In this document: piece after piece, positions 1 to 64,000 of the stretch | Layout of the letters: each line of letters starts with the position of its first letter | Position numbering within the stretch: the first letter of the stretch is position 1 | From: Prorocentrum cordatum | Taxonomy: Eukaryota | Reading direction: 5' to 3' | DNA length: 64,000 bases | NCBI GenBank assembly: GCA_963575745.1 | Contig: CAUYUJ010000001.1 | Location: forward strand, 1,488,001-1,552,000 | Program-made: the position numbers and the translations under genes | Notes under the pieces: model-generated | What the model saw: only the letters and a program-made list of their open reading frames with translations | Database searches by the model: none | What the model was told of the DNA's origin: nothing

Positions 1-337
1 TTTTGCGACGTGCTTAGGTAGAGCCATGTTCTTGCCTCGGCGTAGTGCTCATGTGTGTAGCGCCGTTGCTCGTCGCTGCTATGGCTCTGACTTGGGCCGC
101 GGGCCGTATTGGCCGAAAGTACGTTTGAAGTAGTGTTCTCATCAAGTACATGCCAGTGATGCCACGATCGTGCTCGCTTGGCACTTTGCCGATCTCGAAG
201 CATCATTGCGCTGCCCGTTGCGAAACCGTGGCGGCATATCTATACGCATATTTTCAATACGTATAGTCCCCGAGCAGTGCTTGCACTTCGGGGTTCTTAC
301 TTCTGGAGGAAGAAACTGGGCTTTTGTGGCGGTCCCA

Positions 338-620
338 GCGGCTGTGTTGCCGCCGTCGCCGCTCCGTCGCCGCCTCGTCGCCGCCCGTCGTCTGGGTCTG
401 GGTGGCGGTTTGGCGGCTATGTCACCGTCGTCGCCGCCCCGTCGCCGCCGCGTCGCCGCCCGTCGTCTGGGCTTGTCCGCCGCTCTAGCGGCTATGTTGC
501 CGCCATCGCCGCCCTGTTGCCGTCTCGTCGCCGCCCCTCGCCTGGGCCTGGGTAGCTGTCTGGCAGATGTTGCCGCCGTCGCCGCCTCGTCGCCGCCTCG
601 TCGCCGTCCGTCGTCTCGGC
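338..620. repeat. ~75-bp GC-rich minisatellite, about 4 diverged copies
   Basis: GCGGCT(A/G)TGT-like unit starts recur at ~338, 413, 488 and (diverged) 563. Confidence 0.75.
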
Positions 621-1280
621 CTGCATTGCTTCGAATTGCTTTGTAATGGTATGCCGTGCTTTGCGTTGCGTTGCCTCGCTTTGAATTGCTTTGCAACGCA
701 ACGATTGAACCTATTCTATTGCGTCGCGTACATCGCACCATGCACCGCATAGGTTCTCCTTTCTAAAAAAGAGAATAGACCCCCTGGGATTATCATCGCC
801 CCTTGTCATAAAGCAATTTACATACGATTCGGCCCCATCGTCCATCCGAAATAAGAATTCGCACCATCCCAGGGGAGCCGGCGTCGCCCCCCTTCCCGCC
901 ACCCCGTGCCAAAACTATTATGCGCGCGCGCTCCTTGATCGCAAATCTTTACTCGTCAAGAGTGTCTTCGCACCAAATGAGAGGAAGTGCGCGCGCGTCG
1001 TCGCGCGCGCATGTTGAAATCCTTCAGCAACTTTTGGTTTCCTTAGGATTTCAAAGCTGGATGTCCAAAAATTACCCTGGCGACGTACCCAACCCCTGCG
1101 CAAAAGCGGGGCGCAAATAGTTTAGGATACTTTATAAGGGGGCGATGACGGAGCGAGGGTTATATATGTCTGCAGACGGAATTCGGGAGACTCGCAGGAC
1201 ACTGGCTACAGGAAAAGGGTTTGATAAAGCTGATGATTTACAATTCCTGAGCACTCCTAGCCACTTCGAAAACGGGATCA

Positions 1281-1830
1281 CAGCAGGCCTCGAAAGTGGC
1301 GACAGGTTCACAGATCGCAGCCCCGCAGGGACGGCGAGGTCTCATTTGAATCTGCCCGTGGCCCTCACTGTGCTGGGCCCCCCAGCAGGCCTCGAAAATG
1401 GCGGCAGTTTCGCAGATCGCAGCCCCCCAGGGATGGCGAGGTCTAATTTGAATCCGCGCGTGGCCCTCACTGTGCTGGGCCCCCCAGCAGGCCTCGAAAG
1501 TGGCGACAGTTTCACAGATCGCAGCCCCCCAGGGAGGGCGAGGTCTAATTTGGATCTGCCGCGATTACCCTCTATGCTGGACCCCCCAGCAGGCCTCGAA
1601 AGTGGCGACAGTTTCACAGATCGCAGCCCCCCCCCCCAGGGATGGCGAGGTCTAATTTGAATCTGCCGCGATTGCCCTCTATGCTGAGCCCCCCAGCAGG
1701 CCTCGAAAGTGGCGACAGTTTCACAGATCGCAGCCCCCCAGGAATGGCGAGGTCTAATTTGGATCTGCCGCGATTACCCTCTATGCTGGACCCCCCAGCA
1801 GGCCTCGAAACTGGCGACAGTTTCACAGCC
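1281..1830. repeat. 102-bp minisatellite, ~5.5 copies
   Basis: CAGCAGGCCTCGAAA.TGGCG.CAG recurs at ~1281, 1383, 1485, 1587, 1694, 1796. Confidence 0.9.
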
Positions 1831-4800
1831 CCCCGCAGGCAAGACAGAAAGAGGCAGGACAGAGGCGGGAGGCGGGAGGAGGAAGGACGCGACCACACTG
1901 CTCTATTCAAAACGAATACCCAACCAAGGAGGGTTGGGAACAAATAGAACGCACAGGGTTTCCTAACGCGCATTCTCAACGCAAGCTTGCGCGCGCGCTC
2001 GCGAATCCGGAAGAAACCAGGGAGGTTGTTCAACGTGCATAGAGCATGTTATCAACCGGGCCCCGCGCGCGCACGTCGAAATCGTTCGGGCGCCTTTTGC
2101 GCGCGCGCCGCCGCAAGGACCCCTCGCACAGAAAAAAAGAAAACAACAAACACGGGACTGAGTGCGCGCGCGCGTCGTCGCGCGCGCATGCCGGAATCCG
2201 AGAAAACACCTTCAGTTTCGCATCGATTGCAGCAATGAGTGTCAATATCAACATAGAAACACACATGCTCGCGCTCTGGCTAATCCTTGAAACAAAAAAC
2301 CTGGGTGTTTCAACATGTGCATGGAATTCTGCCAAACGGGCCTCTCGCGCCGCGCGCCGAAATCATTCGCGCGCCCTCCCCCGCGTGCTGGGCAGGGGGG
2401 CGCGATCCGTGTCAAATCATGCCATGCGGGCCACACTCGCCAGTCGGCCGCGCTCGCATGTCGAACTCTTTCCAAAACCTTCATCACCGACGCGAGGGCG
2501 CCGTCATCGTCGCCGGCGTGATCAGCATGGGCGCCCGCACTGGCCGCGCCTTCGTCGTTGTCAACATCGTAGCCAGCATCGCTGCTATCACCATCGTGTC
2601 CATCGTTGTCGACGCTGCCGCGATGCCGCGCCCGCCCAAGTCGCCGACTCGCATGTAAGTACCCGCTGGGGTGCGCCCAGCAGTCAGCGCCACCGCGCCC
2701 GCGTCGGTCGCGCCAAACTAGCTGGCCGCCGCGCGCGCGTGGATGGGCGCGGCCGCAAAGATGCACCAGCCAACGCCAAGCATGCATCGCAATCGCCACC
2801 GCGTGGGTTTTGCAAACCCAGTTGCGCGCGCGTGTGGGTGGGACGTTTGCAAGAGCGTGTGATGTGCTAGCTCGTTTGTTAACGTCAATTACGCCGCGTG
2901 GATTGCGCCGCGCGCACGGGGCCACATGCATGTTCCTTTCTTTGGAAAGACTTCGACCCCCCCCCCCCCCCCCCCAGATTATCAGCCCCCCCCCCCCCCA
3001 CTTCGCATTGCAATTGGCGCGCGGTTCTGCCCCATCGCCCATCGCAAAGTTAAAGCCGCGCCACCCCGCCCCAGCCGGCGTCGAGACCCCTCGCCACCCC
3101 ATGCGACAGAACAAAAACATTATGCGCGCGTTCGTTTGTCAAACGCCATGCGTTTTCAATGGCCCATTGCAAACGAGCGGGCGAATTGCGGACGCGCGCG
3201 TCGTCGCGCGCATGCCAGAATCTTTGCGCAATCTTCGGTTTCGCTGGGATTTCAACGTCGGGCCCCCGAGAAACCATCAACGCATAGGGTTTCGCAACGC
3301 GGGTTTTCAAAACAACACTTGCGCGCGCGGTCTTGCGAACCCTTAAGAAAACCAAAGGTTTTTTTTTCGATAGTTTCAGATCGTGCTACCTAACAGGCTT
3401 CGCGCGCGGATTTCGAAATCGTTCGAGCGCCGCGTCGCGCGCGCTGTCGCGATCATCCTTCGCGACGGACGGGGCGAAGTGCACGCGCGCGCGTCGTCGC
3501 GCGCGCGCGCCGAACACCAATGCACAAAACAAAAAACCAAGTTGGTTTCGCAGGGATTGCAACGGCGAGTGCCCCGAAACCACCATATGAGAATATGCGT
3601 TTTGCAACGTCAGTTCTCCAGAAATGCTTGCGTTCGCGCCCTGGCGAACCCGCTAGATAACCATTGGTGGTTTTCGACATTTTTGCGGAATTCTGCCAAT
3701 CGGGCCTCTCGCGCCGCACGCCGAAATCATCCGAACGCCCTCGCGCGCGTGCTGGGGGGGGGGGAGGGGGCGCGCGATCCGCGTCGAAGAATGTCCTGCG
3801 GGCCACTCTCGCGCGTCGGCCGCGCGCGCACGTCGAACTCTTTCCAAAACCTTCGTCGCCGACGCGAGGGCGCCGCCGCCGTCGTCGGCGCGATCAGCAT
3901 CGGCGCCCGCGCTGGCCGCGCCGTCGCCGCTGTCAACATCGTCACCAGTATGGCTATCATCATCATCGTGCCTACCGCTGTCGAAGTTGCCGCGATGCCG
4001 CGCCCGCCCCAGTCGCCGACTCGTATGTAAGTGCCCCATGAGATGCGCCCAGAGGTCAGCGCCGCCGCGGCCGCGTCGGCCGCGCCGAATTAGCCCGCCG
4101 CTGCACGCGCGCGCATGCGCGGGCTAGCGCGGCCGCAGAGATGCACCAGCCAGCGCCAAGCACTCGCCGCAATCGTCGCCGCATGGGTTTTGCAAACCAC
4201 GTTGCGGGTGGGTGGGTGGGATGTTCGCGCGAGCATGGGATTTGCCAACTCGCTTGTCAAACAAAAAAAAAACACAAGTGCACCACGTAGATTGCATCGC
4301 GTAGATTGCGCACCTATGGATTTCCCTTATCAATTCGGCATACCTTTTGTGTGACAACTTATATGTGGTTCTGCCCCCATCGTCCATCCTAAGAATGAAC
4401 TAATACCATCCCAGCCCTGTCGGGTTCGCCCCCCCCCCCCCCGCCATCGTTTGCAAACAATGTTACGCGCGCTTGCGTATCAAACATCACCAGTTTTCGA
4501 GAACCCCTTGGAACGGATGTGACGAAGTGCACGCGCGCGCGTCGCCGCGCGCGCATGCCGGAACCCTTCGAAAACCTTCGGTTTCGGAATGATTTCAAGA
4601 CCGAGTGCCCAAACAACATATTTAACCATGTGTGTTTTTTGGGCAGCGCGGGTTTACAACAAAGAACGCGCGCGCGTTCTTGCAAATTCGTGAGATAAAC
4701 AATGTTAAGAACTTTTTTCGAACCGGCTACGAAGCGGGCTTCTCGCGCGCGCGTCGAAATCGTTCGAATGTTTCCGCGGGCGTGCCGTCGCGAATGCCCT

Positions 4801-5999
4801 TTGCACAAAAAAAACGAGACGAAGTGCGCGCGCGCGTCGCCGCGCGCGCGTGCCGAAATCTTGCAAACATTTTCGGTGTCGCGCGGGTTTCAAAATCGGC
4901 TGTCCAAATCACATTCAAAAACACATGGTTTCGCAACGCTAGTTTTCAAAAAATGCTTGGGCGCGCGCTCTTGCGAATTCTCAGGAGAACCATAGCTTTC
5001 CCAGCGTTGTCACGGAGTTCTGCCAGACTGGCCTGGCGCCGCTAGCTGACATCATTCGCGCGCCCTTGCGAACGTGGCGGGGGTGGGGGGGGGGCGCGAC
5101 CCGTGTCGAATAAAGCCATGCAGGCCACTCTCGCGCGTCAGCCGCGCGCGCGTGTCGAACCGTTTCCAAAGTCTCCATTGCCGATGCGAGGGCGCCGTCG
5201 TCGTCGTCGTCGATGCGCGCAGCATCGGCGCCCGCGCTGGCCCATCGTCGCGTCTACCGCTGTCGACATTTCCACGGTGCCGCGCCCGCTCAAGTCGCCG
5301 ACTCGCAGTTAAGTGCCCGCTGGGGCGCGCCCAGCAGTCAGCGCCGCCGCGGCCGCGTCGGCGGCGCCAAATTGGCTGGCCGCCGCGCGCGCGTGCTAGG
5401 CTTGGCGCGACCGCGGAGATGCGCCAGCCAACGCCAAGCACGCATCGCAATCGCCACCGCATTGGTCTTGCAAACCAGGTTGAGGGTGGGTTGGTGGGAT
5501 GTTTGCAAGAGCATGGGATGTGCCGACTCGTTTGTTGAAATTAGTCCTCCGCTTTTAAAAGAGTGGGCTCTACCCCCCCCCCCCCCCCCGGGTTTACCGG
5601 TCCACTTCTTCGCAGTGGAACTTACGTCTGATTCTGCCCCATCGCCCATCCAAAATTTGAATTCGTGTCATCCCAGCCGAGCCAGTATCGACCCCTTGCG
5701 CCATCCTCTGCAAAAGCCTCTCTGCGCGCGCACTCGCTTATCAGAGAAATCATAAATTCCCAAGACCCCCTGGCAAAACATATGACGAAGTGCACGCGCG
5801 CGCTCGCGCCGTCGCGCGCGCATGCCGAAATCCTTCCAAAACCTTCGGTTTTGGCAGGGTTTCCAAACCGAGTGTCCAAACACACATACACACACGCCCA
5901 CACATATATATATATATATATAGGTGTGTGTGTGTGTGCGTATACCTATACGACCACCCGTCGGGGGATAAGGAGGTTCGGGGGGGGGGAGGAACCGAC

Positions 6000-6240
6000 G
6001 TCTCACTCGACCGGTCGCGCTATCGCTCTCACTATCGATCTCACGATCGGTCTCGCCCGATCGATCTCACTTGATCCATATCACAATCGGTCTCACTCGA
6101 TCTGTTTCATTCGATCGATCTCATAATCGATCTGACTATCGATCTCGCAATTGATCTCACTATCGATCTCGCAATCGATCTCACATTCGGTCTCGCTATC
6201 GATCTCACTTTCGATATCACAATCAATCTCACAATCAACG
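6000..6240. repeat. 12-bp minisatellite (ATCGATCTCACT-like)
   Basis: Tandem degenerate ATCGATCTC(A/G)C units. Confidence 0.8.
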
Positions 6241-7140
6241 TCATCATCATCATCAACATAATTGTCATCAACGTCATCAACATCATCATCATCATCGGGA
6301 CACCATCATCATAACATCATCACCATCACCAGCAACATCATTATCATCACCACCATCATCATCATCGGGACACCATCATCGTCACCACCGCCAGCAACAC
6401 CATCACCATCGGGACGCCATCATCACCATCGGAACACCACCATCACCAGCATCGCATCAGCACCATGAACAACACCATCAACATCAGCAGCATCATCATC
6501 GGGAAGCCATCATCACCATCAGCCACATCATCATCAACGTCGCCATCATCATCGGGACATCACCATCATCGTAACCATCATCATCATCGTCTTCATCATC
6601 ACCAGGACATCATGATCATCATCATCATCAATATCAGCATCATCATCATCATGATTGGGCCGCCATCGCCAAAATCATCATCATCACCTCATCATCATCC
6701 TCATCATCAACACCATCATCGGGCCACCATAATCGTCATCATCATCACCAGCATCAACATCATCATCACCGGGACACCATCATCATCAACAGCATCTCAT
6801 CATCAACCTCATCATCACCAGGACACCATTATCATCATCATTTTCATCATCATCATCTCATCATCGTGTCACCATCACAAACAATCATCAGGACCATCAG
6901 CGTCGTCATCATCGGGACACCATCATCATCAGCAACATCTTCATCATCATCATCGTCAATACCGTCATCATCGGGGCACCATCATTATCACCACCATCAT
7001 CATCACCATCACCGGGACACCATCTTCATCACATCACCATTATCAGCATCACCAACATCATCGACATCCTCATCATCATCATCATCATCATTCTCATCAT
7101 CATCATTATCATCATCATCTTCATCATCATCATCGGGACA
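6240..7140. repeat. Degenerate (CAT)n tract punctuated by CGGGACACC
   Basis: Direct reading. Confidence 0.9.
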
Positions 7141-8589
7141 CCGACGGGACACCGGCGGGACAGTGGCAGGACACCGCGCGGCACCGGACGCCCGAAGGGA
7201 GACTTTTGGTCTGGCCGCGCCTCAGCCACAGCGGGGCACCGGCGGGACACCGCGCGGCACCGGTTGCCGGAAGGGAGACTTTTGGTCCGGCCGCGGCTCA
7301 GCCACAGGAGATTTTCTTCTCGCCCGCCCACGCAGCTTCGCTTCACCCGCACGCACGGCACGCACGAACACGAAAGCGAAACCGATTTACAGGTAGGGGT
7401 GCTTTCCGTTCCACTTTGATCTCACCTTCCCGCGTCCGACATATATATATATATATACACACACACATGTGTGTATAACCAAATGGTCTCGCAACGCGGG
7501 TTCTCAACAACAACAATAAACGCGCGCGCATTCTTGCGAAATCCTAAAACAAACAGTTTTCCAACATGTTCAGAAATTGCTACCAAACGGGCTGTGCGCG
7601 CGCATGTCGAAATCGTTCGGGCGCCCTTGCGCGCGCGCCGTCGTGAGAATCGTTTTTTTTCAGAAAAGCGGGGCGAAGTGCACGCGCGCGTCGTCGCGCG
7701 CGCATGCCGGAACCTTTGAGAAAAAACAGGTGTCGTAACGATGTTTTAAATTGGATGCCCCAGAAAATCAAACACACAAGGTTTTGCAACATCAGTTTTC
7801 TTAAAAGAGTTTGCGCACGCGCTTTTGCGAATTCTTAAGAAAACCGTATGGCTTTCAACATCTTCATGGGATTCTGCAAAAAACGGGCCTCTGGCGCCGC
7901 ATGTTGGCATCAATCGCACGCCCTTTGCGCGCGCGCTGGGGGGGTGGGGGCGCGATCCGAGTCAATTCAAGCCATGCGGTCCACTCTCGCGCGTCAGCCG
8001 CGCGCGAATGTCGAACTGTTTCCAAAACGCTTATCGCCGACGCAAGGACGCCGTTATCGTCGTTGGCGTGATCAGCATCGGCGCCCGCGCTGGCCGCGCC
8101 TTCGTCGGTGTGAACATCGTCACCGGCATCGCTAGTATCACCATCGCGTCTACCGTCGTCGGCGTTGCCATGATACCGCACCCGCCGCGCCCGCCCAAGT
8201 CGCCGACTCGCAGTGAAGTGCCCGCTGGGATGCGCCCAGCGGTTAGCGCCGCCGCGGCCACGTCGGTAGCGCCAAACTGGCTGGCTGTTGCGCGCGCGTG
8301 CTAGGGTTGGCGCGGCCGCAGAGATGCACCAGCCAACGCCAAGCATGCATCGCAATCGCCACCGCATGGGTTTTGCAAACCAGGTTGCGGGTGGGCTGGT
8401 GGGATGTTTGCAAGAGCATGGGATGTGTCAACTCATAGGTACAAATCAATGTCACCACATGGATTGCGCCACGTATTTTGCACCAGATCGTTTGCACCAC
8501 ATAGGTTGCACCACGTCGATTGCACCACAGGTTGCTCCACATATGTTTTCCACGTTCGCTAACATTTTCTGATATTTTTACATGTATTT

Positions 8590-8591
8590 AT

Positions 8592-8636
<45 letters not shown>

Positions 8637-8671
8637 CAAATAGTGATAGCGAGAGGGAGAGAGAGGAAGCC

Positions 8672-8702
<31 letters not shown>

Positions 8703-8740
8703 CGAATGAGAGAGATACAACACAAGAGAGAGAGAGAGAC

Positions 8741-8782
<42 letters not shown>

Positions 8783-8940
8783 TGAAAGAGAGACAGCAAT
8801 ACCGACATATAGAGAACGATACATACATCAACAGAAAGAGAGAGACGGACAGCGGGAGAGGAAGAGAGAACGAGAAAGACAACAAAGAAAGAGAGAGAGA
8901 GAGAGAGATACGATGAGAGAGACAGAGACATATAGAGAGA
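8590..8940. repeat. (GA)n/(TA)n microsatellite
   Basis: Direct reading. Confidence 0.9.
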
Positions 8941-9699
8941 GGCATAACTATATACAGGCATACGTATGCACATGATATGCACCGCCACCAACAAGTTACA
9001 ATCGCCAAGTTTGCTTTCGAGGTCTTTGGCGGTGGAAACCTGACGCGGTGCGCAGCGAAGGCCGAGAAGTAAGGCGGACGTGTGGACCATTAGCTCTTGG
9101 GCAAGGGGCCAGGATCTGGGATAAGTGGTCGATCAGAGGCGGCACTTCACCAAGCCTCCCGATGGCTGCATTGAGTCGGTGACGATAGTCACGACCCGAC
9201 CGTTGCGATTATCCGAGCCAGAACCGCTGACTGCGCGCGTCATCGACCGATTCGATTCTGCTCCCCGCTGTGGCGCGATTGTTCAAACGTCGCGATCGAT
9301 CTGCGATTGCGGATGAGCAGGTGGGCGGCCCGGGCAGTGAGCGTGCACGAGAAGGATGGACAAACATGATTCTTGCTCATCATGCACACAGTTTTCCGCC
9401 ATTCTGGGCTTCCGAGGCGAGACTGGACGCAATCCGTGCGCGCACGCCTTGATCACGACCGGAAGGACCTTGCTCTCCTCTGCTTCGCCGCCTCAGTGGA
9501 ACGGCGCAGGTCGGACCTCCCCTTCGTCTCCGTCAGTCGTGTGTTGTTTATCCACAAGTTCCTGCTCGCGCGTGCACCGAGAACTATCGAAGACGCCTAC
9601 GGCGAATCACCGCCGCCCCCTGCCTTTTTGGAAGCGCCTATGTCCTGCCAGGCTATCGGACCATGTGTTCCCCGAATCGGTTTGAAAAGCCTTCGGGGA

Positions 9700-10975
9700 A
9701 CACGTGGGCATCTTGAAGGTCATCTTGGCCGTCTGGAGGCCATTTAGACCCTTTCGGGCCTTCTTGGAGGACGTCTTGGAGGGCCCTTGGGCCGTCTTGG
9801 AGGCCATCTTGAGCGTCTTGGAGGCCTCTTGGGCAGTCTTGGGGGCCTCTTGGGGCCGTCTGGGGCCTCTTCGGCGATCTTGGGGGGCACCTCGGCCGTC
9901 TCGGGCCGTCGGAATGCAGAAAAAAGAAGCAAATGCCACAATCCTTCAAACACTTGCGGGAAATCAATGCTTTTGGTCTTTTCTGGCCTTCCTGGAGGCC
10001 CTCTTGGAGGCCTCTTGGGCCGTCTTGGGCCAGCTTCGAGCCAACTTCGGCCATCTTGGTGGGCTCCTGGCCCGTCTGACGCCGTCGGAAACCGTTTGGG
10101 GGGCCTCTCTGGGCCGACTTGGAGCGCTTCGGGGCCGTCTTGGAGGCGATCTTGGTCGTCTTGGAAGCCTCTTGGCCCGTCTTGGGGCCCTCTGGGGGCC
10201 GTCTTGGGAGCCTCTTGGGCCGTCATGGGGCCCTCTTGGAGACCTCGTGGGCGATCTTGGGGCGATCTTGGCGGCCTCTTGGGCCGTCTTGAGCCGTCGG
10301 AATACCGAGACGAGGCACATGCCAAACTCCTTCAAACACCTAAGGAGCAACGGTGTTTTTGGCCTTTTCTGGCCTTCCTGGAGGCCCTCTTGGAGGCCTC
10401 TTGGGCCGTCTTGGGCCAGCTTCGAGCCAACTTCGGCCATCTTGGTAGGCTCCTGGCCGGTCTGACGCTGTCGGAAACCGTTTGGGGGGCCTCTCTGGGC
10501 CGACTTGGGGCCATCTTGTAATGCTCCAGGGCCCTCTTGGAGGCCATCTTGGGCGTCTTAAAGGCCTACTGGGCCGTCTTGGGGGCCTCTTGGGGCCGTC
10601 TTGGGGGCCTCTTGGGCCGTGCTGAAGCCATCTTTTGGAGGACTCTTGGGCGATCTTTGGGCGATCTTTGGGGGCCTCTTGGGCCGTCTCGGGCCGTCGG
10701 AATACCGAGAAGAGTCCAATTCCCAAATCCGTCAAACACCTAAGGAACATTAATGATTTTGGTCTCTTCGGGCCCTTCTGGAGGACCTCTCGGAGCCATC
10801 TTGGGCCGTCTTGGGGGCTTCTTGGACGAACTTGAAGGCATCTTGAGGCTATCTTAGGCCGTCTTGGGTGCATCTTAGGCCGCCCTGGAGGCATCTTGGG
10901 GCCATCTTAGCCGTCTTGGAGGCCATCTTGGCCGTCTTGGAAGCATCTTGGAGGCCATCTTGGAGCCATCTGGGG
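9700..10975. repeat. 10-11-bp GGCC(G/A)TCTTG-based repeat with a ~370-bp higher-order duplication
   Basis: CTGGCCTTCCTGGAGGCCCTCTTGGAGGCC...GTCGGAAACCGTTTGGGGGGCC occurs at ~9983-10105 and ~10369-10490. Confidence 0.85.
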
Positions 10976-12527
10976 CAGGAAAACCCTCGGAAAACCCTCG
11001 GCTGGGCAATCCTTTCGGGTGGCCGGCGGGACGCGCCGAAGCCCCAGGGGGAGTTCTCTTGGAAAAGAACTAAAACCAGAACCGAAAGGATTCAGCACGC
11101 CAGGCACCCCTGCGATGAATCGACAGGGGGCGGCGGATCCAGTGGTCTGCGGCCCACCCCGCCACCGTGCTTTTCGGGCCTCTGGAGGCGTCCAGGAAGC
11201 TTTTTTGTGGCCTCGCAGTCGTTGGGTGAACGAGTCCCCGATACTGGGCCAGGCCACAGCCCACCCTGCCTCGCCCTTGGAGCGCCACTCCCCCCCCCTG
11301 GCAGCAGGCGGGAGGGAGAAGGAAGAGGGAGGATGAGCGAGGGGAAGCAGGCCAGAGGAGCGGCAAGTGGCGAATAGTAGTGATGATGATGATGCGCTCC
11401 AAGGCTTCCAGGTTTTCCTGTTGTCTGGCGCGGCCAGAGGCGAATCGCCGAATGCAGGCAAACCGCTGAAATAAGGAACACTTCAGGGTCGGTTGGGGCT
11501 CCCTGTTCCTTGGATCCCTCCATTGCTGTTCCTCGTGCACTTAGATGCTTCTGCGGCCAAACAATTGCTTTCTCTGAGCGCCTTCGTGTTCGGATTGCCG
11601 CGCTCTGTTGATGACGATGGCCTTTCCAGCCCCGCCCACGTCGCGACCCCTGGCAGCTGCAGGAGGAGGAGGGTGACGAGGAGGAGGAGGAGGAGGAGGA
11701 GGAGGAGGAGGAGGAGGAGGAGGAGGAGGAGGAGGAGGAGGAGGAGGAGGAGGAGGAGGAGGAGGAGGAGGAGGAGGAGGGTGAGGAGGAGGAGGAGGAG
11801 GAGGAGGGTGAGGGGGAGGAGGAGGAGGATGAGGAGGAACCCAGGCCTCCAGAGAGTCGAAAGTTTCGAATCTGAGATTCTTCCCACTTTCCCACGCCCG
11901 AGGGGCCGTTCTCGGGCTCCGGGACCGCGAGAAGACGGCTTAGGATGGGCGGCCAGTCCTAGGGAAGTGGTCTCGAGGTCTGGTACGTGGGGCCGAGGCT
12001 CGGACATCTCGAATCGTCGGAGGTCGGGGGGGGCTGCTTTTCCGTGCTCCCTCCCAGCCTCCATGTCCCTCCTCTTCTCCCTCGGGCTGCCCCAGTCCCT
12101 CGTGTCAGGAGGAGGAGGAGGAGGAGGAGGAGCATGAGGACGAGGAGGAGGAGGAGGAGGGAGGAGGAGGAGGAAGAGGAGGAGGAGAAGGAGGAGGAGG
12201 AGGGGGAGGAGGTGCAGCTTTGACGCCAGGTATATGCGCGCCCAGTGGCTTGGCAAAGAAAACGAAAGAGCAGCAGCGAGAGCAGGATGAAGCAGACGAC
12301 AGCAGCAGGAGAAGAAGCGGCAGCAGCAGCAGCAGGATGAGGGGGAGGAGGAAGAGGAGGAGGAGGAGGAGGAGGAGGAGCAGGAGGAGGAGGAGGAGGA
12401 GTATCAGGACTGACGCTTCACGGTTCGCGCGCCTGCGGCCTGCCTAAAGGAGGCGGAGGAGGAGGAGGACGTGGAGGAGGAGGAGGAGGAGGAGGAGGAG
12501 CAGAGGATGATGATGATGATGATGAAA

Positions 12528-12710
<183 letters not shown>

Positions 12711-12736
12711 ATGATGATGATGATTATGATGATGAT

Positions 12737-12836
12737 NNNNNNNNNNNNNNNNNNNNNNNNNNNNNNNNNNNNNNNNNNNNNNNNNNNNNNNNNNNNNNNN
12801 NNNNNNNNNNNNNNNNNNNNNNNNNNNNNNNNNNNN
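12737..12836. other. Assembly gap (100 N)
   Basis: Run of N. Confidence 1.
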
Positions 12837-13141
12837 GAAGGAGGAGAAGGAGGAGGAGGAGGAGGAGGACGAGGAGGGGGAAGTTGAGGAGGATGAAGAG
12901 GAGGAGGAAGAGTTGGCGGCGGAGGAGGAGGAGGAGGAGGAGGAGGAGGAGGAGGGGAGGAGGGGGGGGAGCCGGAGGAGAAGGAGGGGGAGGAGGAGGA
13001 GGAGGAGGTGGACGGGGGGGGAGGAGGAGAATGAGGAGGAAGAGGAGGAGGAGGAAGACGAGGAGGAGGAGGAGGAGGAATAAGAGGAGGATAAGGAGAA
13101 CGAGGAAGAGAAGGAGCATGATATACCGATACCGTTGATGG

Positions 13142-13218
<77 letters not shown>

Positions 13219-13367
13219 CGCATGATGCTGATGATGCCGCTGATGATGCTGATGGTGTTGATGATGATGCTGATGCTGATGGGGATGTTGAGGATGATGG
13301 TGATGATGCTGACGATGATGATGATGATGATGATGATGCTGATGATGATGATGATGATGATGCTGAC

Positions 13368-13401
<34 letters not shown>

Positions 13402-15404
13402 CTGACGATGATGATGCTGATTTAGATGATGATACTGGTGATGCGGCTGATGATGATGCTGATGATGCTGATGTTGCTGAGGATGCTGATGATGCTGATG
13501 ATGCTGATGCTACTGCTGATGATGATGATGCTGGTAATAATGGTTATGATGCTGAGTATGATGCTGCTGCTGATGATGCTGATGATGCTGATGATGAGGA
13601 TGAGGAGGAAGCTGCGGATGAGGCGGCGGAGGAGGAGGACGAGAATGAGGAGGAGGAGATGCGGAGGAGGAACAGGAGGAGGTGGACGAGGAGGAGTCGG
13701 AGGAGGAGGAGGAGGAGGCGAAGGGGGAGGGGGAGGATGACGAGGAGCAGCAGCATGATTAGAAGGAGGAGGGGAAGGAGGAGGACGAGGAGGATGAGGG
13801 GTAGGAGGAGGAGCAGGAGGAAGAAGAGCAGGAGCAGACGGAGGATGAGAAGGAGGAGGAGGAGGAGGAGGCGGAGGAGGATGATGAGGTGGAGGAGCAG
13901 CAGGCGGAGGAGGACGAGGAGGAGGGGGAGGAGCATGAGCATGAGCATACGGATGATGCTGATGATGTTGATGCTGATGATGCTGCTGATGATATTAATG
14001 ATGATGCTGTTGCTGCTGATACTGATGATGATGCGGATGACGATGGTGGTGATGTTGCTTATGCTGATGCTGATGAGGATGCTGCTGATTCTGATGACGA
14101 TGATGATGCTGCTGATGAATCGGATGGTGTTGCTGCTGCTGCGGCTGATGACTATGCCGATGCTGATGATGTTGAGGATGCTAATGCTGGCCAGTAGGAT
14201 GTTGCTGATGCGGATGCCGATGATGATGACGATGCTGAGGACGATGCTGATGCTGATGATGTTGGTGATGCTGTTGATGCTGATGCGGATGCTGCTGATA
14301 CTGATGCTGACTGATGATGGTGATGCTGATGCTGATGCTGGTGGTGATGATGATGCTGATGGTGATGATGCTGATGATGATGATGATGCTGATGCTGATG
14401 ATGCTGATGGTGGTGATGATGATGATGATGATGATGATGCTGATGATGATGATGATGATGCTGATGATGATGATATTGAGGATGATGATGCTGTTGATTG
14501 TGATGCTGATGCTGCTGCTGATGGCGATGCTGGTGCTGCTGATGATGATGCTGCTGCTGATGATGATGATGATGATGATGCTGATGCTGATGATGATGAG
14601 GATGCTGATGATGACGATGCAGTGGAGGAGGAGGAGGATGATGCGGAGGAGGCGGAGGAGGAGTAGGAGGAGCAGGAGCAGGAGCAGAAGGAGGAGGCGG
14701 ATGAGGAGGAGGAGGAGGAGGAGGAGGCGAAGAAGAAGCAGCAGCAGCACGAGCAGCAGCATCAGCAGCAGCAGCAGGAGCATCAGCAGCAGCAGCAGCA
14801 GGATGAGGAGGAGTCGGAGGAGGAGGAGGAGGCGGAGGAGGAGGCGGAGGAAGAGCTGGAGGAGGAGCAGGAGGAGGAACAGGAGGAGGAGGCGGAGGAG
14901 GGGGAGGAGGAAGATGATGATGGTGATGATGATAATGATGATGCTGATGCTGATGATGCTGATGATGATGTTAATGATGATGCTGCTGCTGATGATGATG
15001 CTGATGATGATGATGCTGATGATGATGAAGATGATGATGATGCTGATTATGCTGATGATGATGATGATGGTGGTGGCGGTGATGATTATGCTGATGATGC
15101 TGATCATGATGACGATGGTGACGATGATGCTGCTGATTATGATGATCATGATGATGGTGACGATGGTGGTGGTGGTGATGATGATCACGCTGATGATGGT
15201 GGTGGTGGTGATGATGATGATGAACATGATCATGATGATGATGCTGATGATGATGGTGATGATTATGATGATGATGATGCTGCTGTTGCTGATGATGATG
15301 ATGCTGATGATGATGACGACGATGATGATGATGATGATGATGTTGATGATGATGGTGATGATGATGATGATGCTGCTACTGCTGATGATGATGATGCTGA
15401 TGAT

Positions 15405-15504
15405 NNNNNNNNNNNNNNNNNNNNNNNNNNNNNNNNNNNNNNNNNNNNNNNNNNNNNNNNNNNNNNNNNNNNNNNNNNNNNNNNNNNNNNNNNNNNNNNN
15501 NNNN
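15405..15504. other. Assembly gap (100 N)
   Basis: Run of N. Confidence 1.
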
Positions 15505-15550
15505 GGAGGAGGAGGAGGAGGAGGAGGAGCAGGAGGAGGAGCAGGAGGAA

Positions 15551-15572
15551 TCCGTAGCCATTTTGGCTCAAG
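15551..15572 (+). other. Genomic copy of the dinoflagellate spliced leader (DinoSL)
   Basis: TCCGTAGCCATTTTGGCTCAAG, 22/22 match to DCCGTAGCCATTTTGGCTCAAG. Confidence 0.97.
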
Positions 15573-15747
15573 ACCAAACGGGGGGAAGCAACGAAGTTGC
15601 GAGGTAACCTGATTGGTCTTGTTGCCCATCCGTGGCCACCCTCGAGGCCGATTCAGGCCAGGTTTTCGCGAGCACGATCTTTCCCGCCACGGCGAGCCGC
15701 CAGAGCGGCCGTGGTTTCTGTTCCAAGAAGCAGGGACCCCTCAAGTC

Positions 15748-16925
15748 ATGTCGCCAGGTTGGTACTGTGGCAAGTGCGGGTTCTTCAACTACGGGCACCG
15801 TCGCGTCTGCCGCCAGAGTGGATGTGATGGGTGCAATCCAGTTCAAGCAGTCCGGCCTGATCAGAGCTACTGGGCACAGTACTCGGTGCCAGGCGGGGTG
15901 TGGTATCAAGGGCCTCCAGTGCTTCGTCAGAGTGATGGAGGCAAAGGTGGCGGCAAACATGACAAGGGCGGCAAAAAGGGCCTTGGGGGGGCAAGTCCCC
16001 TCAGGGTGGCAAAGGGCCAGGTGGCGGGCTTCCGCCACGGGCCCTCGCGCAGGAGGAGCGTGAGATGTGGCTGGCCATGTCGGAAGAACAGTTCGCCGTT
16101 CTGGGTCAAAGTTTGTCGCAGTCGCACAGAGATCAGCTCGCCCACGCGCGTGCCATGGCCAACTTCGGGCTGCAGGGCGCGCAGGCGGAGGCACAGCAGG
16201 CTAATCTACATATTGGCAAGTTCTCGCAGCAGGTGCTGCATCAAAAGCAGAGGCTCGCGAAGCTGGAGGGGCAGGCGCAGCAGGCGATCATGGCGGCGGT
16301 CGTGGCCAAGCAGCAGTTGCAGGAGACGGAGAAGCAGCTGGGCGAGGCCAAGTGGTGCGCGGCAGAACACCTGGGGTCCCAGGGGCTGGCGCAGCAGATC
16401 GTGACCGACGCGTTCGAGGCGCCGATCAAGGAGGCGCTGGGTAAGTTCGAGCAGGCGGTGCCGTCGGAGCTGGCCCCGCAGCTGCAGGGCGCGGTCGACG
16501 CGCTCAGGGCGGCCATGGCGGTGGTGGCGCAGCAGGCCGCGGCGGCGATGCAGGGGAGGCAGCCTGGTGGTGCCGCGGCGTCAGGCGGCACCGTCGGCGC
16601 CGCCGCCGCGGGCGCGGGCGCGGGCGCCGCCAGCGCGGGAGGCGCAGGCGCTGGCGCCCAGCCGCCAGGCGCCCAGGGCTCCGCAGGCGGCGGCGGCGAC
16701 ACGTCGCGCGACGTCAAGATGGTCGAAGCTGATGGTGGTGTACTTCTTGACCTTCGCTCTCAGCTCGAGTCTGATGGCAAGCTCGCGGACCCCGAAGTGC
16801 AGGCCACCATCCAGAGCCTGTTCAGCAAGGCGACCCAGCGCCTTGAGGAGGAGAAAGCTGAGGTGGCAAAACGAGACAGGCGCAGCAGGAGCCCAGGATC
16901 GAGATCTAAGCTGTCCAGTTCCTAG
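15748..16925 (+). pseudogene. LINE ORF1: RanBP2-type zinc finger plus coiled coil; one frameshift
   Basis: WYCGKCGFFNYGHRRVCRQSGC after ATG 15748. The frame changes in the G7 run at 15985-15991 into the 16065-16925 ORF (Q/A/E-rich heptads). Confidence 0.75.
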
Positions 16926-19900
16926 CCCGTGGAGTTTTTTCTCGGCCAATGTCACAAGTTGGCCGAGATGCCAGAGTTATTTGGAGAAGGAATGCGATGG
17001 AGTCACATGTTTCCTTCAGGGGTGCAAAGTCGAGAAGGCCGATCTGGCCCAATCCAGCAGCACACTTTTGAAGTTTGGATGGAATGTAAGGTTAGGAGCC
17101 TGTGAGATGACCCAGTCTGGAGGCTTGTCTTCGGGGGTAGGAGTCGCCTGTAGAGTAGGAGTAGGCATGGGTGCCCTGGAAGGTTTGCCGAGACCAACCT
17201 CGAGAGTTGTTTCTGCGTGGATAGGTGGATTGCTGAAAGGTAGCATCATTGGGGTCTCGGTCTACTTACCGTCGGGGGAAGGTGCAGGTGCCCAAGGGCG
17301 CCGGATCCTGATGCAGCTCGGGGAGACACTGTATACGTCTGGGGAACCCTTTGTCATTGGAGGGGATTTCAATGCGACGGCTGATGAAATCAGAGCTCTT
17401 GGGATCCTTGAGAAGTTCGGAGGTTCTATTGTCCAGCCTGGGAAGCCTACGTGCAGAGTGGGTAAGGAATGGAGAACGATCGGTTATTTCATAGTCTCAG
17501 GAGGCCTTGTTCCAGCTGTGGTAAGATGCAATAGGATTGAAGAGACAGAGCTTTCGACGCATTTTCCAGTTAAGCTAGTACTTCGCACGGATTCGCATCT
17601 TGCTCAGATTCGCGTTGTGGCCAAACCTCGTCAGTTTCCCGATGAGTTACCAGTGGGGCCTGCACCAGGCCCACCGCCAGCTTGGGAAGAGTTGCTAGAT
17701 AGGTTGGAGACCTTCGTGGAAGGCTCGGTTTTCACGGCTGAGCAGGCGAAGGATACGTATGCGGATTTCTGTGCATTGGCTGAGCAGGAGCTGGTGAACA
17801 CTTACCAGATCGATCCAGCGCAGGCCGATGGGCACACAGGAAGAGGAGCCCCCTTCAGGTTCGTTTGGAGGCCCGCTCTTACGAAAGCCGGAGGCCCCTA
17901 CCCTCTGGGATCTCCAGTTTCCAGGGCAATGAGGAGGTATAACGTCAGGATGGAGGAGTTATTGTTTCTGCTCCGCAAGGGCCGTTCAGGCCAGGATAAG
18001 CAGGTGCAGGACTTGCTGAAAAAGGCAAGGGAGCCGCCCACGATCCTGTGGGAGTGCGAGCGCTGGGTCAACTGGAGGCATAAGCATTTTTCTCTGGAAG
18101 GATACCACGCCGAGGCGCTGCACGAAGCGATCCAGGACCATGTAAAGTGCATCCAGGGTGAGGAGCAGGTTTGGAAAAGGTCTCGGCACCAAGAGTGGAG
18201 ACAATGGACCCGCTCGGCCCTGGAAAACGGCGGAGGGAGAGTTCACAGGTGGACGAAGCAGCCCAACGACTGGATCCCCGCGGACCCTGGCCTCGATGGG
18301 GCCCCTGGTGGTTTTCAGGATCAGGTGGGGGCCCTGGAGGAGGAGTGGAAGCACATCTGGAGGTTCGGGGAGGTGCCCAAGGTCGCTCCCAGGATGCTCA
18401 GTGAGATGCCCCTCGAGGACCCGAAGCCGCCTGTTGCGCCAGATAAAATCAGGCCCGCCTTGGGGAAGTTCAAGAAGCACACCGCCGTGGGGGTCTGTAA
18501 TTGGGCCCCGCGCGCGCTGAAGCAGCTCTGTGCCTCTGGCCTGCTTGCTCTAAGTGTCCTGATGTATTTGTGGGACACGTACTCCCAGCTGCCCGAGCAG
18601 ATTGCGCTGCTCATTTTGCCGTTTTTGCAGAAGCCTGAAAGGGGGAGGAGGCCCATTGGGATTATCTCCACCCCTCTGCGCCTCTATAGTCGGCTTCGGC
18701 ATGAGGAGGCGGAAAGGTGGGAGGACAAGCACGCGCGCACGTACATGTACGGAGGAAAGGGTCAGAGTTGCGAGATGGCTATCTGGAAGCAGGCGTTGTT
18801 GAACGAGGCCGCTCGAGCCAGCAATTTTTTCAGTGGATGCACGCTGATTGATCTGGAGAAGGCACACGAACGAATCACGCACGAGCAATTGATAAGAGCA
18901 TGCAACAAGCACGGGTTCAGTTTGAGGAGGTTAAGGTTTCTCCTGTTGGTTTACTCGGGCAAGCGGGTCATTAAAGTAGGAGAGGCGGTGTCTTTGCCCT
19001 TTGAGCTGAACGCCACCATTGTGGCAGGCTGCTCGTATGCGACGGCGCTGCTGAAAGTAGTGTTGTTAGATGTTTTCGACGATGCGGCCAAGAAGTGGCC
19101 GAGGATCGGCATTTCTTTGATGGTGGACGACACTGGTCTCCAGGCAGTGGGTGATCAGAAGCATGTTCGGACTCAGTTAGTTAGGTGCACTCTGTTTGTT
19201 TGCAGGTCCCTGGAGAAGCTCGAGATGAAGGTTTCGAGACGTAAATCGATCCTGGTGGCCTCGGGCCCGAAACTTGGAAAGCAGCTGGCGTGGGCGCTTC
19301 GGGAAGTTGGGTTCAAGCACGTTCAGGCGACCAAAAACCTCGGGGCCGATTTCAAGCTGAGGACTGGAAAGGGTAGAAACGTCACAAAAAAAGAGACTGA
19401 AGACGACCAGGGGCAGGGTGCGAATGTTCAGGGCTTTCAGATTCTCTCGGAAGCCGCTTCAGAATGTGTATCGAGGAGGCCCCACGCTGGCGGTCATGCA
19501 TGGTGTTTCGGTCGTCGGTCTCGGCGACGCGCAGTTGGAGCAGCAGCGCGCCTCGACAGGGGCGGCTATTTTTGGGCCTGTGAAGGGCCGCAGCCGCAGC
19601 TTGCAGTTCCTTTTGGCTGAGGTCGAGAAGCTCGACCCGATGTTCGCAGCAAAATCTTTGCCTCTGCAGATGTGGGTCAGAGCAGTATTTGATTCGTGGG
19701 CCACGGATGCCCAGATGAAGCACGCCTTCGACTACGCGGTCAAGGCTAGGTCTCAAGGGTGGAGGACGGCCCTAGGCCCAGCAGGAGCGGTAGCGCTCAC
19801 CCTTCGAAGGCTCGAGTGGGAAGCTGTCTCCTGGGATGTTTGGGCCAACGCGGACGGAGTGACCATCAACATCAAAGAAGTAGGGCCTAGGACTGTGCAA

Positions 19901-21355
19901 ACCCTAGCGGACGAAGCGACTAGACGGCTGCTGCGTATACGTGCGGGAGCTCATTACAATGCCTCTCGGGAGCCATATGTGGGGCCTCTGCGTGATGAAC
20001 TTGCTAGGCTACGAGGTGCTGGAGATTTTCTTGGGGCGAGTCTGCTTATCTTTCAGGTTTCTGGAGGTCTCTGGGCGCAGGCTGATGTTTTCAGGAAGAG
20101 GTACGTGATTGATGATCGGTGCCAGTGGTGCCTCCAGAAGAAGGGTACGGTTTTTCACCGATTATGGGGCTGTGATGGCTCCAAGCTGATCAGGAGGGAC
20201 CATGACCATAGTGGAATGGGGGCCGCAGCCGTGGCCCTGACTCAGCCTGATATCATGTTCACGAGAGCCCTGGTGGACTCCAAGAGGACCGAGTTCCCCA
20301 AGATCCTCCAAGGTGCCGAGTATAGGTGGGCTGTGAAGCCCGCGAGTGGAGTGTTAGGCGACACTGCCTGCATCGACGGTTCCGCCTACGACGGAGATAT
20401 TCGTCGGCTTTTGCGGGCTGGATGGGCGGTCGTCTCCATCAGCCCGAGTATGCAGGTGGACGCAGTGGCCTACGGGCCTTCCCCTCTCCCAGTGCAGGAC
20501 GTGCCGTCCAGTGAGCTTTACGCCCTCTACATGGCGCTGTGCCTCATGGGGCCAAGTATCCACAGCATAACGGATTGTAAAATGGTCTACGACGGGTGGA
20601 ACACGGGAAGGGAGGGGACGGTAAAATCCAACAAGTGCTACGCGGAGCTCTGGCGCCTCATCTGGATGAGGATCGAGGACGTCGGAGCTAATTCGGTGAA
20701 TGTGTGTTGGATGCCTTCGCATATGTCGGAGGCGGCGGCGCAACGAAGAGGCTATGAGCCTCATTGGTTCAGAGGCAACCAGGAGGCGGACTCCTGGGCC
20801 AAGACAGGTGCCAAGGCGCATCCAGCAAATCATCACCTTTGGGATCGTCTGCGGCATCATCATGATCAGGTTACGCTCATCTCCAGATATATGGTGGCGG
20901 TTCTCAAGCATGTCCATCAACTGGGTTATCCTGATGTATCATCATACTCTGAGCGGGCCAAAAGAGAGCCTGAGAATTCGGAGGCCCCGATTCTCGAGAT
21001 AGTCCCAGATGATAAGGGTCACGTTGTCTCGCAGGCTCCTGGCGGTGGGTGGGGATGCTGTGTCTGTGGGTTGTCGCGGGCGATTCGCTCTCGGCTGGTG
21101 CAGCTGCCGTGTCCTGGGCGTCCGAGGATTGTGTCCCAGGCCCACCCCACCCATCGTCTCTGGCAGAATGGAGGTCTGACCTGGTGCGTGCGCTGTGGAG
21201 CGTATGCCCGTTTGAAGGTCAAGGAGTTGTGTAGAGAGTGCTCGGGGAACCCCGACACTGAGTGGAAACGGAAAGCCCCGGGGATTTTGAAGCAGGGGAA
21301 GGATCCCTCGAACTCTAAACTGGAGGCGGTTATCCCTGCCCCCCTCAGGCGCTGA
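16732..21355 (+). pseudogene. LINE ORF2: APE endonuclease - reverse transcriptase - CCHC knuckle - RNase H - Cys/His-rich tail; one frameshift
   Basis: APE: SANV, SVYLP, GGDFN, STHFPV. RT: RRPIG, IDLEKAHERI, IVAGCS, MVDD, KNLG. Knuckle: CQWC...HRLWGC. RNase H: IDGS, SELYA, TDCK, WMPSH, GNQEADSWAK. Frameshift in the A7 run at 19386-19392. Start codon uncertain. Confidence 0.92.
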
Positions 21356-22159
21356 GTTTCCGTTTCATGTAAAGGGCGGGCGTCTTGTGTTATCGGGGCG
21401 ACCGCTGAGGAGCGCAAGAGCGCAAGAGGGGGAGGAGGAGGAGCATAAGGAGGAAGAAGAGGAGGAGGCGGAGGAGGAGGTGGTGGTGGAGGACGAGAGG
21501 CGGCCCCGTGGTCCCGAACCTGGCCCTTCCGCTCCCGCCCCTCCCGCCCTCCGCTGCCGACCTCCCCCCGCAGGACTGGAAGGAATCCGCCACGTCCCGG
21601 GGCGGCAGCGTCACCGTGGGGATCCCCGGCCGGAAGGAGCGCCGATCGGCGAGGGTTGGGGCGGGACCCTGAGATCCGACGTTTCAATATAATTGAGACG
21701 CCGCGAGAAATCGCGCCTGGAACCCTAGACCCTAGCTTTCTGCGCCATTTTTCGAGCGGATCGGTCTGTGGGGGTCGCACGAGCTTGCGCGAAAACGCCC
21801 AGCTTGAAAAACTTGAGTCGCCAGGATCTCAGGGGAGGGGGGGTCAGGAGGAAGGAGGGAGTGAGGGAGGGAGGAGGGAGGAGGGAGGAAGGAGGGAGGA
21901 GGGAGGAGGAGAGAGGAGGGAGGATGGAGGAGGGAAGATGGGAGGGTCAGGAGGACGGGGGCGGGGGGGAGCTCGGAAAGAGCTATTTCTGCCGCTACTG
22001 GCAAGCCTCTCCCTGGTTCGAACCCAGGGGGGGGGTCAAACAGCCTCCTACTCCGCTCGAACCGGGGGGGAGGGGGGGAGCGGGGTTGAGAGGCGCTCCC
22101 GCCCCCTCCCCCCCTCGGTTCAGTTCAAACGGCGGGGGTGAGTGGGGGGGGATTCCATT

Positions 22160-22560
22160 ACAGTTGGATCCAGGCCTAGTAGGGTCCTAGTAGAGCTGGA
22201 CCTAGCCTTTGCAGGATGCCATGAAAGCTGGTCAGGGCCGGAGTAGGGTGCCATTAAAGCTGGATCGAGCCCGAGTAGGGTTCTATTGGAGCTGCAGCCA
22301 GACCACAGTGCGATCCCATTAGAGTTGAATCGAACAATAATACCATCTTAATAGAGCTGGATCAAGCCCGTAGTAGGAGCCAAGTAAAGTTTGACCGAAC
22401 CCGAGAAGGAATATACCAGAGCCAGCCATTAGTAGAAGGATTCGATTGTGGATCGAGCCGTTGTAGGATTCCGTTCGAGCTGAATCTAGCCTGTGTGGGA
22501 TCTTGTTATAGCTGATTGAGCCCTAGTAGAATTTCACTAGAGTTGGATAGCCCTAGTGGC
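22160..22560. repeat. Highly degenerate ~32-bp minisatellite
   Basis: (G/A)AGCTGGATC.AGCCC..GTAGG-like units about every 32 bp. Confidence 0.65.
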
Positions 22561-22909
22561 AGGATGCGATGGGGGCCATTTCGAACAGGCCCCAATCGGT
22601 TTCCCGGAAAGGGGGGCGGATGTTTCCAGTCAAGCGACGGTGGATCGCGCTCCCTCATGCGCGTTCGTGTTCCCAGGCATTCGCCGATGTTTGTTTTTTC
22701 CATGCCACGCCCCATAGGTTCCGACCACTTGATCTCGGCCAGCTGTTCGCACCCGGTTTATTTTTGATAACCCAGGGCCCAAGAGGCCCACCAGTTTTTC
22801 GCACCAGAGGCCCACCACAAGAAGAAAACGCGGGCTGAAACATTCTCTTCAGCAAAACAACCGAAGGGCAGCAAAGGTGAAGAGGCAGGTCGAGGAGGTG
22901 GAGGTCGGC

Positions 22910-25900
22910 TAGCCTTCGCCACTGTCGCGGGCTCCTGGGAGGCACGGTGGAGGTGAGGTCAGCGGGGGTCCGTTTGAGACCTCGCGGCTCCGTCGGTGGT
23001 TGCGAAGTGCGGAACTGTCGCCATTTTCCTGTGCTCTCCACATTTGGGCTGAGGGCTGCGGGGAATCCTTTGAGTCTTCGCGGTCCCTCGTGGGCTGCGA
23101 ACTGCTCAATTCTCGCCAGTTTCGTTGGCTCCGTGGAGGCACGGCGGAGGTAGGCGAAGCGGCGGTCCCTTTGAGACCTCGCGGCTCCCTTTGTGGCTGC
23201 GAAGTGCGGGGCTGTCGCCACGTCCGTCGGCTCCTGGGAAGCACGGCGGCGTTGAGGGCAGCGCATATCCATTTGAGACCTCGCGGCTCCCTCGCGGACT
23301 GCGAAGTGCACACTTGTCGCCATCTTCGTGTGCTCATGGGAGTTCAAGCGGAGTGGAGGTGCACGCTCACCCAGCCGAGACCCTCGGCTCCCTGGGTGGC
23401 TGCGAAGTGCACAAACGTCTCCACTTTCGTGGGCTCCTGGGAGGTCCAGCGGAGTGGAGGTGTACGCGCACCCAGCCGAGGCTTCGCGGCTTCCTAAGTG
23501 TGTGCGAAATGCGCAACTGTCTCCACTTTCGCGGGCTTCTGGGAGTTCCAGCGGAGTGGAGGTGCACGCTCACCCAGCCGAGACCTCGCGGCTCCCTGGG
23601 TGGCTGAGAAGCGCACAAACGTCTCCACTTTCGTGGGCTCTTGGGAGGTCCAGCGGAGTGAAGGTGTACGCGCACCCAGCCGAGGCTTCTCGGCCTCCTA
23701 GGTGGGTGCGAAGTGCGCAAATGTCTCCACTTTCGCGGGCTTCTGGGAGTTCCAGCAGAGTGGAGGTGCACGCTCCCCCAGCCGAGACCTCGCGGCTCCA
23801 TGGGTGGCTGAGAAGTGCACAAACGTCTCCACTTCCGTGGGCTCTTGGGAGGTCCAGCGGAGTGGAGGTGTACGCGCACCCAGCCGAGGCTTCGCGGCTT
23901 CCTAGGTTGGTGCGAAGTGCGCAATTGTCTCCACTTTCGCGGGCTTCTGGGAGTTCCAGCGGAGTGGAGGTGCACGCTCCCCCAGCCGAGACCTTGCGGC
24001 TCCCTCGGTGGCTGAGAAGTGCACAAACGTCTCCACTTTCGTGGGCTCTTGGGAGGTCCAGCGGAGTGAAGGTGTACGCGCACCCAGCCGAGGCTTCGCG
24101 GCTTCCTAGGTGGGTGCGAAGTGCGCAAATGTCTCCACTTTCGCGGGCTTCTGGGAGTTCCAGCGGAGTGGAGGTGCACGCTCCCCCAGCCGAGACCTCG
24201 CGGCTCCCTGGGTGGCTGAGAAGTGCACAAACGTCTCCACTTTCGTGGGCTCTTGGGAGGTCCAGCGGAGTGAAGGTGTACGCGCACCCAGCCGAGGCTT
24301 CGCGGCTTCCTAGGTGGGTGCGAAGTGCGCAAATGTCTCCACTTTCGCGGGCTTCCTGGGAGTTCCAGCGGAGTGGAGGTGCACGCTCCCCCAGCCGAGA
24401 CCTCGCGGCTCCCTCGGTGGCTGAGAAGTGCACAAACGTCTCCTCTTTCGTGGGCTCTTGGGAGGTCCAGCGGAGTGGAGGTGTACGCGCACCCAGCCGA
24501 GGCTTCGCGGCTTCCTAAGTGGGTGCGAAGTGCGCAACTGTCTCCACTTTCGCGGGCTCCTGGGAGTTCCAGCGGGTTGGAGGTGCACGCTCACCCAGCC
24601 GAGACCTCGCGGCTCCCTGGGTGGCTGAGAAGTGCACAAACGTCTCCACTTTCGTGGGCTCTTGGGAGGTCCAGCGGAGTGGAGGTGTACGCGCACCCAG
24701 CCGAGGCTTCGCGGCTTCCTAGGTGGGTGCGAAGTGCGCAAATGTCTCCACTTTCGTGGGCTCCTGGGAGGTCCGGCGGAGTGGAGGTGCACGCGCACCC
24801 AGCCGAGACTTCGCGGCTCCCTCGGTGGCTGCGAAGTGCGCAAACGTCTATGTTTTCGTTGGTTCTTGCGAGGTTGAGCGGAGTGGAGGTGTACGCGCGC
24901 CGAGCCGAGGCTTCGCGGCTTCCTAGGTGGGTGCGAAGTGCGCAAATGTCTCCATTTTCGTGGGCTCCTGGGAGGTCTGGCGGAGTGAAGGTGTACGCGC
25001 ACCCAGCCGAGACTTCGCGGCTCCCTCGGTGGCTGCGAAGTGCGCAAACGTCTATGTTTTCGTTGGTTCTTGCGAGGTTGAGCGGAGTGGAGGTGTACGC
25101 GCGCCGAGCCGAGGCTTCGCGGCTTCCTAGGTGGGTGCGAAGTGCGCAAATGTCTCCATTTTCGTGGGCTCCTGGGAGGTCTGGCGGAGTGAAGGTGTAC
25201 GCGCACCCAGCCGAGACTTCGCGGCTCCCTCGGTGGCTGCGAAGTGCGCAAACGTCTATGTTTTCGTTGGTTCTTGCGAGGTTGAGCGGAGTGGAGGTGT
25301 ACGCGCGCCGAGCCGAGACCTCGCAGTTCCCTTGGTGGCTGCGAAGTGCTCAACCGTCGCCACTTCCGTGGGCTCCTGGGAAGCACAGCGGCGGTGAGGG
25401 CAGCGCAGATCCATTTGAGACCTCGTGGCTCCCTCGGGGGCTGCCACGTGCACAATTGTCTCCAGTTTCGTGGGCTCTTGGGAGGTCCGGCGGAGTGGAG
25501 GTCTACGCGCACCAAACCCAGACCTCGCGGCTCCCTCGGTGGCTGCGGAGTGCGCAATTCTTTCCATACTCGTGGGCTCCTGGGAGGCTCAGCGGAGAGG
25601 GGTGGTACGCGCACCCAGCCGAGGCTTCGCGGCTTCCTAGGTGGGTGCGAAGTGCGCAACCGTCGCCACGTTCGTGGGCTCCTGAGGGGCCTAGCGGAGT
25701 GGAGGTCCACACGCACACAGCCGAAGCCTCGCGACTCCTTTAGGACGCAGACCCAGCCGAGAACTCGCGGCTCCTTGGGGGGCTGGAAGTGAGAAATGAT
25801 TGTCGCCACTTCCGCGGGCTCCTGGGAGGCACGGCTGGGTGGGGGAGTACACAGATCAAGCCGAGACCTCGCGGCCCCTCGGGGGGCTGCGAAGCGTGCA

Positions 25901-25960
25901 AGTGTCTGCATTTTCGTGGGCTCTTGGGAAGTACGGCGGAGTGGGGGGAACACGCTGACC
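22910..25960. repeat. 102-bp satellite with 204-bp dimeric higher-order repeat, ~30 monomers
   Basis: GCGGAGTGGAGGTG(C/T)ACGC..CCCAGCCGAG units alternate between two variants; ORF-track starts recur every 204 bp (23498, 23702; 24519, 24723, 24927, 25131). Confidence 0.95.
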
Positions 25961-27589
25961 CAGCCCAGTATTCGCCTTCCGTGGCGAAGCCTTCAAGATG
26001 ATTGCACGTACGTCCATTCTTTTGGAATGAAGCGGTCCTGATTATAGCCGCCATCTTTGCAGAAGGGTTGCGTACGTTCCTGAGTATGTCCTGCTTGGCC
26101 CATGTACCACGTTCGGCCATAATCGCGGGTCCTAACTCTCCTCGGCCATATTGGGCCAATCTATGGTGCTTCTCTGTGCAGAACCCCGAAACGGTGAGGA
26201 TGAGAACATCATATACAATCCACAGGATATCAATGACTTTGGCATCATCAGGCCGTGTTGTGGATCCTCTTGGGCCCTTTGCGTCTTCCAGGCCTGTGGG
26301 GATGTCGTACAGTCATCTCAGATGTTCTGGAGGCTTGTCTGGCGCGTTGGCAGCCTTCCCCTGTCCCGCCCCAGGCACGTCCCGTGGCCCTTCCCTTCTG
26401 TAGTCCTTTCATCTTCATGGTCAGGTCCACTTTTGCTCCGTGTCCGAAGCATTTGGATTGTCGCCGGTAGGCAATAATTAGAGGATTTGGAGGCCCCGTC
26501 GCACGACGCGAGTCGAAGACGAAATCAAAATAAGTAGGAGAGTGGCGACGACGTCGACGACGACCACGAGCGGCAGCATGCAGGCTTAGTAGATCTATGT
26601 CCCTTTCCGTGTTCGTGGGTCGTTTTTTTCTGTTTGATGGGTGATTCGTTCCGTTCGGTTTCCGGAATGGCAGAAAAGAGATTCCTTCTTCCAGGTCTGA
26701 TCGAGGTCGAGGGCCTAATTCCTGTTTGATCCGGTCCAGAAAGCGACCGACCTTGAGGTGAGTTCCGGCCTCCTCTTGGAATGCTCTACGGGGGGATTGG
26801 GTGGAGTTTAGTCTTCCACGTGCAGGTTCCCGATCCTCACATGCAGGCTCTATCGAACTGTGCCACTGTAGTGATCGCTCCTGCCATGGCTTCGACATCG
26901 TCGCCGTCCTCGCCCAGGTCGGCAGCAGGTTTGGTCGTCATTGTCGTCGTCCTTCACACCTTTCGTTGTCATCCTTATCGTCATCGTCTTCGTTTTCCTA
27001 CTCTTCGCTTGCCTCCCCGCCCTGTCGACATTAATGATGGGCCAGCGTCGTGGTCGTGGCGAGGAGTTCACGTACTCCTGGTAGAGCGCCGCGGCCGAGC
27101 TTGCCCGAGCGGCCGGCCTGGCAGCTGGCCCAGCAGCCGATCATCAGTCGAGAACCTCCTGTCAAAATCAGCAATGCCTCACTGTCGAACACGATGTACC
27201 AAGACAGCATCATGCATTACAGTCGGGGCCCTGAAGAAGGAACCCTTTTCGTTGGGGAGGGGCTCCGCGTTCCTTAAGTGTTTCGTAGCTTGCCTCAGGT
27301 TTTCCTTAGGTTTTCGATCGGAAATCGAAGTTTAACTCATGGAAAAAAGGGGCCTCGTTCCTTATTTTGGGTTCCTTAGGTCAAGCCCCCGACTGTACAC
27401 TTTCGAATCTAGTTGAAGCGACTCTATGCAGCCGCTGCAGCTCTGCTGGAAGCAAGCGCAGATGTGATGTATCTCGAAGTGGATTCGATGTTGCGTCGAG
27501 AGGGTCTGGCACATGTTGCTTGGGCACCATTGCCCCTCCTTCCGTAAGGGTGCGGTTTAAGACTATATGTGGTTTTAGTTTTTGTCCCG

Positions 27590-28207
27590 TCATCATCTCC
27601 ACCATCGTCGTCGTCATCATCATCATCATCATCATCATCATCGAAACAAACACCACCAGCACCATCATCATTATTAGCATCATCATCATCATCATCATCA
27701 TCACCATCATCGTCATCATCATCATCACCATCATCATCCTCACCATCCACATCTCCATTATCATCATGATCATCATCACCACCATCATCATCATCATCAG
27801 CATCAGCATCATCATCATCTTCATCTACATGCTAATCATCAGCATCATCTTCATCATATCGTCATCGTCACTATCATCAGCATTGTCGTCGTCATCATCG
27901 TCACCACCATCATCATCATCACCATCGCCGTCATCATCATCAGCATCAGTACACCAATCAACATCATCATCAGCAGTATAGTCATCATCATCAGCATCGT
28001 CATCATCATCACCATCGTCATCATTATCGTCGTCGTCATCATCATCAACAGCACAACCATAGCCATCATCATCACCGTCATCGTCATCACCATCACAACC
28101 ATCACCATTAGCAACACCAGCATCATTATCATCAGTAGCATCATCAACATCATGATTATCACCATCATCAGCATCAGCATCAGCATCAACATGAGCATCA
28201 CGCTCAC

Positions 28208-28274
<67 letters not shown>

Positions 28275-28375
28275 TTCATCATCATCACCACCGTGGTCTT
28301 CGTCGTCGTCTTCAACGCCATCGTCGTCGTCGCCAACGTCAACGTCAACGTCAACGTCGTCGTCGTCGTCGACGT
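27590..28375. repeat. (CAT)n/(CGT)n microsatellite
   Basis: Direct reading. Confidence 0.9.
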
Positions 28376-30759
28376 CCAAATGGTTACGGGTGCGTCACCA
28401 CGGGAACCGTCCAATGGTAAGGCTTCCATCCAGGGGGACAATGTTCATTAATCGGTACGGGCCTCAAATTCCCCTAGGTGGGAATGGACGTCCGAGCGAT
28501 GGCGAGGTTTGCAGATGGAGTGGCCTGTTGGCAGAAGCTCGGAGGAACACGGGCGCGCCGCTCACGGCGAGGGCACGGTCTCGGCAAGGAGGCCGCCCTC
28601 TTCACCAGCGTGGCCACACAGAGGACCGAACGAGTTGACATCTCTTCCTCGGCGGAAGGCTGGCGGAAGTCAAACTGGGCGGCTCCGCTGGCAGAAGCCG
28701 GTGGAAGGCCGGTGGCGGGCGGCCGAAGTCACAGCGAGACGTCGACGTGGTTGGGCTCAGGGTTTCAGGAATCGGCCATGTAGTTAGAAGGAGCTTCAAG
28801 GAGCACTGGCGCGGCGCCGAAGCAGGAGCACGGTTTCGGCAAGGAGCCGCCTTCCTCACCAGCGTCACTATTCGATGTTTCTGGCCTCTTGGCAGTGGGC
28901 CGCCAGGGAGTTTCGGGCGAGAACCAGATTTCGAAGACGGCTGCTTTCCATTCGTGTAGCCGTTGGGGGTCGCAAGGCGTATGAACACACCTGCGTATGG
29001 CCAGAACTTGGGAGGACGTCTCAGGCGAGAGCCAGATCTTGAAAGTCCCCATCAACACTCTTATTTCACCGTGCGCGTTCCACTACTCGCACAGTGCCCA
29101 CTCACAAACGTCCGAATTTGCATGTTTTCTTCGATGTAATTTACCGTGGATGCCCAGCGGCGGATCCAGGCCATTTGCGAGTAGTTACTTTTTGAATGGT
29201 GGAACGCGCTCGTCTATTATTAGACAATTCAAGTTTCGGGGCGGTTAGTTGTATGATGCTGTCGGGCGACATGCCCGGGCCGACCTACGGACACGCCTGG
29301 TGATGCGACGACGAGGAGTAGTTGCGTATCAGGAAGCGGGATGGGTTGTGAGGGGCAGGCCGGGGCAGGAGGAGGAAGAGGAGGTAGAGGAGGAGGAGGA
29401 GGAGGAGGAGGAGGAGGAGGAGGAAGAGGAGGAGGAGGAGGAGGAGGGGGAGTTGGAGGAGCAGGAGGAGGAGGAGGAGGCGGAGGACGAGGAGGTGGTG
29501 GAAACACGTTGTGGTCGTTTGGTGTCGTGCCGCCGTGGCGGCGACTCCAGCGCGGGCGTTCGATGCCCAGAGTCGGCCAACACTGACCCCATCCGAGCAG
29601 TCGTACAGCCGCGGTCGCTGAGGGTTGAAAGATCCACGCGGCGTCCGCAGCCAACGCCAGTGGCTTCGCGATACGAGCCCGCCGCGCAATTCCTTCTGGC
29701 TGCTCCGAGGCGCCAGGCGGCTGAGGGCGGCATCGCACTCCGCGCGCGGGGCCGCGCCTGCCCGGGGCCAGGGCGTCGGACGCTCACAGAGCGGACTTGG
29801 CATGCGGTCGGCGTCGGAGCTCCCCTGGCTCGGCGTCCGTCGCTACCCGAGCCGGCAAAACGCAGGCTCTCTCCCACACTCCCGTCCTCCTTGCGGCAGG
29901 TTCGCGCAGCGTCGATGCGGCGGCGACCCTGGCGCGAGCGTGCAAGAATGAAGGCCGCTGGCAGCCCAGGGTCGGCCGATGTCGAGTGGCTTGCGCTATC
30001 GGGGCGATCTGCGTTATCCAGGTGGCGTCAGAACCCAGCGCGTAAGTCGTCACGACACGAGCCTGCCGTAGCGTCACGCCTTCAATCGCTCTCTCCCAGA
30101 GGGGCTCGAAAAGCCTGTCGGGATGGAGGGCAGACTGGGTCCGGGGGCAGATCTTGTTGGCCACGAGGAGAGGAGGCGTGCGTCTTTGTCTGAGGCGGGC
30201 GCGCACGCAATGGACGGATGGGCCCGGAGGGGGCGGGACGGCAGAGGGACAAGGTACATGGTATAACTTGGCGTCCCCCTTTTCCAGACGCACGCTTTGG
30301 CTTGGAGAGGGGAGGGAGAAGGCAAGGAATTGGAGAGGGGCGGGGGGGAAGCAGGGGGAATGGGGATCGGAGGAAGGGAGTAGATGACACGGGTAGGGTC
30401 TAGATAGGGCGGTCCAGCTTACATGATTGCGAGGTCTGCTTCTAATCTGAAGGGCCCTTGGACTTTCAAAGATGGGCGGCACTGGCTGACACCCAGATCG
30501 AGCCTTTGCGGTTTGCCCTCGCCCCCTCCCACTTGCTATCTAAGCGTGGCTGAAGTGAAATGATACCGCGAGCCTCATGCTTGTGCTCTGACGGCGAAGT
30601 CCGTGCGTGTGTGTGCGAGAAAGAGAGAGAGAGAGAGAGCAGGCTTTCTCGGTAGCGTCCTGCGCTCAGCGCAGCTGCTGGTTCGGAAGCTCTGGGACTC
30701 GGGTTCCCCGATCTTTGGACACCCGCGTGGATTCGTTACCCGACCGCGTGCGATCCAAA

Positions 30760-30837
30760 GTGTGTGTATGTGTGTGTGTGTGTGCGTGTGCGTGTGCGCG
30801 TGCGCGTGCGCGTGCGCGTGCGTGCGTGCGTGCGTGC

Positions 30838-30884
<47 letters not shown>

Positions 30885-30895
30885 GAGTGTGTGTG

Positions 30896-30928
<33 letters not shown>

Positions 30929-30985
30929 TTGTGTGTGTGTGTGCGCGCGTGCGTGTGAGTGTGCGTGTGCGTGTGCGTTTGTGTG
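30760..30985. repeat. (GT)n/(GCGT)n microsatellite
   Basis: Direct reading. Confidence 0.9.
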
Positions 30986-31839
30986 CGGACTTCTTGTCTC
31001 TGCCACGACGTGGATGCCCTCGAGGTCCAGGACCCTCAGCGCACGGGCTGCTCCGACCACTGCCGCCAGTGGCGGTCCCTGACTCCGTGTGCCACCCGAG
31101 GTGCTCCGCGGTTCGTCCCTTCCTGTGGATCGACTCAGGCCGGGGATGCTTGCGTCGCCTGGATGCCCAGACATCCGATTCGGTCTTCCAATCCGTGGCC
31201 CTGGAGCTGCGACCCCTTTCCATGGGAGCTGTGCGGCGTCCAGGGTCACTGTCTGATGGCCCCGAGGTCCCACAGCAGGCCCCAGAGACCGAAACCGATG
31301 GAGCACGCGCAGCTTGGAAACATGAAAACAGTCGGACCGACGTAGAAGACCGAGGTCGGTTCCTGGAGGGTACCCTCATGTTCTTGGTGTTGGTTGGATA
31401 GTCTTGTGCATCCCGGGGAGGGTACCAGGGTACCCTTGGATGTTCTGATTGTTCTGGCCCGCGGAGGGTCTCATGTTCTTGAAGGATGTTCTCCTGGCCA
31501 AGGTCCGGCCGCATTGTCGGACATCTGGGTGGGCCTCACTTCTCAAGCCCGAGCCAACCCATGGCTCGTCGGCCTCCTGCTGGGACCACCTCTCGGCGGC
31601 CAGCGAGGGGTGGAAGTGAGAAGGCGAGAACCTTCTCAAAAGGCGGCGGGACTTCCCAGAAGCCCTCGTGCCTTCTGAGAAGTTTTGTCTATCTTCGGGG
31701 AAGGCGTAGAGAACTCTTCAGACGGCCTGGGGACTTCCGAACCTTCTCAGAAGGCCTTCTCCCTCCCACTCCCCCCCAACGATAGCAGCGATCACAAAGA
31801 CAACGAAAACAACGATAGAATCGATCACAGCGTTGCTAT

Positions 31840-32682
31840 CGTTAAACTTTTACTTCTGAAGGATAATTATTGTTGATCCCCCCCACCGGTGCATACTGGG
31901 TTTTCTCAATCAAGGTCTGCCCCTCGACGCTCGCAAATTGTTTCTTATCAGGGGAAGTTTTGAGGCTCAAACTGGGCCCCTGGCAAACCGGGTTACAACA
32001 ACAACGGCTCCCGCCTGAGACTTCCTCCAAATTTACTCAGGACCCCCGCTCCTGAGACTTCCTCACAATTTACTCAGGATCGGTGCTCCCGCCTGTGACT
32101 CCCTCGCAGTTTAGTCAGGACCCGCGCTCCCATCTGAGACTTCCTCACAATTTGCTCAGGGACGGCGCTCCCGCTTGAGACTTCCTCGCAATTGAATCAA
32201 GATATCCTCGCAATGTAATCAAGACCCCCGTTCCCGCCAGAGAACCCTTCACATTTGTTTCAGGAATTGCGCTCTCGCCTGTAACTTCCATGCTAATTAT
32301 GCAGAGCTCGCGCTTTCGACGCTCAGGAAACACGCTGCGCCAAGGACGCCGATACAATTTACTTAGTAATCGCGCTCTCGCCATACTAAGGCATCCCGCT
32401 TGAATGTCCCACCCGCCCGACCCGACCGCTTGAATTGCGCCCAGGCTCCCGCCCCAGACTTCTTTCAGGAACGGTGCTTTCGCCTAGGACTTCCTCGAAC
32501 GTTCACGCTCTTACCTTCCTGCTCCTCCTCCCTCTCCCTCCTCCCTCCTCCCTCCTCTCCTCCCTTCTCTCTCCCTCCTCTCTTCCCTCATCCTTATGCC
32601 TCTCTGCCCTGTGCCCTCTCCCTCCTCTCCCTCCTCCCTTCTCCCTCCCCTCTCCTGCCTCCTCCCTCTTTCTTTCTTTCTT

Positions 32683-32720
<38 letters not shown>

Positions 32721-32770
32721 CTCTCTCTCTCTCTCTCTTTGTCTCACCTCTCTTACCTGTTCTTGTTGTT

Positions 32771-32829
<59 letters not shown>

Positions 32830-34400
32830 GCCTCTAATCAACCGCCCCCAGGTTCGCTCCTCTCTCCTGGCGTTTTCCCTCTTCCTTCGTCCCTCCCCCT
32901 CCCTTCCTCCCACTCTCCCTCGTTCTCCCCCTCCTCTTTCTGCAGAGCCCACACCAATTCCAATGGTGGGCACATGTACGCCCACGAAGGATTGTCCGCC
33001 CGTTCAGGTTTGCCCGCCTGTCTAAGCCCGCCGCCCCCCGCAAAGAGAAAGAATTCCCCCAAAGGGGGTGTGGTCGAAAACGAACAGGGCGGGTATCGAG
33101 GGTGTGGCGAGCTCGTTTTGAATGACACGCGGGCAAGTAAGAGCGAACAGTCTTAGAATGATTGTTGAACTTTCATTTCTGACCAACGATTATTGTTGAT
33201 CCCCCCACCGGTGCGTATTGTTTTTCTCAATCAAAGTTTGCCCTTCGACGCTCGCACCCTGTTGTTGATCAGGGAACGTCTTGAGGCTCAAACTGGCCCC
33301 CTGGCCCCGGGTTACAACAACAACGGCTCCCCCCTGAAATCTCCTCGCAATTTAGCCAGGACCCCCGCGCCCGAGACGTCCTCGCATTTTATTCAGGAAT
33401 CGCGCTCTCGCTAGGGACTTCCATACAGTTTATGCAGGAATCGCTTTTCCGGCGCTCTGGAGTCGACCTCTCGCTGGAGATTTGCTTGCAAGCTATTGAA
33501 GAATAACGCCCTTGCGTGGGAATTTCCTTCAATTTACGGAAGCGCCGCGCTCCCGACACCCAGGCACCCAGGAGTCTCGCTCACGCTTAGGACACCCTCG
33601 CAGATGACCTAGGAATCGGGATCGCTGCCCTTCGTGGTGCCGTTGCAGCCCTTCGTGGCCCCCATCGCTTTGTTTCGTGGCCCCGTTGCAGCCCTTCGTG
33701 GCCCCCTCGCTGCCCTTGGTGGCCCCGTTGCAGCCCCTCGTGGCCTCCTCGCTGCCCTTCGTGGCTCCGTTGCAGCCCTTCGTGGCCCCCTCTTTCGTGG
33801 CCCCGTTGCAGCCCTTCGTGGCCCCCTCGCTGCCCTTCGTGGCCCCGTTGCAGCCCTTCGTGGCCCCCTCGCTGCCCTTCGTGGCTCCCTCGCTGCCCTT
33901 CGTGGCCCCATTGCATCCCTTCGTGGCCCCCTCGCTGCCCTTCGTGGCCCCATATATGTATGCCCTTCGTGGCCCCCGCTCGCTCGCGCCCGTGGTGGCC
34001 CAATATATGCATGCCTCGCCCTTCATGGCCCCCTCGCTGCCTTTCGTGGCCCCGTTGCTGCCCTCAGTGGTCCCGTCCTTGCCCTCCGCGGCCCACTATA
34101 CGTAATTATGCCCTTCGTGCCCCCGCTCGTTCGCGCCCGTTGTGGCCCCATGTGCATGCCCTTCGTGGCCCCGCTGTCGCCGTTTGTGGCCCCCTCATTG
34201 TCCTACGTGGCCCAGTTGCTACCCTCAGTGGCCCCATCGTTGCCTTCTGTGGCCCCGCATTATCTGCCCTTTGTGGCCCCCGCTCGTTCGCGCTTTTCGT
34301 GGCCCCGTACGCATTCCCTTCGTGTCCCCGCTGTCGCCCTTCGTGGCCTACTTCGTGTCCTTGTGGCCTTGCTGTCGTTCTCCCTCGCTCTCGCTTCCGC

Positions 34401-34453
<53 letters not shown>

Positions 34454-34587
34454 GTCGTCGCCGTCGTCGTCGCCGTCGTCGTCGTCGTCGTCGTGGCCGC
34501 GGCCGCCCCGCAGATCAGCGCTGCCGCTGGCCAGGCCGACGGTCCGCGGCCGCTCCGCCGCTTGCCGGGGCCCGGCCTGCAGGGAAG
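31840..34587. repeat. Host ~1-1.5 kb tandem repeat family, left part; includes a (GCCCTTCGTGGCCCC...) ~21-bp minisatellite at 33626-33950
   Basis: TATTGTTG.TCCCCCC.CCGGTGC landmark at ~31868 and 33191, and again at 58876 and 60087. Confidence 0.85.
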
Positions 34588-34690
34588 ATGCCAAGTGTTT
34601 ATCACGATATTGTTAGTTGGAGTCTTCGGGGGATGGCCGCCTTGGGGTCGCGGGGTCTCGTCTCTCTCCGTGACCTTGTTGGCTCAAGCG
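34588..34690 (+). repeat. Split direct repeat A1 (103 bp)
   Basis: Colinear with 58435-58537 (TTCGGGGGATGGCCGCCTTGGGGTCGCGGGG...). Confidence 0.93.
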
Positions 34691-34705
34691 AGCGCACGGT
34701 TCGGG

Positions 34706-35060
34706 GTGAACCGTGTGACCGACTGGTTTGGAGCGGGCGCTGTCTCATACCGCAGCCGCTGCCCGGCAGCTCCGTCGTGTCCAGAGTGCCCGCCATATTC
34801 CTGCCAGTTCATGTGCCCCACGGTGCCGAGCTGCCCTGCGAGCCCCCGTTCGCCAGGACCGACCACGATAATCTGCCCTGAGCCTACGCCCTGCCCCGTG
34901 ACCGAGTCGCCTGTTGAGCCAGCTGCCCTGGCGTTCAAGTGGTTTTGGGACTACGTGGTCGGCGCCGTTGTCTTTGTCACGACCTGCGGCGGCTTCATCG
35001 CGATCGGGTCCTTCGGCGTGACGTGCTTCGCGACCAAATGCCGCCATGGCATCATGGGTC
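34706..35060 (+). CDS. Possible small Cys/Pro-rich membrane protein upstream of gag
   Basis: CPAAPSCPECPPYSCQFMCPTVPSCP... followed by hydrophobic WFWDYVVGAVVFVTTCGGFIAIGSFGV. Ends uncertain; no clear ATG. Confidence 0.4.
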
Positions 35061-36044
35061 GTGCGGCTCTGGGCGTGGATCCTGCACAGCGGGGTCCACG
35101 TGTGGCAGCAGCGACGGGTCTTGGGCCACTCGCAGCCGGCCAGAGCGACACCACTCAATCATTACCTGGTCGTGTGCGCGACCCCAGACTCCGACGTGTA
35201 CTTCGAACCGCTGGACGGGACTTCGGCGGTGGCGCAGCGGGTGACCGTGGAGTCGACCAGCTTCGCCCCCCGGGGCACACCAGTCATCATGGCGGCGGCG
35301 GACATCGTGCGGGGGAGCGTCGGCATCCTTACCACTCCCCTCGGCGTCTCGGTCTTGGTACGGGACCTTCAGGCGCACCCGGTCGAGGAGTATAAGACGA
35401 TGGAGAGCCGCCACGACCGCAGGCTCAACAGGGCGACGTCCGTCGCCAGCAAGGGTCGAGCTCGTGGACGATTCGCCCCCTCGACCGTGGAGCTCCTGCA
35501 GTCGCCTTTTCCCGATTGGCATGTGCCAGGGTCCAGGACGGTGATGTGGTGCTGTGAGTGGCTTTTCAGGCGTCAAGGGGGCCCACTCGAGCACCACTGG
35601 TTTCTGATAGTGACGTTCGGTCTGCGGGCCGCCGACTGGGGCGTCGACGTCCACCACACAACGACGAGATGCCTGGACGAGGGCTTCGGCTATGACATGA
35701 TCGACATCAGCAACAGTGGTTTCTTCGAGCTGCTCCTCCGCAGGGCGCAGCTGGTGGAGCACGTGCACCACGTGGACTTCTTGGCCACGCGCGGACCGTG
35801 TGCCAAGGGCAAGGGCATGGCCGGCGGCTTGGCGCCCCTCCAGCCTGCGTCCTTCGACGAGTCGGCCATCTTCTCGGGCGTGGCGAAGAGCTCAGACATG
35901 GCCATGGTCGGCCCCGAACTGATCGCCCATGTGGCCTCGGAGTTCGACTGCAACGCCGCCGTCCTCGCGCAGGTCCGCGCGGCCCGCGAGGAGAGGGCGG
36001 AGCTGGCCAAGCCTGTCAAGAAGGGCAATCAGGATCCGGGGTGA
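35046..36044 (+). CDS. gag-like ORF of the YR retrotransposon
   Basis: 332-aa ORF directly before pol, with non-repetitive protein-like sequence (SRTVMW..GGPLEHHW..YDMIDISN..ELLLRRAQLVE). Function inferred from position. Confidence 0.65.
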   Translation: MASWVVRLWAWILHSGVHVWQQRRVLGHSQPARATPLNHYLVVCATPDSDVYFEPLDGTSAVAQRVTVESTSFAPRGTPVIMAAADIVRGSVGILTTPLGVSVLVRDLQAHPVEEYKTMESRHDRRLNRATSVASKGRARGRFAPSTVELLQSPFPDWHVPGSRTVMWCCEWLFRRQGGPLEHHWFLIVTFGLRAADWGVDVHHTTTRCLDEGFGYDMIDISNSGFFELLLRRAQLVEHVHHVDFLATRGPCAKGKGMAGGLAPLQPASFDESAIFSGVAKSSDMAMVGPELIAHVASEFDCNAAVLAQVRAAREERAELAKPVKKGNQDPG

Positions 36045-37113
36045 TGCACGCCCCTCCGGGGCTGGAGAGACCGCCCACCCCGGCACGGGCGCGTTCAGGG
36101 AGGGCCTCCTGGCCTGGCGTCCGGGAGCCAGCCCGCTCACAGCCACCCTTTTTGGGCCGACGAGCGGCAGCGAAACCTGTTGCCTCTTCCTCGTCCCCTT
36201 CCAGTTTTGGACCGAGGCTTTTGCGGAGCTGCCGCGCATCTTGGCAGGTCTAGTCGTCGCCGGCTTCAGCGCACCAATCACGTCGATTTGGTGTGCGATG
36301 AGATTGCCGGCGCGCTGGATGACGCGCATCTCGGCTCACGTTGCCCACGGTCGAACAGTGGCCCTTCGGCGAGCCAGCAGGCCAGTCTCAACCTGATACG
36401 CCAGTCCGTCTTGGCCACGGGCCCGCCGCCGGACGACATGAGTGGCCCAGGGGCCCTTCGAGCGCTCCGGGCGGAGAGTGCTTGCGGCGAGGGCGCCGTG
36501 ATCGCCCCCCTCGGCATGGGCGCCGCCCACCTGATCGACCTGCCGGCTGCTGGGTCGACTTCGCGATCACTCGAGCACCTGGCGGGAGAACGGGGGAGCG
36601 AGATTGCTGAGCGCTTAATTCATTTGCGCTTGCCTGGATCCGCTGGCAGGGAGAATGCCAGACTTCGTGGGCCCGCTTGACCTTACTTACTCTGACCTCT
36701 GACCTCGCCCTCAAACGGTCGCCGGCCCTGTGCGCGGAGTTGCTGCGACGGATGGCCGACTCCGACCTCTTCGAGTGGCGCTTGACGGGCGAGGTTTCGC
36801 GCGGGCTGTTCTTTGTATATAAGGAGTCAGGTGACCTTCGTTTGATAGTTGATTGGCGACTTCCATCATGCCACTTTGGCGACAGCGACCCTGTGTCGCA
36901 GGCCTCGGGGGCCGCATTTTCCACCATCGAGGTTGACAGCGCTACGCCAGTCCAGATCGGCTCGGTCGATATCGCAAACGCCTTCTATAACGCGCAGTTG
37001 CCAGAAGCCTCCGAGAGATGTTCGCCCTTCCTCGAGTCCGAGCCGACCCGGCGAACGCATCGTCGGCCCAAGGTCGGGCCATCAGACGGAGCCAATGCCT
37101 CTATCCAGTCCTG
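36044..37113 (+). pseudogene. pol 5' part (RT N-half), with stops and frameshifts, cut by the DNA transposon
   Basis: GLFFVYKESGDLRLIVD and VDIANAFY; after a shift near 37008 it reads LREMFALP...CLYPVL. Confidence 0.88.
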
Positions 37114-37137
37114 CTTGGATGGCCGCGGCGGTTGCTA
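37114..37137 (+). repeat. Left terminal inverted repeat
   Basis: CTTGGATGGCCGCGGCGGTTGCTA. Confidence 0.95.
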
Positions 37138-37362
37138 AGTACTTAACATACTTACTACGCTAAGTTAAGTACTTAGTAAGTAGTTAGCGGACTTAGCTAA
37201 GTACTTACTCAGTCATTACTAAGTGGCCCACTTAGTAATGACTTAGTAAGTACTTAGCTATCCACTTATAACCAGTTAGCTAAGTGCTTAGCGCACTTAG
37301 CTAACCACTTATAACCGCTTATAGCTAGTTTGCTAAGTAGGTTATAAGTGACTTAGCGGTTA
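37134..37362. repeat. Left subterminal repeat region (ACTTAG/CTAAGT motifs)
   Basis: Dense direct and inverted CTAAGT/ACTTAG; AT-rich relative to the flanks. Confidence 0.85.
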
Positions 37363-38016
37363 CATTGCACTTGTTATCCAAGGGCCATGCGCAGGGAAAA
37401 AAGGTAAATCCACGTCTTGAAAGAGCTGAGTTTGTTCGTTGAGCGCTGCAGCGCTGCAAATTTTGCATTTTGATTTGGAGTCGGTGTCCTGGATTTTTGC
37501 TCTAAATATGAGAAGCGCTGCAGCGCTGCCTTCGGATTTATATGAACATGGAGCGCTGCGTGCGCTGAATATGAAGCGCTGCAGCGCTGAAGGTTGAGTT
37601 AAATGCATGTTTTCTAGTTGCGCGTTGTTCGGATCTTCATTTTCGCCCAGCTCCGTTTGCATGGAATTTGAATGCACATGTCAATTATGTTTTGTTGTAT
37701 TCGTTGTTTTTTCAATGGTCGCATTGAGCGCTGCAGCGCTCCAAATTTGATAGCACGTATGTTACTTTGCGCTGCAGCGCAAAAAAATGGTTGTCGTCGT
37801 GATGTCGCATCGCGCTGCAGCGCGTGCGCGCTCGTGCTTCATGGGCCTCGGGCTGCAGCCCAGATCAACATTTTTGCTCGCAAGTTGCATGTCCATGCAA
37901 GTCGATGTTCACGCGCACGCCGCGCGACAGCTTGTCTCAAGCTGCGGCCGCGCGCCGCATCCGCCGTCGCGCCCGCGGGCTCGCACGTTGCATTCGGCGC
38001 TATATATAGCGCTGGC

Positions 38017-40893
38017 ATGGCGCTGCAGGCGCGTCAGGAGGAGCAGATCTTGCAGTACACCGAGGAAAGCAATTCCTCGGGGAGGTTGGCATCGGGGTGG
38101 GATCAACTGAAGGAGTTCCTGCTGGCGGAGGGGCTAGCGCATTACCAGCAGGCCCCACCGAACCAGATGGGCATCGACATTCGGAACCGCAGCGGTTCGT
38201 TAGTGAACCCTGCGCGGGCTCACAATTTAGGCGCGAAGATTTGCGCCCAGGGCTTCGTCTTGGCCAAGACGGCTGCAGCCGCTGCCTTCGAGGCCCCGCA
38301 GGGGGCGCAGTTGGAAGAGACCGCGATGGCGAACGACCGCCTTTCGCGGCTCAGCGGGGGTCGGTGCCCCCCGCTGGACTCATTGCGGTATACGTCAGTG
38401 GGCGGCTCCCACACGAACGTCTTCCTCCGCTGCGTGCTGGCCAAGGCGCCGACCACAGTGAAGGCGCTGGCAGACTCTCGGGACAACATCGACTCCGAAA
38501 AGCTGTGCGCGTTGCATCCGCAACTTGCGACGGCAGTCAAAAAGGGCCTGACGTGGTTGATCATCAAGCACGCGGTGGCCAAAGTGAAGGGCCTCAAGAA
38601 CTTCGTGCAGAGGGCTTTGAACGCCGACGTCAGGGAGGCGGTTCACGAGACCGAGATCATTCGGTCAGGCTGCAGCCTATCCCCACTATAGTATATAGCG
38701 GTATGCAGTAAGGACCAGGATGATGCACGAGGAGGGTGATGAGTGGGAGCGAGTTGGGGAGGAGGTGAGAACGAGGAGCAGGAGCATTATATCTTACCGT
38801 GCTGCAGCACTTGATCGGATCGGCGCTTGCTGCAGGCAGGTGGGCGGATGCTCTTGGCACACAGCCTCGCTGAGGGTTCCAGCAAGCCCGATTGGCGCGA
38901 CATCGCCGAGCAAGCGGGCCACGCGAACCCACCTTGCAAGGCGTGGATCGCTGACTTGTGCAAGTTTGTTGAGCTCGGGCCACAAAACGGAGAACTTCTC
39001 CGTGAAATAGATGAAGCCCTCAAGACCTTCACGAATGTGGACGTCTCGGGGCAAACTTTGATGTGCGGCTCTGAATTCTGGCGCAAGTTGAATTCGATTA
39101 AATGGGGGAAGCACCAGGAGTCGTACCCGTATGTCGTAGCGGCGCTCGTGAAGGCCAACTATTCAGGCGAGCACGTGGTGGATAGCATGTGCAGGACCAT
39201 CCATAAGCTTGTCGGCGCCCCCTTGTAGTGACATGCGCTGCAGCGCATCTATGCATTGCGCTGCATTGTTAGAACTGCGTACCCACCCCTCCCCCCTCCC
39301 CACACACACACACGCACCGTTACATTGCTTTATTCCCAAACGCAATCGCTGAAGCGATGGGCGGATCAAGGCAAACGAGATCGTCCACGTCGCGTCCCGC
39401 AAGGCGGACGTGGCTGCGGCCGACAACCTCATGGCCGACGCAAGGTCGCTCGTGAAGAGGTTGGATATCGGAGCGGAGCAGGGCTTCTTGCACATCACAA
39501 AGTTGGATGTCCGCTGTGCCATGTACCTGGTGAAGAAGCGAGCGCCAGGAGACCGCGCTTTCGGATGCGTAGCAGATATAGCACAGGTATCTTCTCACGC
39601 CACCTTTCGTGTGCTCCTTGCTTCCCTCCCTCCCTGCTTTTCGCCATTCAATGTCGCTGCAGCGACCCTCCAGGGAGGTCTTCCTCCATGTGCTCGGGGA
39701 GCCAGCCCAGCTGCAGATGAAGAGCTTGGGGATCGAGTTCGGCAAGGCGGTGCAGACCGACAAGCAAGGCGATGGCGCACCCGAGTTCCCAGCGAGCGCC
39801 GATGCAGACGCGCCGCGCGCGGCAGCGTCGTCGGCCGCTGAGTTGAAGAGCAACGTCTTCCGCATGCGGCGTGCAGGGTTCGACGTGGGGGAGCACATCG
39901 TCCAGAAGAAGGAGGTGGATGACGTCTTCGAGGTGCTCTCCGTCTCGGAGGATGGGATCACCGCTCAGAAGAAGTTGCACGGCGACCTGGCGGGCGAAGA
40001 GATCTCCATTGCGCGGCTGCAGCCACCCCGCCGCCCGCGGGGAGCAGGGAGGGGGGAGGGGGAGGTAGTAACTGCGATATTGTATTTCCTGTACTTAGGT
40101 TGCAATGGGTTGGTCGATGCGCTGCAGCGCACGGAGCAGTTAGCCGAGCGGGCGGATTGAAGTAAACATATTGCTCGAGAATTACAAGTTGACGTCCAGG
40201 GTGCAGGAGCAGTTGCCGTTCACGAAGGAGCACTTGCCGCCAGCCCACGAGGGTTGGGCGATGGGCGCGTTCAAGGGGGCATGCAACATGGCGCTGCGGC
40301 CCCAAGCGCTGAAGTACCAGGCGAACATTTTGCATGCGCTGCAAGCGAGCGTTCAAAGTGGGTGAGCTCGTCAGACTTGTGCTTCCGCAATCGTCCGCGC
40401 CCCCCTCCGACGACGCCGCGCTGCAGCGCTGCGCGGAGGACGAGGTAGCGAGGATTTCGGGGCACGTCAGGCCGTGGCGACGAGGTCAGTGATGTTACCG
40501 ACTGCGCGCCATGTAGCTCCACGCGGTGGGAGTGGTCGCATTTCAGCCTCGTCCACGCGGGTCAGCACGGGCTGCGTTGCGGAGAGCATCTCGTTGGGGA
40601 AGGTTGGCCTCTACGAGTTCTTCGTGGGCCCGCAGTTCGCAGGGCCCCCCGCTGAGGGGTCGCGGGGCCCCGACGCCTTTGTCAGCCCCTTCTGGGTGGT
40701 GGCAAAGTCCGACTCAGAGCCCAACATGGAGCTCCGAAAGGAGACCGTGACGTTCGGGACAGGCGTCAACAAGGTGCAGGTGGGGGTGCCCCAGATGCAT
40801 AACACTTGCGCCCTGTCCGCGGGCGACTTCCTGGTGGTGAAGCCGTGGCCGCGGCTGCAGCCGCGGCCAGCCAAGAAGCTCAGGACGGCCTGA
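38017..40893 (+). CDS. Multi-exon cargo gene A: N-terminal ParB/Srx-like domain, C-terminal degenerate SET-like segment
   Basis: MGIDIRNRSG..VNPARAHNLGAKICAQGF...SVGGSHTNVFLR; C-terminus PFWVV..SEPNM...VPQMHNTCALSAGDFLV. Predicted exons ~38017-38658, 38848-39198, 39365-39586, 39678-40007, 40156-~40357, ~40445-40893. Confidence 0.6.
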
Positions 40894-41387
40894 GCTGGCG
40901 ATATAGAGGGACCACGCGGGAGGATGAGGCAGGAGGGAGGGGTGATGCGGAGGAGGAGGAGGAGGCAGGGTAAGGTTTGGCATAGGGAGGAGGATGAGGG
41001 GGCTTAAGGAGCGGCGAGCGCACATGACGGCACCGAGCGTGGCCCTCCGATTGGTGTAAACAGTGTGCGGGTTGGTGCGAAGTGCGATACTTGCCGCGGC
41101 GCTGCAGCGCGCGGAACGATTCGTTGCGCCAGCATCGTCGCTGCAGCGACTGTACAATATTGGTGCTGACATCAGCCTTTCCCACAGACATGCCGCTGCA
41201 GCGGCTTCGTCATCACTGTTGTGCTCGATGTGATCGTTGCTCTTCGCTTCATCTTTCACATGCGCTGCAGCGCACCTCATCATGAGCACCTCGTCCGCGC
41301 GCATGTTGCCTCATCACTCCATCGCAGCAATTTTGGCGCTGAAGTGCGACCGCGCTCGGGCTGCAGCCTCGGCGCGCCGCGCGCGCG

Positions 41388-42152
41388 ATGGCGACGATCA
41401 AGCGCGACTGCGTCGTGTTGCACGACAACCGTACGGGGCGCGAGCTGGTCACGGCCGTCGAGGTCATCGGAGACCGCGAGTGCATCACCGTGACCACCGC
41501 AGGTTGGAGCAAGTGGGTGTGCGGCAAGGCTCAGGGCTTGCGAGGCACGATGTTCCTAACGTGGCTGAAAAATCAGCGCGCCGCGTCGTCGGGGCCAACG
41601 GCGCCGACGACGCTCTTCGCTGCAGCGGAGCCAGGCCGCCGCCCGACCACGCGGTCCGGCCGCGCCAGTCGCCAGGTTCCAGTGGACAAGTGCTTCAAGA
41701 CAGTGCAGCTGCCGCCGTTTGGCGATACGGAGGCAACAGAGCTGCAGATTGTCATTCCCCCACCTCATAGGGGGGGGGGGGACAAGCTGCAGGTGGTGCT
41801 GCACGAGAAGGGCGTAGAGTACATCAAGGCCAAATTGCTTCAGGAGGCGGCGGAGGCGGCAGAGGCGAGCACGGTGCTGAAGCGCCCGCGGCGCCACGAG
41901 ACCGACGTTCCTTGCGGCACCCGCATCTATTGGGTGCAGCGGCTCCAAGCTTGGCGGGCCGTCCGCACAGACTGCGGTTGCAGCAGGACGGCCTTGTTCC
42001 GCACAAACCGCGGCTGCAGCAAGGATGACGCTGAAGCGGCCGCGGCGAAGTGGTGCACCGCCGAACTCAAGGATTGCGAAGCGGATGAGCTCCAGGAGAT
42101 GGAAGCGGAGGCGGAGGGCGATGCGGAGGAGGAGGAGGCCGACTCGGACTGA
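41388..42152 (+). CDS. Cargo gene B, 254 aa, C-terminal AP2-like DNA-binding domain and acidic tail
   Basis: Intact ORF; RIYWVQRLQAWRAV...RTALFRT...KDDAEAAAAKW fits the AP2 beta-beta-beta-helix pattern; LKRPRR basic patch. Confidence 0.6.
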   Translation: MATIKRDCVVLHDNRTGRELVTAVEVIGDRECITVTTAGWSKWVCGKAQGLRGTMFLTWLKNQRAASSGPTAPTTLFAAAEPGRRPTTRSGRASRQVPVDKCFKTVQLPPFGDTEATELQIVIPPPHRGGGDKLQVVLHEKGVEYIKAKLLQEAAEAAEASTVLKRPRRHETDVPCGTRIYWVQRLQAWRAVRTDCGCSRTALFRTNRGCSKDDAEAAAAKWCTAELKDCEADELQEMEAEAEGDAEEEEADSD

Positions 42153-42662
42153 GCTGCGGCGCGCTCGGTCGACCGCATCGCTGGGGCGTGCGATCACGGT
42201 CGGCAGTGCGATTGAGAATGGCAGCGAGGAGGACGAGCACGAGGACGAGGGCGAGGAGGAGAAGGAAGAGGAGGATTGGGATAATAATTGCGGATTGTTG
42301 GTGGATCCCCCCAATGTTCGCTACTGTTGGTGTCATTGCGAATCGTTGGTATGATCAAGCGTGCTGCAGCACGACGACACTACGATCAAGTGTGCCTCTC
42401 ACGCGTTGCCGCCGTCGATGTGTGACCTCACGGCGCTGCAGCGCTGACTTACGTTTCGTGTGTTTGGAGTCCATCGTGCTGCAGCGCTGATTTACGTTCG
42501 GGTGTCTGGCGTGCCGATATCAGATTTTTGCGTCGCGCTGCAGCGCTGACTTACATGTTGTGTGTCTGGCGTGTTGATGTAGCGCTTCGATCGCGCTTGC
42601 AGCCCGCATGTTCGCTTGATGTTATTGCATGTGGTTCGCAGCCACCTGTGATCAGAACATCA

Positions 42663-43016
42663 ATGGCTGCCAACATGAGTGCAGCGACGCCGCCATGGCG
42701 GCTTCCCTCGGAGCCAGCGCCGCCGCCGAAGGCGAAGTCCGCGGCATCGGATGCGACATATGCGGCTACCCCCCCTCCTCCGCCGCCGCCGCCGCCACCG
42801 CCGCCTCCGACGTCGACGAGGACCGCGGCTGCAGCCGCCAGTGATGTGCCAGCCCCGCGCGCGGCTGCAGCCGCGCGCAAGCGCGATGCTGAGACCAAGG
42901 TTGGCATGTGGAAGCTTGTGTGCGACATGATTCGGGAAGCGCTTCAGCGCGGGGGCCGCGAGGCAGCGGTTGCGCTGGCAGTCCAGTGCCACGTCGCGAA
43001 GAAGCCGCGGAAGTGA
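42663..43016 (+). CDS. Cargo gene C, small Pro-rich hypothetical protein
   Basis: ATG 42663; C-terminal helical segment KVGMWKLVCDMIREAL...KKPRK. Confidence 0.45.
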   Translation: MAANMSAATPPWRLPSEPAPPPKAKSAASDATYAATPPPPPPPPPPPPPTSTRTAAAAASDVPAPRAAAAARKRDAETKVGMWKLVCDMIREALQRGGREAAVALAVQCHVAKKPRK

Positions 43017-44089
43017 CGGGCGCGCGGCGCGCGCGCGGTCAGTGCTGCAGCGCCACTGTTTCAGTCGGAGACAGCATCGCGACGGCGGCGACGGCGACAG
43101 AGACAACGACGACGGCGTTAAAGACGACGTAATTCAGAGCAGTGCATGCAGGAGAAGAAGGTGGAGGGAGGATGATGATGAGGAGGAGGAGGGTGATCAG
43201 GAGGACGACGACATTGAGGACGACGTTCTGGAACGCCCTCATTTTCACAGGTTCCCACCGCTCGCTGCCAGCACCTCGGAGCAGGGGAAGGGGGAGCAGG
43301 ATGATGATGATGATGAGGAGGAGGAGGAGGAGGAGAAGGAGGCCGAGGACGAGGAGTATGACGAGGAGGAGGAGGAGGAAGACAACCAGTTGGCACCCAT
43401 GCCCCGCCCCCCCGATCCTTCTGCCTATTCCTGCCTCCGCATACTCCCTCTCCTCCTCCTCCTCCTCCTCCTCCTCCTCCTCCTCATCCTCCCTCTCATT
43501 CTCCTACTCCTCCTTCTCCTCCTCCTTCTCCTCCTCCTCCCTCTCCTTCTTCTCCTCCTCATCCGTGTCCTCCTCCTCCTCCTCCTCCTCCTCCTGCCCC
43601 CCCTCCTCCCCCCCCTCCTCCTCTCCCTCCAATCCTCCTCCCCCCCCTCATCCTCCTCCTCCTCCTATCCTGAGGGGGCAGCCCTGGGGAGGTCAATCCA
43701 GTCGTTGGCCTTCGGAGGTTCAGTTGGGGGTGATGTTACTTTGCGGGGTGATGTTACTTTGGGGGGTCAGTCGACTGGTTAGCAGGGGTCCATCGTCGTC
43801 AGCGTCGTCGCCATCGTATTCGTCGTTGGCACCGCCGCTGTTTTTGTTCCGTGCAGCTGCAGCTGCAGCTTCGCGCGCTGCAGCGTCGCGCGCCCGCGCG
43901 CCCGAGTGCAGCTTCAGCTGCAGTGATGGGACTGGTTTCCACCACCACTACCATATGTTGGAGAAGGAGGAGGAGGAGAAAGAAGAGGAGGAGGAGGACC
44001 TCTCCCTCCAACTTATGGTACTGGTGGTGGAAACCAAGCCCATCATGCAGCTTGGCGAGCTGCAGCTTCGCTCGCTGCATCGCGCAGCG

Positions 44090-44653
44090 ATGGCGTCGCA
44101 GCTCGACTACGACGAGGACGCCGGGGAGTTCGCCGTCCTGCGGCCGACGCCGCCTGCGGCGCCGCCGCCAGGGTTCGAGCCGTGGGACCCCGCGGTCGAG
44201 CTCGCTGCCGCCAAGGCGCGGCCGACGTCGCGCGCCGCCCCGTACGGCAAGGGCGGCAGCGACGGCCCACCTTGCAAGGGCAAGGGCAAGGGCAAGGACA
44301 AGGACAAGGACAACGTCGGCGGCCCACCTTGCGGCAAGGGCAAGGGCAAGGACAAGGACAAGGACGGCGGCGGCCCACCTTGCAAGGGCAAGGGCAAGGA
44401 CAAGAGCAAGGGCGGCAAGGGCAAGCTTGTCCGCGACGGGGACCAGCAGCAGCGGCGTGACGGCTGGTTCAACAGGGCGCAGCAGCTCTGCGAGCTGCTG
44501 CTGGCGGGCGAGTACGCCGACGCGGCCGCCCTCGCGGAGGAGTACTACGCTGGCCCAGCACAGGTCTGGGTCGGCGCTGGCGCCGAGGAGGCCGCCGAGG
44601 AGGCGCAGGCGCCCGAGGAGGCGCTGAGGAGGCCGCCGAGGGGCGCCTCATGA
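44090..44653 (+). CDS. Cargo gene D, hypothetical protein with GGPPCKGKGKGKDK repeats
   Basis: ATG 44090; strongly GC3-biased codons; C-terminal RRDGWFNRAQQLCELLLAGEY. Confidence 0.55.
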   Translation: MASQLDYDEDAGEFAVLRPTPPAAPPPGFEPWDPAVELAAAKARPTSRAAPYGKGGSDGPPCKGKGKGKDKDKDNVGGPPCGKGKGKDKDKDGGGPPCKGKGKDKSKGGKGKLVRDGDQQQRRDGWFNRAQQLCELLLAGEYADAAALAEEYYAGPAQVWVGAGAEEAAEEAQAPEEALRRPPRGAS

Positions 44654-45936
44654 GGAGGCCGCGGAGGAGGCCGCGGATGAGGCCGCGGAGGCGGAGGCGG
44701 AGGCGGCCGCCGAGCGCCGAGGGCGCGCCGAGCGCCGAGGGCGGAGGCGGCCGCGCCGAGCGCCGAGGGCGGAGGCGGCCGCCGAGCGCCGAGGGCGCGC
44801 CGCCGAGCGCCGAGGGCGGAGGCGGCCGCCGAGCGGCCCCTGGCGCTGCAGCGCCCGCATGCATGCGCCCGCATGCGGGCGCCACATGAGAGCTGCGGCG
44901 CGGCCGCGGAGCATTCCACTACTGGTGGGCGACGGAATGGGACGGTAACTCAGTAGAGGTAGACAGGGGGAGAGGGGGGACTATAGTAGAGGTAGACAGG
45001 GGGGAGACGTGATATACATAGGGAATGCGAGGGGGACGATGGAGACGCAGCGTGGGGGTGGAGTGAAGACACATTGGAGAGAGACGGTAGACAGGATGCC
45101 CGCTGCAGCGGGTATCCACTCTCCCGTGAGCGAGGGGGACAACGAACGCATAGTGATAGGATACATGCTGTAGCAACCCAACATGTAAGATCAATGGGAG
45201 CAATGGGGGGGTGGATTGGATCAGTTCGCGAGCATAGCTGACGCCGACGCATGCATGTGTTTAGGCCAGGTTATATTTCGTGCGCCAGATCGCGTGGTGC
45301 GCCCGCGCTGTCGCCCAGAAAGGCGCTCCGATATCCTCATCACATCTATCTGCCATCGTCGACGTTCACATCCTGATCCGCTGACATTTTTTCGCATGGA
45401 CTGATGTGCCAGGGGTCGGCCTTGGATTGGCCAGGAAAGTTTGGGGGCACTTGGGGGGGTCCTGGGGCACTTCAGATGGCAAGCCGTCTCGCATCGCATC
45501 GCCCTTCGCCACTCTCCCTGCCCCCCTTCAGCACAGTTCGTTGCGCCGCCGAGTAGCCCCCCCCCATGGCCTCCTGACAGCCTCACCAGCCCCCATCAGC
45601 CTTGTCCTCAGCAGTCTCGAGCCATCGCGACGCTGCTGCAGCAGAACCGTGAGCGTAAATCTTTGCAGTTGACAGCGGTTTCGGCATCGTCAACCTCGTC
45701 GCGACGCTGCTGCAGCAGCGCCGCGTGATGTACTTCGCGCCTCTCTTAGTTTCACTCCCACCTCGAAATCAGCAGTGTGGACAGTGTTCTGGGACTGCGT
45801 GGGTGGGCGTTGGGGTGGGCTGGAGTGCTGGATGTTGGCATCAGGATGGCTGATCTGAGGTCGAACGGGAGCTTCGGGTGAAGCGATCTGAGAGCGTCGG
45901 TGCCCCTCTGCAGAGGTGATGCTGTCTGACAGCGGC

Positions 45937-46087
45937 GTGTCTGTTCAATAGCCCCCTCTATTGAACAGCCACGCCCGTGTCTGTTCAATAGCCCCTTCTA
46001 TCGAACATGCCATGTTCAATAGCCCCCTCGATTGAACAGCCACGCCCGTGTCTGTTCAATAGCCCCCTCTATTGAACAGACACGCCC
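45937..46087. repeat. Four tandem ~40-bp hairpin repeats
   Basis: CTGTTCAATAG-CCCCCT-CTATTGAACAG at 45941 and 46052, with variants at 45981 and 46013. Confidence 0.9.
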
Positions 46088-46915
46088 CTGTCGATGTCCC
46101 AGCTGCCTTCGAGGCTCCCAGATCGCTTCGGTATTTGCTCCTGATCGCACTTCGCGCATCTCCTGAATCCGTCCCGCGCCCTCCTCGGACACCTTCCGTG
46201 TCCCTCCTGTGTCTGCCCGCCCGCCCGCTCCCGAGCTCCCGTGTATACCTATCCGTCTCCCGTGTCTCTCCCGCGTCTCTCCCGTGCCCCTTCCGTGTCT
46301 CCACCTGCCTTCCGTGCGCTCCCGCCCGTGTCCCTCCGCACCGCTCCCGCGTCCGTCCGCCCGCTCGCCCCCGAACTCCCGTGTCCCTCCCGTGTCTCTT
46401 CCGTGCCCCCCCCCCCCGTGTTTCTCCCATGTCCCTCCCACCCCTCCGTGTCTTTCGCACCGTCCCTTCCGTGTTCCTCAAATGATCATGCATCCCCCCC
46501 CCGTGTCCTGCCCGCCCGCCCGCCCGCGCTCGTGTCCTTCCCTCCCGTGTCTCCTCGCATCTCCCCCCGCCCCCCCCCCCCCCCTCCCCCCCGTGTCCCT
46601 CATTATCTCCCTCCTCTCCTTTCCATCACTCTATATCTCTCTCCCTATTGCCCACTACCATGCGTTCCATCATGGTGCGCATGCATAGCGCTGCAGCGCT
46701 TCATGTTACTTTGTGACGATGATTTCTGCTGAGCGCTGCAGCGCTCACGTGTGTTCCTTAATTGCATGCGATCGTTGCGCTGCAGCGCATCTGTACTGTT
46801 GTGGCCTCTCTTCCACCTCAGCAGCCGAGTGCTTCAGCTCTCGCAGTGTGGGAGGCCCTCCCTCGCGCTTCCCCTCGGAGCGTCCGCGCACCCCCTCGCC
46901 CTCGCGGAGGGCATC

Positions 46916-48777
46916 ATGTCTGCCGCGGCTGCGGCCACACCCATCAACCACATCCTGGATAACCTGGACAGCTGCGACGCCTTCTTCGCATCGCAGATCG
47001 GCGTCATCGCCGCCGACGCGATGGCGCAGAGCCAGTCCGCCTTGTCCATGAGCGTGCAGCTGCAGCTTCACAACTTGGGGACGATCGGGGCTGCCCAAGC
47101 AGCTACCCTGCATAATCGAATCACCGCGTCGGGCTTCGCGGACAGCCACAAGGCGCGCCTCAGCGCCGCGCTGGCCGCGCGCGTGGGCACGGCGACGCCC
47201 GCGCTCCAGATGCGCGTGCAGACGCTCGCGTCAGGGCGGCGCTATCCATCGTGCTTTGCACATCGGACCGCCGAAGTGTTATTCACATGTATGGTTTAAT
47301 TGTTTGTTCTGTACTTTATGTATGTTACCATGTTCATGTTTCAAATGTACTTATGTTATCATGCTGCAGCATGCCTGCGTCGATTCGTAGGCTGGTGGAC
47401 TTTACCATGCAGGACTGGGGTTTATTTCGCGACCCCAACCAGAGCGTCGTCGCGAAGGTGCGCGCGTTGATCAAACGTTGCGGTGCCATCGGCTTGACGG
47501 TTCCGAGCGGGAACACGCTGAAAGAGTTGGCGGCGTTGATGGCATGCGCCCATCTTCCAGACGCAAACCCTGGGCAGCTCTACGGGATCGTGACGGAGAT
47601 GAAGGTTTGGGATTCGGCGGGAACGCCTAACGCAGACGCATCGCATCGCGCTGACTGCAGCCAATGCGACGCGGCGCGTCAGCGTTAGGGTTTCCCGACG
47701 AGTCGCCCTTTACAGGGTCAGTTCTTGGCGAGCCGCAGGGGCGCGACGGGGCAAGCGGCGACAGTGACTTGGAATTTCCCAGCAGATCCTCGGCAGCTCC
47801 CTCAGCACATCTTCGACGCGGCGTGCACCGATGCGGACCCGCCGATCGATGTGACGCGCGACCTCGCCAACGTGGCATCGCATCTACGAGGCTGCTGCCA
47901 CCCCGTCATGCGCTGCAGCGCTGATTGTTCTGGATGTCTTGGGTGCTTCGGTGAGCTCGGTCCTTTAGGTCCACCTCGCATAGAGCATGATAGGTTTCAT
48001 GCTACGCGTGCGCCGCTGAAGCGGCCTGCGGGTCTCAACGCCATCAAGGCTCGCGTGCCTCTCAGGCTGACCAACAAGGGCTTGCGGGCTGCCGCCCCAC
48101 CGCATCAGCCGAGCACTGCCATTGTGCCATGGACACCATCGGGGTCACCCTCCGTGCCGCCTGCAGCGCCAATGCAACCCATGGACGCGATGGCCGTGAT
48201 GCAGCAAATGCTGGCAGCGTTTGCGCCACCGCCATCGCCGCCCAACGAGCTGCAGCTGCAGCTCTTCCCGCGCCGCTCTGCGGCGCCCACGGCGAGCCCC
48301 CCCGCGAGTCCCCCCGCGATTGGTGATTCGCCAGCTGGGCCAGCATTGCCAGCGGCGGCGCCAGATGCTGCTGCAGCAGCGCCAACGCCGCCAAACGAAG
48401 ATGCTGCTGCAGCAGCAGACGGAGACGAGGATGCTGTGCTGCAGGCGATCGAGACCTTGGCTGCGGGCAGCGCGAAAGGCGAGCTGCCTCGCAAGGGCAA
48501 GGGCAAGGGCAAGGGCAAGAAGGGCAAGGGCAAGAGCGCGATCAAGGGCAAGAGCAAGACAGGCGCTGGCAAGGGCAAGACGGCGGCCAAGGGCACGGCC
48601 AAACCGAAGGCCAAGGGCAAAGGGAAGGCCAAAGCCAAGGCCAAGGCCAAGCCCAAGGGCAAGGCGGCAGCCAAACGGGGCCAAATGGCACTCGGGTGCA
48701 GCAAATGCCGCTACCTGCCGAATGGCTGCGGCACGTGCCGCGACCCGAACTTCACTGGCCGTCGCGGCAAGCCGTGA
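46916..48777 (+). CDS. Multi-exon cargo gene E with Lys/Ala-rich tail and terminal CxxC-x6-CxxC motif
   Basis: Exons join via a plausible GC-AG intron (acceptor 47390) and a GT-AG intron (acceptor 47715: EMK|GQFL); ends KGKAKAKAKAKPK...LGCSKCRYLPNGCGTCRDPNF. Confidence 0.6.
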
Positions 48778-49517
48778 GCGCGCAACGGGCACTGTCGGCA
48801 TATGGAGGTGAGGATGAGGATTATGAGGGCGAGGAGGAGGATGGGGAGGATGATGAGGAGGATGAGCATGTGGAGGAGAAGGAATGAGGAGGATGGTGAG
48901 GATTAGTGCGAGGTTGGATGGAACGCTGGCCGGTGATATGAACGGTAGTGGCGATGGTCTTGCCTGGCGGTCGCGCGGCTCGCACGGACGACGAGGAGGA
49001 TGAAAGTCAAATATGTTGACGGGTTCTCTTGGATGTGGGCGCTGCAGCGCTGGCGCCTTTGTGTTCAACGTTTGCATCGCCATCATGATCACGATGCAGC
49101 GCTGCAGCGCTCGCTTTCCTGGATGGTGGCGTAGATATTGCGTGCTGTTGTGTTCCGATGCAGCGCTGCAGCGCCTGTCAGACTTGTGGTGCCGTTGTAG
49201 CGTTGGCGCGTTTGTGAGTGTGCAGTTGCAGCCGCGGTGTCCATGTATTGCGTGACGTGCTCGTCTTGAGTGCCAGTCGTTCCTCGTCGATACGCGCTGC
49301 AGCGCCATCATTCGTGATGTCGAGCGTTGTCTCCCGCGTGGTTGTTGCCAAGTCACGCGCTGCAGCGCTGTGATTCGCTCATGTTGCGCGTTGCCGATGG
49401 CATGCCCTCCTCCCCCTCCTCCTCCTCCTCCTCACTTGGCTCGCGCGTCGCAGCCGCCATCGTTCGCTGCAGCGGGTGCTGGCAACGGACCTCCTCCGCC
49501 TCCTCACTGGGCTCGCA

Positions 49518-49948
49518 ATGGCGGCGCGCCGCTGCGACAAGCCGTTCGAAGCGCAAGCGCGCGCCGACCGTCGCGACGAGTTGCGCGAGGCCCGCGCGAG
49601 AGCGACGGCGACTGCTACAGCAGAGGTGAAGGAGGCGCGGAAGAACGCCAGGAAAGCGGAGAAGCAGGTGCAGATCCGCACCGCGGAGCTGCAGGTGGAT
49701 GAGGAGGCGGATGAGAAGGAGGACGGTGGGGTTCATGAGTGTGGCAGGCTACTCCCCCGCTGCAGCGGGGGAGAAGGACGACAGGGGGGATGATCAGGAG
49801 GAGGTGGAAGGCGATGATGTGGGAGGATGAGGAGTATGAGTAGCAGGGTCGGGGTCAGATGGACATCGCCGCTTCGGACGTGGCCAACCAGAAACTCAAC
49901 GAGGCGTTGACCTCGCTGCGGAACGCCAAGAAGATGAAGGTGACCTGA
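49518..49948 (+). CDS. Cargo gene F, two-exon small coiled-coil protein
   Basis: ...IRTAELQ|GT...AG|MDIAASDVANQKLNEALTSLRNAKKMKVT*. Confidence 0.45.
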
Positions 49949-50626
49949 GTGAGGTCGGCCTCGGCGACCGCCTGCTGAAGCATGCTGGTTCGATTGATTG
50001 GTAAAGGCTGGAGGGAACGTGGTTGAGCGTGTTGTTTGAGTTGCGCTGCAGCGCTTCTCCGTGGACCACGGTTGAAAGTTTGCGCGCGGATCATGATGTG
50101 TTAATGTGTTGCGCTGCAGCGCAGTTTCGCTTGCAGTTTCTCGTTGGATGGTGATGTGGCGGATGATGAGGGCGAGTGATATTGATGCTGTTGACGATGA
50201 AGGTGATGGTGACGGGGAGGATGAAGGGACGGGAGACGGATGATGAGGAGGATGGGTAGGTTGAGGAGGAGGATGGGGAGGATGAGGGGGCGCATGAGGC
50301 GGAGGAGGAGGAGGAGGGGGAAGAGGAGGAGGAGGAGGTATAGGAGGGGGAGGAAGAGGAGGAGGACGAGGGGGATGGCGAGCAGGATGGAGGAGGAGGA
50401 GGACGTTCGCGCTGCAGCGCGTCAGATTGTCATCATTGAACGTTAGCGGCGCTGTAGCGCCATGTGCTCCCAGACTGTTGCTTGGCAGTTAGCGCTGCAG
50501 CGCGCATTTGGTTGCTCTCCACGCGGTGCAGCCTCATTTCCATCCGTAGTCGCCGTGGCCCCTAGCGGAGGGGCCCCTCCGCGCGCGCGCAGCGACGGAG
50601 GCAAGCTTGCCTCGGGAACGCGCGCG

Positions 50627-51135
50627 ATGGCGGCAGAGGACGACCGCCCAGCGAAGCTGCGGCGGCTGTCCCGCCTTCGCGCGGAACTGCCATTCATGCA
50701 TTGTAATGCGATGGCGCAATTCCTGGCGTCCGTTAAGCGAGACGGAATCCCCGAATTGGGATCCCGACGCCAGGATATCAGAGACGCTCGGGAGCTCATG
50801 GTCGGTGAGAACACGCCGTGCGGCAAGCTCCACCAGAACATGATAGTCGGGCAGCACACGGTGGAGATCTGCAGTCCAGCAGCAATGCTGTGGTATTGCA
50901 GCGCCCTCCCCGCGATGCAGCCTCTGTGGCAGCGGGCGCTGGAGCTGCCACGCCCGTGGCACATCATCATTTACGGCGATGAAATAGGCGCTGGCAACGC
51001 GCTGGCGCACGTGCAGAACCGCAAGTCCTGGGGCATCTACTGGACGATCGCGGAATTCGGCCCGCAGGCGCTTTCGTCGGAGGACTTTCGCGATAGCGTT
51101 GCTGCAGCAACGATATATGCGGGGGGGGAGGGGGG

Positions 51136-51218
<83 letters not shown>

Positions 51219-53123
51219 CGAGAGAGAGAGAGAGAGGCGCTGCAGCGCCAGTTGTGCTGCGATTTGTTCGCAGGATGCGTGGTTCCAGCTCGCGACGATG
51301 CGGGCCAAGACCGCGAACGACATCCAGCCGCACGGACTGACGATGCTACTGGACGCAATCCTCGCGCAGTTCTGGCCTGATCAGGGGCGCAACTTCAGCG
51401 CAGGCATCAGCTTGCGGCTGCGCCCCGACGGCGCGACGGAGCTCATCCAGATGGACCTCGGAATTTACATGCAGCCGCTGCAGCGGTCGCCGCATAGCAC
51501 CCAAGATTAGTTAGCTTACATGTGCACATGTATATATCCATTACGCCTTCTTGCGTCGCTGCAGCGGCTCTGTCGGATCGCGGACGAGGATGCAATGCAC
51601 CGCTTGATCGGAATGAAAGGTTCGTCAGGAATCAAACCATGTTTTATGTGCCGCAACGTGTTCTTGAAGGGCGAAGTTCGGGATATAGTTGCTTCTGATG
51701 CGACGGGTGTCGCTGTTCACCACTCGGAACCAGATGCGTCGCGGCTGCAGCCGATGACGGCGCCGTTGCTCGATGCCATCTGCAACAGATTGATCGAAGG
51801 GGTCAACATCATGAACAAGGGCGAGTTCCAGGAGTTGGAGCGCCGACTCGGCTGGAACTGGGACCCCCATTTGCCTGAGCGGGTTCGGAAACTCAAGCCG
51901 CTCGAGACAGTCATGTTTGATTGGATGCATTGTATTTTCGTCAACGGTACATATAACATTCTGGTGTTCCAAATGTTTCGAAGGTTGAAGGGTTACTGGG
52001 CGCGCGCAGACGCATATTTCCAGGACTGGTCGTTTCCAGGGCGCCACTCCATCTCCCCCGACACGTGCGCGATCTTCGGCGAGAAGCGCGTGAGGTCCCA
52101 CGTTGACAGCAAGCATTTCAAGTGTACCGCCAGCGAGGGGCTCACAACCATGCAAGTATCATTGCATGCTTCGCGCCCCCGCCAGACCAATAATACATGC
52201 GCTGCAGCGCACGTGAATTTCTGTAGGATATGTACTGCACCCCTCTTGTTCGGACATGCGTTCGCGCGGGCGGATTGACGTGTTTCTTCAGGGAGGTGGC
52301 TAGCGACGCTGCAGCGCCTGCAGTCCGATCGGCTTGCGCAGTGTTCGAGGCGCACACGATCGTTGTGGAAGAAATCCTACGAGTATCCAGGCGTCAGGCA
52401 GACGCGGATAAGCTGCAGGCTGCGGTTAACAGGTTTTTGCTGTCATACAGCAGCGTCTTTGGCAAGGAAACGATGGCGCAGAAGTTCCATTACCTGCACC
52501 ACTTCGCCAACTACGTGAGGCGTTGGGGCCATGTGGCGCTGCCGTCGTGCTGGGTTTTGGAGCGCAAGCACAAGACCAGCAAGCGCTTTGCGAACGCTCT
52601 TCAGGTGGGGGCTGCAGCCTCCAGCGGCTGGGACGCCAATGTCCTGAAGAGCGTCACCGAGCGGCACCTGTGGCAGCTCATGGATGGCGGCACCTTTAAG
52701 GTTAACTGCCTGGTTAACGCCACCAGGCCGTCCAAGGCCATCTCGCGCGAACTGCTGCAGCAGTTCGGGCCTGCGGACTTTGTTACGTCCGCTGCAGCGC
52801 GGCGCCGCTACCACGACGTCAAATACGGCGACGTCGTGCTGTTGGAGGACGGAGGAGGGGAACACATTGCGGCCGAGGTGTTGAAACACCTCTCCTTCAC
52901 CAAGAACGGCCACTACTATGGCTTGAGCTTGGTCCTGCCCTACTTCTTCAAGGAGAAGCTGCACCCGCGCGCCTCCGCGCACGTGCTTGGCGGCGATGCC
53001 GACGCCTTTTGGGCGCACACGGCGAGCATCGTGTGCTCGCTCGCGTGGGCGCCGCGCGAGGGCGGCGGCATCCGAGCGGCGCGCCCGATATGGTCGCAGC
53101 CGCGGTGGTGCGCTTTAGCCTAA
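50627..53123 (+). CDS. CMC/EnSpm-family DDE transposase, four predicted exons
   Basis: IIIYGDEIGAGNAL..RKSWGIYWTI; ADEDA..GMKG...PCFMC; FDWMHCIFVNG; KFHYLHH...RRWG...CWVLERKHK. Intron 1 is GA-AG at 51083-51273 (LSSE|DAWF). Confidence 0.85.
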
Positions 53124-53848
53124 AACGTGGATTCCTTACTGGCGCTGCAGCGCACTTTTTTACATTGCTAAATGCTTCGGTGCTGCAGCACCTGAACGTT
53201 GCATGGTCGACGACTCCTCTTCTCCGCCTTGAAAACGTGGATTCCTTCTGCATTGCGCTGTAGCGCACCTTTTTCATTGACACTTCGGTGCTGCAGCACC
53301 TGAACAGTGCATGGTCGCCGATTCCTCTTCTCCGCCTCGTTCCTCCTCCTCCTCTTGCGCTGCAGCGCTAATGTCGTTGATCAGTGGTGCGGTCGTTCAA
53401 ACTCCTCCTTCCCCGCATCCTCCCCCTTCTCCCCCTCCTCCTCCTGCTCCTACTGCTGCTCCTCCTCCTCATCTTGCCCCCCCTCCCCTTCTCCTCTCCC
53501 CCCCCCCCCCCCTCCATCCTCTGACGAGGGTGGCGTGTGGGGGGGGGGGAGGGGGGGGCGAAGGGGGGGGGGGGGGGGGGGGGAGGAGGAGATTAAAGGG
53601 GGGGGGGGAAGGGGAGAGGAGGAGGAAGAGGAGGAGGAGGAAGCACGAGGAAGGAGGAAACGACGAGATAGCTCAGAGCGAGAGGAGGATGGGAGGGGGA
53701 TGGGGGGGGCGGGGGGGGGAGGCGGAGGACGAGGAGGAGGAGGAGGAGAGAGGAGGAGGAGGAGGCATGGGGAGGAGGCTGAGGAGTGGAGAGAGAGGGA
53801 GGAGCTAGGGGTAGGAGGCAGGTGGAGGAGGAAAGGAAGGAAGGGGAT

Positions 53849-53879
<31 letters not shown>

Positions 53880-54301
53880 TGGGGGGGGGGGGGGGGGGGG
53901 GGGGGGTGGGGGAGGGGGGGGGGGGGGGGGGGGGGGGGCGAAGGGGGGAGCGGAGGCTTAGGAAGGACAGCGGAACGTAGGCGGTGGCACTTAGGAGGCG
54001 CTTGGCTTGAGGATGGCTGCCGAGTGGTGTGTGTTAGGGCGTATATGAAACATGATGACGAGGGGAGGAGGGCGAGAGGAGGAAGGCGCGGAGTAAGGGG
54101 ACGGAGGGGAAGGAAGGGAAGGCGGAGGAGGAGGTAAGGAAGAGGAGGAGGAAAGGAGGAGGAGATGGAGGGAAGAGGAGGGAGGGGGAGGAGAGGAGGA
54201 TGAGGTAGAAGGATGAAGGGGAGGAGAGGAGAACGCCGCCCGCGCGCGTGCGGCTTACAGGCCGCGCGGGGGGCGCGCCCTCCCTTTTCCCTTTGCTTCG
54301 C

Positions 54302-54428
54302 GGCTCGGGATCGCCATCGAAAAACATATCAAGGCATGTTTTTCGATGGCGACCCCGAGCCATGGGGCAGTCTCATCTCGGAGGACCCCTCGGGGATGTC
54401 GGGGATCCTCCTCGACACCCCCGAGGGG
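54302..54428. other. Two adjacent long inverted repeats (hairpins)
   Basis: 54302-54327/54336-54361 (25/26 paired) and 54386-54405/54409-54428 (18/20). Confidence 0.85.
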
Positions 54429-54914
54429 TGGGACGGGCTCGGCAGCCATCGGCCGTCGCACGTCGGTCGTCCCCCAAACCCTCTGGGTTGTGGACGACGG
54501 CTCCGTGCGGTGGGCCGCTCTGGCTGCCGAGCGGCGCGCGGGGACCCCCCGCCGCCCGCGCCAGCGGCAATGCCGCTGGAGATGGCGGCGCAGAGCGCGG
54601 CGCAGGCGAACTTCGCCTGCGCCGCGCTCAGCCGCGCCAGGCTGCCGCTGGACGCGGCGGCATTGCAGGGTCGCCGCGGCCGAGCGGCCGTCTTGGCGGA
54701 GGCGCGCCCGTCGCCGCCTCCGACGCCGCCTCCCCTTTTCTCCTCCTCCTCATGACTCCTCCCCGTCCTCCTCCCTACTCTCCTCTCCTACGACACTCTC
54801 CTCCTTCTCCTCCTCCTCCTCCTCCTTCTCCTCCTCCTCCTCTCTCCCCCTCCTCTTCCTCCTCCTCCTCCTCCTCCTCTTCCTCCTCCTCCTTCTCCTT
54901 CTCAGAGTCCGCGA

Positions 54915-55257
54915 ACCACTTAGTAAGTCCGCTAACCACTCAGTAAGTAAGCTAGCTAGCGGACTTACTATGTGGTTACTAAGTGGTTAGTAAGTGGTTA
55001 CTGGGTGGTTACTAAGTGGCAGCTAAGTGGTTACTAAGTGGTTAGTAAGTGGTAGCTAGAGTGGGGACTTAGCGAGCTAACCTCTACTAGAGACTTAGCA
55101 AGGTTAGCCTCCAGCTATAAGTGGTTAGTTTCTCCTACTAACCAGTTGTAGCTGGTTATACAACTTACATCAGACTTACAACACTTATAACCTACTTACA
55201 ACTCACTTGTACGTACATACTAAATCCTCTAACCCCCTAGTATCCGCGCTAACCACC
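54915..55257. repeat. Right subterminal repeat region (ACTAAGTGGTT/ACTTA motifs)
   Basis: Same motif vocabulary as 37134-37362. Confidence 0.85.
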
Positions 55258-55281
55258 TAGCAGCCGCCGCGGCCATCCAAG
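55258..55281 (-). repeat. Right terminal inverted repeat
   Basis: Reverse complement is CTTGGATGGCCGCGGCGGCTGCTA. Confidence 0.95.
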
Positions 55282-55283
55282 TG

Positions 55284-56470
55284 AGGGTGATCCCGATGGG
55301 CTGGAAGCTTTCTCTGTGGGCCCGCCAGCAGGTGTTGGAGCATCGGGCCCGCCTCGTTCCCGGACTTGCCGAAGAGAACGCTGTCGTTGATCGCCTTCCC
55401 CCTCCCAGCCTGGCGCCTCTCGCTCGCGCCGAGTATGTCGATGACTTTTTCGCTTTCGGGAAGGATCAAGAGGTCGTCAGAGCCGTGGCTGAGGGAGCGC
55501 AGCAGGAAATTGGAAAGGTGGACCATCCTACCCGCCCCATGGAGGCAGGTCCAGGCGCCACTACGCTAGGATGGACCCTTGCTGAGGAGAGCGCTTCGGT
55601 CGGGCGGAGCCCCCGTATTGCGTGGAAGATCCGTTTGGCAATCCAGCATATTCTTGCCAGGGGAACGCTAGTGGTGGCGCGATGACCATTTTTGTGTCCC
55701 AGTATACTACTCGAGCTCTTCTGCGCCGTGAACTGTTGAGTGCGTTCTCTGCTTGTTATTCCTTCGCAGCTGCCGCTGGGCCCCATCGCCGCCGGTTGCG
55801 GGGCTCTGTTCGACGTGAACTTGGCTGGGCTGATGGGCATATACTTCTCGCTTCTCGGGACCATGGGGCGGCCTGGTCCGAAGACGCCCTGGCCGTCGAC
55901 GCGTCGCCTTGGGGGGGGGGGGGTTGTATTGTGCAGCAGAGGGTGCCGCTCGACATCGTCAAGTCGCTCGGTCGTTTCAACGAGAGGTGGAGGTTTGCTC
56001 GGCAAGATGACTTGGGTTATTGTCCTCGGGATCATGCTCTTTCGCTGGCTACTCTTGGAGGATTTGCCATCGACGGTCTCGACGGTCGAGTTCCAGAGGT
56101 CCCCTCAGTCCCCAATCAGCTGCCCGGCCCCTTGGACTTCCCTGACGTCGGCTCCGACGTCTGGGATGGGGAATGGCGCCGCGTCCAGGCTAAGAGGCGG
56201 GCCCGTTCGGAGGCCCAGGTGATCCTCGAGGGCCGCGCCATGGTCTTGGCCCACCTCCACAAAACGAGAGCCCTGAGCAACTTCGGGAAGCGCCACCTGT
56301 TCTTGGGAGACGCCATGGCCAGCATCCTTGCCGTGCCCAAGGGGCGATCAGCTTCGAAGCTGATGAGAGTTTGTCGGCAGATATCCACCCTGAACCTGGC
56401 CTTCGGCATGACCTCTCGCTGGCGCTGGATCCCGTCTGAACGCAATCCTGCTGGCCGCGGCTCAAGATGC
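55284..56470 (+). pseudogene. pol 3' part: RT C-half and DIRS-type RNase H
   Basis: VIPMGW, EYVDDF, TLGW; AVDASPWG, ILEGRA, LGDAM...KGRS, WIPSERNPA. Frameshift near 55670. Confidence 0.9.
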
Positions 56471-56839
56471 AAGAAGGGGGATTGGGCTGAAGCTTCGCCC
56501 CGGCCCAGAGAGGCCGATCCGCCGCCGATCTCTCTGCCAGCGCCTCGCCGTGCTCCGGTGGGCGGGGGCGCCTGCGGCCAGCGAGACCCGAGACCGCCGT
56601 GTCCGCGCGTTCGCCGCGCGGCTCTGGCGGGCCGTCGGCGACGTCGGCCCCGCCGACGAGCTCGCACTCGGCCCGGCCCGGGCCGGCCCCCTCGACCCGG
56701 CGGAGCCTCCGCCGGCGACCAGCGGCGAGTCAGCCGCTGCCCCCCCGCGGGATCGAGGCGGACCCGCGAGCCGATCGAGCAGTTCGGCGCCGGAGGGGCT
56801 GCGGCGAGGCGCCCGCGACCGACGAGCACGGCCCGACCA

Positions 56840-57420
56840 TGCTCGAGAGGCGCAGTGAGAAAGCCCCAGGAGGCCCGGTACAAGCGCATCGTGAGCCTGT
56901 TCTACCAGTGGTGTGTGACGACGGGGATGGCGATCAACAACAATTGGCAGCTCGTCTCGGCGGTGACGTGTTCTGCACCCGGCCGCCCGAGCTCCTCCGC
57001 CTGCGGGCGAAGAACGCCGCCCCGCCGCCACGCGGCGGCCCGCGGGCTCTCGCCCTCTGGACCTTGCTGCTGAATGCGTCGGAGTACAGCACCCCGCCCA
57101 AGACAGGCGAGTTCGACGAGTCGCTGGGCCACGACAACCTGGGCTTCTCGTGGGCGGGCGGCTCCCTGACCTTCCTCCGGGCCGGCCGCGGCGGCACGCA
57201 GCCGCTGCTCGACTTGAAGTCCGCGACCTGGGCCGCCCTATCCACCCCGGCCGCGGTCGACGCGGGCCTCGGCACTCTGGGGCCGCCCGCGCCGCGCCAG
57301 CTCTGCCACGGGGGGGCCAGCCACGAGTTGGCCACCCGCGCCCGCCCGCTCGCCAACATCAAGTAGCGGGGGCGATGGGCGTCAGACAACAGCTTGTGAC
57401 GGCATGAGAAGAGCGGCCTG
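56840..57420 (+). pseudogene. Tyrosine recombinase remnant
   Basis: KTGEFDES, RQLCHGGASHE (decayed HxLRHGGAS), RGRWASDNSL*RHEK; several stops and shifts. Confidence 0.8.
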
Positions 57421-57437
57421 CTGCCCGCGCCGCTGCT

Positions 57438-58166
57438 GTGGGCGACGGAGGCCGCGCAGCGGCGGGCCCGCGCAGCCGCGGCCAGCATCGGATCCAGGAT
57501 CTTGAGGATGCCGTCCGCCGCGCGTCGCTGAGTGGACCCCCGACTGCCCTCGAGCTTTTCTTCGGGTCGGGCAACTTTTCTTGCGCGTGGCGCCGATCTT
57601 GCCTGAAACGCATCGAGATAGTTGAGGTCGACTTCCGACATAGCGCGCACTTCGATCTGTTGAATGAGATTCTTGTTCGAAAAATTCGGGGCTGGGCGCG
57701 CGCTGGTTTGATCGCTGCTGTCTGGCTGGCTCCTCCATGCTCCTCCTTCTCGGCCCGCCGGTGCTTCTTTTCGCCGGTTCCGTCCCGGGCCTTCCCTCTC
57801 GGCCTCCCCCCGCTCTCTCCGACAGACCTGCGCGTCGTCAACATAGCCAACCGTCTGTGTGCAGCTGCCTCCAGTCTCCTCGACCTCTGCAGGGGGCTGG
57901 GCATCCTTTGTGTTGTCGAGAACCCCCACACCAGTCTTCTGTGGAATGTAAGAGCGTTCGAGAAGTTCGCCAAGACCCAGGGCGTCGATATTTGCGTCGC
58001 TGACTACTGCGCCTGGGGACCCCCCTGGCGCAAGCGCGCCGGGTTTCTGCGCGCCCACCTCGCGCAGCCATCTCAGTGCAACCTGCCGCGGCCGGGGTGT
58101 CTGCTCTTTCTCTGGCAAGCGACGCGTCGAGAGAATTGGCAACCACCCCTGTGGCGTCGATTATAG
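57438..58166 (+). CDS. C5 cytosine DNA methyltransferase-like ORF of the retrotransposon, probably decayed
   Basis: ALELFFGSG (motif I), WLAPPCSSFS (IV, catalytic PC), VVENP (VI), YCAWGPPWRKR (VIII). Confidence 0.8.
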   Translation: MGDGGRAAAGPRSRGQHRIQDLEDAVRRASLSGPPTALELFFGSGNFSCAWRRSCLKRIEIVEVDFRHSAHFDLLNEILVRKIRGWARAGLIAAVWLAPPCSSFSARRCFFSPVPSRAFPLGLPPLSPTDLRVVNIANRLCAAASSLLDLCRGLGILCVVENPHTSLLWNVRAFEKFAKTQGVDICVADYCAWGPPWRKRAGFLRAHLAQPSQCNLPRPGCLLFLWQATRRENWQPPLWRRL

Positions 58167-58301
58167 TAAGCTCTCGGAGCCGTGCCCTCCTCGTCTGCGC
58201 GCTGTCGTTCAGAGCCTCGCTGACGCAATCCTCTGCCCGCTATCCCAACCATTCGGCTGATTATATCAAGGCCTGCGGCCAGAGTGCACTTTGGGCCAAT
58301 T

Positions 58302-58434
58302 TCGGAGTTGTCGAGTCGCCGAGCTTGGAACTGACCCAAGTCGGCCTCTTGCTTTTCCGTTCCCGGCTGCCAGGCGAACGGCTACTGGAATGGCGTCTGA
58401 GCGCCCGCCTGGCCTCGGAGAAAATCAAGCTCAC
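58302..58434 (+). repeat. Split direct repeat B1
   Basis: TCGGAGTTGTCGAGTCGCCGAGC...AAGCTCAC, repeated at 58579-58731. Confidence 0.93.
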
Positions 58435-58537
58435 ATGCCGAGCGTTTGTCACGATCTTGTTTGTTGAAGTTTTCGGGGGATGGCCGCCTTGGGGTCGCGG
58501 GGCCTCGTCTCTCTCCGTGACTTTGTTGGCTTAAGCG
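58435..58537 (+). repeat. Split direct repeat A2
   Basis: Copy of 34588-34690 directly abutting B1. Confidence 0.93.
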
Positions 58538-58578
58538 CCCCCCCTTTATTTCCCTCCCTGCGGATCTGCAGAGAGGTC

Positions 58579-58732
58579 TCGGAGTTGTCGAGTCGCCGAG
58601 CTTGGAACTGACCCAAGTCGGCCTCTTGCTGTTCCGTTCCCGGCTGCCGGGCGAACGGCTGCTCTTGCTGTTCCGTTCCCGGCTGCCGGGCGTCTGAGCG
58701 CCCGCCTGGCCTCGAAGAAAAACAAGCTCACA
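58579..58732 (+). repeat. Split direct repeat B2 (element 3' end)
   Basis: Copy of B1 with an internal CTCTTGCTGTTCCGTTCCCGGCTGCCGGGCG duplication. Confidence 0.93.
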
Positions 58733-59562
58733 AAGATATGCCCCCCAAAGGGGTTCGATTGAAGACGAAGAGGGCGGGTATCGAGGGTTTGGGAAATACG
58801 CGTTATTGGACACTCGAACAGATAAGGGCGAACAGTCTTGAATTGATGGTAGAATTTTCATTTCTGAAGAGTAATTATTGTTGGTCCCCCCCCACCGGTG
58901 CATACTGTTTTTTTCTGAATCAAAGTGTGCCCCTCGACGCTCGCACCTTGTTTTTTGACAGGGGAAGTCTTCATGCTCAAACTGGGCCCTTGGCCCCCGG
59001 GTTACAGCAACAACGGTTTCCGCTCGAGACGTCCTTACAGTTTAGCCACGACCCCCGCTCCCGCCCGAGACTTCCTCGCATTTTATTCAGGAATCGCGCT
59101 CTCGATCGGGATTTCCTTGTAATCTATTCTGGAATCGCTCTCCCGGCGCTCTGGAGTCGCGCTCTCGCTGGAGACTTGCTTGCAACTTACTGAAGAATCG
59201 CCTTGCGTTGGGATTTCCTGCAATTTGCCAAGCGCCGCGCTCCCGACACCCAAGCACCCAGGAGTCGCGCCCGTTGTGGCCCCATGTGCATGGCCTTCGT
59301 GGCCCCGCTGTCGCCGTTTGTGTCCCCTCACTGTCCTACGTGGCCCAGTTGCTACCCTCAGTGGTCCCATAGTTGCCTTTTGTTGCCCCGCATTATCTGC
59401 ACTTCGTGGCCCCCAGTCGTTCGCGCTCTTCGTGGCCCCATACGCATTCCCTTCGTGTCCCCGCTGTCGCCCTTCGTGGCCTACTTCGTGCCCTTCGTGG
59501 CCCTGCTGTCGTTCTCTCTCGCTCTCGCTTTCGCTCGTCGTCGCCGTCGTCGTCGTCGTCGC

Positions 59563-59606
<44 letters not shown>

Positions 59607-59986
59607 GGTCGGTCCCCTGTCCGTCTCTTTTGGGGTCGGGTCGACGGTCCGCGGCCGCCCCGCCGATCAGCGCTGCCGCTGGCCAGGCCGACGGTCCGCG
59701 GCCGCCCCGCCGCTTGCCGGGGCCCGGCCTGCAGGGAAGAAAGGTATACCCACCAAAAAGGGTTCGATCGAAGACGGAGAGGGCGGGTATCGAGGGTTTG
59801 GGAAATACGCGTGAATGGACACTCGAGCATATAAGGGCGATCTGTCTTACATATATTATTATTATTATTATTAGTGTTGTTACTATTACCATTATTATTA
59901 TCATTATTATTATTATTATTATTCGTACCATTATCATTATTAGTCTTTATTTATTTATTTATTTATATATTTATTTATTTATGCAT

Positions 59987-60021
<35 letters not shown>

Positions 60022-60670
60022 TTATTATCATCATTATTGCTATTATTGTTGTTGTTGTTGTTGAATTCACTGTTGAAGGATAATTTCTGTTGGTCCCCAC
60101 CTTCCGGTGCACATTGTATTTTTTCAATTGAAGTGCCCGTTCCGGCGCTCGCAGTCGGTTTTTTCAAGGGAAGTCTTCGTCCTCAAACTGTGTTGTTGGC
60201 CAACGTCTCCCGCTTGATATTTCCCCACAATTTAGCCAGGACGCCCGCTCCCGCCCGAGATTTCCTCGCATTTGATTCAGGAATCGCGCTCTCGCTTGGG
60301 ACTTCCGCACAATTGATTCAACAATCGCTCTGTCGGCGCTCTGGAGTCGCGCTCTCGCTGGAGACTTGCAATCTACTCAAGAATAGCGCCCTTGCGTTGG
60401 AATTTCCAGCAATTTACTTAAGCGCCGCGCTCCCGACACCCAGGCACCCAGGAGTCGCGCGCACGTTTAGGACTCCCCCATAGATTATTTAGGAATCGTG
60501 ATCTCGCTGCCCTTCGTGGCCCCGTTGCAGCCCTTCGTGGCCCCCTCGCTGCCCTTCGTGGCCCCGTTGCGCCCGTTCGTGGCCCCGTCGCTGCCCGTTC
60601 GTGGCCCCGTTGCAGCCCGTTCGTGGCCCCCTCGCTGCCCTTCGTGGCCCCATGGCACCCCTTCGTGGGG
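58733..60670. repeat. Host tandem repeat family, right part: units 58733-59740 and 59741-~60670
   Basis: Colinear with 33046-34587; the second unit has an (ATT)/(ATTT) expansion at 59850-60062. Confidence 0.85.
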
Positions 60671-63139
60671 AAAGCGTCGTAAGTACCATGGCGCCGCGGC
60701 GGGCTCGGCCCCCCACCCCTGGCCTTCTGAATCAAACTGTCTGGGGGTGCCCTGGAGTCGGCGGTGCGCTCCGTGCACTTGGCTCGGTCGGATGAAAACT
60801 CCGAGCTCTTCGCACGCCGAGTAGGAGGAGGAGGAGGAGGAGGAGGAGGAGGAGGAGGAGGAGGGGGAGGGAGGAGGAGGAGGGGAGGGGGAGGAGGGGA
60901 GAGGAGGAGGAGGAGGAGGAGGAGGAGGAGGAGGAGGAGGAGGAGGAGGACGAGGACGAGGAGGAAGAGGAGGAGGAGGAGCAGGAGGAGGAGGAGCCCA
61001 GCCGGCGGCTCCTCGTCGCAGCCGCAACCTTTCGGTGTACCCAGGGCACCCTGCGTGCCTCGAGCGCGCGCCGAGCAAACCGTCGAGGTAGGCCATCGTG
61101 GAGGCCGCGCGGCCACCGTCCGCCCATCTTCTCTACCGCTGGGTGTTCCGCGCCCCTCGCTGCTTCCTCCTGCTCCACCTGCTTCGGCTGCTCCTCTCGG
61201 GCCGGACGCCAGGGGGGGATCTGGAGAGCGGGGCTTACGAAATCTGCTGCATGCAGCTGGTTTCAGCCCCACCGAGGGGCCCAGTCCTCGATACATGGCC
61301 GCCTCCGGCGCCGGGAGACGCCGGGAGAACTAGCTACGTGAGCTGATTCTCACCCCCCCCCTTTGCTATCCCCCCCTTTCGCCCGGCCCGATCCTCTTGT
61401 TTAGCCATTCATCCCCGCGTCGCGCAGAAAGCACGACGGAGGGCTTCCTGCAATTTTGAGGCGCCGGGGGCTTTCACCAGGCCCCAGGGCAGTCACAGTA
61501 CGGGTCGGGAAACAAGTTCTGGCCTGTGGAAGAGGTCCATGCCTCCAGGATCCACGTTGGAGGCTGGGGTCCCCCACTTCCCCCTCCGCACCTCTCCGTC
61601 TTCCTCTTGGTCTGGGGAGCGGCTGACTGCCCGCGGGGGCTCGTTCACCAATGCCATGTGTGCAGGAGGAGGAGAAGGAGAAAGGAGGAGAGGAGGGAGC
61701 GGCAGCAGGAGTACGGCGAGGGCGAGGAGGGGGACTGGGAGGGAGGAGGAGGACCAGGATGAGGAGGAGGGCGGACGATGATGCTGCTGATGATGGTGGT
61801 GATGACTGATTGATTGATTCATTCATTCGTTGATTGGTTGATTGATTGCTTGATCGACTGATTGATTGATTGACTGATTGATTTAATGATTGATTTATTG
61901 AGGGATCGATTGATGCTGCCTATCATGATGAGGAGGAGGTGGCGGCGGCGAAGGCGGAGGAAGGACATGACGAGGGGAAAGGGACGGAGGTTGCAGGGGA
62001 AGAGGACGGGGAGGAGGCGGAGGAGGAGAAGCTGCGCCGCGCCGCTTGGCCGACGCGCGGCCATCACCGCAGCCGCACCAGACCCGCGCTGCGCCGCAGC
62101 CGCGCATCTCACCACTCCAGCGCCGCGCCTTGCGGCCGCAAACCCCACAGCCGCGCGGGATCAATGGCGCAGGAGCCGCGGCATACGAGGCGTTCCAGAG
62201 AGGGCCTCGCCTTCGAGGTCGAAGCAGTTGCCATCCTTTTCCTCGGCGGAGGGCCAGCGGAAGGCAGCGGAAGGGCGTCGAAAGCCCGCGGAAGTGGAAC
62301 GAGGCCTCCTCCTTCGGCGGAAGCCAGCGGAAGTATAAGATGCACCCCCTCACCTCGCCGTGTGTCTTTTGGGGGTACGTGACCTGTCTGTGAAATATGA
62401 TGCAGCACTTCGGCGAAGAAGGCGAGGTCGATGCCCCACTGCACGATCCCTGACCCTATCCCTCTCCCATCGCTCCCACCTCCACCCCGAAAAGAGAGGA
62501 ATATGACAATGTGTGGCAAGATATATGCCCCGCGCCTGCACACGCCCCTGCCGCCGCCGCTCCTGCTGCCGGTATTGAAAAACATCAGGGCGGCTCTCTG
62601 TCATCGTTCCTCCCCAGACCTCCAACATATTTAAAACAACACGGCGGAGGTGTTTCGTCGTTTTTGGCGTTTGGGGGCCCTTGCGGGGCACCGGGGCTGG
62701 TAACAAAACGATCGAGGACGAAAGTACGGGTCCCCGGGAAGTGGTCCAGGCCTCCGGGGACACCGTTCCGAAACAAATTAAGACGTCGGCGGTTTGGGCC
62801 CTTCTCCCCTTCGCATTCGCTGATGGGCGTGGGCGGTATTTGTTTCAGGCGCTCCGCCGTCCGCTTTCCACTCGGCAGGCCGTGAGCGTGGTGACGCCTC
62901 GTCGCTCGAGCGGAGGCGCGCGCTTCGGTGCGCTTCGGTCCTCACGCTCGTCGCCTTCGTCCTTTCTCTCTTTCCCCACAAACTCTTCGCTCCCCACCAA
63001 TGCTCTCATTATCACTCCCTCTCACACTTCCTTCTCGCCATATCTCTCATTTTTATTTTCTCTGTCTCTCTCTCTCTCACTTTGTCTGTATATAGATATG
63101 AATGTATATCAGAGGTTCGGGGGTGTGACTTGTCCCGCG

Positions 63140-64000
63140 GGTTGTCTTGATGGTTGTCTTGATGGTTGTCCCGATGGTTGTCCCGTTTGTTGTCCCGATG
63201 GTTGTCCCGATGGTTGTCCTGATGGTTGTCCCGATGGGTGTCCCGATGGTTGTCCCGACGGTTGTTCCGATGGATGTCCCGATGGTTGTCCTGATGGTTG
63301 TCCCGATGGGTGTCCCGATGGTTGTCCCGATGGTTGTCGTTGTTCCGATGGTTGTCCCGAGGGTTGTCCCGAGTGTTGTTTCGACGGGTGTCCCGATGGG
63401 TGTCCCGATGGTTGTCCCGATGGGTGTCCCGATGGTTGTCCCGATGGTTGTCCCGATGGTTGTCCCGATGGTTGTCCCGACGGTTTGTCCCGTTGGTTGT
63501 CCCGATGGTTGTCCCGATGGTTGTCCCGATGGTTGTCCCGATGGTTGTCCCGATGGTTGTCCCGATTGTTGTCCCGATGGTGTTGTCCCGATGGTGTTGT
63601 TCCGATGGTGTTGTCCCGATGGTGTTGTCCCGATGGTTGTCCCGATGGTTGTCCCGATGGTTGATGGTTGTCCCGATGGTTGTCCCGATGGTTGTCCCGA
63701 TGGTGTTGTCCCGATGGTGTTGTTCCGATGGTTGTCCCGATGGGTGTCCCGATGGTTGTCCCGATGGGTGTCCCGATGGCTGCCCCGATGGTTGTCCCGA
63801 CGGTTGGCCCCATGGTTGTCCTGACGGTTGTCCGGATTGTTGTCCCGATGGGTGTCCCGATGGTGTTCCCGACGGTTGTTCCGATGGATGTCCCGATGGT
63901 TGTCCTGATGGTTGTCCTGATGGTTGTCCCGATGGTTGTCCCGATGGTTGTCCCGATGGTTGTCCCGAGGGTTGTCCCGATGGTTGTTCCGATGGGTGTC
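63140..64000. repeat. 12-bp minisatellite (GATGGTTGTCCC)n running off the window end
   Basis: Direct reading. Confidence 0.97.

What the first reader, a model, noticed from the sequence alone, without database searches (positions are those of the whole stretch)
34667..34688. Retrotransposon terminal repeat A ends in a spliced-leader mimic
Seen: TCCGTGACCTTGTTGGCTCAAG (34667-34688) matches DinoSL at 18/22. The A2 copy (58514-58535) matches 16/22, and A1/A2 similarity stops 2 nt after it. Known: trans-splicing replaces the RNA 5' end with SL at an AG, and split-repeat YR elements need strand transfers between repeats to form a circle. Inference: the terminal AG is the trans-splice acceptor, and the anti-SL end of the cDNA anneals to the SL mimic in A2 to rebuild the lost 5' terminus. 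This would be a replication strategy adapted to SL trans-splicing.
Basis: partly seen in the sequence, partly recalled or inferred. Interest (0 to 1): 0.8.

Follow-up and report, generated by a model that had tools for sequence, protein, structure and literature searches.

The report
Spliced-leader-like end of retrotransposon repeat
A decayed dinoflagellate retrotransposon carries a copy-like version of the host's 22-base spliced leader at the very end of its terminal repeat, and related elements keep the leader's last bases at the same spot, which suggests (but does not prove) that these elements adapted their replication to trans-splicing.

Summary
Observation confirmed. 34667-34688 matches the 22-nt DinoSL at 18/22 and the A2 copy (58514-58535) at 16/22; core matches of 17/21 or better are expected 0.02 times per window. 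The block is the last 22 nt (+CG) of repeat A of a 24.1-kb insertion (34589-58732) with A1...B1-A2-41 nt-B2 architecture, a precise empty-site paralog and no target duplication. Its coding remnants (ORF1, RT, RNase H, overlapping tyrosine recombinase, C5-methyltransferase-like domain) are colinear with intact 6.2-kb elements from metagenome contigs; an 18-kb inverted-repeat element is nested in the RT. In 12 related families repeat A also ends in (G)CTCAAG plus 1-5 nt, preceded by an AG-free 19-23-nt block starting GCCGYG; only the window's family is near-canonical. Best reading (0.4): an SL-derived, R-like homology at the end of A used to rebuild the 5' end, with transfer inside the shared GCTCAAG+tail. 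Rivals: own-promoter SL-like leader; functionless relic. No RNA data could be obtained.

The parts
34589..34690 (+). Repeat A1, left terminus of the element (102 nt)
   Evidence: Self-BLAST 34588-34690 ~ 58435-58537, 90.3%; left junction against empty-site paralog; 13 contigs of run X1 leave the window sequence at 34588 and continue as the empty site
34667..34688 (+). SL-like block in A1, 18/22 to DinoSL, ends in CTCAAG; followed by the 2-nt tail CG that closes repeat A
34633..34666 (+). ATGGCCGCC...GTCGCGGGG...CTCGTCTCTC: homolog of the GGCCGYG motif that begins the block in related families; lies upstream of the SL-like 22-mer (window family's A is about 30 nt longer)
   Evidence: MAFFT alignments; reading; homology assignment is inference
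35046..36041 (+). ORF1 (gag-position protein, no family match)
   Evidence: tblastn of L010 ORF1 to 35241-36011, 39% id, E 6e-44; no Pfam or Atlas lead
36228..37054 (+). Pol, N-terminal part with first RT motifs
   Evidence: tblastn of P0002, L007 and L010 Pol; motifs read
37117..55278 (.). Nested 18.2-kb insertion with 19-nt terminal inverted repeats (37117-37135 / 55260-55278, 18/19 complementary); not part of the retrotransposon
   Evidence: Sequence read; Pol colinearity jumps from 37054 to 55278
55278..56536 (+). Pol, RT C-terminal part (YVDD near 55400) and RNase H (frameshifted)
   Evidence: RNase H alignment with D-E-D..RWxPSExNP motif; 1723 representative clusters at E<=0.001
56905..57438 (+). 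Tyrosine recombinase remnant, in a frame overlapping Pol
   Evidence: tblastn of L007 overlapping ORF (Pfam Phage_integrase 24.5 bits, cut-off 27.1) residues 184-370, 33% id, E 6.6e-17
57468..58224 (+). C5-cytosine-methyltransferase-like domain at the Pol C-terminus
   Evidence: tblastn; profile of 15 relatives hits DNMT2 4h0n_A E 1.8e-4 over motifs I-IV; Pfam DNA_methylase only 1 of 15 at E 0.36
58302..58435 (+). Repeat B1
   Evidence: 58302-58435 ~ 58579-58732, 81%
58436..58537 (+). Repeat A2; B1|A2 junction CTCACA|TGCC equals right end joined to left end
58514..58535 (+). SL-like block in A2, 16/22
58538..58578 (+). 41-nt spacer between A2 and B2, begins with C-rich motif (CCCCCCCTT) as in related elements (CCCNCCC)
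58579..58732 (+). Repeat B2, right terminus
59672..59792 (+). Empty-site paralog in the next unit of the flanking ~1-kb tandem array (junction at 59740)
   Evidence: 34131-34588 ~ 59265-59740 (89.5%) and 58732-58839 ~ 59740-59848 (88%); three-way alignment

Best explanation
The 22-mer is the 3'-terminal segment of repeat A of an old, broken copy of a DIRS-order (PAT-like, SymbioDIRS-Dnmt3-type) tyrosine-recombinase retrotransposon. It derives from the dinoflagellate spliced leader and sits on a (G)CTCAAG motif that this whole clade keeps 1-5 nt from the end of A. I propose that the end of A is the short R-like homology through which the cDNA made from the 5' end of the element's RNA is transferred to A2, so that the lost 5' part of A1 is recopied from A2. 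The homology looks like the leader because the RNA's 5' end is made by SL trans-splicing at that AG: splicing replaces the encoded ...GCTCAAG by the leader's own ...GCUCAAG, so the spliced RNA still matches A2 over GCTCAAG plus the tail. The transfer must occur inside that shared stretch, before the rest of the leader is copied (the leader is heavily modified in Amphidinium), because the canonical leader does not appear in A1. The window's family would descend from a rare event in which a whole leader was copied in. Shown: architecture, boundaries, SL likeness, conservation of the motif, AG-free block, identity of A1 and A2 blocks. Inferred: trans-splicing at this AG, the strand transfer, early transfer, origin of the near-complete leader.
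For: Not chance: 0.02 sites of 17/21 or better expected per window. Exact placement: A1/A2 similarity ends 2 nt after the block. Element identity and ends. In 14 of 66 related loci (12 distinct families) repeat A carries GCCGYG-N7-12-CTC[A/G]AG; in the 7 elements with both copies plus the window, A ends 1-5 nt after it; conserved columns of A include GGcCG.G and CTCAAG; the pattern hits 23 times on the element strand, 4 on the other. Blocks are 19-23 nt, the leader 22. No AG inside 13 blocks against 4.8 expected from shuffled middles, P 0.0018, families not independent: an AG-exclusion zone before a conserved AG. The window's SL-like 22-mer is in register with the clade's CTCAAG. SL hypermodification incl. 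m1A: passages of bioRxiv 10.1101/2024.02.20.581179. DIRS-type elements rebuild missing ends from the internal repeat copy: passages of PMC7192593.
Against: No RNA evidence at all: no RNA run listed. AAG is a weak 3' splice context (general knowledge), and relict leaders are reported to be re-spliced at the internal UAG, not the terminal AG (passages of PMC5585692 and PMC6616646). Outside the window's family the blocks are only weakly SL-like as wholes (top 0.3-9% of random 30-mers; scoring penalised end gaps, so rough), so the SL link of the clade rests on 6-7 terminal nt plus GCCG. A conserved TTTG box at a fixed ~24 nt before GCCG fits a promoter with a start at the block, which favours the rival. 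How the near-complete leader came to stand in both A1 and A2 is unexplained. The hosts of the metagenome loci are not identified. 7-12 nt is short for a strand transfer.
Confidence: 0.4

Rival explanations
1. Own-promoter, SL-like leader: transcription starts at the G of GCCG, about 24 nt after a TTTG box inside A, so the block is the first 20-23 nt of the element's own RNA (a classical R-like segment of a split-repeat element). It resembles the leader at both ends because repeat A descends from, or imitates, an SL RNA gene's start and exon, giving an mRNA with a leader-like 5' end without trans-splicing. The absence of GU/GC after CTCAAG keeps it from acting as a splice donor.
For: Conserved tTTG and GGcCG.G columns at constant spacing across 12 families; A1 block = A2 block in 5 of 7 elements, as expected if the 5' end of the RNA is the encoded block; no AG inside the block would protect it from trans-splicing; 0 of 13 blocks are followed by G, while SL gene introns start GU or GC (passages of PMC6616646); TTT(T/G) proposed as dinoflagellate core promoter (passages of PMC5585692).
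Against: In the window's family the GCCG-type motif lies about 30 nt upstream of the SL-like 22-mer, so the near-canonical block would be internal to the RNA, not its 5' end. Does not explain why the conserved 3' end is exactly the leader's CTCAAG nor why A stops 1-5 nt after it. No transcript start data.
Confidence: 0.25
2. Relic without present function: an ancestor of the clade, and again the window's family, picked up leader sequence by template switching of the reverse transcriptase onto an SL-bearing RNA (microhomology at CTCAAG); the sequence is carried along because it lies in the repeat, and the conserved motifs serve something unrelated to the leader (recombinase or RT binding, termination).
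For: DinoSL relicts are common in these genomes (passages of PMC5585692; a perfect one at 15551-15572). Whole-block similarity in other families is weak. The canonical leader is never seen in A1. The window's A is longer by an insert that looks like an added leader.
Against: CTCAAG and GGCCGYG are among the few conserved columns of A while the rest of the repeat has diverged, which speaks for selection; AG avoidance; the leader-like block is present in both A1 and A2, which a single capture at the RNA 5' end does not give; coincidence of a conserved hexamer with the leader's last six bases is 1 in 4096 a priori.
Confidence: 0.2
3. One reading: the whole anti-SL end of the cDNA anneals to the mimic in A2, is extended and kept.
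For: Both ends of the block are conserved (GCCGYG pairs with the complement of DCCGUAG allowing one G-T pair; GCTCAAG pairs fully), which is what priming from a fully annealed 3' end needs.
Against: Predicts a canonical leader in A1 of new copies. A1 = A2 and not canonical in 5 of 7 elements with 97-100% identical repeats, canonical in 0 of 7; the window's A1 shares A2's four departures; no site of 15/21 or better at any A end in 66 loci.
Confidence: 0.07
4. Chance resemblance in a GC-rich repeat.
For: 8 sites of 14/21 or better occur in the window, 9.2 expected.
Against: 17/21 expected 0.02 times per window; exact placement at the repeat end; register with the clade's CTCAAG.
Confidence: 0.02

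Closest known systems
SymbioDIRS-Dnmt3 retrotransposons of Symbiodinium (de Mendoza et al. 2018, PMC5890265; passages read)
   Same: A-coding-B-A-B repeats, Pol with RT, RNase H and a cytosine methyltransferase domain, separate tyrosine recombinase ORF, RT too divergent for Pfam; one relative of the window's methyltransferase domain is labelled Symbiodinium necroappetens.
   Different: The passages I read say nothing on leader-like sequence in the repeats ('spliced leader' 0 occurrences in the main text); supplements were listed but not read. The window copy is broken and carries an 18-kb nested element.
PAT-like, Ngaro and VIPER split-direct-repeat elements (passages of PMC4157794, PMC6681497, PMC7192593)
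   Same: A1 ... B1-A2-B2 order, internal junction equal to the joined termini, no target duplication beyond a short shared core, proposed rebuilding of transcript-missing ends from the internal copy.
   Different: Here a 35-51-nt spacer separates A2 from B2, the methyltransferase is C5-type, and the end of A is leader-like. VIPER lives in a trans-splicing host, yet that paper does not mention the leader (0 occurrences).
Relict DinoSL upstream of retrogenes (Song et al. 2017, PMC5585692, passages; Slamovits and Keeling 2008, recalled and cited there)
   Same: Genomic copy of the 22-nt leader, evidence that spliced RNA was reverse transcribed.
   Different: In retrogenes similarity between copies starts at the leader and runs downstream; here it runs upstream and stops 2 nt after it, the block is duplicated with the repeat, and relatives conserve only its ends.
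R region of LTR retroelements and first-strand transfer (recalled textbook knowledge)
   Same: Short terminal homology that lets cDNA from the RNA 5' end continue on a second copy.
   Different: Would be supplied in part by a host RNA-processing tag; not demonstrated.

Membership tests
DIRS-order tyrosine-recombinase retrotransposon (PAT-like / SymbioDIRS-Dnmt3 type) | Split direct repeats A1 ... B1-A2-B2 with B1|A2 equal to right end joined to left end | tested here: met
   CTCACA|TGCC at 58435|58436; ends ...CTCACA (58732) and TGCC... (34589)
DIRS-order tyrosine-recombinase retrotransposon (PAT-like / SymbioDIRS-Dnmt3 type) | Reverse transcriptase and RNase H | tested here: met
   No Pfam hit in the window's own ORFs, but colinear tblastn to Pol of L007/L010 (E 1e-18 to 1e-36); L010 Pol passes RVT_1 (30.4 vs 29.6 bits); YVDD read; RNase H motifs
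DIRS-order tyrosine-recombinase retrotransposon (PAT-like / SymbioDIRS-Dnmt3 type) | Tyrosine recombinase instead of DDE integrase | tested here: inconclusive
   Window 56905-57438 matches L007's overlapping ORF (E 6.6e-17); that ORF hits Phage_integrase at 24.5 bits, just under the 27.1 cut-off; catalytic residues not checked in the decayed window copy
DIRS-order tyrosine-recombinase retrotransposon (PAT-like / SymbioDIRS-Dnmt3 type) | Insertion without target-site duplication | tested here: met
   Empty site GGGAAGA|AAGGTATACC vs GGGAAGA|TGCC... and ...CTCACA|AAGATATGCC; X1 loose ends
DIRS-order tyrosine-recombinase retrotransposon (PAT-like / SymbioDIRS-Dnmt3 type) | Methyltransferase domain in Pol | tested here: inconclusive
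   Profile of 15 relatives hits DNMT2 4h0n_A E 1.8e-4 over the first 80 positions; Pfam DNA_methylase 1 of 15 at E 0.36; motifs FxGxG, PC, ENP read by eye
Relict DinoSL of a retroposed mRNA | Leader at the 5' edge of the retrocopy, homology to the parent running downstream from it | tested here: not met
   A1/A2 homology lies upstream of the block and ends 2 nt after it
SL RNA gene | Leader exon followed by a GU/GC splice donor; AUUUUGG in the exon | tested here: not met
   Block followed by CG (A1, A2) and in relatives by C, T or A, never G; AUUUUGG replaced by CTTGTTGG; donor rule from passages of PMC6616646
Trans-splice acceptor site | Canonical leader joined to the base after the AG in RNA | not testable with these tools
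   No RNA run on offer; only DNA-like contigs could be laid

The most novel reading that the evidence does not exclude
A clade of dinoflagellate tyrosine-recombinase retrotransposons has built the host's spliced leader into the end of its terminal repeat, so that an RNA whose own 5' end has been replaced by trans-splicing still carries the homology needed to regenerate a full-length element: the host's universal mRNA tag serves as the element's R region.
Probability: 0.3. Interest if true: 0.85.

Novelty: new variant of a known kind. Interest (0 to 1): 0.6.

Why it matters
How retrotransposons that must preserve their RNA ends survive in organisms where every nuclear mRNA loses its 5' end to trans-splicing is an open point; nothing on it turned up in five literature searches. 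A leader-derived block fixed at the exact repeat boundary, with its last bases conserved across a dozen families, gives a concrete, cheaply testable handle (SL-primed RT-PCR, 5' RACE, long-read cDNA) on the replication of DIRS-type elements, whose priming and strand transfers are still largely hypothetical (PMC7192593 passages). It also warns that SL-based retrogene counts can pick up transposon repeats.

Tried and rejected
Whole genome: not held. ESM Atlas for ORF1: only chance-level hits, 0.87. phmmer of the methyltransferase ORF against PDB: nothing. Viral contigs with the methyltransferase ORF: 17 pattern hits, none confirmed. First alignment (17 sequences) too diverse for the search for related loci; a 5-sequence alignment worked. 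Sequencing runs: no RNA holder listed; three DNA-like contig runs of one study, X1 with 0.17 of the words, X2 and X3 next to none; laying them gave the empty-site loose ends but no listed variant inside the block, which proves nothing (378 rows not shown). Hairpin idea: CTCAAG at the end of A2 and CTTGAG at the end of the spacer are complementary in about 6 of 10 elements, but RNAalifold found no consensus structure, no covariation, and the window lacks it: dropped. Ten relatives of the methyltransferase ORF had no Pfam family. Four more distant loci with duplicated ends (L024, L032, L040, L046) and six other close direct-repeat pairs (L011, L033, L036, L046, L057, L065) showed no recognisable A-B layout or motif, so how far the motif extends beyond these 12 families is open. 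'SL-like genes' of Fugacium (PMC6616646) are tandem relicts, unrelated to these repeats.

Full report
1. The observation. The window reads TCCGTGACCTTGTTGGCTCAAG at 34667-34688 and TCCGTGACTTTGTTGGCTTAAG at 58514-58535. The DinoSL, DCCGTAGCCATTTTGGCTCAAG, was taken from passages of PMC5585692. The matches are 18/22 and 16/22. A scan of both strands for the 21-nt core found only two sites at 17/21 or better: a perfect leader at 15551-15572 and the site in question; the A2 copy scores 15/21. In 200 dinucleotide-preserving shuffles the window gave on average 0.02 sites at 17/21 or better (4 of 200 shuffles had one) and 1.4 at 15/21 or better. So the A1 block is not chance; A2 is a repeat copy, not an independent event. 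A1 and A2 share the same four departures from the leader (positions 6, 7, 10, 12).

2. What the repeat belongs to. Self-BLAST of the window gives A1 34588-34690 ~ A2 58435-58537 (90.3%), B1 58302-58435 ~ B2 58579-58732 (81%), and shows that the DNA left of A1 (34131-34588) and right of B2 (58732-58839) are consecutive parts of one unit of a ~1-kb tandem array whose next unit (59265-59848) is uninterrupted. The three-way alignment places the insertion between GGGAAGA and AAGGTATACC: left junction GGGAAGA|TGCCAAG, right junction CTCACA|AAGATATGCC, no target duplication. Thirteen contigs of a DNA-like run leave the window at 34588 and continue with the empty-site sequence. The internal junction B1|A2, CTCACA|TGCC, equals the right end joined to the left end. 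The element is therefore 34589-58732 with the order A1 ... B1-A2-41 nt-B2.

3. Coding content. Pfam found nothing in 143 ORFs of 100 aa or more, as de Mendoza et al. warn for Symbiodinium DIRS elements (passages of PMC5890265). By eye the ORFs hold RT, RNase H and C5-methyltransferase motifs. The methyltransferase ORF finds long proteins, one labelled Symbiodinium necroappetens; P0002 (RT-RNase H-methyltransferase) is colinear with 36240-37003, 55658-56467 and 57552-58197. The RNase H ORF has 1723 representative clusters at E 0.001 or better. An alignment of five RNase H regions retrieved 66 loci from metagenome contigs. Two of them hold complete elements with 99-100% identical repeats: L007 3157-9317 and L010 4969-11295, each with ORF1, a 1380-aa Pol and a ~400-aa ORF overlapping Pol in another frame. 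L010 Pol passes Pfam RVT_1 (30.4 vs 29.6 bits); the overlapping ORF of L007 hits Phage_integrase at 24.5 bits, just under the cut-off. All these ORFs map colinearly onto the window: ORF1 35241-36053, Pol 36228-37054 | 55278-56536 | 57468-58224, recombinase 56905-57438. A profile of the C-terminal domain hits DNMT2 (4h0n_A, E 1.8e-4). Between 37117 and 55278 lies foreign DNA bounded by 19-nt inverted repeats. The window thus holds an old (A1/A2 90% alike), frameshifted, interrupted copy of a PAT-like, SymbioDIRS-Dnmt3-type element.

4. In the related loci the repeats have the same layout, always with a 35-51-nt spacer between A2 and B2. Repeat A is 68-72 nt and in every case ends in (G)CTCAAG (CTCGAG in L008) followed by 1-5 nt shared by A1 and A2. 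The pattern GCCG[CT][GC]-N7-12-CTC[AG]AG occurs 23 times on the element strand and 4 times on the other strand of the 66 loci plus window; the A-end blocks come from 14 loci and 12 distinct families (L002, L003, L004, L007, L008, L010, L013/L014, L017, L019/L048, L025, L029, L064). In a MAFFT alignment of these A repeats the conserved columns are cAT (terminus), cTgtT, CaG, tTTG, GGcCG.G and CTCAAG; the rest has diverged. The blocks from GCCG to CTCAAG are 19-23 nt long, the leader 22; their start GCCGYGG resembles DCCGUAG, their end is the leader's last 6-7 bases. None of 13 blocks contains an AG before the terminal one, against 4.8 expected when the variable middles are shuffled (P 0.0018; the families are related, so this is generous). 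As whole 22-mers, however, the other families are only weakly leader-like: top 0.3-9% of 20,000 random 30-mers, against 5e-5 for the window's A1 (my scoring penalised end gaps, so the figures are rough). In 358 kb of loci only 8 sites reach 15/21 (4 on each strand), none 17/21, none at an A end. In the alignment with the window the window's GCTCAAG falls on the clade's GCTCAAG, its GGGGTCGCGGGG on the clade's GGGGCCGCGGGG, and about 20 nt holding the 5' part of the leader are extra. So the motif at the A boundary holds across families in reduced form, and the window's family is the one with a near-complete leader.

5. If the complement of a freshly spliced leader at the cDNA's 3' end were annealed to the mimic in A2 and extended, the new A1 would carry the canonical leader while A2 kept the mimic. 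In the 7 related elements with both copies, the A1 and A2 blocks are identical in 5 (L002, L007, L008, L010, L017), differ at 1 position in L064 and 2 in L029, and are canonical in none. In the window, A1 shares A2's four departures although the two repeats have since drifted to 90% identity. The mechanism as written is therefore contradicted, unless the cDNA end is trimmed or the transfer happens early.

6. Best reading and rivals. What needs explaining is a conserved leader terminus at the exact end of A, an AG-free leader-sized block before it, identity of A1 and A2, and one family with an almost whole leader. Weak points: AAG is a poor acceptor, relict leaders are reported to be re-spliced at their internal UAG, 7-12 nt is short, and I cannot say how both A1 and A2 gained the full block. 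The main rival (0.25) is that the TTTG box, at a fixed ~24 nt before GCCG, is the promoter and the block is simply the first 20-odd bases of the element's own RNA, leader-like by descent or mimicry; it explains A1 = A2 and AG avoidance, but not the window's layout, where the near-canonical block lies ~30 nt further down. A functionless relic (0.2) fits the weak similarity of other families but not the selective conservation. Chance is about 0.02.

7. Comparison with the known, and novelty. The element is a member of a described kind (SymbioDIRS-Dnmt3; PAT-like). The leader-like end of repeat A is not mentioned in the passages I read of PMC5890265, PMC6681497, PMC4157794 or PMC7192593, and five full-text searches listed no paper that links the spliced leader with DIRS-type repeats; most subscription journals are outside that library, and the supplements of PMC5890265 were not read. 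It differs from retrogene relicts (homology upstream, not downstream) and from SL RNA genes (no GU/GC donor). I rate it a new variant of a known kind.

8. Limits. No RNA data, no genome of the source organism, no family consensus; hosts of the metagenome loci are unidentified; the 12 families are related, so counts across them are not independent events.

Noticed in passing
window 15551-15572: A perfect 22/22 DinoSL (TCCGTAGCC...CTCAAG) on the + strand, right after a (GGA)n run and an assembly gap (15405-15504), followed by ACCAAACGGGG: looks like a relict leader of a retroposed gene; shows that the organism uses the canonical leader.
   Followed up: partly
window 37117-55278: 18.2-kb insertion inside the RT gene with 19-nt terminal inverted repeats (GGATGGCCGCGGCGGTTGC / its complement, 18/19) and AT-rich subterminal arrays of TTAGTAAGT-like units and palindromes (37159-37301, 54526-54688); ORFs at 51511-53120 look like a real protein without Pfam match; probably a large DNA transposon.
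   Followed up: partly
window 31838-34588 and 58732-60668: The element sits in a ~1-kb tandem array with internal 21-nt and GTC repeats; in run X1 the first bin (34520-34607) has summed contig depth about 21,000 against 5-40 on the element, so the array is a very high-copy satellite.
   Followed up: partly
L002 6102-6142, L004, L007, L010, L013, L017, L048, L064; window 58538-58578: The spacer after A2 always begins with a C-rich motif (CCCNCCC, window CCCCCCCTT) and in about 6 of 10 elements ends with CTTGAG(C), the complement of the GCTCAAG that ends A2 (and of the leader's 3' end); no consensus fold or covariation was found.
   Followed up: yes
L064 6612-7077: Tandem B-A-spacer-B-A-spacer-B: one extra A-spacer-B unit, as if a repeat-to-repeat template switch had happened twice.
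   Followed up: no
L003 1-6085: Layout B-A-internal-B followed directly by flank: a B stands before A1 and A2-spacer-B2 are missing; tandem copy, deletion between B1 and B2, or another integration product.
   Followed up: partly
L007 7034-8221, L010 8972-10207; window 56905-57438: The tyrosine recombinase ORF lies wholly inside the Pol ORF in another frame, between RNase H and the methyltransferase domain.
   Followed up: partly
A repeats of 12 loci: About 20 nt into repeat A there is a conserved pyrimidine run plus CAG followed by G (e.g. CTGTTTACAG|G), which looks like a canonical 3' splice site and could be the true trans-splice acceptor; the window's family has CACG there. A starts with CAT and B ends in CA(T), the likely recombination core.
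   Followed up: no
13 A-end blocks: The base after CTCAAG is never G (0 of 13), so the block is never followed by a GU/GC splice donor.
   Followed up: no

What the first reader, a model, noticed from the sequence alone, without database searches (positions are those of the whole stretch)
37443..53368. GCTGCAGC-centred palindrome saturates only the transposon, with co-varying symmetric flanks
Seen: by eye about 30 exact GCGCTGCAGCGC (e.g. 37443, 37515, 37576, 37728, 37769, 37812, 39235, 52199, 53142, 53357) and more than 50 GCTGCAGC cores inside the element, against only a couple of cores noticed in the other 46 kb. Where flanks differ they often remain self-complementary: GTCGCTGCAGCGAC (39653, 41137), CGTGCTGCAGCACG (42360), a 22-bp GCGCGCGGCTGCAGCCGCGCGC (42857), CATGCTGCAGCATG (47360), a 22-bp CTCCCCCGCTGCAGCGGGGGAG (49752), CGTTGCTGCAGCAACG (51097). 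Inference: this is either an iterated self-mark or loading site (parS- or HIP1-like) read by an element protein such as the ParB-like or AP2-like product, or the footprint of a symmetrising cut/hairpin-repair process. It is the best candidate for an undescribed system here.
Basis: partly seen in the sequence, partly recalled or inferred. Interest (0 to 1): 0.9.

Follow-up and report, generated by a model that had tools for sequence, protein, structure and literature searches.

The report
Hairpin palindrome saturating a dinoflagellate transposon
An 18-kb jumping gene of a red-tide-type dinoflagellate is peppered, in genes and spacers alike, with one short self-complementary motif whose arms change in matched pairs, and distant relatives of the element carry the same or a swapped motif, so it looks like a heritable hairpin signal of this transposon family whose job is still unknown.

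Summary
GCTGCAGC occurs 75 times in the window (3.0 expected), 73 of them at 37445-53366. All 31 exact GCGCTGCAGCGC lie there too.

The flanks are symmetric far beyond chance: 70, 58 and 43 of 73 sites are complementary at the next three positions, against 31, 31 and 20 after shuffling. All four base pairs are used.

The host is a TIR DNA transposon, 37114-55281, with about 25-bp inverted ends, inserted into a retroelement. Its transposase-like protein resembles CACTA/Plavaka-type enzymes only in predicted structure. The closest named proteins are from Prorocentrum cordatum.

The new result is comparative. In 33 metagenome loci encoding relatives of this protein (24-99% identical to the query relative P0007), the same motif occurs 104 times in 124 kb, in coding and non-coding DNA. 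One clade carries CATGCATG instead.

Variants changed only at the centre keep symmetric flanks. Variants that break the stem do not.

My best reading (about 0.4) is a selected stem-loop signal read in single-stranded form. I could not separate RNA from DNA, and the reader protein is unknown. Neither ParB nor AP2 identity of element proteins was confirmed.

The parts
37114..55281 (.). The whole element: an 18,168-bp TIR DNA transposon inserted into a degenerate retroelement reverse-transcriptase gene.
   Evidence: The inverted ends align at 37114 and 55281. Contigs of other runs begin or end with unrelated flanks at 37114 and 55283, and one contig joins 37009 to 55282 (tables 5, 7, 8). The flanks read ..LYPVL and RVIPMGWKLS.., which fit one frame if 'TG' is a 2-bp target duplication. 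That last point is an inference.
37114..37139 (+). Left terminal inverted repeat, CTTGGATGGCCGCGGCGG...
   Evidence: the first ~26 bases are nearly identical to the reverse complement of the right end.
55256..55281 (-). Right terminal inverted repeat.
37136..37350 (.). Left subterminal repeats of the TAAGTACTTAGC / CCACTTA type. They contain no GCTGCAGC.
54906..55230 (.). Right subterminal repeats (TTACTAAGTGG units). They contain no GCTGCAGC.
37443..53368 (.). Interior that carries the 73 GCTGCAGC cores. The effective motif is N1-3 GC TGCA GC N'1-3.
37443..37861 (.). Array of 7 cores (6 exact 12-mers) upstream of gene A. It is followed by the 16-bp palindrome GCGCTATATATAGCGC at 37997.
38017..39228 (+). 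Function unknown.
   Evidence: P0016/P0017 are 93-98% identical. There is no Pfam or PDB match. Relatives end ..IGCS.., that is, they read through the same palindrome.
41388..42152 (+). Open frame whose C-terminus looks AP2-like by eye only.
   Evidence: Only 4 relatives were found among 1.84 billion representatives. There is no Pfam or PDB support, and the model has pLDDT 39.5.
42433..42546 (.). Three cores in about 50-bp repeat units (..GCTGCAGCGCTGAYTTACRT).
46688..46788 (.). Array of 3 exact 12-mers upstream of the accessory gene.
46916..48777 (+). Accessory gene (with introns). It has a conserved middle domain, a lysine-rich tail and a C-terminal LGCSKCR..GC..CR motif. It is the only other gene shared with distant relatives.
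   Evidence: tblastn of frames 47116-47685 and 47689-48774 hits L004-L008, L019 and L021 upstream of their transposase genes. The intact homologue is in L005. Pfam gave nothing and the Atlas nothing.
49039..49368 (.). Array of 5 exact 12-mers in the spacer.
50043..50503 (.). Four exact 12-mers upstream of the transposase gene. The 16-bp palindrome GAGGCAAGCTTGCCTC lies at 50598, just before the ATG.
50627..53123 (+). Transposase-like gene with about 4 exons (50627-51067, ~51250-51459, ~51583-52149, ~52257-53120). Palindromes lie inside and near the ends of its introns and in its exons.
   Evidence: tblastn of P0001, P0003 and P0006; DNA view; alignment; fold neighbours with Transposase_21 and Plavaka.
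53142..53368 (.). Array downstream of the transposase stop codon: a 108-bp unit repeated twice, with 5 cores plus one C>T decayed copy.

Best explanation
The window holds one copy of a multi-copy 18.2-kb cut-and-paste DNA transposon of a Prorocentrum-type dinoflagellate. Its transposase is a distant structural relative of CACTA/Plavaka-type DDE enzymes. The family carries a heritable cis-signal: a short stem-loop module. The closing pairs and centre (GC-TGCA-GC) are nearly fixed, and the next one to three stem pairs are free in sequence but kept complementary.

The module is scattered at 2-5 per kb over the gene-bearing interior. It forms arrays in spacers, sits in and near the ends of introns, and is written into exons through tolerant codons (Ala-Ala-Ala, Leu-Gln, Gly-Cys-Ser). 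It is absent from the transposon ends, which have their own repeats.

I infer the following. The module acts in folded, single-stranded form, either in the sense RNA or in the non-template DNA strand. A factor reads the apex and needs a stem. Copies richer in the module do better (expression, processing or transposition in cis), so the motif is kept and renewed over long times. This is how uptake sequences or HIP1 are thought to be kept in bacteria.

Shown: the enrichment, the covariation, the family-wide inheritance, the core switch in one clade, and the nucleotide-level excess in exons.

Inferred: folding in vivo, which strand or molecule folds, the reader protein, and the benefit.
For: 1. 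Covariation.
- All four pair types occur at the first flank pair: CG 51, UA 45, GC 27, AU 13, UG 4, other 9, of 149 distinct rows.
- The covariation score is 0.423 against 0.154 shuffled, with 0 of 500 shuffles as high.
- In the window, 70/73, 58/73 and 43/73 sites are complementary at the three flank positions.
- Mirrored double changes (11) outnumber single mismatches (8).

2. The centre behaves like a loop.
- In 28 de-duplicated loci the centre variants keep symmetric flanks: GCTTCAGC 34/40, GCTGAAGC 21/27, GCTACAGC 8/10.
- Variants that break the GC stem do not: GATGCAGC 3/9, GCAGCAGC 1/13, GCTGCTGC 4/13.

3. Family trait.
- GCTGCAGC occurs 104 times in the 123.6 kb of 33 related loci. Per-locus expectation is 0.03-0.13, and 23 of 33 loci have 2 or more.
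- It is present in all major clades of the transposase tree. CATGCATG (36 and 23 copies) is confined to the L019+L021 clade, support 100/100.

4. Not a by-product of coding.
- There are 12 cores in 4,524 nt of homology-supported coding DNA, against 1.4 after synonymous codon shuffling (0 of 1000 shuffles reach 12; largest 6).
- Density is alike in coding (1.69/kb) and non-coding (2.13/kb) DNA of 24 loci.
- One site (KTAAAAAFEAP) replaces KTLGATAFEAP of relatives, so sites are gained at the cost of residues.

5. Homologous sites change in a compensatory way. One site reads A-T, G-T and G-C in three loci, and GGGCTGCAGCCC aligns with GGGCTTCAGCCC.

6. A hint of strand. Wobble-type mismatches on the sense strand outnumber A/C-type ones 22 to 8 at the first two flank pairs (p = 0.008). 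Copy-to-copy differences show no C>T versus G>A asymmetry (44 versus 48 in run X1).

7. No general symmetrising process. Other 8-bp palindromes outside the element extend in 50/210 cases.
Against: - The CATGCATG clade shows no flank symmetry (7/36 and 7/23 at the first flank pair). That 8-mer alone cannot make a stable hairpin. This fits a double-stranded protein site better, or pairing between copies.
- Stems of 5-7 pairs are short.
- The non-palindromic centre variants occur in both orientations: 62 versus 33 in all loci (p = 0.004), but only 40 versus 27 after removing near-duplicate loci (p = 0.14). A strictly strand-specific reader is therefore not shown.
- No RNA data were available: no listed run is on record as RNA.
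- No element protein could be assigned a nucleic-acid-binding fold.
- The wobble excess rests on 30 mismatches.
- Genome-wide density outside the element could not be measured.
Confidence: 0.4

Rival explanations
1. Double-stranded palindromic binding sites for a dimeric element protein (the accessory Cys4/lysine-rich protein, gene A, the AP2-like frame, or the transposase N-terminus). Many internal sites would act as an antenna or self-mark. They could concentrate the element's proteins on their own 18-kb DNA in a multi-gigabase genome, bridge the ends, or protect the element from self-insertion. This resembles parS/ParB, Mu or Tn7 target immunity, or the subterminal TnpA sites of En/Spm.
For: - The cores are perfect 8-bp palindromes, as dimer sites are.
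- One clade switched to another fixed palindrome, CATGCATG, without flank symmetry.
- The only genes shared across the family are the transposase and one accessory protein.
- The arrays sit next to genes.
- From memory: TGCATGCA-type palindromes are bound by ApiAP2 proteins in the sister phylum Apicomplexa.
Against: - A dimer that does not read the flank bases gives no reason for them to stay complementary (70/73).
- It also gives no reason for mirrored doubles to outnumber singles.
- The commonest variant breaks the dyad at the centre yet keeps flank symmetry.
- No DNA-binding domain was recognised in any element protein.
Confidence: 0.25
2. A mutational by-product. Short palindromes in this element fold during replication or transcription, and one arm is recopied from the other (quasi-palindrome template switching). 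Symmetry is then made mechanically, and the core spreads by conversion, without a function of its own.
For: - Symmetry ends sharply after three flank pairs.
- Other palindromes of 10 bp or more are also about 2.2 times denser inside than outside (2.75 versus 1.24 per kb).
- The two abundant centre variants equal a G>T change of the apex G on one strand or the other.
- Earlier notes of this scan propose arm recopying in dinoflagellate plastid minicircles.
Against: - It does not explain why one 8-mer core is 40-fold or more enriched, nor its conservation across transposases only about 35-50% identical, nor its replacement by another core in one clade.
- Other 8-bp palindromes outside the element show no extension (50/210).
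- G-T intermediates and the 22:8 sense-strand wobble excess are not expected from arm copying.
- Coding sites are kept in frame.
Confidence: 0.12
3. RNA-processing signals of the element's transcripts. The palindromes would mark or pair intron ends and gene boundaries (splicing, trans-splicing, 3' end formation) in a long primary transcript.
For: - Gene A's intron begins exactly with GCTGCAGC after ..TCAG. This is a GC donor, the commonest donor in P. cordatum (51.4%; passages of PMC10666404).
- That intron has CTGCAG 4 nt before its acceptor.
- Transposase introns carry cores near both ends (51101/51239, 51477/51558, 52201/52308).
- Arrays follow stop codons at 39235 and 53142.
- In L003, L004 and L001, arrays of RTGCTTCAGCAY follow the transposase stop, all in one orientation.
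Against: - Density in exons is nearly that of non-coding DNA.
- The intron at the conserved position holds a marked palindrome of 10 bp or more with a CTGCAG centre in only 4 of the 17 loci printed: L003, L017, L027 and the window.
- The exon borders come from predicted protein models, not from RNA.
Confidence: 0.1
4. An epigenetic target. The motif (two CpG and two CHG positions in GCGCTGCAGCGC) would be a preferred substrate of a DNA modification enzyme that marks the element for silencing or protects it.
For: - The motif is built of symmetric CG and CHG sites.
- Differences between copies are mostly C>T and G>A: 92 of 178 in run X1.
- Decayed copies are C>T (GCGCTGTAGCGC at 50449 and 53255).
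- The abstract and passages of bioRxiv 10.1101/2023.11.30.569493 report that dinoflagellate transposons carry 5mC and 5hmU marks.
Against: - It does not explain the flank covariation.
- No methyltransferase or dioxygenase domain was found in the element.
- The 5hmU motif reported in that preprint is TG-rich (GTTGTTGTTG), not this palindrome.
- Heavy methylation would erode the motif rather than keep it.
Confidence: 0.08

Closest known systems
HIP1 (GCGATCGC) of cyanobacteria
   Same: An 8-bp GC-rich palindrome, over-represented by tens to hundreds of times. It is present inside genes as well as between them, is kept by selection, and has an unknown function (abstract of PMC5861425).
   Different: HIP1 is genome-wide in a bacterium. 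Here the motif is confined to one transposon family of a eukaryote, has covarying flanks, and has a lineage-specific alternative core.
REP/BIME elements with RAYT transposases, and hairpin ends of IS200/IS605 (recalled)
   Same: Short palindromes with a conserved part and covarying stems, recognised as folded single strands by a transposase-type protein.
   Different: Those are extragenic, bacterial and tied to HUH (tyrosine) transposases. Here the motif sits inside a eukaryotic DDE-type element, exons included. No HUH motif was seen, and the conserved histidines are spaced HxxxH.
Subterminal transposase/TnpA-binding repeats of En/Spm (CACTA) and Ac (recalled)
   Same: A short motif iterated many times within a DNA transposon of a related superfamily and bound by an element protein. 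This element also has such subterminal repeats (37136-37350 and 54906-55230).
   Different: Those repeats lie only in the few hundred bases next to the ends and are not palindromes with covarying arms. The GCTGCAGC motif avoids the ends and fills the interior.
PstI palindromes of Neurospora mitochondrial DNA and GC clusters of yeast mitochondria (recalled)
   Same: Many dispersed GC-rich palindromes built around CTGCAG, flanking genes in a eukaryotic genome.
   Different: Those are organellar, mostly intergenic and thought to be mobile inserts. Here they are nuclear, transposon-bound, and written into reading frames, mostly without insertions (one site coincides with a 3-residue insertion).
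Dispersed packaging-signal stem-loops of ssRNA viruses; DNA uptake sequences of Neisseria and Haemophilus (recalled)
   Same: Many copies of a small signal are spread through coding and non-coding sequence and kept because they favour the propagation of the molecule that carries them. In packaging signals the apex is conserved and the stems vary.
   Different: No capsid or uptake step is known for a cut-and-paste transposon.
CACTA/Mirage/Chapaev and Kyakuja-Dileera-Zisupton/Plavaka DNA transposons
   Same: TIR element with a short (inferred 2-bp) target duplication and a two-gene core (transposase plus accessory protein). Predicted-structure neighbours carry Transposase_21 (TM 0.64), and feature neighbours carry Plavaka.
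   Different: No Pfam match at sequence level. The ends start CTTGG, not CACTA.

Membership tests
HIP1-like highly iterated palindrome | One palindromic octamer over-represented by an order of magnitude or more over expectation | tested here: met
   73 observed against 0.57 (composition) in the element. 75 against 3.0 in the whole window.
HIP1-like highly iterated palindrome | Genome-wide distribution in ordinary genes | tested here: not met
   There are 2 cores in the other 46 kb of the window, about what chance gives. The genome itself is not held.
parS/ParB partition-type loading sites | An element-encoded ParB (ParB/Srx N-terminal domain with a CTP-binding motif) | tested here: inconclusive
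   Gene A and five relatives have no Pfam hit at E <= 5 and no PDB profile hit at E <= 10. The AlphaFold model has pLDDT 42.7 and is unusable. The resemblance is by eye only.
parS/ParB partition-type loading sites | A fixed-sequence palindrome read as duplex by a dimer | tested here: not met
   The flanks vary but covary, and centre variants are tolerated.
AP2/ApiAP2 cis-element | An AP2 DNA-binding domain encoded in the element | tested here: inconclusive
   Frame 41388-42149 has no Pfam hit and no AP2 chain in the PDB search. It has 4 relatives in 1.84 billion representatives. The model has pLDDT 39.5.
CACTA/CMC or KDZ (Plavaka) DNA transposon | Transposase matching Transposase_21 or Plavaka profiles | tested here: inconclusive
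   No Pfam hit at sequence level for the window frames or for 8 relatives. The Atlas model of relative P0009 aligns at TM 0.64 to clusters in which 93% and 41% of members carry PF02992. A feature hit at 0.93 goes to a cluster with 38% Plavaka.
CACTA/CMC or KDZ (Plavaka) DNA transposon | Terminal inverted repeats and a short target-site duplication | tested here: met
   TIRs of about 25 bp. A 2-bp 'TG' duplication is inferred from the flanking frame and from the contig ends.
CACTA/CMC or KDZ (Plavaka) DNA transposon | Ends beginning CACTA/CACTG | tested here: not met
   The ends begin CTTGGATGG.
REP/RAYT-type hairpin repeats | Palindrome with covarying stem | tested here: met
REP/RAYT-type hairpin repeats | Associated HUH/Y1 transposase | tested here: not met
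   The associated protein has fold neighbours among DDE-type Transposase_21 clusters. Its invariant histidines are spaced HxxxH.
Introner elements | A repeated insert that itself forms the intron, with target duplication at the splice sites | tested here: not met
   The palindromes are 10-14 bp modules found in exons, spacers and introns alike. The first transposase intron sits at a conserved position with unrelated content in different loci.

The most novel reading that the evidence does not exclude
A family of large DNA transposons in dinoflagellates, and perhaps other plankton, carries its own 'hairpin code'. This is a lineage-specific stem-loop word written hundreds of times per element copy set, even into protein-coding codons. 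An element factor reads it to tell self from the rest of a gigabase-scale genome. That would be a eukaryotic, transposon-borne counterpart of REP/RAYT or uptake-sequence systems, and a new kind of cis-recognition in mobile DNA.
Probability: 0.3. Interest if true: 0.9.

Novelty: new variant of a known kind. Interest (0 to 1): 0.78.

Why it matters
Iterated palindromes such as HIP1 and REP are a long-standing puzzle in bacteria. Here a comparable signal is tied to one mobile element family of a eukaryote. It comes with natural replicates (dozens of diverged lineages), a natural specificity switch, and only two conserved candidate reader proteins, so its function can be tested directly.

It also shows that selection or drive on a 10-14-base nucleic-acid module can reshape the amino-acid sequence of a transposase and its partner.

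In practice, the motif is a simple marker for finding and delimiting this otherwise unannotatable transposon family (no Pfam match) in dinoflagellate genomes and plankton metagenomes.

Tried and rejected
Searches and models that gave nothing:
- Rfam and tRNA scan: nothing in the window.
- Whole-genome search: no genome is held.
- Pfam on 17 long ORFs and 102 stop-to-stop frames: only LINE domains outside the element.
- PDB profile search with the transposase alignment: only an insignificant Flp match, E 0.76.
- Atlas search with the accessory protein: no usable hit.
- AlphaFold of the AP2-like frame and of gene A: pLDDT 39.5 and 42.7. I therefore ran no fold search.
- IMG/VR scan for two exact 12-mers 20-50 bp apart: 0 stretches.
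- Earlier scan notes: none on this genome. By words, only notes on other systems such as plastid minicircle hairpins and viral introns.

Sequencing runs:
- No RNA holder is listed, so expression and splice sites could not be checked.
- The contigs laid show the element in four DNA runs. They cannot show conservation of individual palindromes, because only 40 of 254 differences were listed. None of those 40 fell in a core, where about 1.5 would be expected.

Literature:
- Searches found no description of this motif or family. Only listings, abstracts and the passages cited were seen.

Ideas rejected:
- Giant-virus or virophage insertion with a promoter motif: the genes have introns, there are TIRs, and there are no viral hits.
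- Excision footprints with P-nucleotides: the core is constant, the coding sites are in frame, and sites are conserved across loci.
- Regular spacing: the gaps are clustered (median 135, mean 221, sd 208).
- Tandem duplication as the source of the counts: by my reading against the site list, about ten of the 73 cores lie in tandem-repeat rows.

Full report
**1. The observation**

GCTGCAGC occurs 75 times in the 64-kb window. Dinucleotide-preserving shuffles give a mean of 3.0 and at most 7. Of the 75, 73 lie between 37445 and 53366 and two lie outside, at 22291 and 27434.

The 12-mer GCGCTGCAGCGC occurs 31 times against 0.02 expected, always between 37443 and 53368.

Inside the element GCTGCAGC is by far the commonest palindromic octamer: 73, against 12 for the next (CAGCGCTG). 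CTGCAG occurs 87 times inside and 13 times outside.

A 24-bp one at 40846 was not listed.

The window has no Rfam or tRNA hits, and no genome is held for it.

**2. Arm symmetry**

I measured complementarity outward from the centre CTG|CAG. The first three positions beyond the 8-bp core are complementary in 70, 58 and 43 of 73 sites. Shuffling the right-hand letters among sites gives 30.7, 30.5 and 20.2, and no shuffle of 5000 reaches the observed values. The fourth position is at chance (19/73).

At the first position all four pairs occur (C-G 43, T-A 11, G-C 10, A-T 6). Among the 42 sites that are not GCGC..GCGC, 39 and 27 are still complementary at the first two positions, against 11.2 and 13.6 expected.

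Other 8-bp palindromes outside the element extend by a pair in only 50 of 210 cases. This genome therefore has no general symmetrising tendency. Inside the element the figure for other palindromes is 50 of 113.

Within the element the 12-mer is found 31 times exact and 8 times with one mismatch. It is found 26 times with two mismatches, of which 11 are mirrored changes such as GTGCTGCAGCAC or CCGCTGCAGCGG. By my reading against the site list, about ten of the 73 cores lie in tandem-repeat rows.

**3. What the host sequence is**

The closest named proteins to the frames at 50.4-53.1 kb are unnamed products of Prorocentrum cordatum: 64-96% identical over 21-80% of the 255-residue query, in four different models. 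Marine metagenomes hold relatives at 26-38% identity.

The element runs from 37114 to 55281. The two ends are inverted repeats (CTTGGATGGCCGCGGCGG.., nearly identical over about 26 bases) followed by arrays of TAAGTACTTAG / TTACTAAGTGG-type repeats.

Contigs of other sequencing runs carry unrelated DNA up to 37114 and beyond 55283. One contig joins 37009 to 55282. Most of the thousands of contigs laid are 90-95% alike, so the element is multi-copy.

The flanks are a decayed retroelement reverse-transcriptase gene. They read ..LYPVL and RVIPMGWKLS.., which fit one frame if 'TG' is a 2-bp target duplication. This last point is an inference.

The transposase-like protein has no Pfam or PDB match. 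The Atlas model of its relative P0009 aligns at TM 0.64 with clusters whose members carry Transposase_21 (93% and 41% of members). A feature search also finds a cluster with 38% Plavaka. I therefore call it a distant CACTA/KDZ-like DDE transposase by fold, not a proven member.

The genes are:
- Gene A (38017-39228, two exons).
- Several unassigned frames between 39.5 and 45 kb, including the 'AP2-like' one at 41388-42152.
- An accessory gene (46916-48777).
- The transposase gene (50627-53123, about four exons).

None of 102 frames of 100 residues or more has a Pfam hit at E <= 0.05.

**4. Where the motif sits**

It is absent from the first 330 and the last 1,900 bases of the element.

Exact 12-mers cluster in spacers next to genes (37443-37823, 46688-46788, 49039-49368, 50043-50503, 53142-53368). 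They lie in lower-GC surroundings than the other forms (55.6% versus 61.1%).

Several sit at or near intron ends. Gene A's intron starts with the core itself, and the transposase introns carry cores near both ends.

The motif is also inside exons. There are 12 cores in 4,524 nt of homology-supported coding sequence, against 1.4 after synonymous codon shuffling (0 of 1000 shuffles reach 12). They are encoded as Ala-Ala-Ala, Leu-Gln or Cys-Ser.

Compared with homologues, these sites are mostly substitutions, not insertions: SRLQP against SKLVL, and TSAAAR against TAVCAR. One site coincides with a 3-residue insertion. One site (KTAAAAAFEAP) is specific to the Prorocentrum lineage.

**5. Relatives**

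Scanning public metagenome contigs with an alignment of seven relatives gave 33 loci of 1.2-12.8 kb.

GCTGCAGC occurs 104 times in their 123.6 kb, with per-locus expectations of 0.03-0.13. Twenty-three of the 33 loci have at least two copies, for example 13 in the 4.0 kb of L007 and 7 in the 2.2 kb of L027.

L019 and L021 instead have 36 and 23 copies of CATGCATG. L028 has 10 of CACATGTG. The four most distant loci (24-26% identity) show no such excess of the octamer.

On a maximum-likelihood tree of the transposase pieces (30 of the 34 rows; L030-L033 were left out as too distant or too short), the GCTGCAGC type is found in all major clades. The CATGCATG type is confined to one clade with 100/100 support.

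In 24 loci (9 dropped: 5 near-duplicates and the 4 most distant) the density of the motif and its two centre variants is 1.69 per kb in coding and 2.13 per kb in non-coding DNA.

Flank symmetry is reproduced: 88, 60 and 43 of 104 sites at the three positions. Only the accessory gene and the transposase gene are shared with these relatives.

**6. Evidence for a stem-loop**

In the relatives the commonest one-letter variants are GCTTCAGC (62) and GCTGAAGC (33). These are changes of a central base, and all other variants are far rarer.

These centre variants keep symmetric flanks in 28 de-duplicated loci: 34/40 and 21/27 at the first flank pair, and GCTACAGC 8/10. Variants that break the GC stem do not: 3/9, 1/13 and 4/13.

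On 150 sites (71 of the window, 79 of the first 10 of the remaining 24 loci in name order; 203 were available) the structure ..(((((((....))))))).. has a covariation score of 0.423. Shuffles give 0.154 +/- 0.014 (0 of 500 reach it) and slid partners give at most 0.178. The two outermost pairs are near chance.

Aligned homologous sites in loci that are 59-84% identical show an A-T / G-T / G-C series, and GGGCTGCAGCCC against GGGCTTCAGCCC.

Mismatches at the first two flank pairs are of the G-T type on the sense strand 22 times and of the A-C type 8 times (p = 0.008). Differences between copies show no C>T versus G>A asymmetry.

Against a strictly strand-specific reading: the centre variants occur in both orientations (40 versus 27 after de-duplication, p = 0.14). 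The CATGCATG clade shows no flank symmetry at all (7/36 and 7/23).

**7. Interpretation**

The data fit best a selected, foldable cis-module with a conserved apex and closing pairs and a free but paired lower stem. It is inherited by the transposon family and renewed over long times, even at the cost of amino-acid changes. I put this at about 0.4 and cannot say whether RNA or DNA folds, or what reads it.

The rivals are:
- A plain duplex dimer site (antenna, self-mark or immunity; 0.25). This explains the palindromy and the core switch but not the covariation.
- A purely mutational symmetrising process (0.12). This explains the symmetry but not the constant, conserved, switchable core or the G-T intermediates.
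- RNA-processing signals (0.1).
- A modification target (0.08).

**8. Comparison and novelty**

The nearest analogues are HIP1, REP/RAYT hairpins, subterminal TnpA sites of CACTA elements, mitochondrial PstI palindromes and dispersed viral packaging signals. Except for HIP1 (abstract and one passage of PMC5861425), these are recalled, not tested.

Five literature searches found no description of this motif or of this transposon family. The P. cordatum genome paper, of which I read passages only, does not mention palindromes or CACTA elements, and it gives GC as the commonest splice donor.

I rate it a new variant of a known kind (an iterated palindromic cis-motif), in an unusual place and with unusually clear comparative support.

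Noticed in passing
window 16567-21355: A LINE-type retroelement on the + strand, with weak endonuclease/exonuclease/phosphatase, reverse-transcriptase and RNase H matches. It contains no GCTGCAGC excess.
   Followed up: no
window 36799-37113 and 55284-55682: The transposon sits inside a decayed retroelement reverse-transcriptase gene (DIANAFYNAQLPE.. upstream, RVIPMGWKLS.. downstream). That gene has frameshifts of its own.
   Followed up: partly
window 53380-54230 and 54740-54905: Long poly-G, (GGA)n and (CTC)n low-complexity tracts fill most of the palindrome-free right part of the element. Similar tracts lie at 43278-43666, 48810-48903 and 50238-50403. They attract enormous contig depth in the laid runs.
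   Followed up: no
window 37997-38012 and 50598-50613: Two 16-bp perfect palindromes of other sequence (GCGCTATATATAGCGC and GAGGCAAGCTTGCCTC) lie 5 and 14 bases upstream of the start codons of gene A and of the transposase gene.
   Followed up: no
window 40334: All four laid runs carry 29 extra bases (containing a CTGCAG) behind 40334 that the window copy lacks. This window copy therefore has a small internal deletion relative to the common form (table 4).
   Followed up: no
window 48728-48741; L007 722-743: The conserved C-terminal Cys motif of the accessory protein (..NGC..CR..) is encoded through a palindrome in both lineages: GCGGCACGTGCCGC in the window and GGCTGCAGCC in L007.
   Followed up: no
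L004 4609-4700, L003 2941-3031, L001 3015-3111: Downstream of the transposase stop, three diverged loci keep an array of four or five RTGCTTCAGCAY modules, all in the same orientation.
   Followed up: partly
L001 and L002, first transposase intron: This intron holds a 26-bp perfect palindrome of unrelated sequence (ACCCGGTGCTACATGTAGCACCGGGT).
   Followed up: no
window 12737-12836 and 15405-15504: Two runs of 100 N (assembly gaps) lie in a region of strong GC skew.
   Followed up: no

What the first reader, a model, noticed from the sequence alone, without database searches (positions are those of the whole stretch)
38659..52273. Five putative non-canonical introns with AT...CGG|AT boundaries
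Seen: at four points where coding sequence resumes in frame the DNA reads the identical 8-mer GGGCGG|AT (38842, 39359, 40150, 52268), and a fifth reads TGTCGG|AT (51571). Each has an upstream Y|AT in matching phase. Removing 38659-38847, 39199-39364, 40008-40155, 51469-51576 and 52158-52273 gives HETEI-MLLAH, MCRT-IKANE, GEEIS-IEVNILLENYK, DLGIY-IADEDA and EGLTTMQV-LTCFFREV. Known: dinoflagellate introns are mostly GT/GC/GA-AG|G. Inference: a separate intron class, or introner-like inserts with an AT duplication, coexists with canonical introns in the same genes. Caveat: canonical alternatives exist for each (e.g. HKL|ANEI, TTMQ|VASD), so this is unproven.
Basis: partly seen in the sequence, partly recalled or inferred. 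Interest (0 to 1): 0.8.

Follow-up and report, generated by a model that had tools for sequence, protein, structure and literature searches.

The report
Non-canonical AT-bounded introns in transposon genes
Two, and probably five, short interruptions in the genes of a large jumping gene of the red-tide dinoflagellate Prorocentrum cordatum have to be cut out at AT...GG|AT borders that carry none of the usual splice signals, so standard gene finding misreads these genes.

Summary

**Setting.** The window is Prorocentrum cordatum. The five sites lie in two genes of a ~16-kb transposon-like element (37.4-53.4 kb).

**I4 and I5 (transposase-like gene).**
- A profile of 81 distant full-length relatives aligns without a gap across both.
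- Two metagenomic relatives with uninterrupted ORFs read straight through both sites.
- None of 151 in-frame GT/GC/GA-AG alternatives scores as well (9.7 bits or more lower).
- A 63%-identical relative (L001) keeps both introns at the same places, with the same AT...GG|AT borders and conserved ends.
- The exons show dN/dS 0.19, so the gene worked with these inserts present and they must be removed.

**I1-I3 (gene A).** The evidence is indirect: the identical 3' octamer, matching frames, and conservation in relatives that stops at the proposed I2 border. Canonical alternatives cannot be excluded there.

**Limits and verdict.** No RNA could be examined and the removal mechanism is unknown. The closest precedent is the non-canonical 'introner' introns of Amoebophrya. 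This scan noted similar introns elsewhere in this genome. Verdict: partly supported, a new variant of a known kind, interest about 0.6.

The parts
37445..53366 (+). About 16-kb transposon-like element that holds both genes. It is studded with the palindrome GCTGCAGC (consensus GCGCTGCAGCGC).
   Evidence: 73 of the window's 75 GCTGCAGC lie here; 3.01 are expected in the whole window. Near-identical DNA sits in contigs of 4 of 4 public DNA runs laid. Protein hits name Prorocentrum cordatum.
38017..40893 (+). Gene A, function unknown. Proposed exons: 38017-38658, 38848-39198, 39365-39586, 39678-40007, 40156-c.40361, 40547-40893. This copy lacks 29 bases after 40334 that three other runs have, which shifts the frame.
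   Evidence: Open frames. No Pfam family and no Atlas hit. Relatives of exon 2 at 64-73% identity. 29-base insertion in X1, X8 and X3 contigs (table 4).
38659..38847 (+). I1, candidate non-canonical intron (189 nt): C|ATTCGG...GGTGGGCGG|ATG. The junction is not independently confirmed.
   Evidence: In relatives the frame upstream of MLLAH reads ...AAAGAR|MLLAH. The public model P0011 instead uses GC(38669)...AG(38839)|G, giving IIRS-GGRM; relatives do not exclude that.
39199..39364 (+). I2, candidate non-canonical intron (166 nt): C|ATCCAT...GATGGGCGG|ATCAAG, with direct repeat ATC.
   Evidence: In three relatives conservation ends exactly at MC[RK]T. The next four codons differ in all four residues (IHKL against SYQP or RYQP), which argues against the canonical IHKL|ANEI model.
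39587..39677 (+). Intron X of gene A, canonical GT...AG|G (91 nt), phase 0. Inferred from frames only.
   Evidence: Sequence and frames.
40008..40155 (+). I3, candidate non-canonical intron (148 nt): C|ATTGCG...GAGCGGGCGG|ATTGAA, with direct repeat ATTG. Its 3' octamer GCGGGCGG is complementary to CCGCCCGC at 40031-40038.
   Evidence: A 2-base insertion after 40039 is present in part of the copies in 3 of 4 runs (table 4), as expected of non-coding DNA.
40362..40546 (+). Candidate canonical GT...AG intron Y of gene A, phase 1 in copies without the 29-base deletion. Inferred.
   Evidence: Sequence and frames.
50627..53123 (+). Transposase-like gene, 693 aa once three introns are removed. Exons: 50627-51082, 51274-51468, 51577-52157, 52274-53123.
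   Evidence: The spliced model matches positions 3-677 of a 684-position profile of 81 distant relatives at 592.5 bits. The family has 1025 representatives at E<=0.001. No Pfam family. Atlas lead to clusters partly carrying Plavaka PF18759 (38% of members, score 0.93).
51083..51273 (+). Intron Ic, canonical GA...AG|G, holding a (GA)n microsatellite and two palindromes.
   Evidence: The profile aligns ALSSE|DAWFQ without a gap. The uninterrupted ORF of L002 reads NLGREELWFE there.
51469..51576 (+). I4, non-canonical intron (108 nt): TAC|ATGCAGCCGCTGCAGCGG...CGCTGCAGCGGCTCTGTCGG|ATC. The cut may equally lie 1 or 2 bases to the right. Two palindromes form a 13-bp helix close to both ends.
   Evidence: 78 of 79 spanning homologues are gapless over the junction. 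The L002 ORF is continuous there. The best of 24 canonical pairs scores 9.7 bits lower. Kept in L001. Helix.
52158..52273 (+). I5, non-canonical intron (116 nt): CAAGT|ATCATTGCATGC...GCGCGGGCGG|ATTGACG. The cut may equally lie 1 or 2 bases to the right.
   Evidence: 81 of 81 spanning homologues are gapless. The L003 ORF reads ...LVPVFMCFFQ against ...TMQV|LTCFFR. The best of 127 canonical pairs scores 12.2 bits lower. Kept, also 116 nt long, in L001.

Best explanation
The five stretches are genuine intervening sequences in two genes of a large DNA transposon of Prorocentrum cordatum. They have to be removed from the transcript exactly at a short AT-starting direct repeat, so that the removed piece reads AT...GG and is followed by AT. 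None of them uses the dinoflagellate rule G[T/C/A]...AG|G.

**Shown by comparison.** For I4 and I5:
- Uninterrupted relatives carry a single AT at the very site.
- A relative whose synonymous sites are near saturation (dS about 1.5) keeps both introns with the same borders and conserved stretches at each end (19 of 20 and 16 of 18 bases at the 5' ends).
- The exons stayed under purifying selection.

**Inferred.**
- I1-I3 work the same way. They share the octamer GGGCGG|AT with I5.
- The inserts began as small mobile elements that landed at AT sites, in the layout of dinoflagellate introner-like elements: the first copy of the target repeat starts the intron and the element's end is the 3' border. 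They lack the G-start and the AG-end that normally provide splice sites.
- Removal is at the RNA level and is guided by the conserved intron ends rather than by GT-AG. In I4 it may be helped by a helix between two palindromes.

**Open.** Whether the ordinary spliceosome or another activity does the cutting.
For: (1) Junctions.
These were all 81 of the 150 listed representatives that are >=450 aa and rank below the 14 closest proteins.
- The two canonical I5 models score 569.1 and 568.5 and need an 8-residue gap.
- Of all in-frame, stop-free GT/GC/GA-AG pairs within about 100 nt (24 for I4, 127 for I5), the best reach 582.8 and 580.3.
- 78 of 79 (I4) and 81 of 81 (I5) homologues that span the sites are gapless over the 16 residues around the junction.

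(2) Uninterrupted genomic ORFs. L002 aligns RLGCILSDELA to DLGIY|IADEDA. L003 aligns ASELLTLVPVFMCFFQ to ASEGLTTMQV|LTCFFR, with no gaps near either junction. Their DNA reads TGC|ATC and GT|ATTC, a single AT at each site.

(3) Relative L001 (63% protein identity).
- It has introns at both places: TAT|ATGCGG...103 nt...GGAGG|ATT and GT|ATCATGG...116 nt...GTGCGG|ATTGG.
- There too the AT...GG model scores best: 594.3 against 588.5 for the best of 189 canonical pairs.
- Exon DNA identity is 66%. Intron interiors have diverged, while the ends are kept: 19 of 20 bases at the 5' end of I4 and 16 of 18 at the 5' end of I5.

(4) Selection. dN/dS is 0.19 over 686 codons and 0.09-0.29 in each of the four exons; pS is 0.65.

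(5) Motif. GGGCGGAT occurs 4 times on the coding strand of the element against 0.61 expected; 3 of 1000 shuffles reach 4.

(6) Gene A. Conservation in three relatives stops at MC[RK]T, and all four following codons carry replacement changes. A 2-base indel polymorphism lies inside I3.

(7) Public gene models. Six P. cordatum copies give six different models at I4 and I5, and none matches the family. The published pipeline allowed only GT, GC and GA donors (PMC10666404, passages read).
Against: - No transcript was seen, so removal is inferred.
- Protein-level evidence cannot fix the cut to the base. Joins shifted by one residue cost only 1.5-6.2 bits, though none of them is canonical either.
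- In L001, I4 has a canonical GC...AG|G alternative that adds one residue and costs only 5.8 bits. The window has CG where L001 has AG. I4 may therefore once have been canonical, and this copy may be a mutant.
- L001 carries a 1-base insertion in exon 3, and the window's gene A lacks 29 bases. Individual copies, this one included, may be dead.
- For I1-I3 there is no homologue across the junctions. The public model P0011 uses a canonical GC...AG|G at I1, and relatives are compatible with it.
- In relatives the first two bases after MC[RK]T are most simply AG, not AT. The AT start is therefore not universal.
- The five introns share no overall similarity. Pairing between intron ends exceeds shuffles only in I4 (2 of 500 shuffles) and in L001's I4 (19 of 500), not in I1, I2, I3 or I5.
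Confidence: 0.68

Rival explanations
1. Mixed picture. I4 and I5 are non-canonical as above. The three gene A interruptions are ordinary introns spliced at nearby canonical sites: I1 GC 38669...AG 38839|G, I2 GT 39211...AG 39370|G, and I3 one of many pairs. On this view the shared octamer is a conserved sequence near the 3' splice site, not the border.
For: - In-frame canonical pairs exist: 40 for I1, 27 for I2 and 65 for I3.
- P0011 and P0012 use IIRS-GGRM.
- GTCGGCGCC after IHKL is kept as VGA in relatives, as a conserved GT donor would be.
- Relatives can carry an AG|G eight bases before ATG at I1 if one Ala codon is GCA.
Against: - The same kind of good-looking canonical alternative at I5 (GT...AG|G, used by P0006) is rejected by homology.
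- Under canonical models the octamer sits at inconsistent distances from the acceptor: inside the exon at I1, 4 nt upstream at I2, tens of nt at I3.
- IHKL against SYQP is 0 of 4 identical in an exon that is 64-73% identical.
Confidence: 0.2
2. Dead copies. The stretches are insertions of small mobile elements, for example Helitron-like ones that enter between A and T. They are never removed, and these genes are pseudogenes.
For: - This copy of gene A has a 29-base deletion, and L001 has a frameshift.
- The target is a single AT.
- 2 of 5 inserts begin TC after the A.
- Several have a hairpin 6-11 nt before the 3' end.
Against: - The inserts are shared by lineages whose synonymous sites are near saturation (pS 0.65, dS about 1.5). 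All four exons stayed under purifying selection (dN/dS 0.19) and the spliced frame is intact over 693 aa.
- The intron ends are conserved while the interiors are not.
- The 3' ends read CGGA, not the Helitron CTRR (recalled consensus).
Confidence: 0.08
3. All five are canonical introns and the public-style models are right. The fit of the family alignment to the AT...GG joins is coincidence.
For: Canonical pairs are available at all five sites in the window. The annotation pipeline used transcripts where available (PMC10666404).
Against:
- In relative P0003 the AG of the TTMQ|VASD acceptor is replaced (its frame there reads G-I, which leaves no AG at that place).
- Six public models of the same gene disagree with each other.
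Confidence: 0.03
4. Removal is not by RNA splicing. Instead it is either DNA excision bounded by the AT repeat (as in ciliate eliminated sequences) or ribosomal bypassing between matching codons.
For: 2-4-base direct repeats bound every insert. At I2 and I3 the repeat is an in-frame ATC or ATT codon on both sides.
Against: - DNA contigs of four runs bridge I1, I4 and I5 with the inserts in place. No joint at these places is among the 15 listed of 25.
- At I1 and I4 the flanking codons differ, and I5 is in phase 2, so matching take-off and landing codons are absent.
- The inserts are 108-189 nt long.
Confidence: 0.01

Closest known systems
Non-canonical introns and 'introner elements' of Amoebophrya A25/A120 (Farhat et al. 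2021, PMC7789003; passages read)
   Same: Introns without GT-AG in a dinoflagellate. Short direct repeats overlap the exon/intron borders. In some (I4, and weakly I1 and I3) inverted repeats pair the two intron ends. A transposon-like origin is proposed, and they coexist with canonical introns.
   Different: - Here the host is a free-living core dinoflagellate, and the introns sit in a transposon's own genes.
- The borders are uniform (AT...GG|AT, with a shared GGGCGG), not highly variable.
- The direct repeats are 2-4 nt, against 3-5 nt.
- Two of the five have no end-to-end inverted repeat.
- There is no RNA support here.
Introner-like elements of Symbiodinium and Polarella (Roy et al., preprint 10.1101/2020.10.14.339549; passages read)
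   Same: The layout is the same: one copy of a short target-site repeat forms the start of the intron, the element's end is the 3' border, and the second repeat copy starts the next exon. Precise removal restores the uninterrupted coding sequence.
   Different: In those elements the repeat is GHNN (or AGGH) and the element ends in AG, so splicing is canonical. Here the repeat starts with AT and the element ends in GG. Those families have hundreds of similar copies; the five here share only their ends.
Identical repeated intron boundary of Crypthecodinium cohnii (Mendez et al. 2015, PMC5032977; passages read)
   Same: 2-9 bases are repeated at both borders, so the exact cut cannot be placed.
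   Different: There the repeat always contains GG or AGG and fits U2-type sites. Here the repeat is AT(N) and lies after GG.
Introner elements reported in the P. cordatum genome paper (Dougan et al. 2023, PMC10666404; passages read)
   Same: Same organism. Introns there were flagged for 8-20-nt inverted and 3-5-nt direct repeats near their ends.
   Different: They were sought only inside gene models built with GT/GC/GA-AG sites. Introns without those sites could not be called.
U12-type AT-AC introns (recalled consensus /ATATCCTT...AC)
   Same: The intron begins with AT.
   Different: There is no ATATCCTT box (the 5' ends read ATTCGG, ATCCAT, ATTGCG, ATGCAG, ATCATT). The 3' end is GG, not AC. 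Alveolates are said to lack the minor spliceosome (PMC7789003).

Membership tests
Canonical dinoflagellate spliceosomal intron (G[T/C/A]...AG|G) | Intron begins with GT, GC or GA | tested here: not met
   At the homology-supported junctions of I4 and I5 the intron begins AT. In the two equivalent registers it begins TG/TC, or GC/CA. No register gives both a G-start and an AG end.
Canonical dinoflagellate spliceosomal intron (G[T/C/A]...AG|G) | Intron ends with AG and the next exon starts with G | tested here: not met
   The ends are CGG|AT at all five sites. The best canonical pairs lose 9.7 bits (I4) and 12.2 bits (I5) against the family profile. For I1-I3 this is inconclusive.
Amoebophrya-type non-canonical intron / introner element | Borders other than GT-AG, shown by transcripts | not testable with these tools
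   The borders are supported by homology only. No RNA run was available.
Amoebophrya-type non-canonical intron / introner element | [quoted passage not shown] | tested here: inconclusive
   13 nt in I4 and 8 nt in I1 and I3. I2 and I5 have none between their ends. End pairing exceeds shuffles only in I4 (2 of 500 shuffles) and in L001's I4 (19 of 500).
Amoebophrya-type non-canonical intron / introner element | Direct repeat of 3-5 nt overlapping the borders | tested here: inconclusive
   AT in I1, I4 and I5; ATC in I2; ATTG in I3. That is 2-4 nt, so only 2 of 5 reach 3 nt.
Dinoflagellate introner-like element (Roy et al.) | Target-site repeat whose first copy starts the intron, with the element's end as the 3' border | tested here: met
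   Uninterrupted relatives have a single AT at both sites. The window and L001 have AT at the intron start and again after the intron.
Dinoflagellate introner-like element (Roy et al.) | Repeat GHNN and element end AG, which supply canonical splice sites | tested here: not met
   The repeat starts with A and the element ends with GG.
Dinoflagellate introner-like element (Roy et al.) | Many similar copies in introns of other genes | not tested
   No genome is held. The five share only their ends. The one other GGGCGGAT in the window is not at an exon border.
Helitron (non-autonomous); consensus recalled | Insertion between A and T without duplication; 5' TC; 3' CTRR; hairpin about 10 nt before the 3' end | tested here: inconclusive
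   The A|T target is compatible. 5' TC is present in 2 of 5. The 3' end is CGGA, not CTRR. A hairpin or palindrome lies 6-11 nt before the end in I1, I2 and I4, but not in I3 or I5.
U12-type AT-AC intron; consensus recalled | 5' /ATATCCTT and 3' AC | tested here: not met
   no such box, and the 3' end is GG.

The most novel reading that the evidence does not exclude
Core dinoflagellates have a second, undescribed way of defining introns. It recognises conserved intron-terminal sequences (Y|AT... and ...GCGG|AT) instead of G[T/C/A]-AG. It can therefore remove mobile elements that landed at AT sites, even from the genes of an autonomous transposon, and has done so stably while synonymous sites went to near saturation. 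If this is general in P. cordatum, a sizeable set of published gene models is wrong, and the Amoebophrya oddity becomes a dinoflagellate-wide trait.
Probability: 0.3. Interest if true: 0.85.

Novelty: new variant of a known kind. Interest (0 to 1): 0.62.

Why it matters
A 2024 review states that borders other than GT/GC/GA-AG are known among dinoflagellates only from Amoebophrya (PMC11453091, passages read). My five literature searches found no report of such introns in a core dinoflagellate.

If these introns are removed as the comparisons require, three things follow:
- The relaxed splice rules built into dinoflagellate annotation pipelines are still too strict. Six public models of this one gene are all different, and none matches the protein family.
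- Transposon-derived introns can persist without acquiring GT-AG.
- I5 is a clean test case: two conserved ends, a 116-nt insert and a known product. It can be used to ask what machinery defines such borders.

It also shows that an autonomous DNA transposon can carry and inherit this kind of intron.

Tried and rejected
- **RNA.** No RNA holder was listed among 24 runs. The four runs laid were DNA-type contigs. They keep the inserts, and no joint at the five places is among the 15 joints listed of 25. Transcript evidence could not be obtained.
- **Whole genome.** None is held.
- **Viral contigs.** Two scans found no relative.
- **Metagenome scan with gene A exon 2.** 594 pattern matches, no relative.
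- **Prokaryote genome scan.** One weak 39-residue hit in a Dehalococcoidia MAG, taken as chance and not followed.
- **Protein families.** Pfam gave no family at threshold for 13 window pieces, and none for 4 long homologues. The Atlas gave nothing for gene A.
- **End-to-end RNA helix as a common rule.** Rejected. Only I4 and its L001 counterpart exceed shuffles. Whole-intron folds are not unusually stable (z from -1.9 to +1.2).
- **One shared element family.** Rejected. The five align only at their ends and at the palindromes.
- **IRE1-like cutting at the two CTGCAG palindromes of I4.** It would remove 81 nt in the window but 76 nt in L001, which is not frame-preserving there (worked out).
- **U12-type introns, ribosomal bypass, DNA excision.** See the rival explanations and membership tests.
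- **More AT...CGG|AT junctions in the element.** Apart from the five proposed junctions and 38816 (inside I1, in the frame of the next exon), the other 12 of 18 CGGAT sites do not open a long frame soon after a stop.
- **Other genes of the element compared with L001.** One further intron (about 47255-47350) is bounded by a direct repeat. The repeat is TCGTGCT in L001 and TC[G/A]TGCT in the window. It has no conserved canonical site. I could not fix its junction without a distant homologue.

Full report
**What is there.**
- GGGCGG|AT stands at 38842, 39359, 40150 and 52268, and TGTCGG|AT at 51571.
- Each proposed 5' border is a pyrimidine followed by AT.
- Over the whole window and both strands the octamer is not enriched (5 against 4.74 expected).
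- On the coding strand of the 16-kb stretch that holds four copies it is enriched (4 against 0.61 expected; 3 of 1000 shuffles reach 4).
- The fifth copy, at 22614, is in non-coding repeats.

**Setting.**
- Protein hits name Prorocentrum cordatum, and the G+C content fits the 59.7% reported for it (PMC10666404).
- All five sites lie in a region, 37445-53366, that holds 73 of the window's 75 GCTGCAGC palindromes (3 expected).
- Near-identical DNA occurs in contigs of all four public runs that I laid.
- The region carries several genes. Two hold the finding: gene A (38017-40893, no recognisable family) and a transposase-like gene (50627-53123).
- The transposase-like protein belongs to a large unnamed family: 1025 representatives at E<=0.001 and no Pfam model. 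An Atlas lead points to clusters that partly carry the Plavaka transposase domain (38% of members, score 0.93). The conserved D...D...E-like motifs resemble CACTA/KDZ-type transposases; this is recalled, not tested.

**Test of I4 and I5 by homology.**
- I built a profile from the 81 listed relatives that are at least 450 aa long and rank below the 14 closest proteins. They are 27-42% identical to the query exon.
It matches positions 3-677 of the 684-position profile at 592.5 bits, without a gap at any of the three junctions.
- The canonical alternatives for I5 score 569.1 (TTMQ|VASD, used by the public model P0006) and 568.5 (TTM|EVASD). Both need an 8-residue gap.
- I then listed every in-frame, stop-free GT/GC/GA...AG pair within about 100 nt: 24 for I4 and 127 for I5. 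The best reach 582.8 and 580.3.
- 78 of 79 (I4) and 81 of 81 (I5) homologues that span the sites are gapless over the 16 residues around the junction.
- Joins shifted by one residue lose only 1.5-6.2 bits, so the cut is fixed to within about a codon. None of those neighbours is canonical either.
- Because AT is repeated, three registers (AT...GG, TN...GA, NN...AT) give the same message.

**Uninterrupted relatives.** Two metagenome contigs of a distant branch (28-30% identity) read through the sites in single ORFs.
- L002: ...ARLGCILSDELA... against ...MDLGIY|IADEDA...
- L003...ASELLTLVPVFMCFFQ... against ...ASEGLTTMQV|LTCFFR....
- Their DNA has one AT exactly there (TGC|ATC and GT|ATTC).
- L003 has an ordinary GT...AG|G intron elsewhere. 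That branch therefore splices canonically.

**A diverged relative that keeps the introns.**
- L001 (6088 nt, 63% protein identity) has introns at both places with the same borders: TAT|ATGCGG...GGAGG|ATT (103 nt) and GT|ATCATGG...GTGCGG|ATTGG (116 nt).
- The AT...GG model is again the best: 594.3 bits against 588.5 for the best of 189 canonical pairs.
- Exons are 66% identical in DNA and pS is 0.65.
- Intron interiors have diverged, while the ends are kept: 19 of 20 bases at the 5' end of I4 and 16 of 18 at the 5' end of I5.
- dN/dS is 0.19 over 686 codons and below 0.3 in each exon.
- The inserts therefore predate the split of the two lineages, and the gene stayed functional with them. This is the main reason to call them introns rather than damage.
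- Shorter ORF fragments of relatives at 42-47% identity (P0015-P0018) stop about where I4 and I5 lie, which suggests that the introns are older still.

**Cautions.**
- L001 has a 1-base insertion in exon 3.
- L001's I4 can also be read as GC...AG|G with one extra residue, at a cost of 5.8 bits. The window has CG at that place. I4 may have begun as a canonical intron, and this copy could be a mutant.
- I5 has no such escape in either lineage.

**Gene A (I1-I3).**
- My protein searches found only exon-2 relatives at 64-73% identity and two public models. None spans a junction independently.
- For I2, conservation ends exactly at MC[RK]T. The next four codons differ in all four residues through first- or second-position changes (IHKL against SYQP or RYQP). 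This speaks against IHKL|ANEI.
- The following VGA is kept, and the intron would start with AG, not AT, in those relatives.
- For I1, relatives read ...AAAGAR|MLLAH. This fits ...GCGG|AT but also an AG|G eight bases upstream, which the public model uses (IIRS-GGRM).
- For I3, a 2-base indel polymorphism after 40039 in 3 of 4 runs marks its 5' part as non-coding.
- With relaxed donors, 40, 27 and 65 in-frame canonical pairs exist, so their existence decides nothing.
- The case for I1-I3 is mainly that they end in the same six bases plus AT as I5, where that border is supported.

**Mechanism.** The layout matches that of dinoflagellate introner-like elements: the first copy of a short target repeat starts the intron, the element's end is the 3' border, and uninterrupted relatives carry a single target. 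Here, though, the repeat starts with A and the element ends in GG, so neither canonical site is supplied.
- The two palindromes of I4 form a 13-bp helix four bases after the 5' border and seven before the 3' border, in both the window and L001.
- I3 pairs its terminal GCGGGCGG with CCGCCCGC 23 nt into the intron.
- One compensatory change between the window and L001 fits a similar pairing in I5 (read).
- End pairing is not above shuffles in I1, I2, I3 or I5, so structure is not a general rule.
- All eight introns of the two genes hold at least one palindrome: 10.05 per kb against 1.67 per kb in exons.
- I commit to RNA-level removal guided by the conserved intron ends. Whether the spliceosome does it is open.
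- Earlier notes of this scan (e1-7693999 and e1-7695824) report transposon-derived introns without AG in other genes of this genome, cut out of mRNA exactly at flanking repeats. I did not check them, but they raise the prior.

**Comparison and novelty.**
- The nearest described system is the non-canonical introner introns of Amoebophrya.
- The P. cordatum genome paper looked for inverted and direct repeats only inside models with GT/GC/GA-AG sites.
- A 2024 review lists other borders only for Amoebophrya.
- Five literature searches gave no report for a core dinoflagellate.
- I class this as a new variant of a known kind: uniform AT...GG|AT borders, long-term inheritance inside a transposon's own genes, and a free-living core dinoflagellate as host.
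- Supplements of the papers were not opened. Table S1/S2 of PMC10666404 may list introner counts that bear on how common such introns are.

Noticed in passing
window 37445-53366: The palindrome GCTGCAGC (consensus GCGCTGCAGCGC) occurs 73 times here against 3 expected in the whole window. It is six times denser in the 8 introns of the two genes (10.05 per kb) than in their exons (1.67 per kb), and every one of those introns has at least one copy.
   Followed up: partly
window 40334/40335: This copy of gene A lacks 29 bases that contigs of three other runs (X1, X8, X3) carry. The deletion shifts the frame of exon 5, so this copy of gene A is probably defective (table 4).
   Followed up: partly
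L001 about 4670-4680: The relative's transposase-like gene has a 1-base insertion in exon 3. This is either a frameshift or an assembly error in a T/G run.
   Followed up: partly
window 47255-47350 and L001 about 345-430: A further intron, in the gene at 46.9-48.8 kb, is bounded by a direct repeat in the same codon phase. The repeat is TCGTGCT (7 nt) in L001 and TC[G/A]TGCT in the window. It overlaps a palindrome, and no canonical site is conserved. In L001 the bases before the second repeat copy read GGCGG.
   Followed up: partly
proteins P0001, P0002, P0004-P0007 (public P. cordatum models): Six copies of the transposase-like gene have six different exon models around I4 and I5: read-through, exon skipping or canonical sites. 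None restores the family's sequence.
   Followed up: yes
window 51130-51235: A long (GA)n microsatellite sits inside the canonical intron Ic. L001 has (GC)n-rich sequence there instead.
   Followed up: no
table 3: Differences between this copy and the contigs of four runs are dominated by C>T and G>A. For example, 27 and 37 of 108 changed places in X1.
   Followed up: no
L003 246-391: The distant, lower-G+C relative has an ordinary GT...AG|G intron inside the MFDWMH...G motif region, where the window has none.
   Followed up: partly
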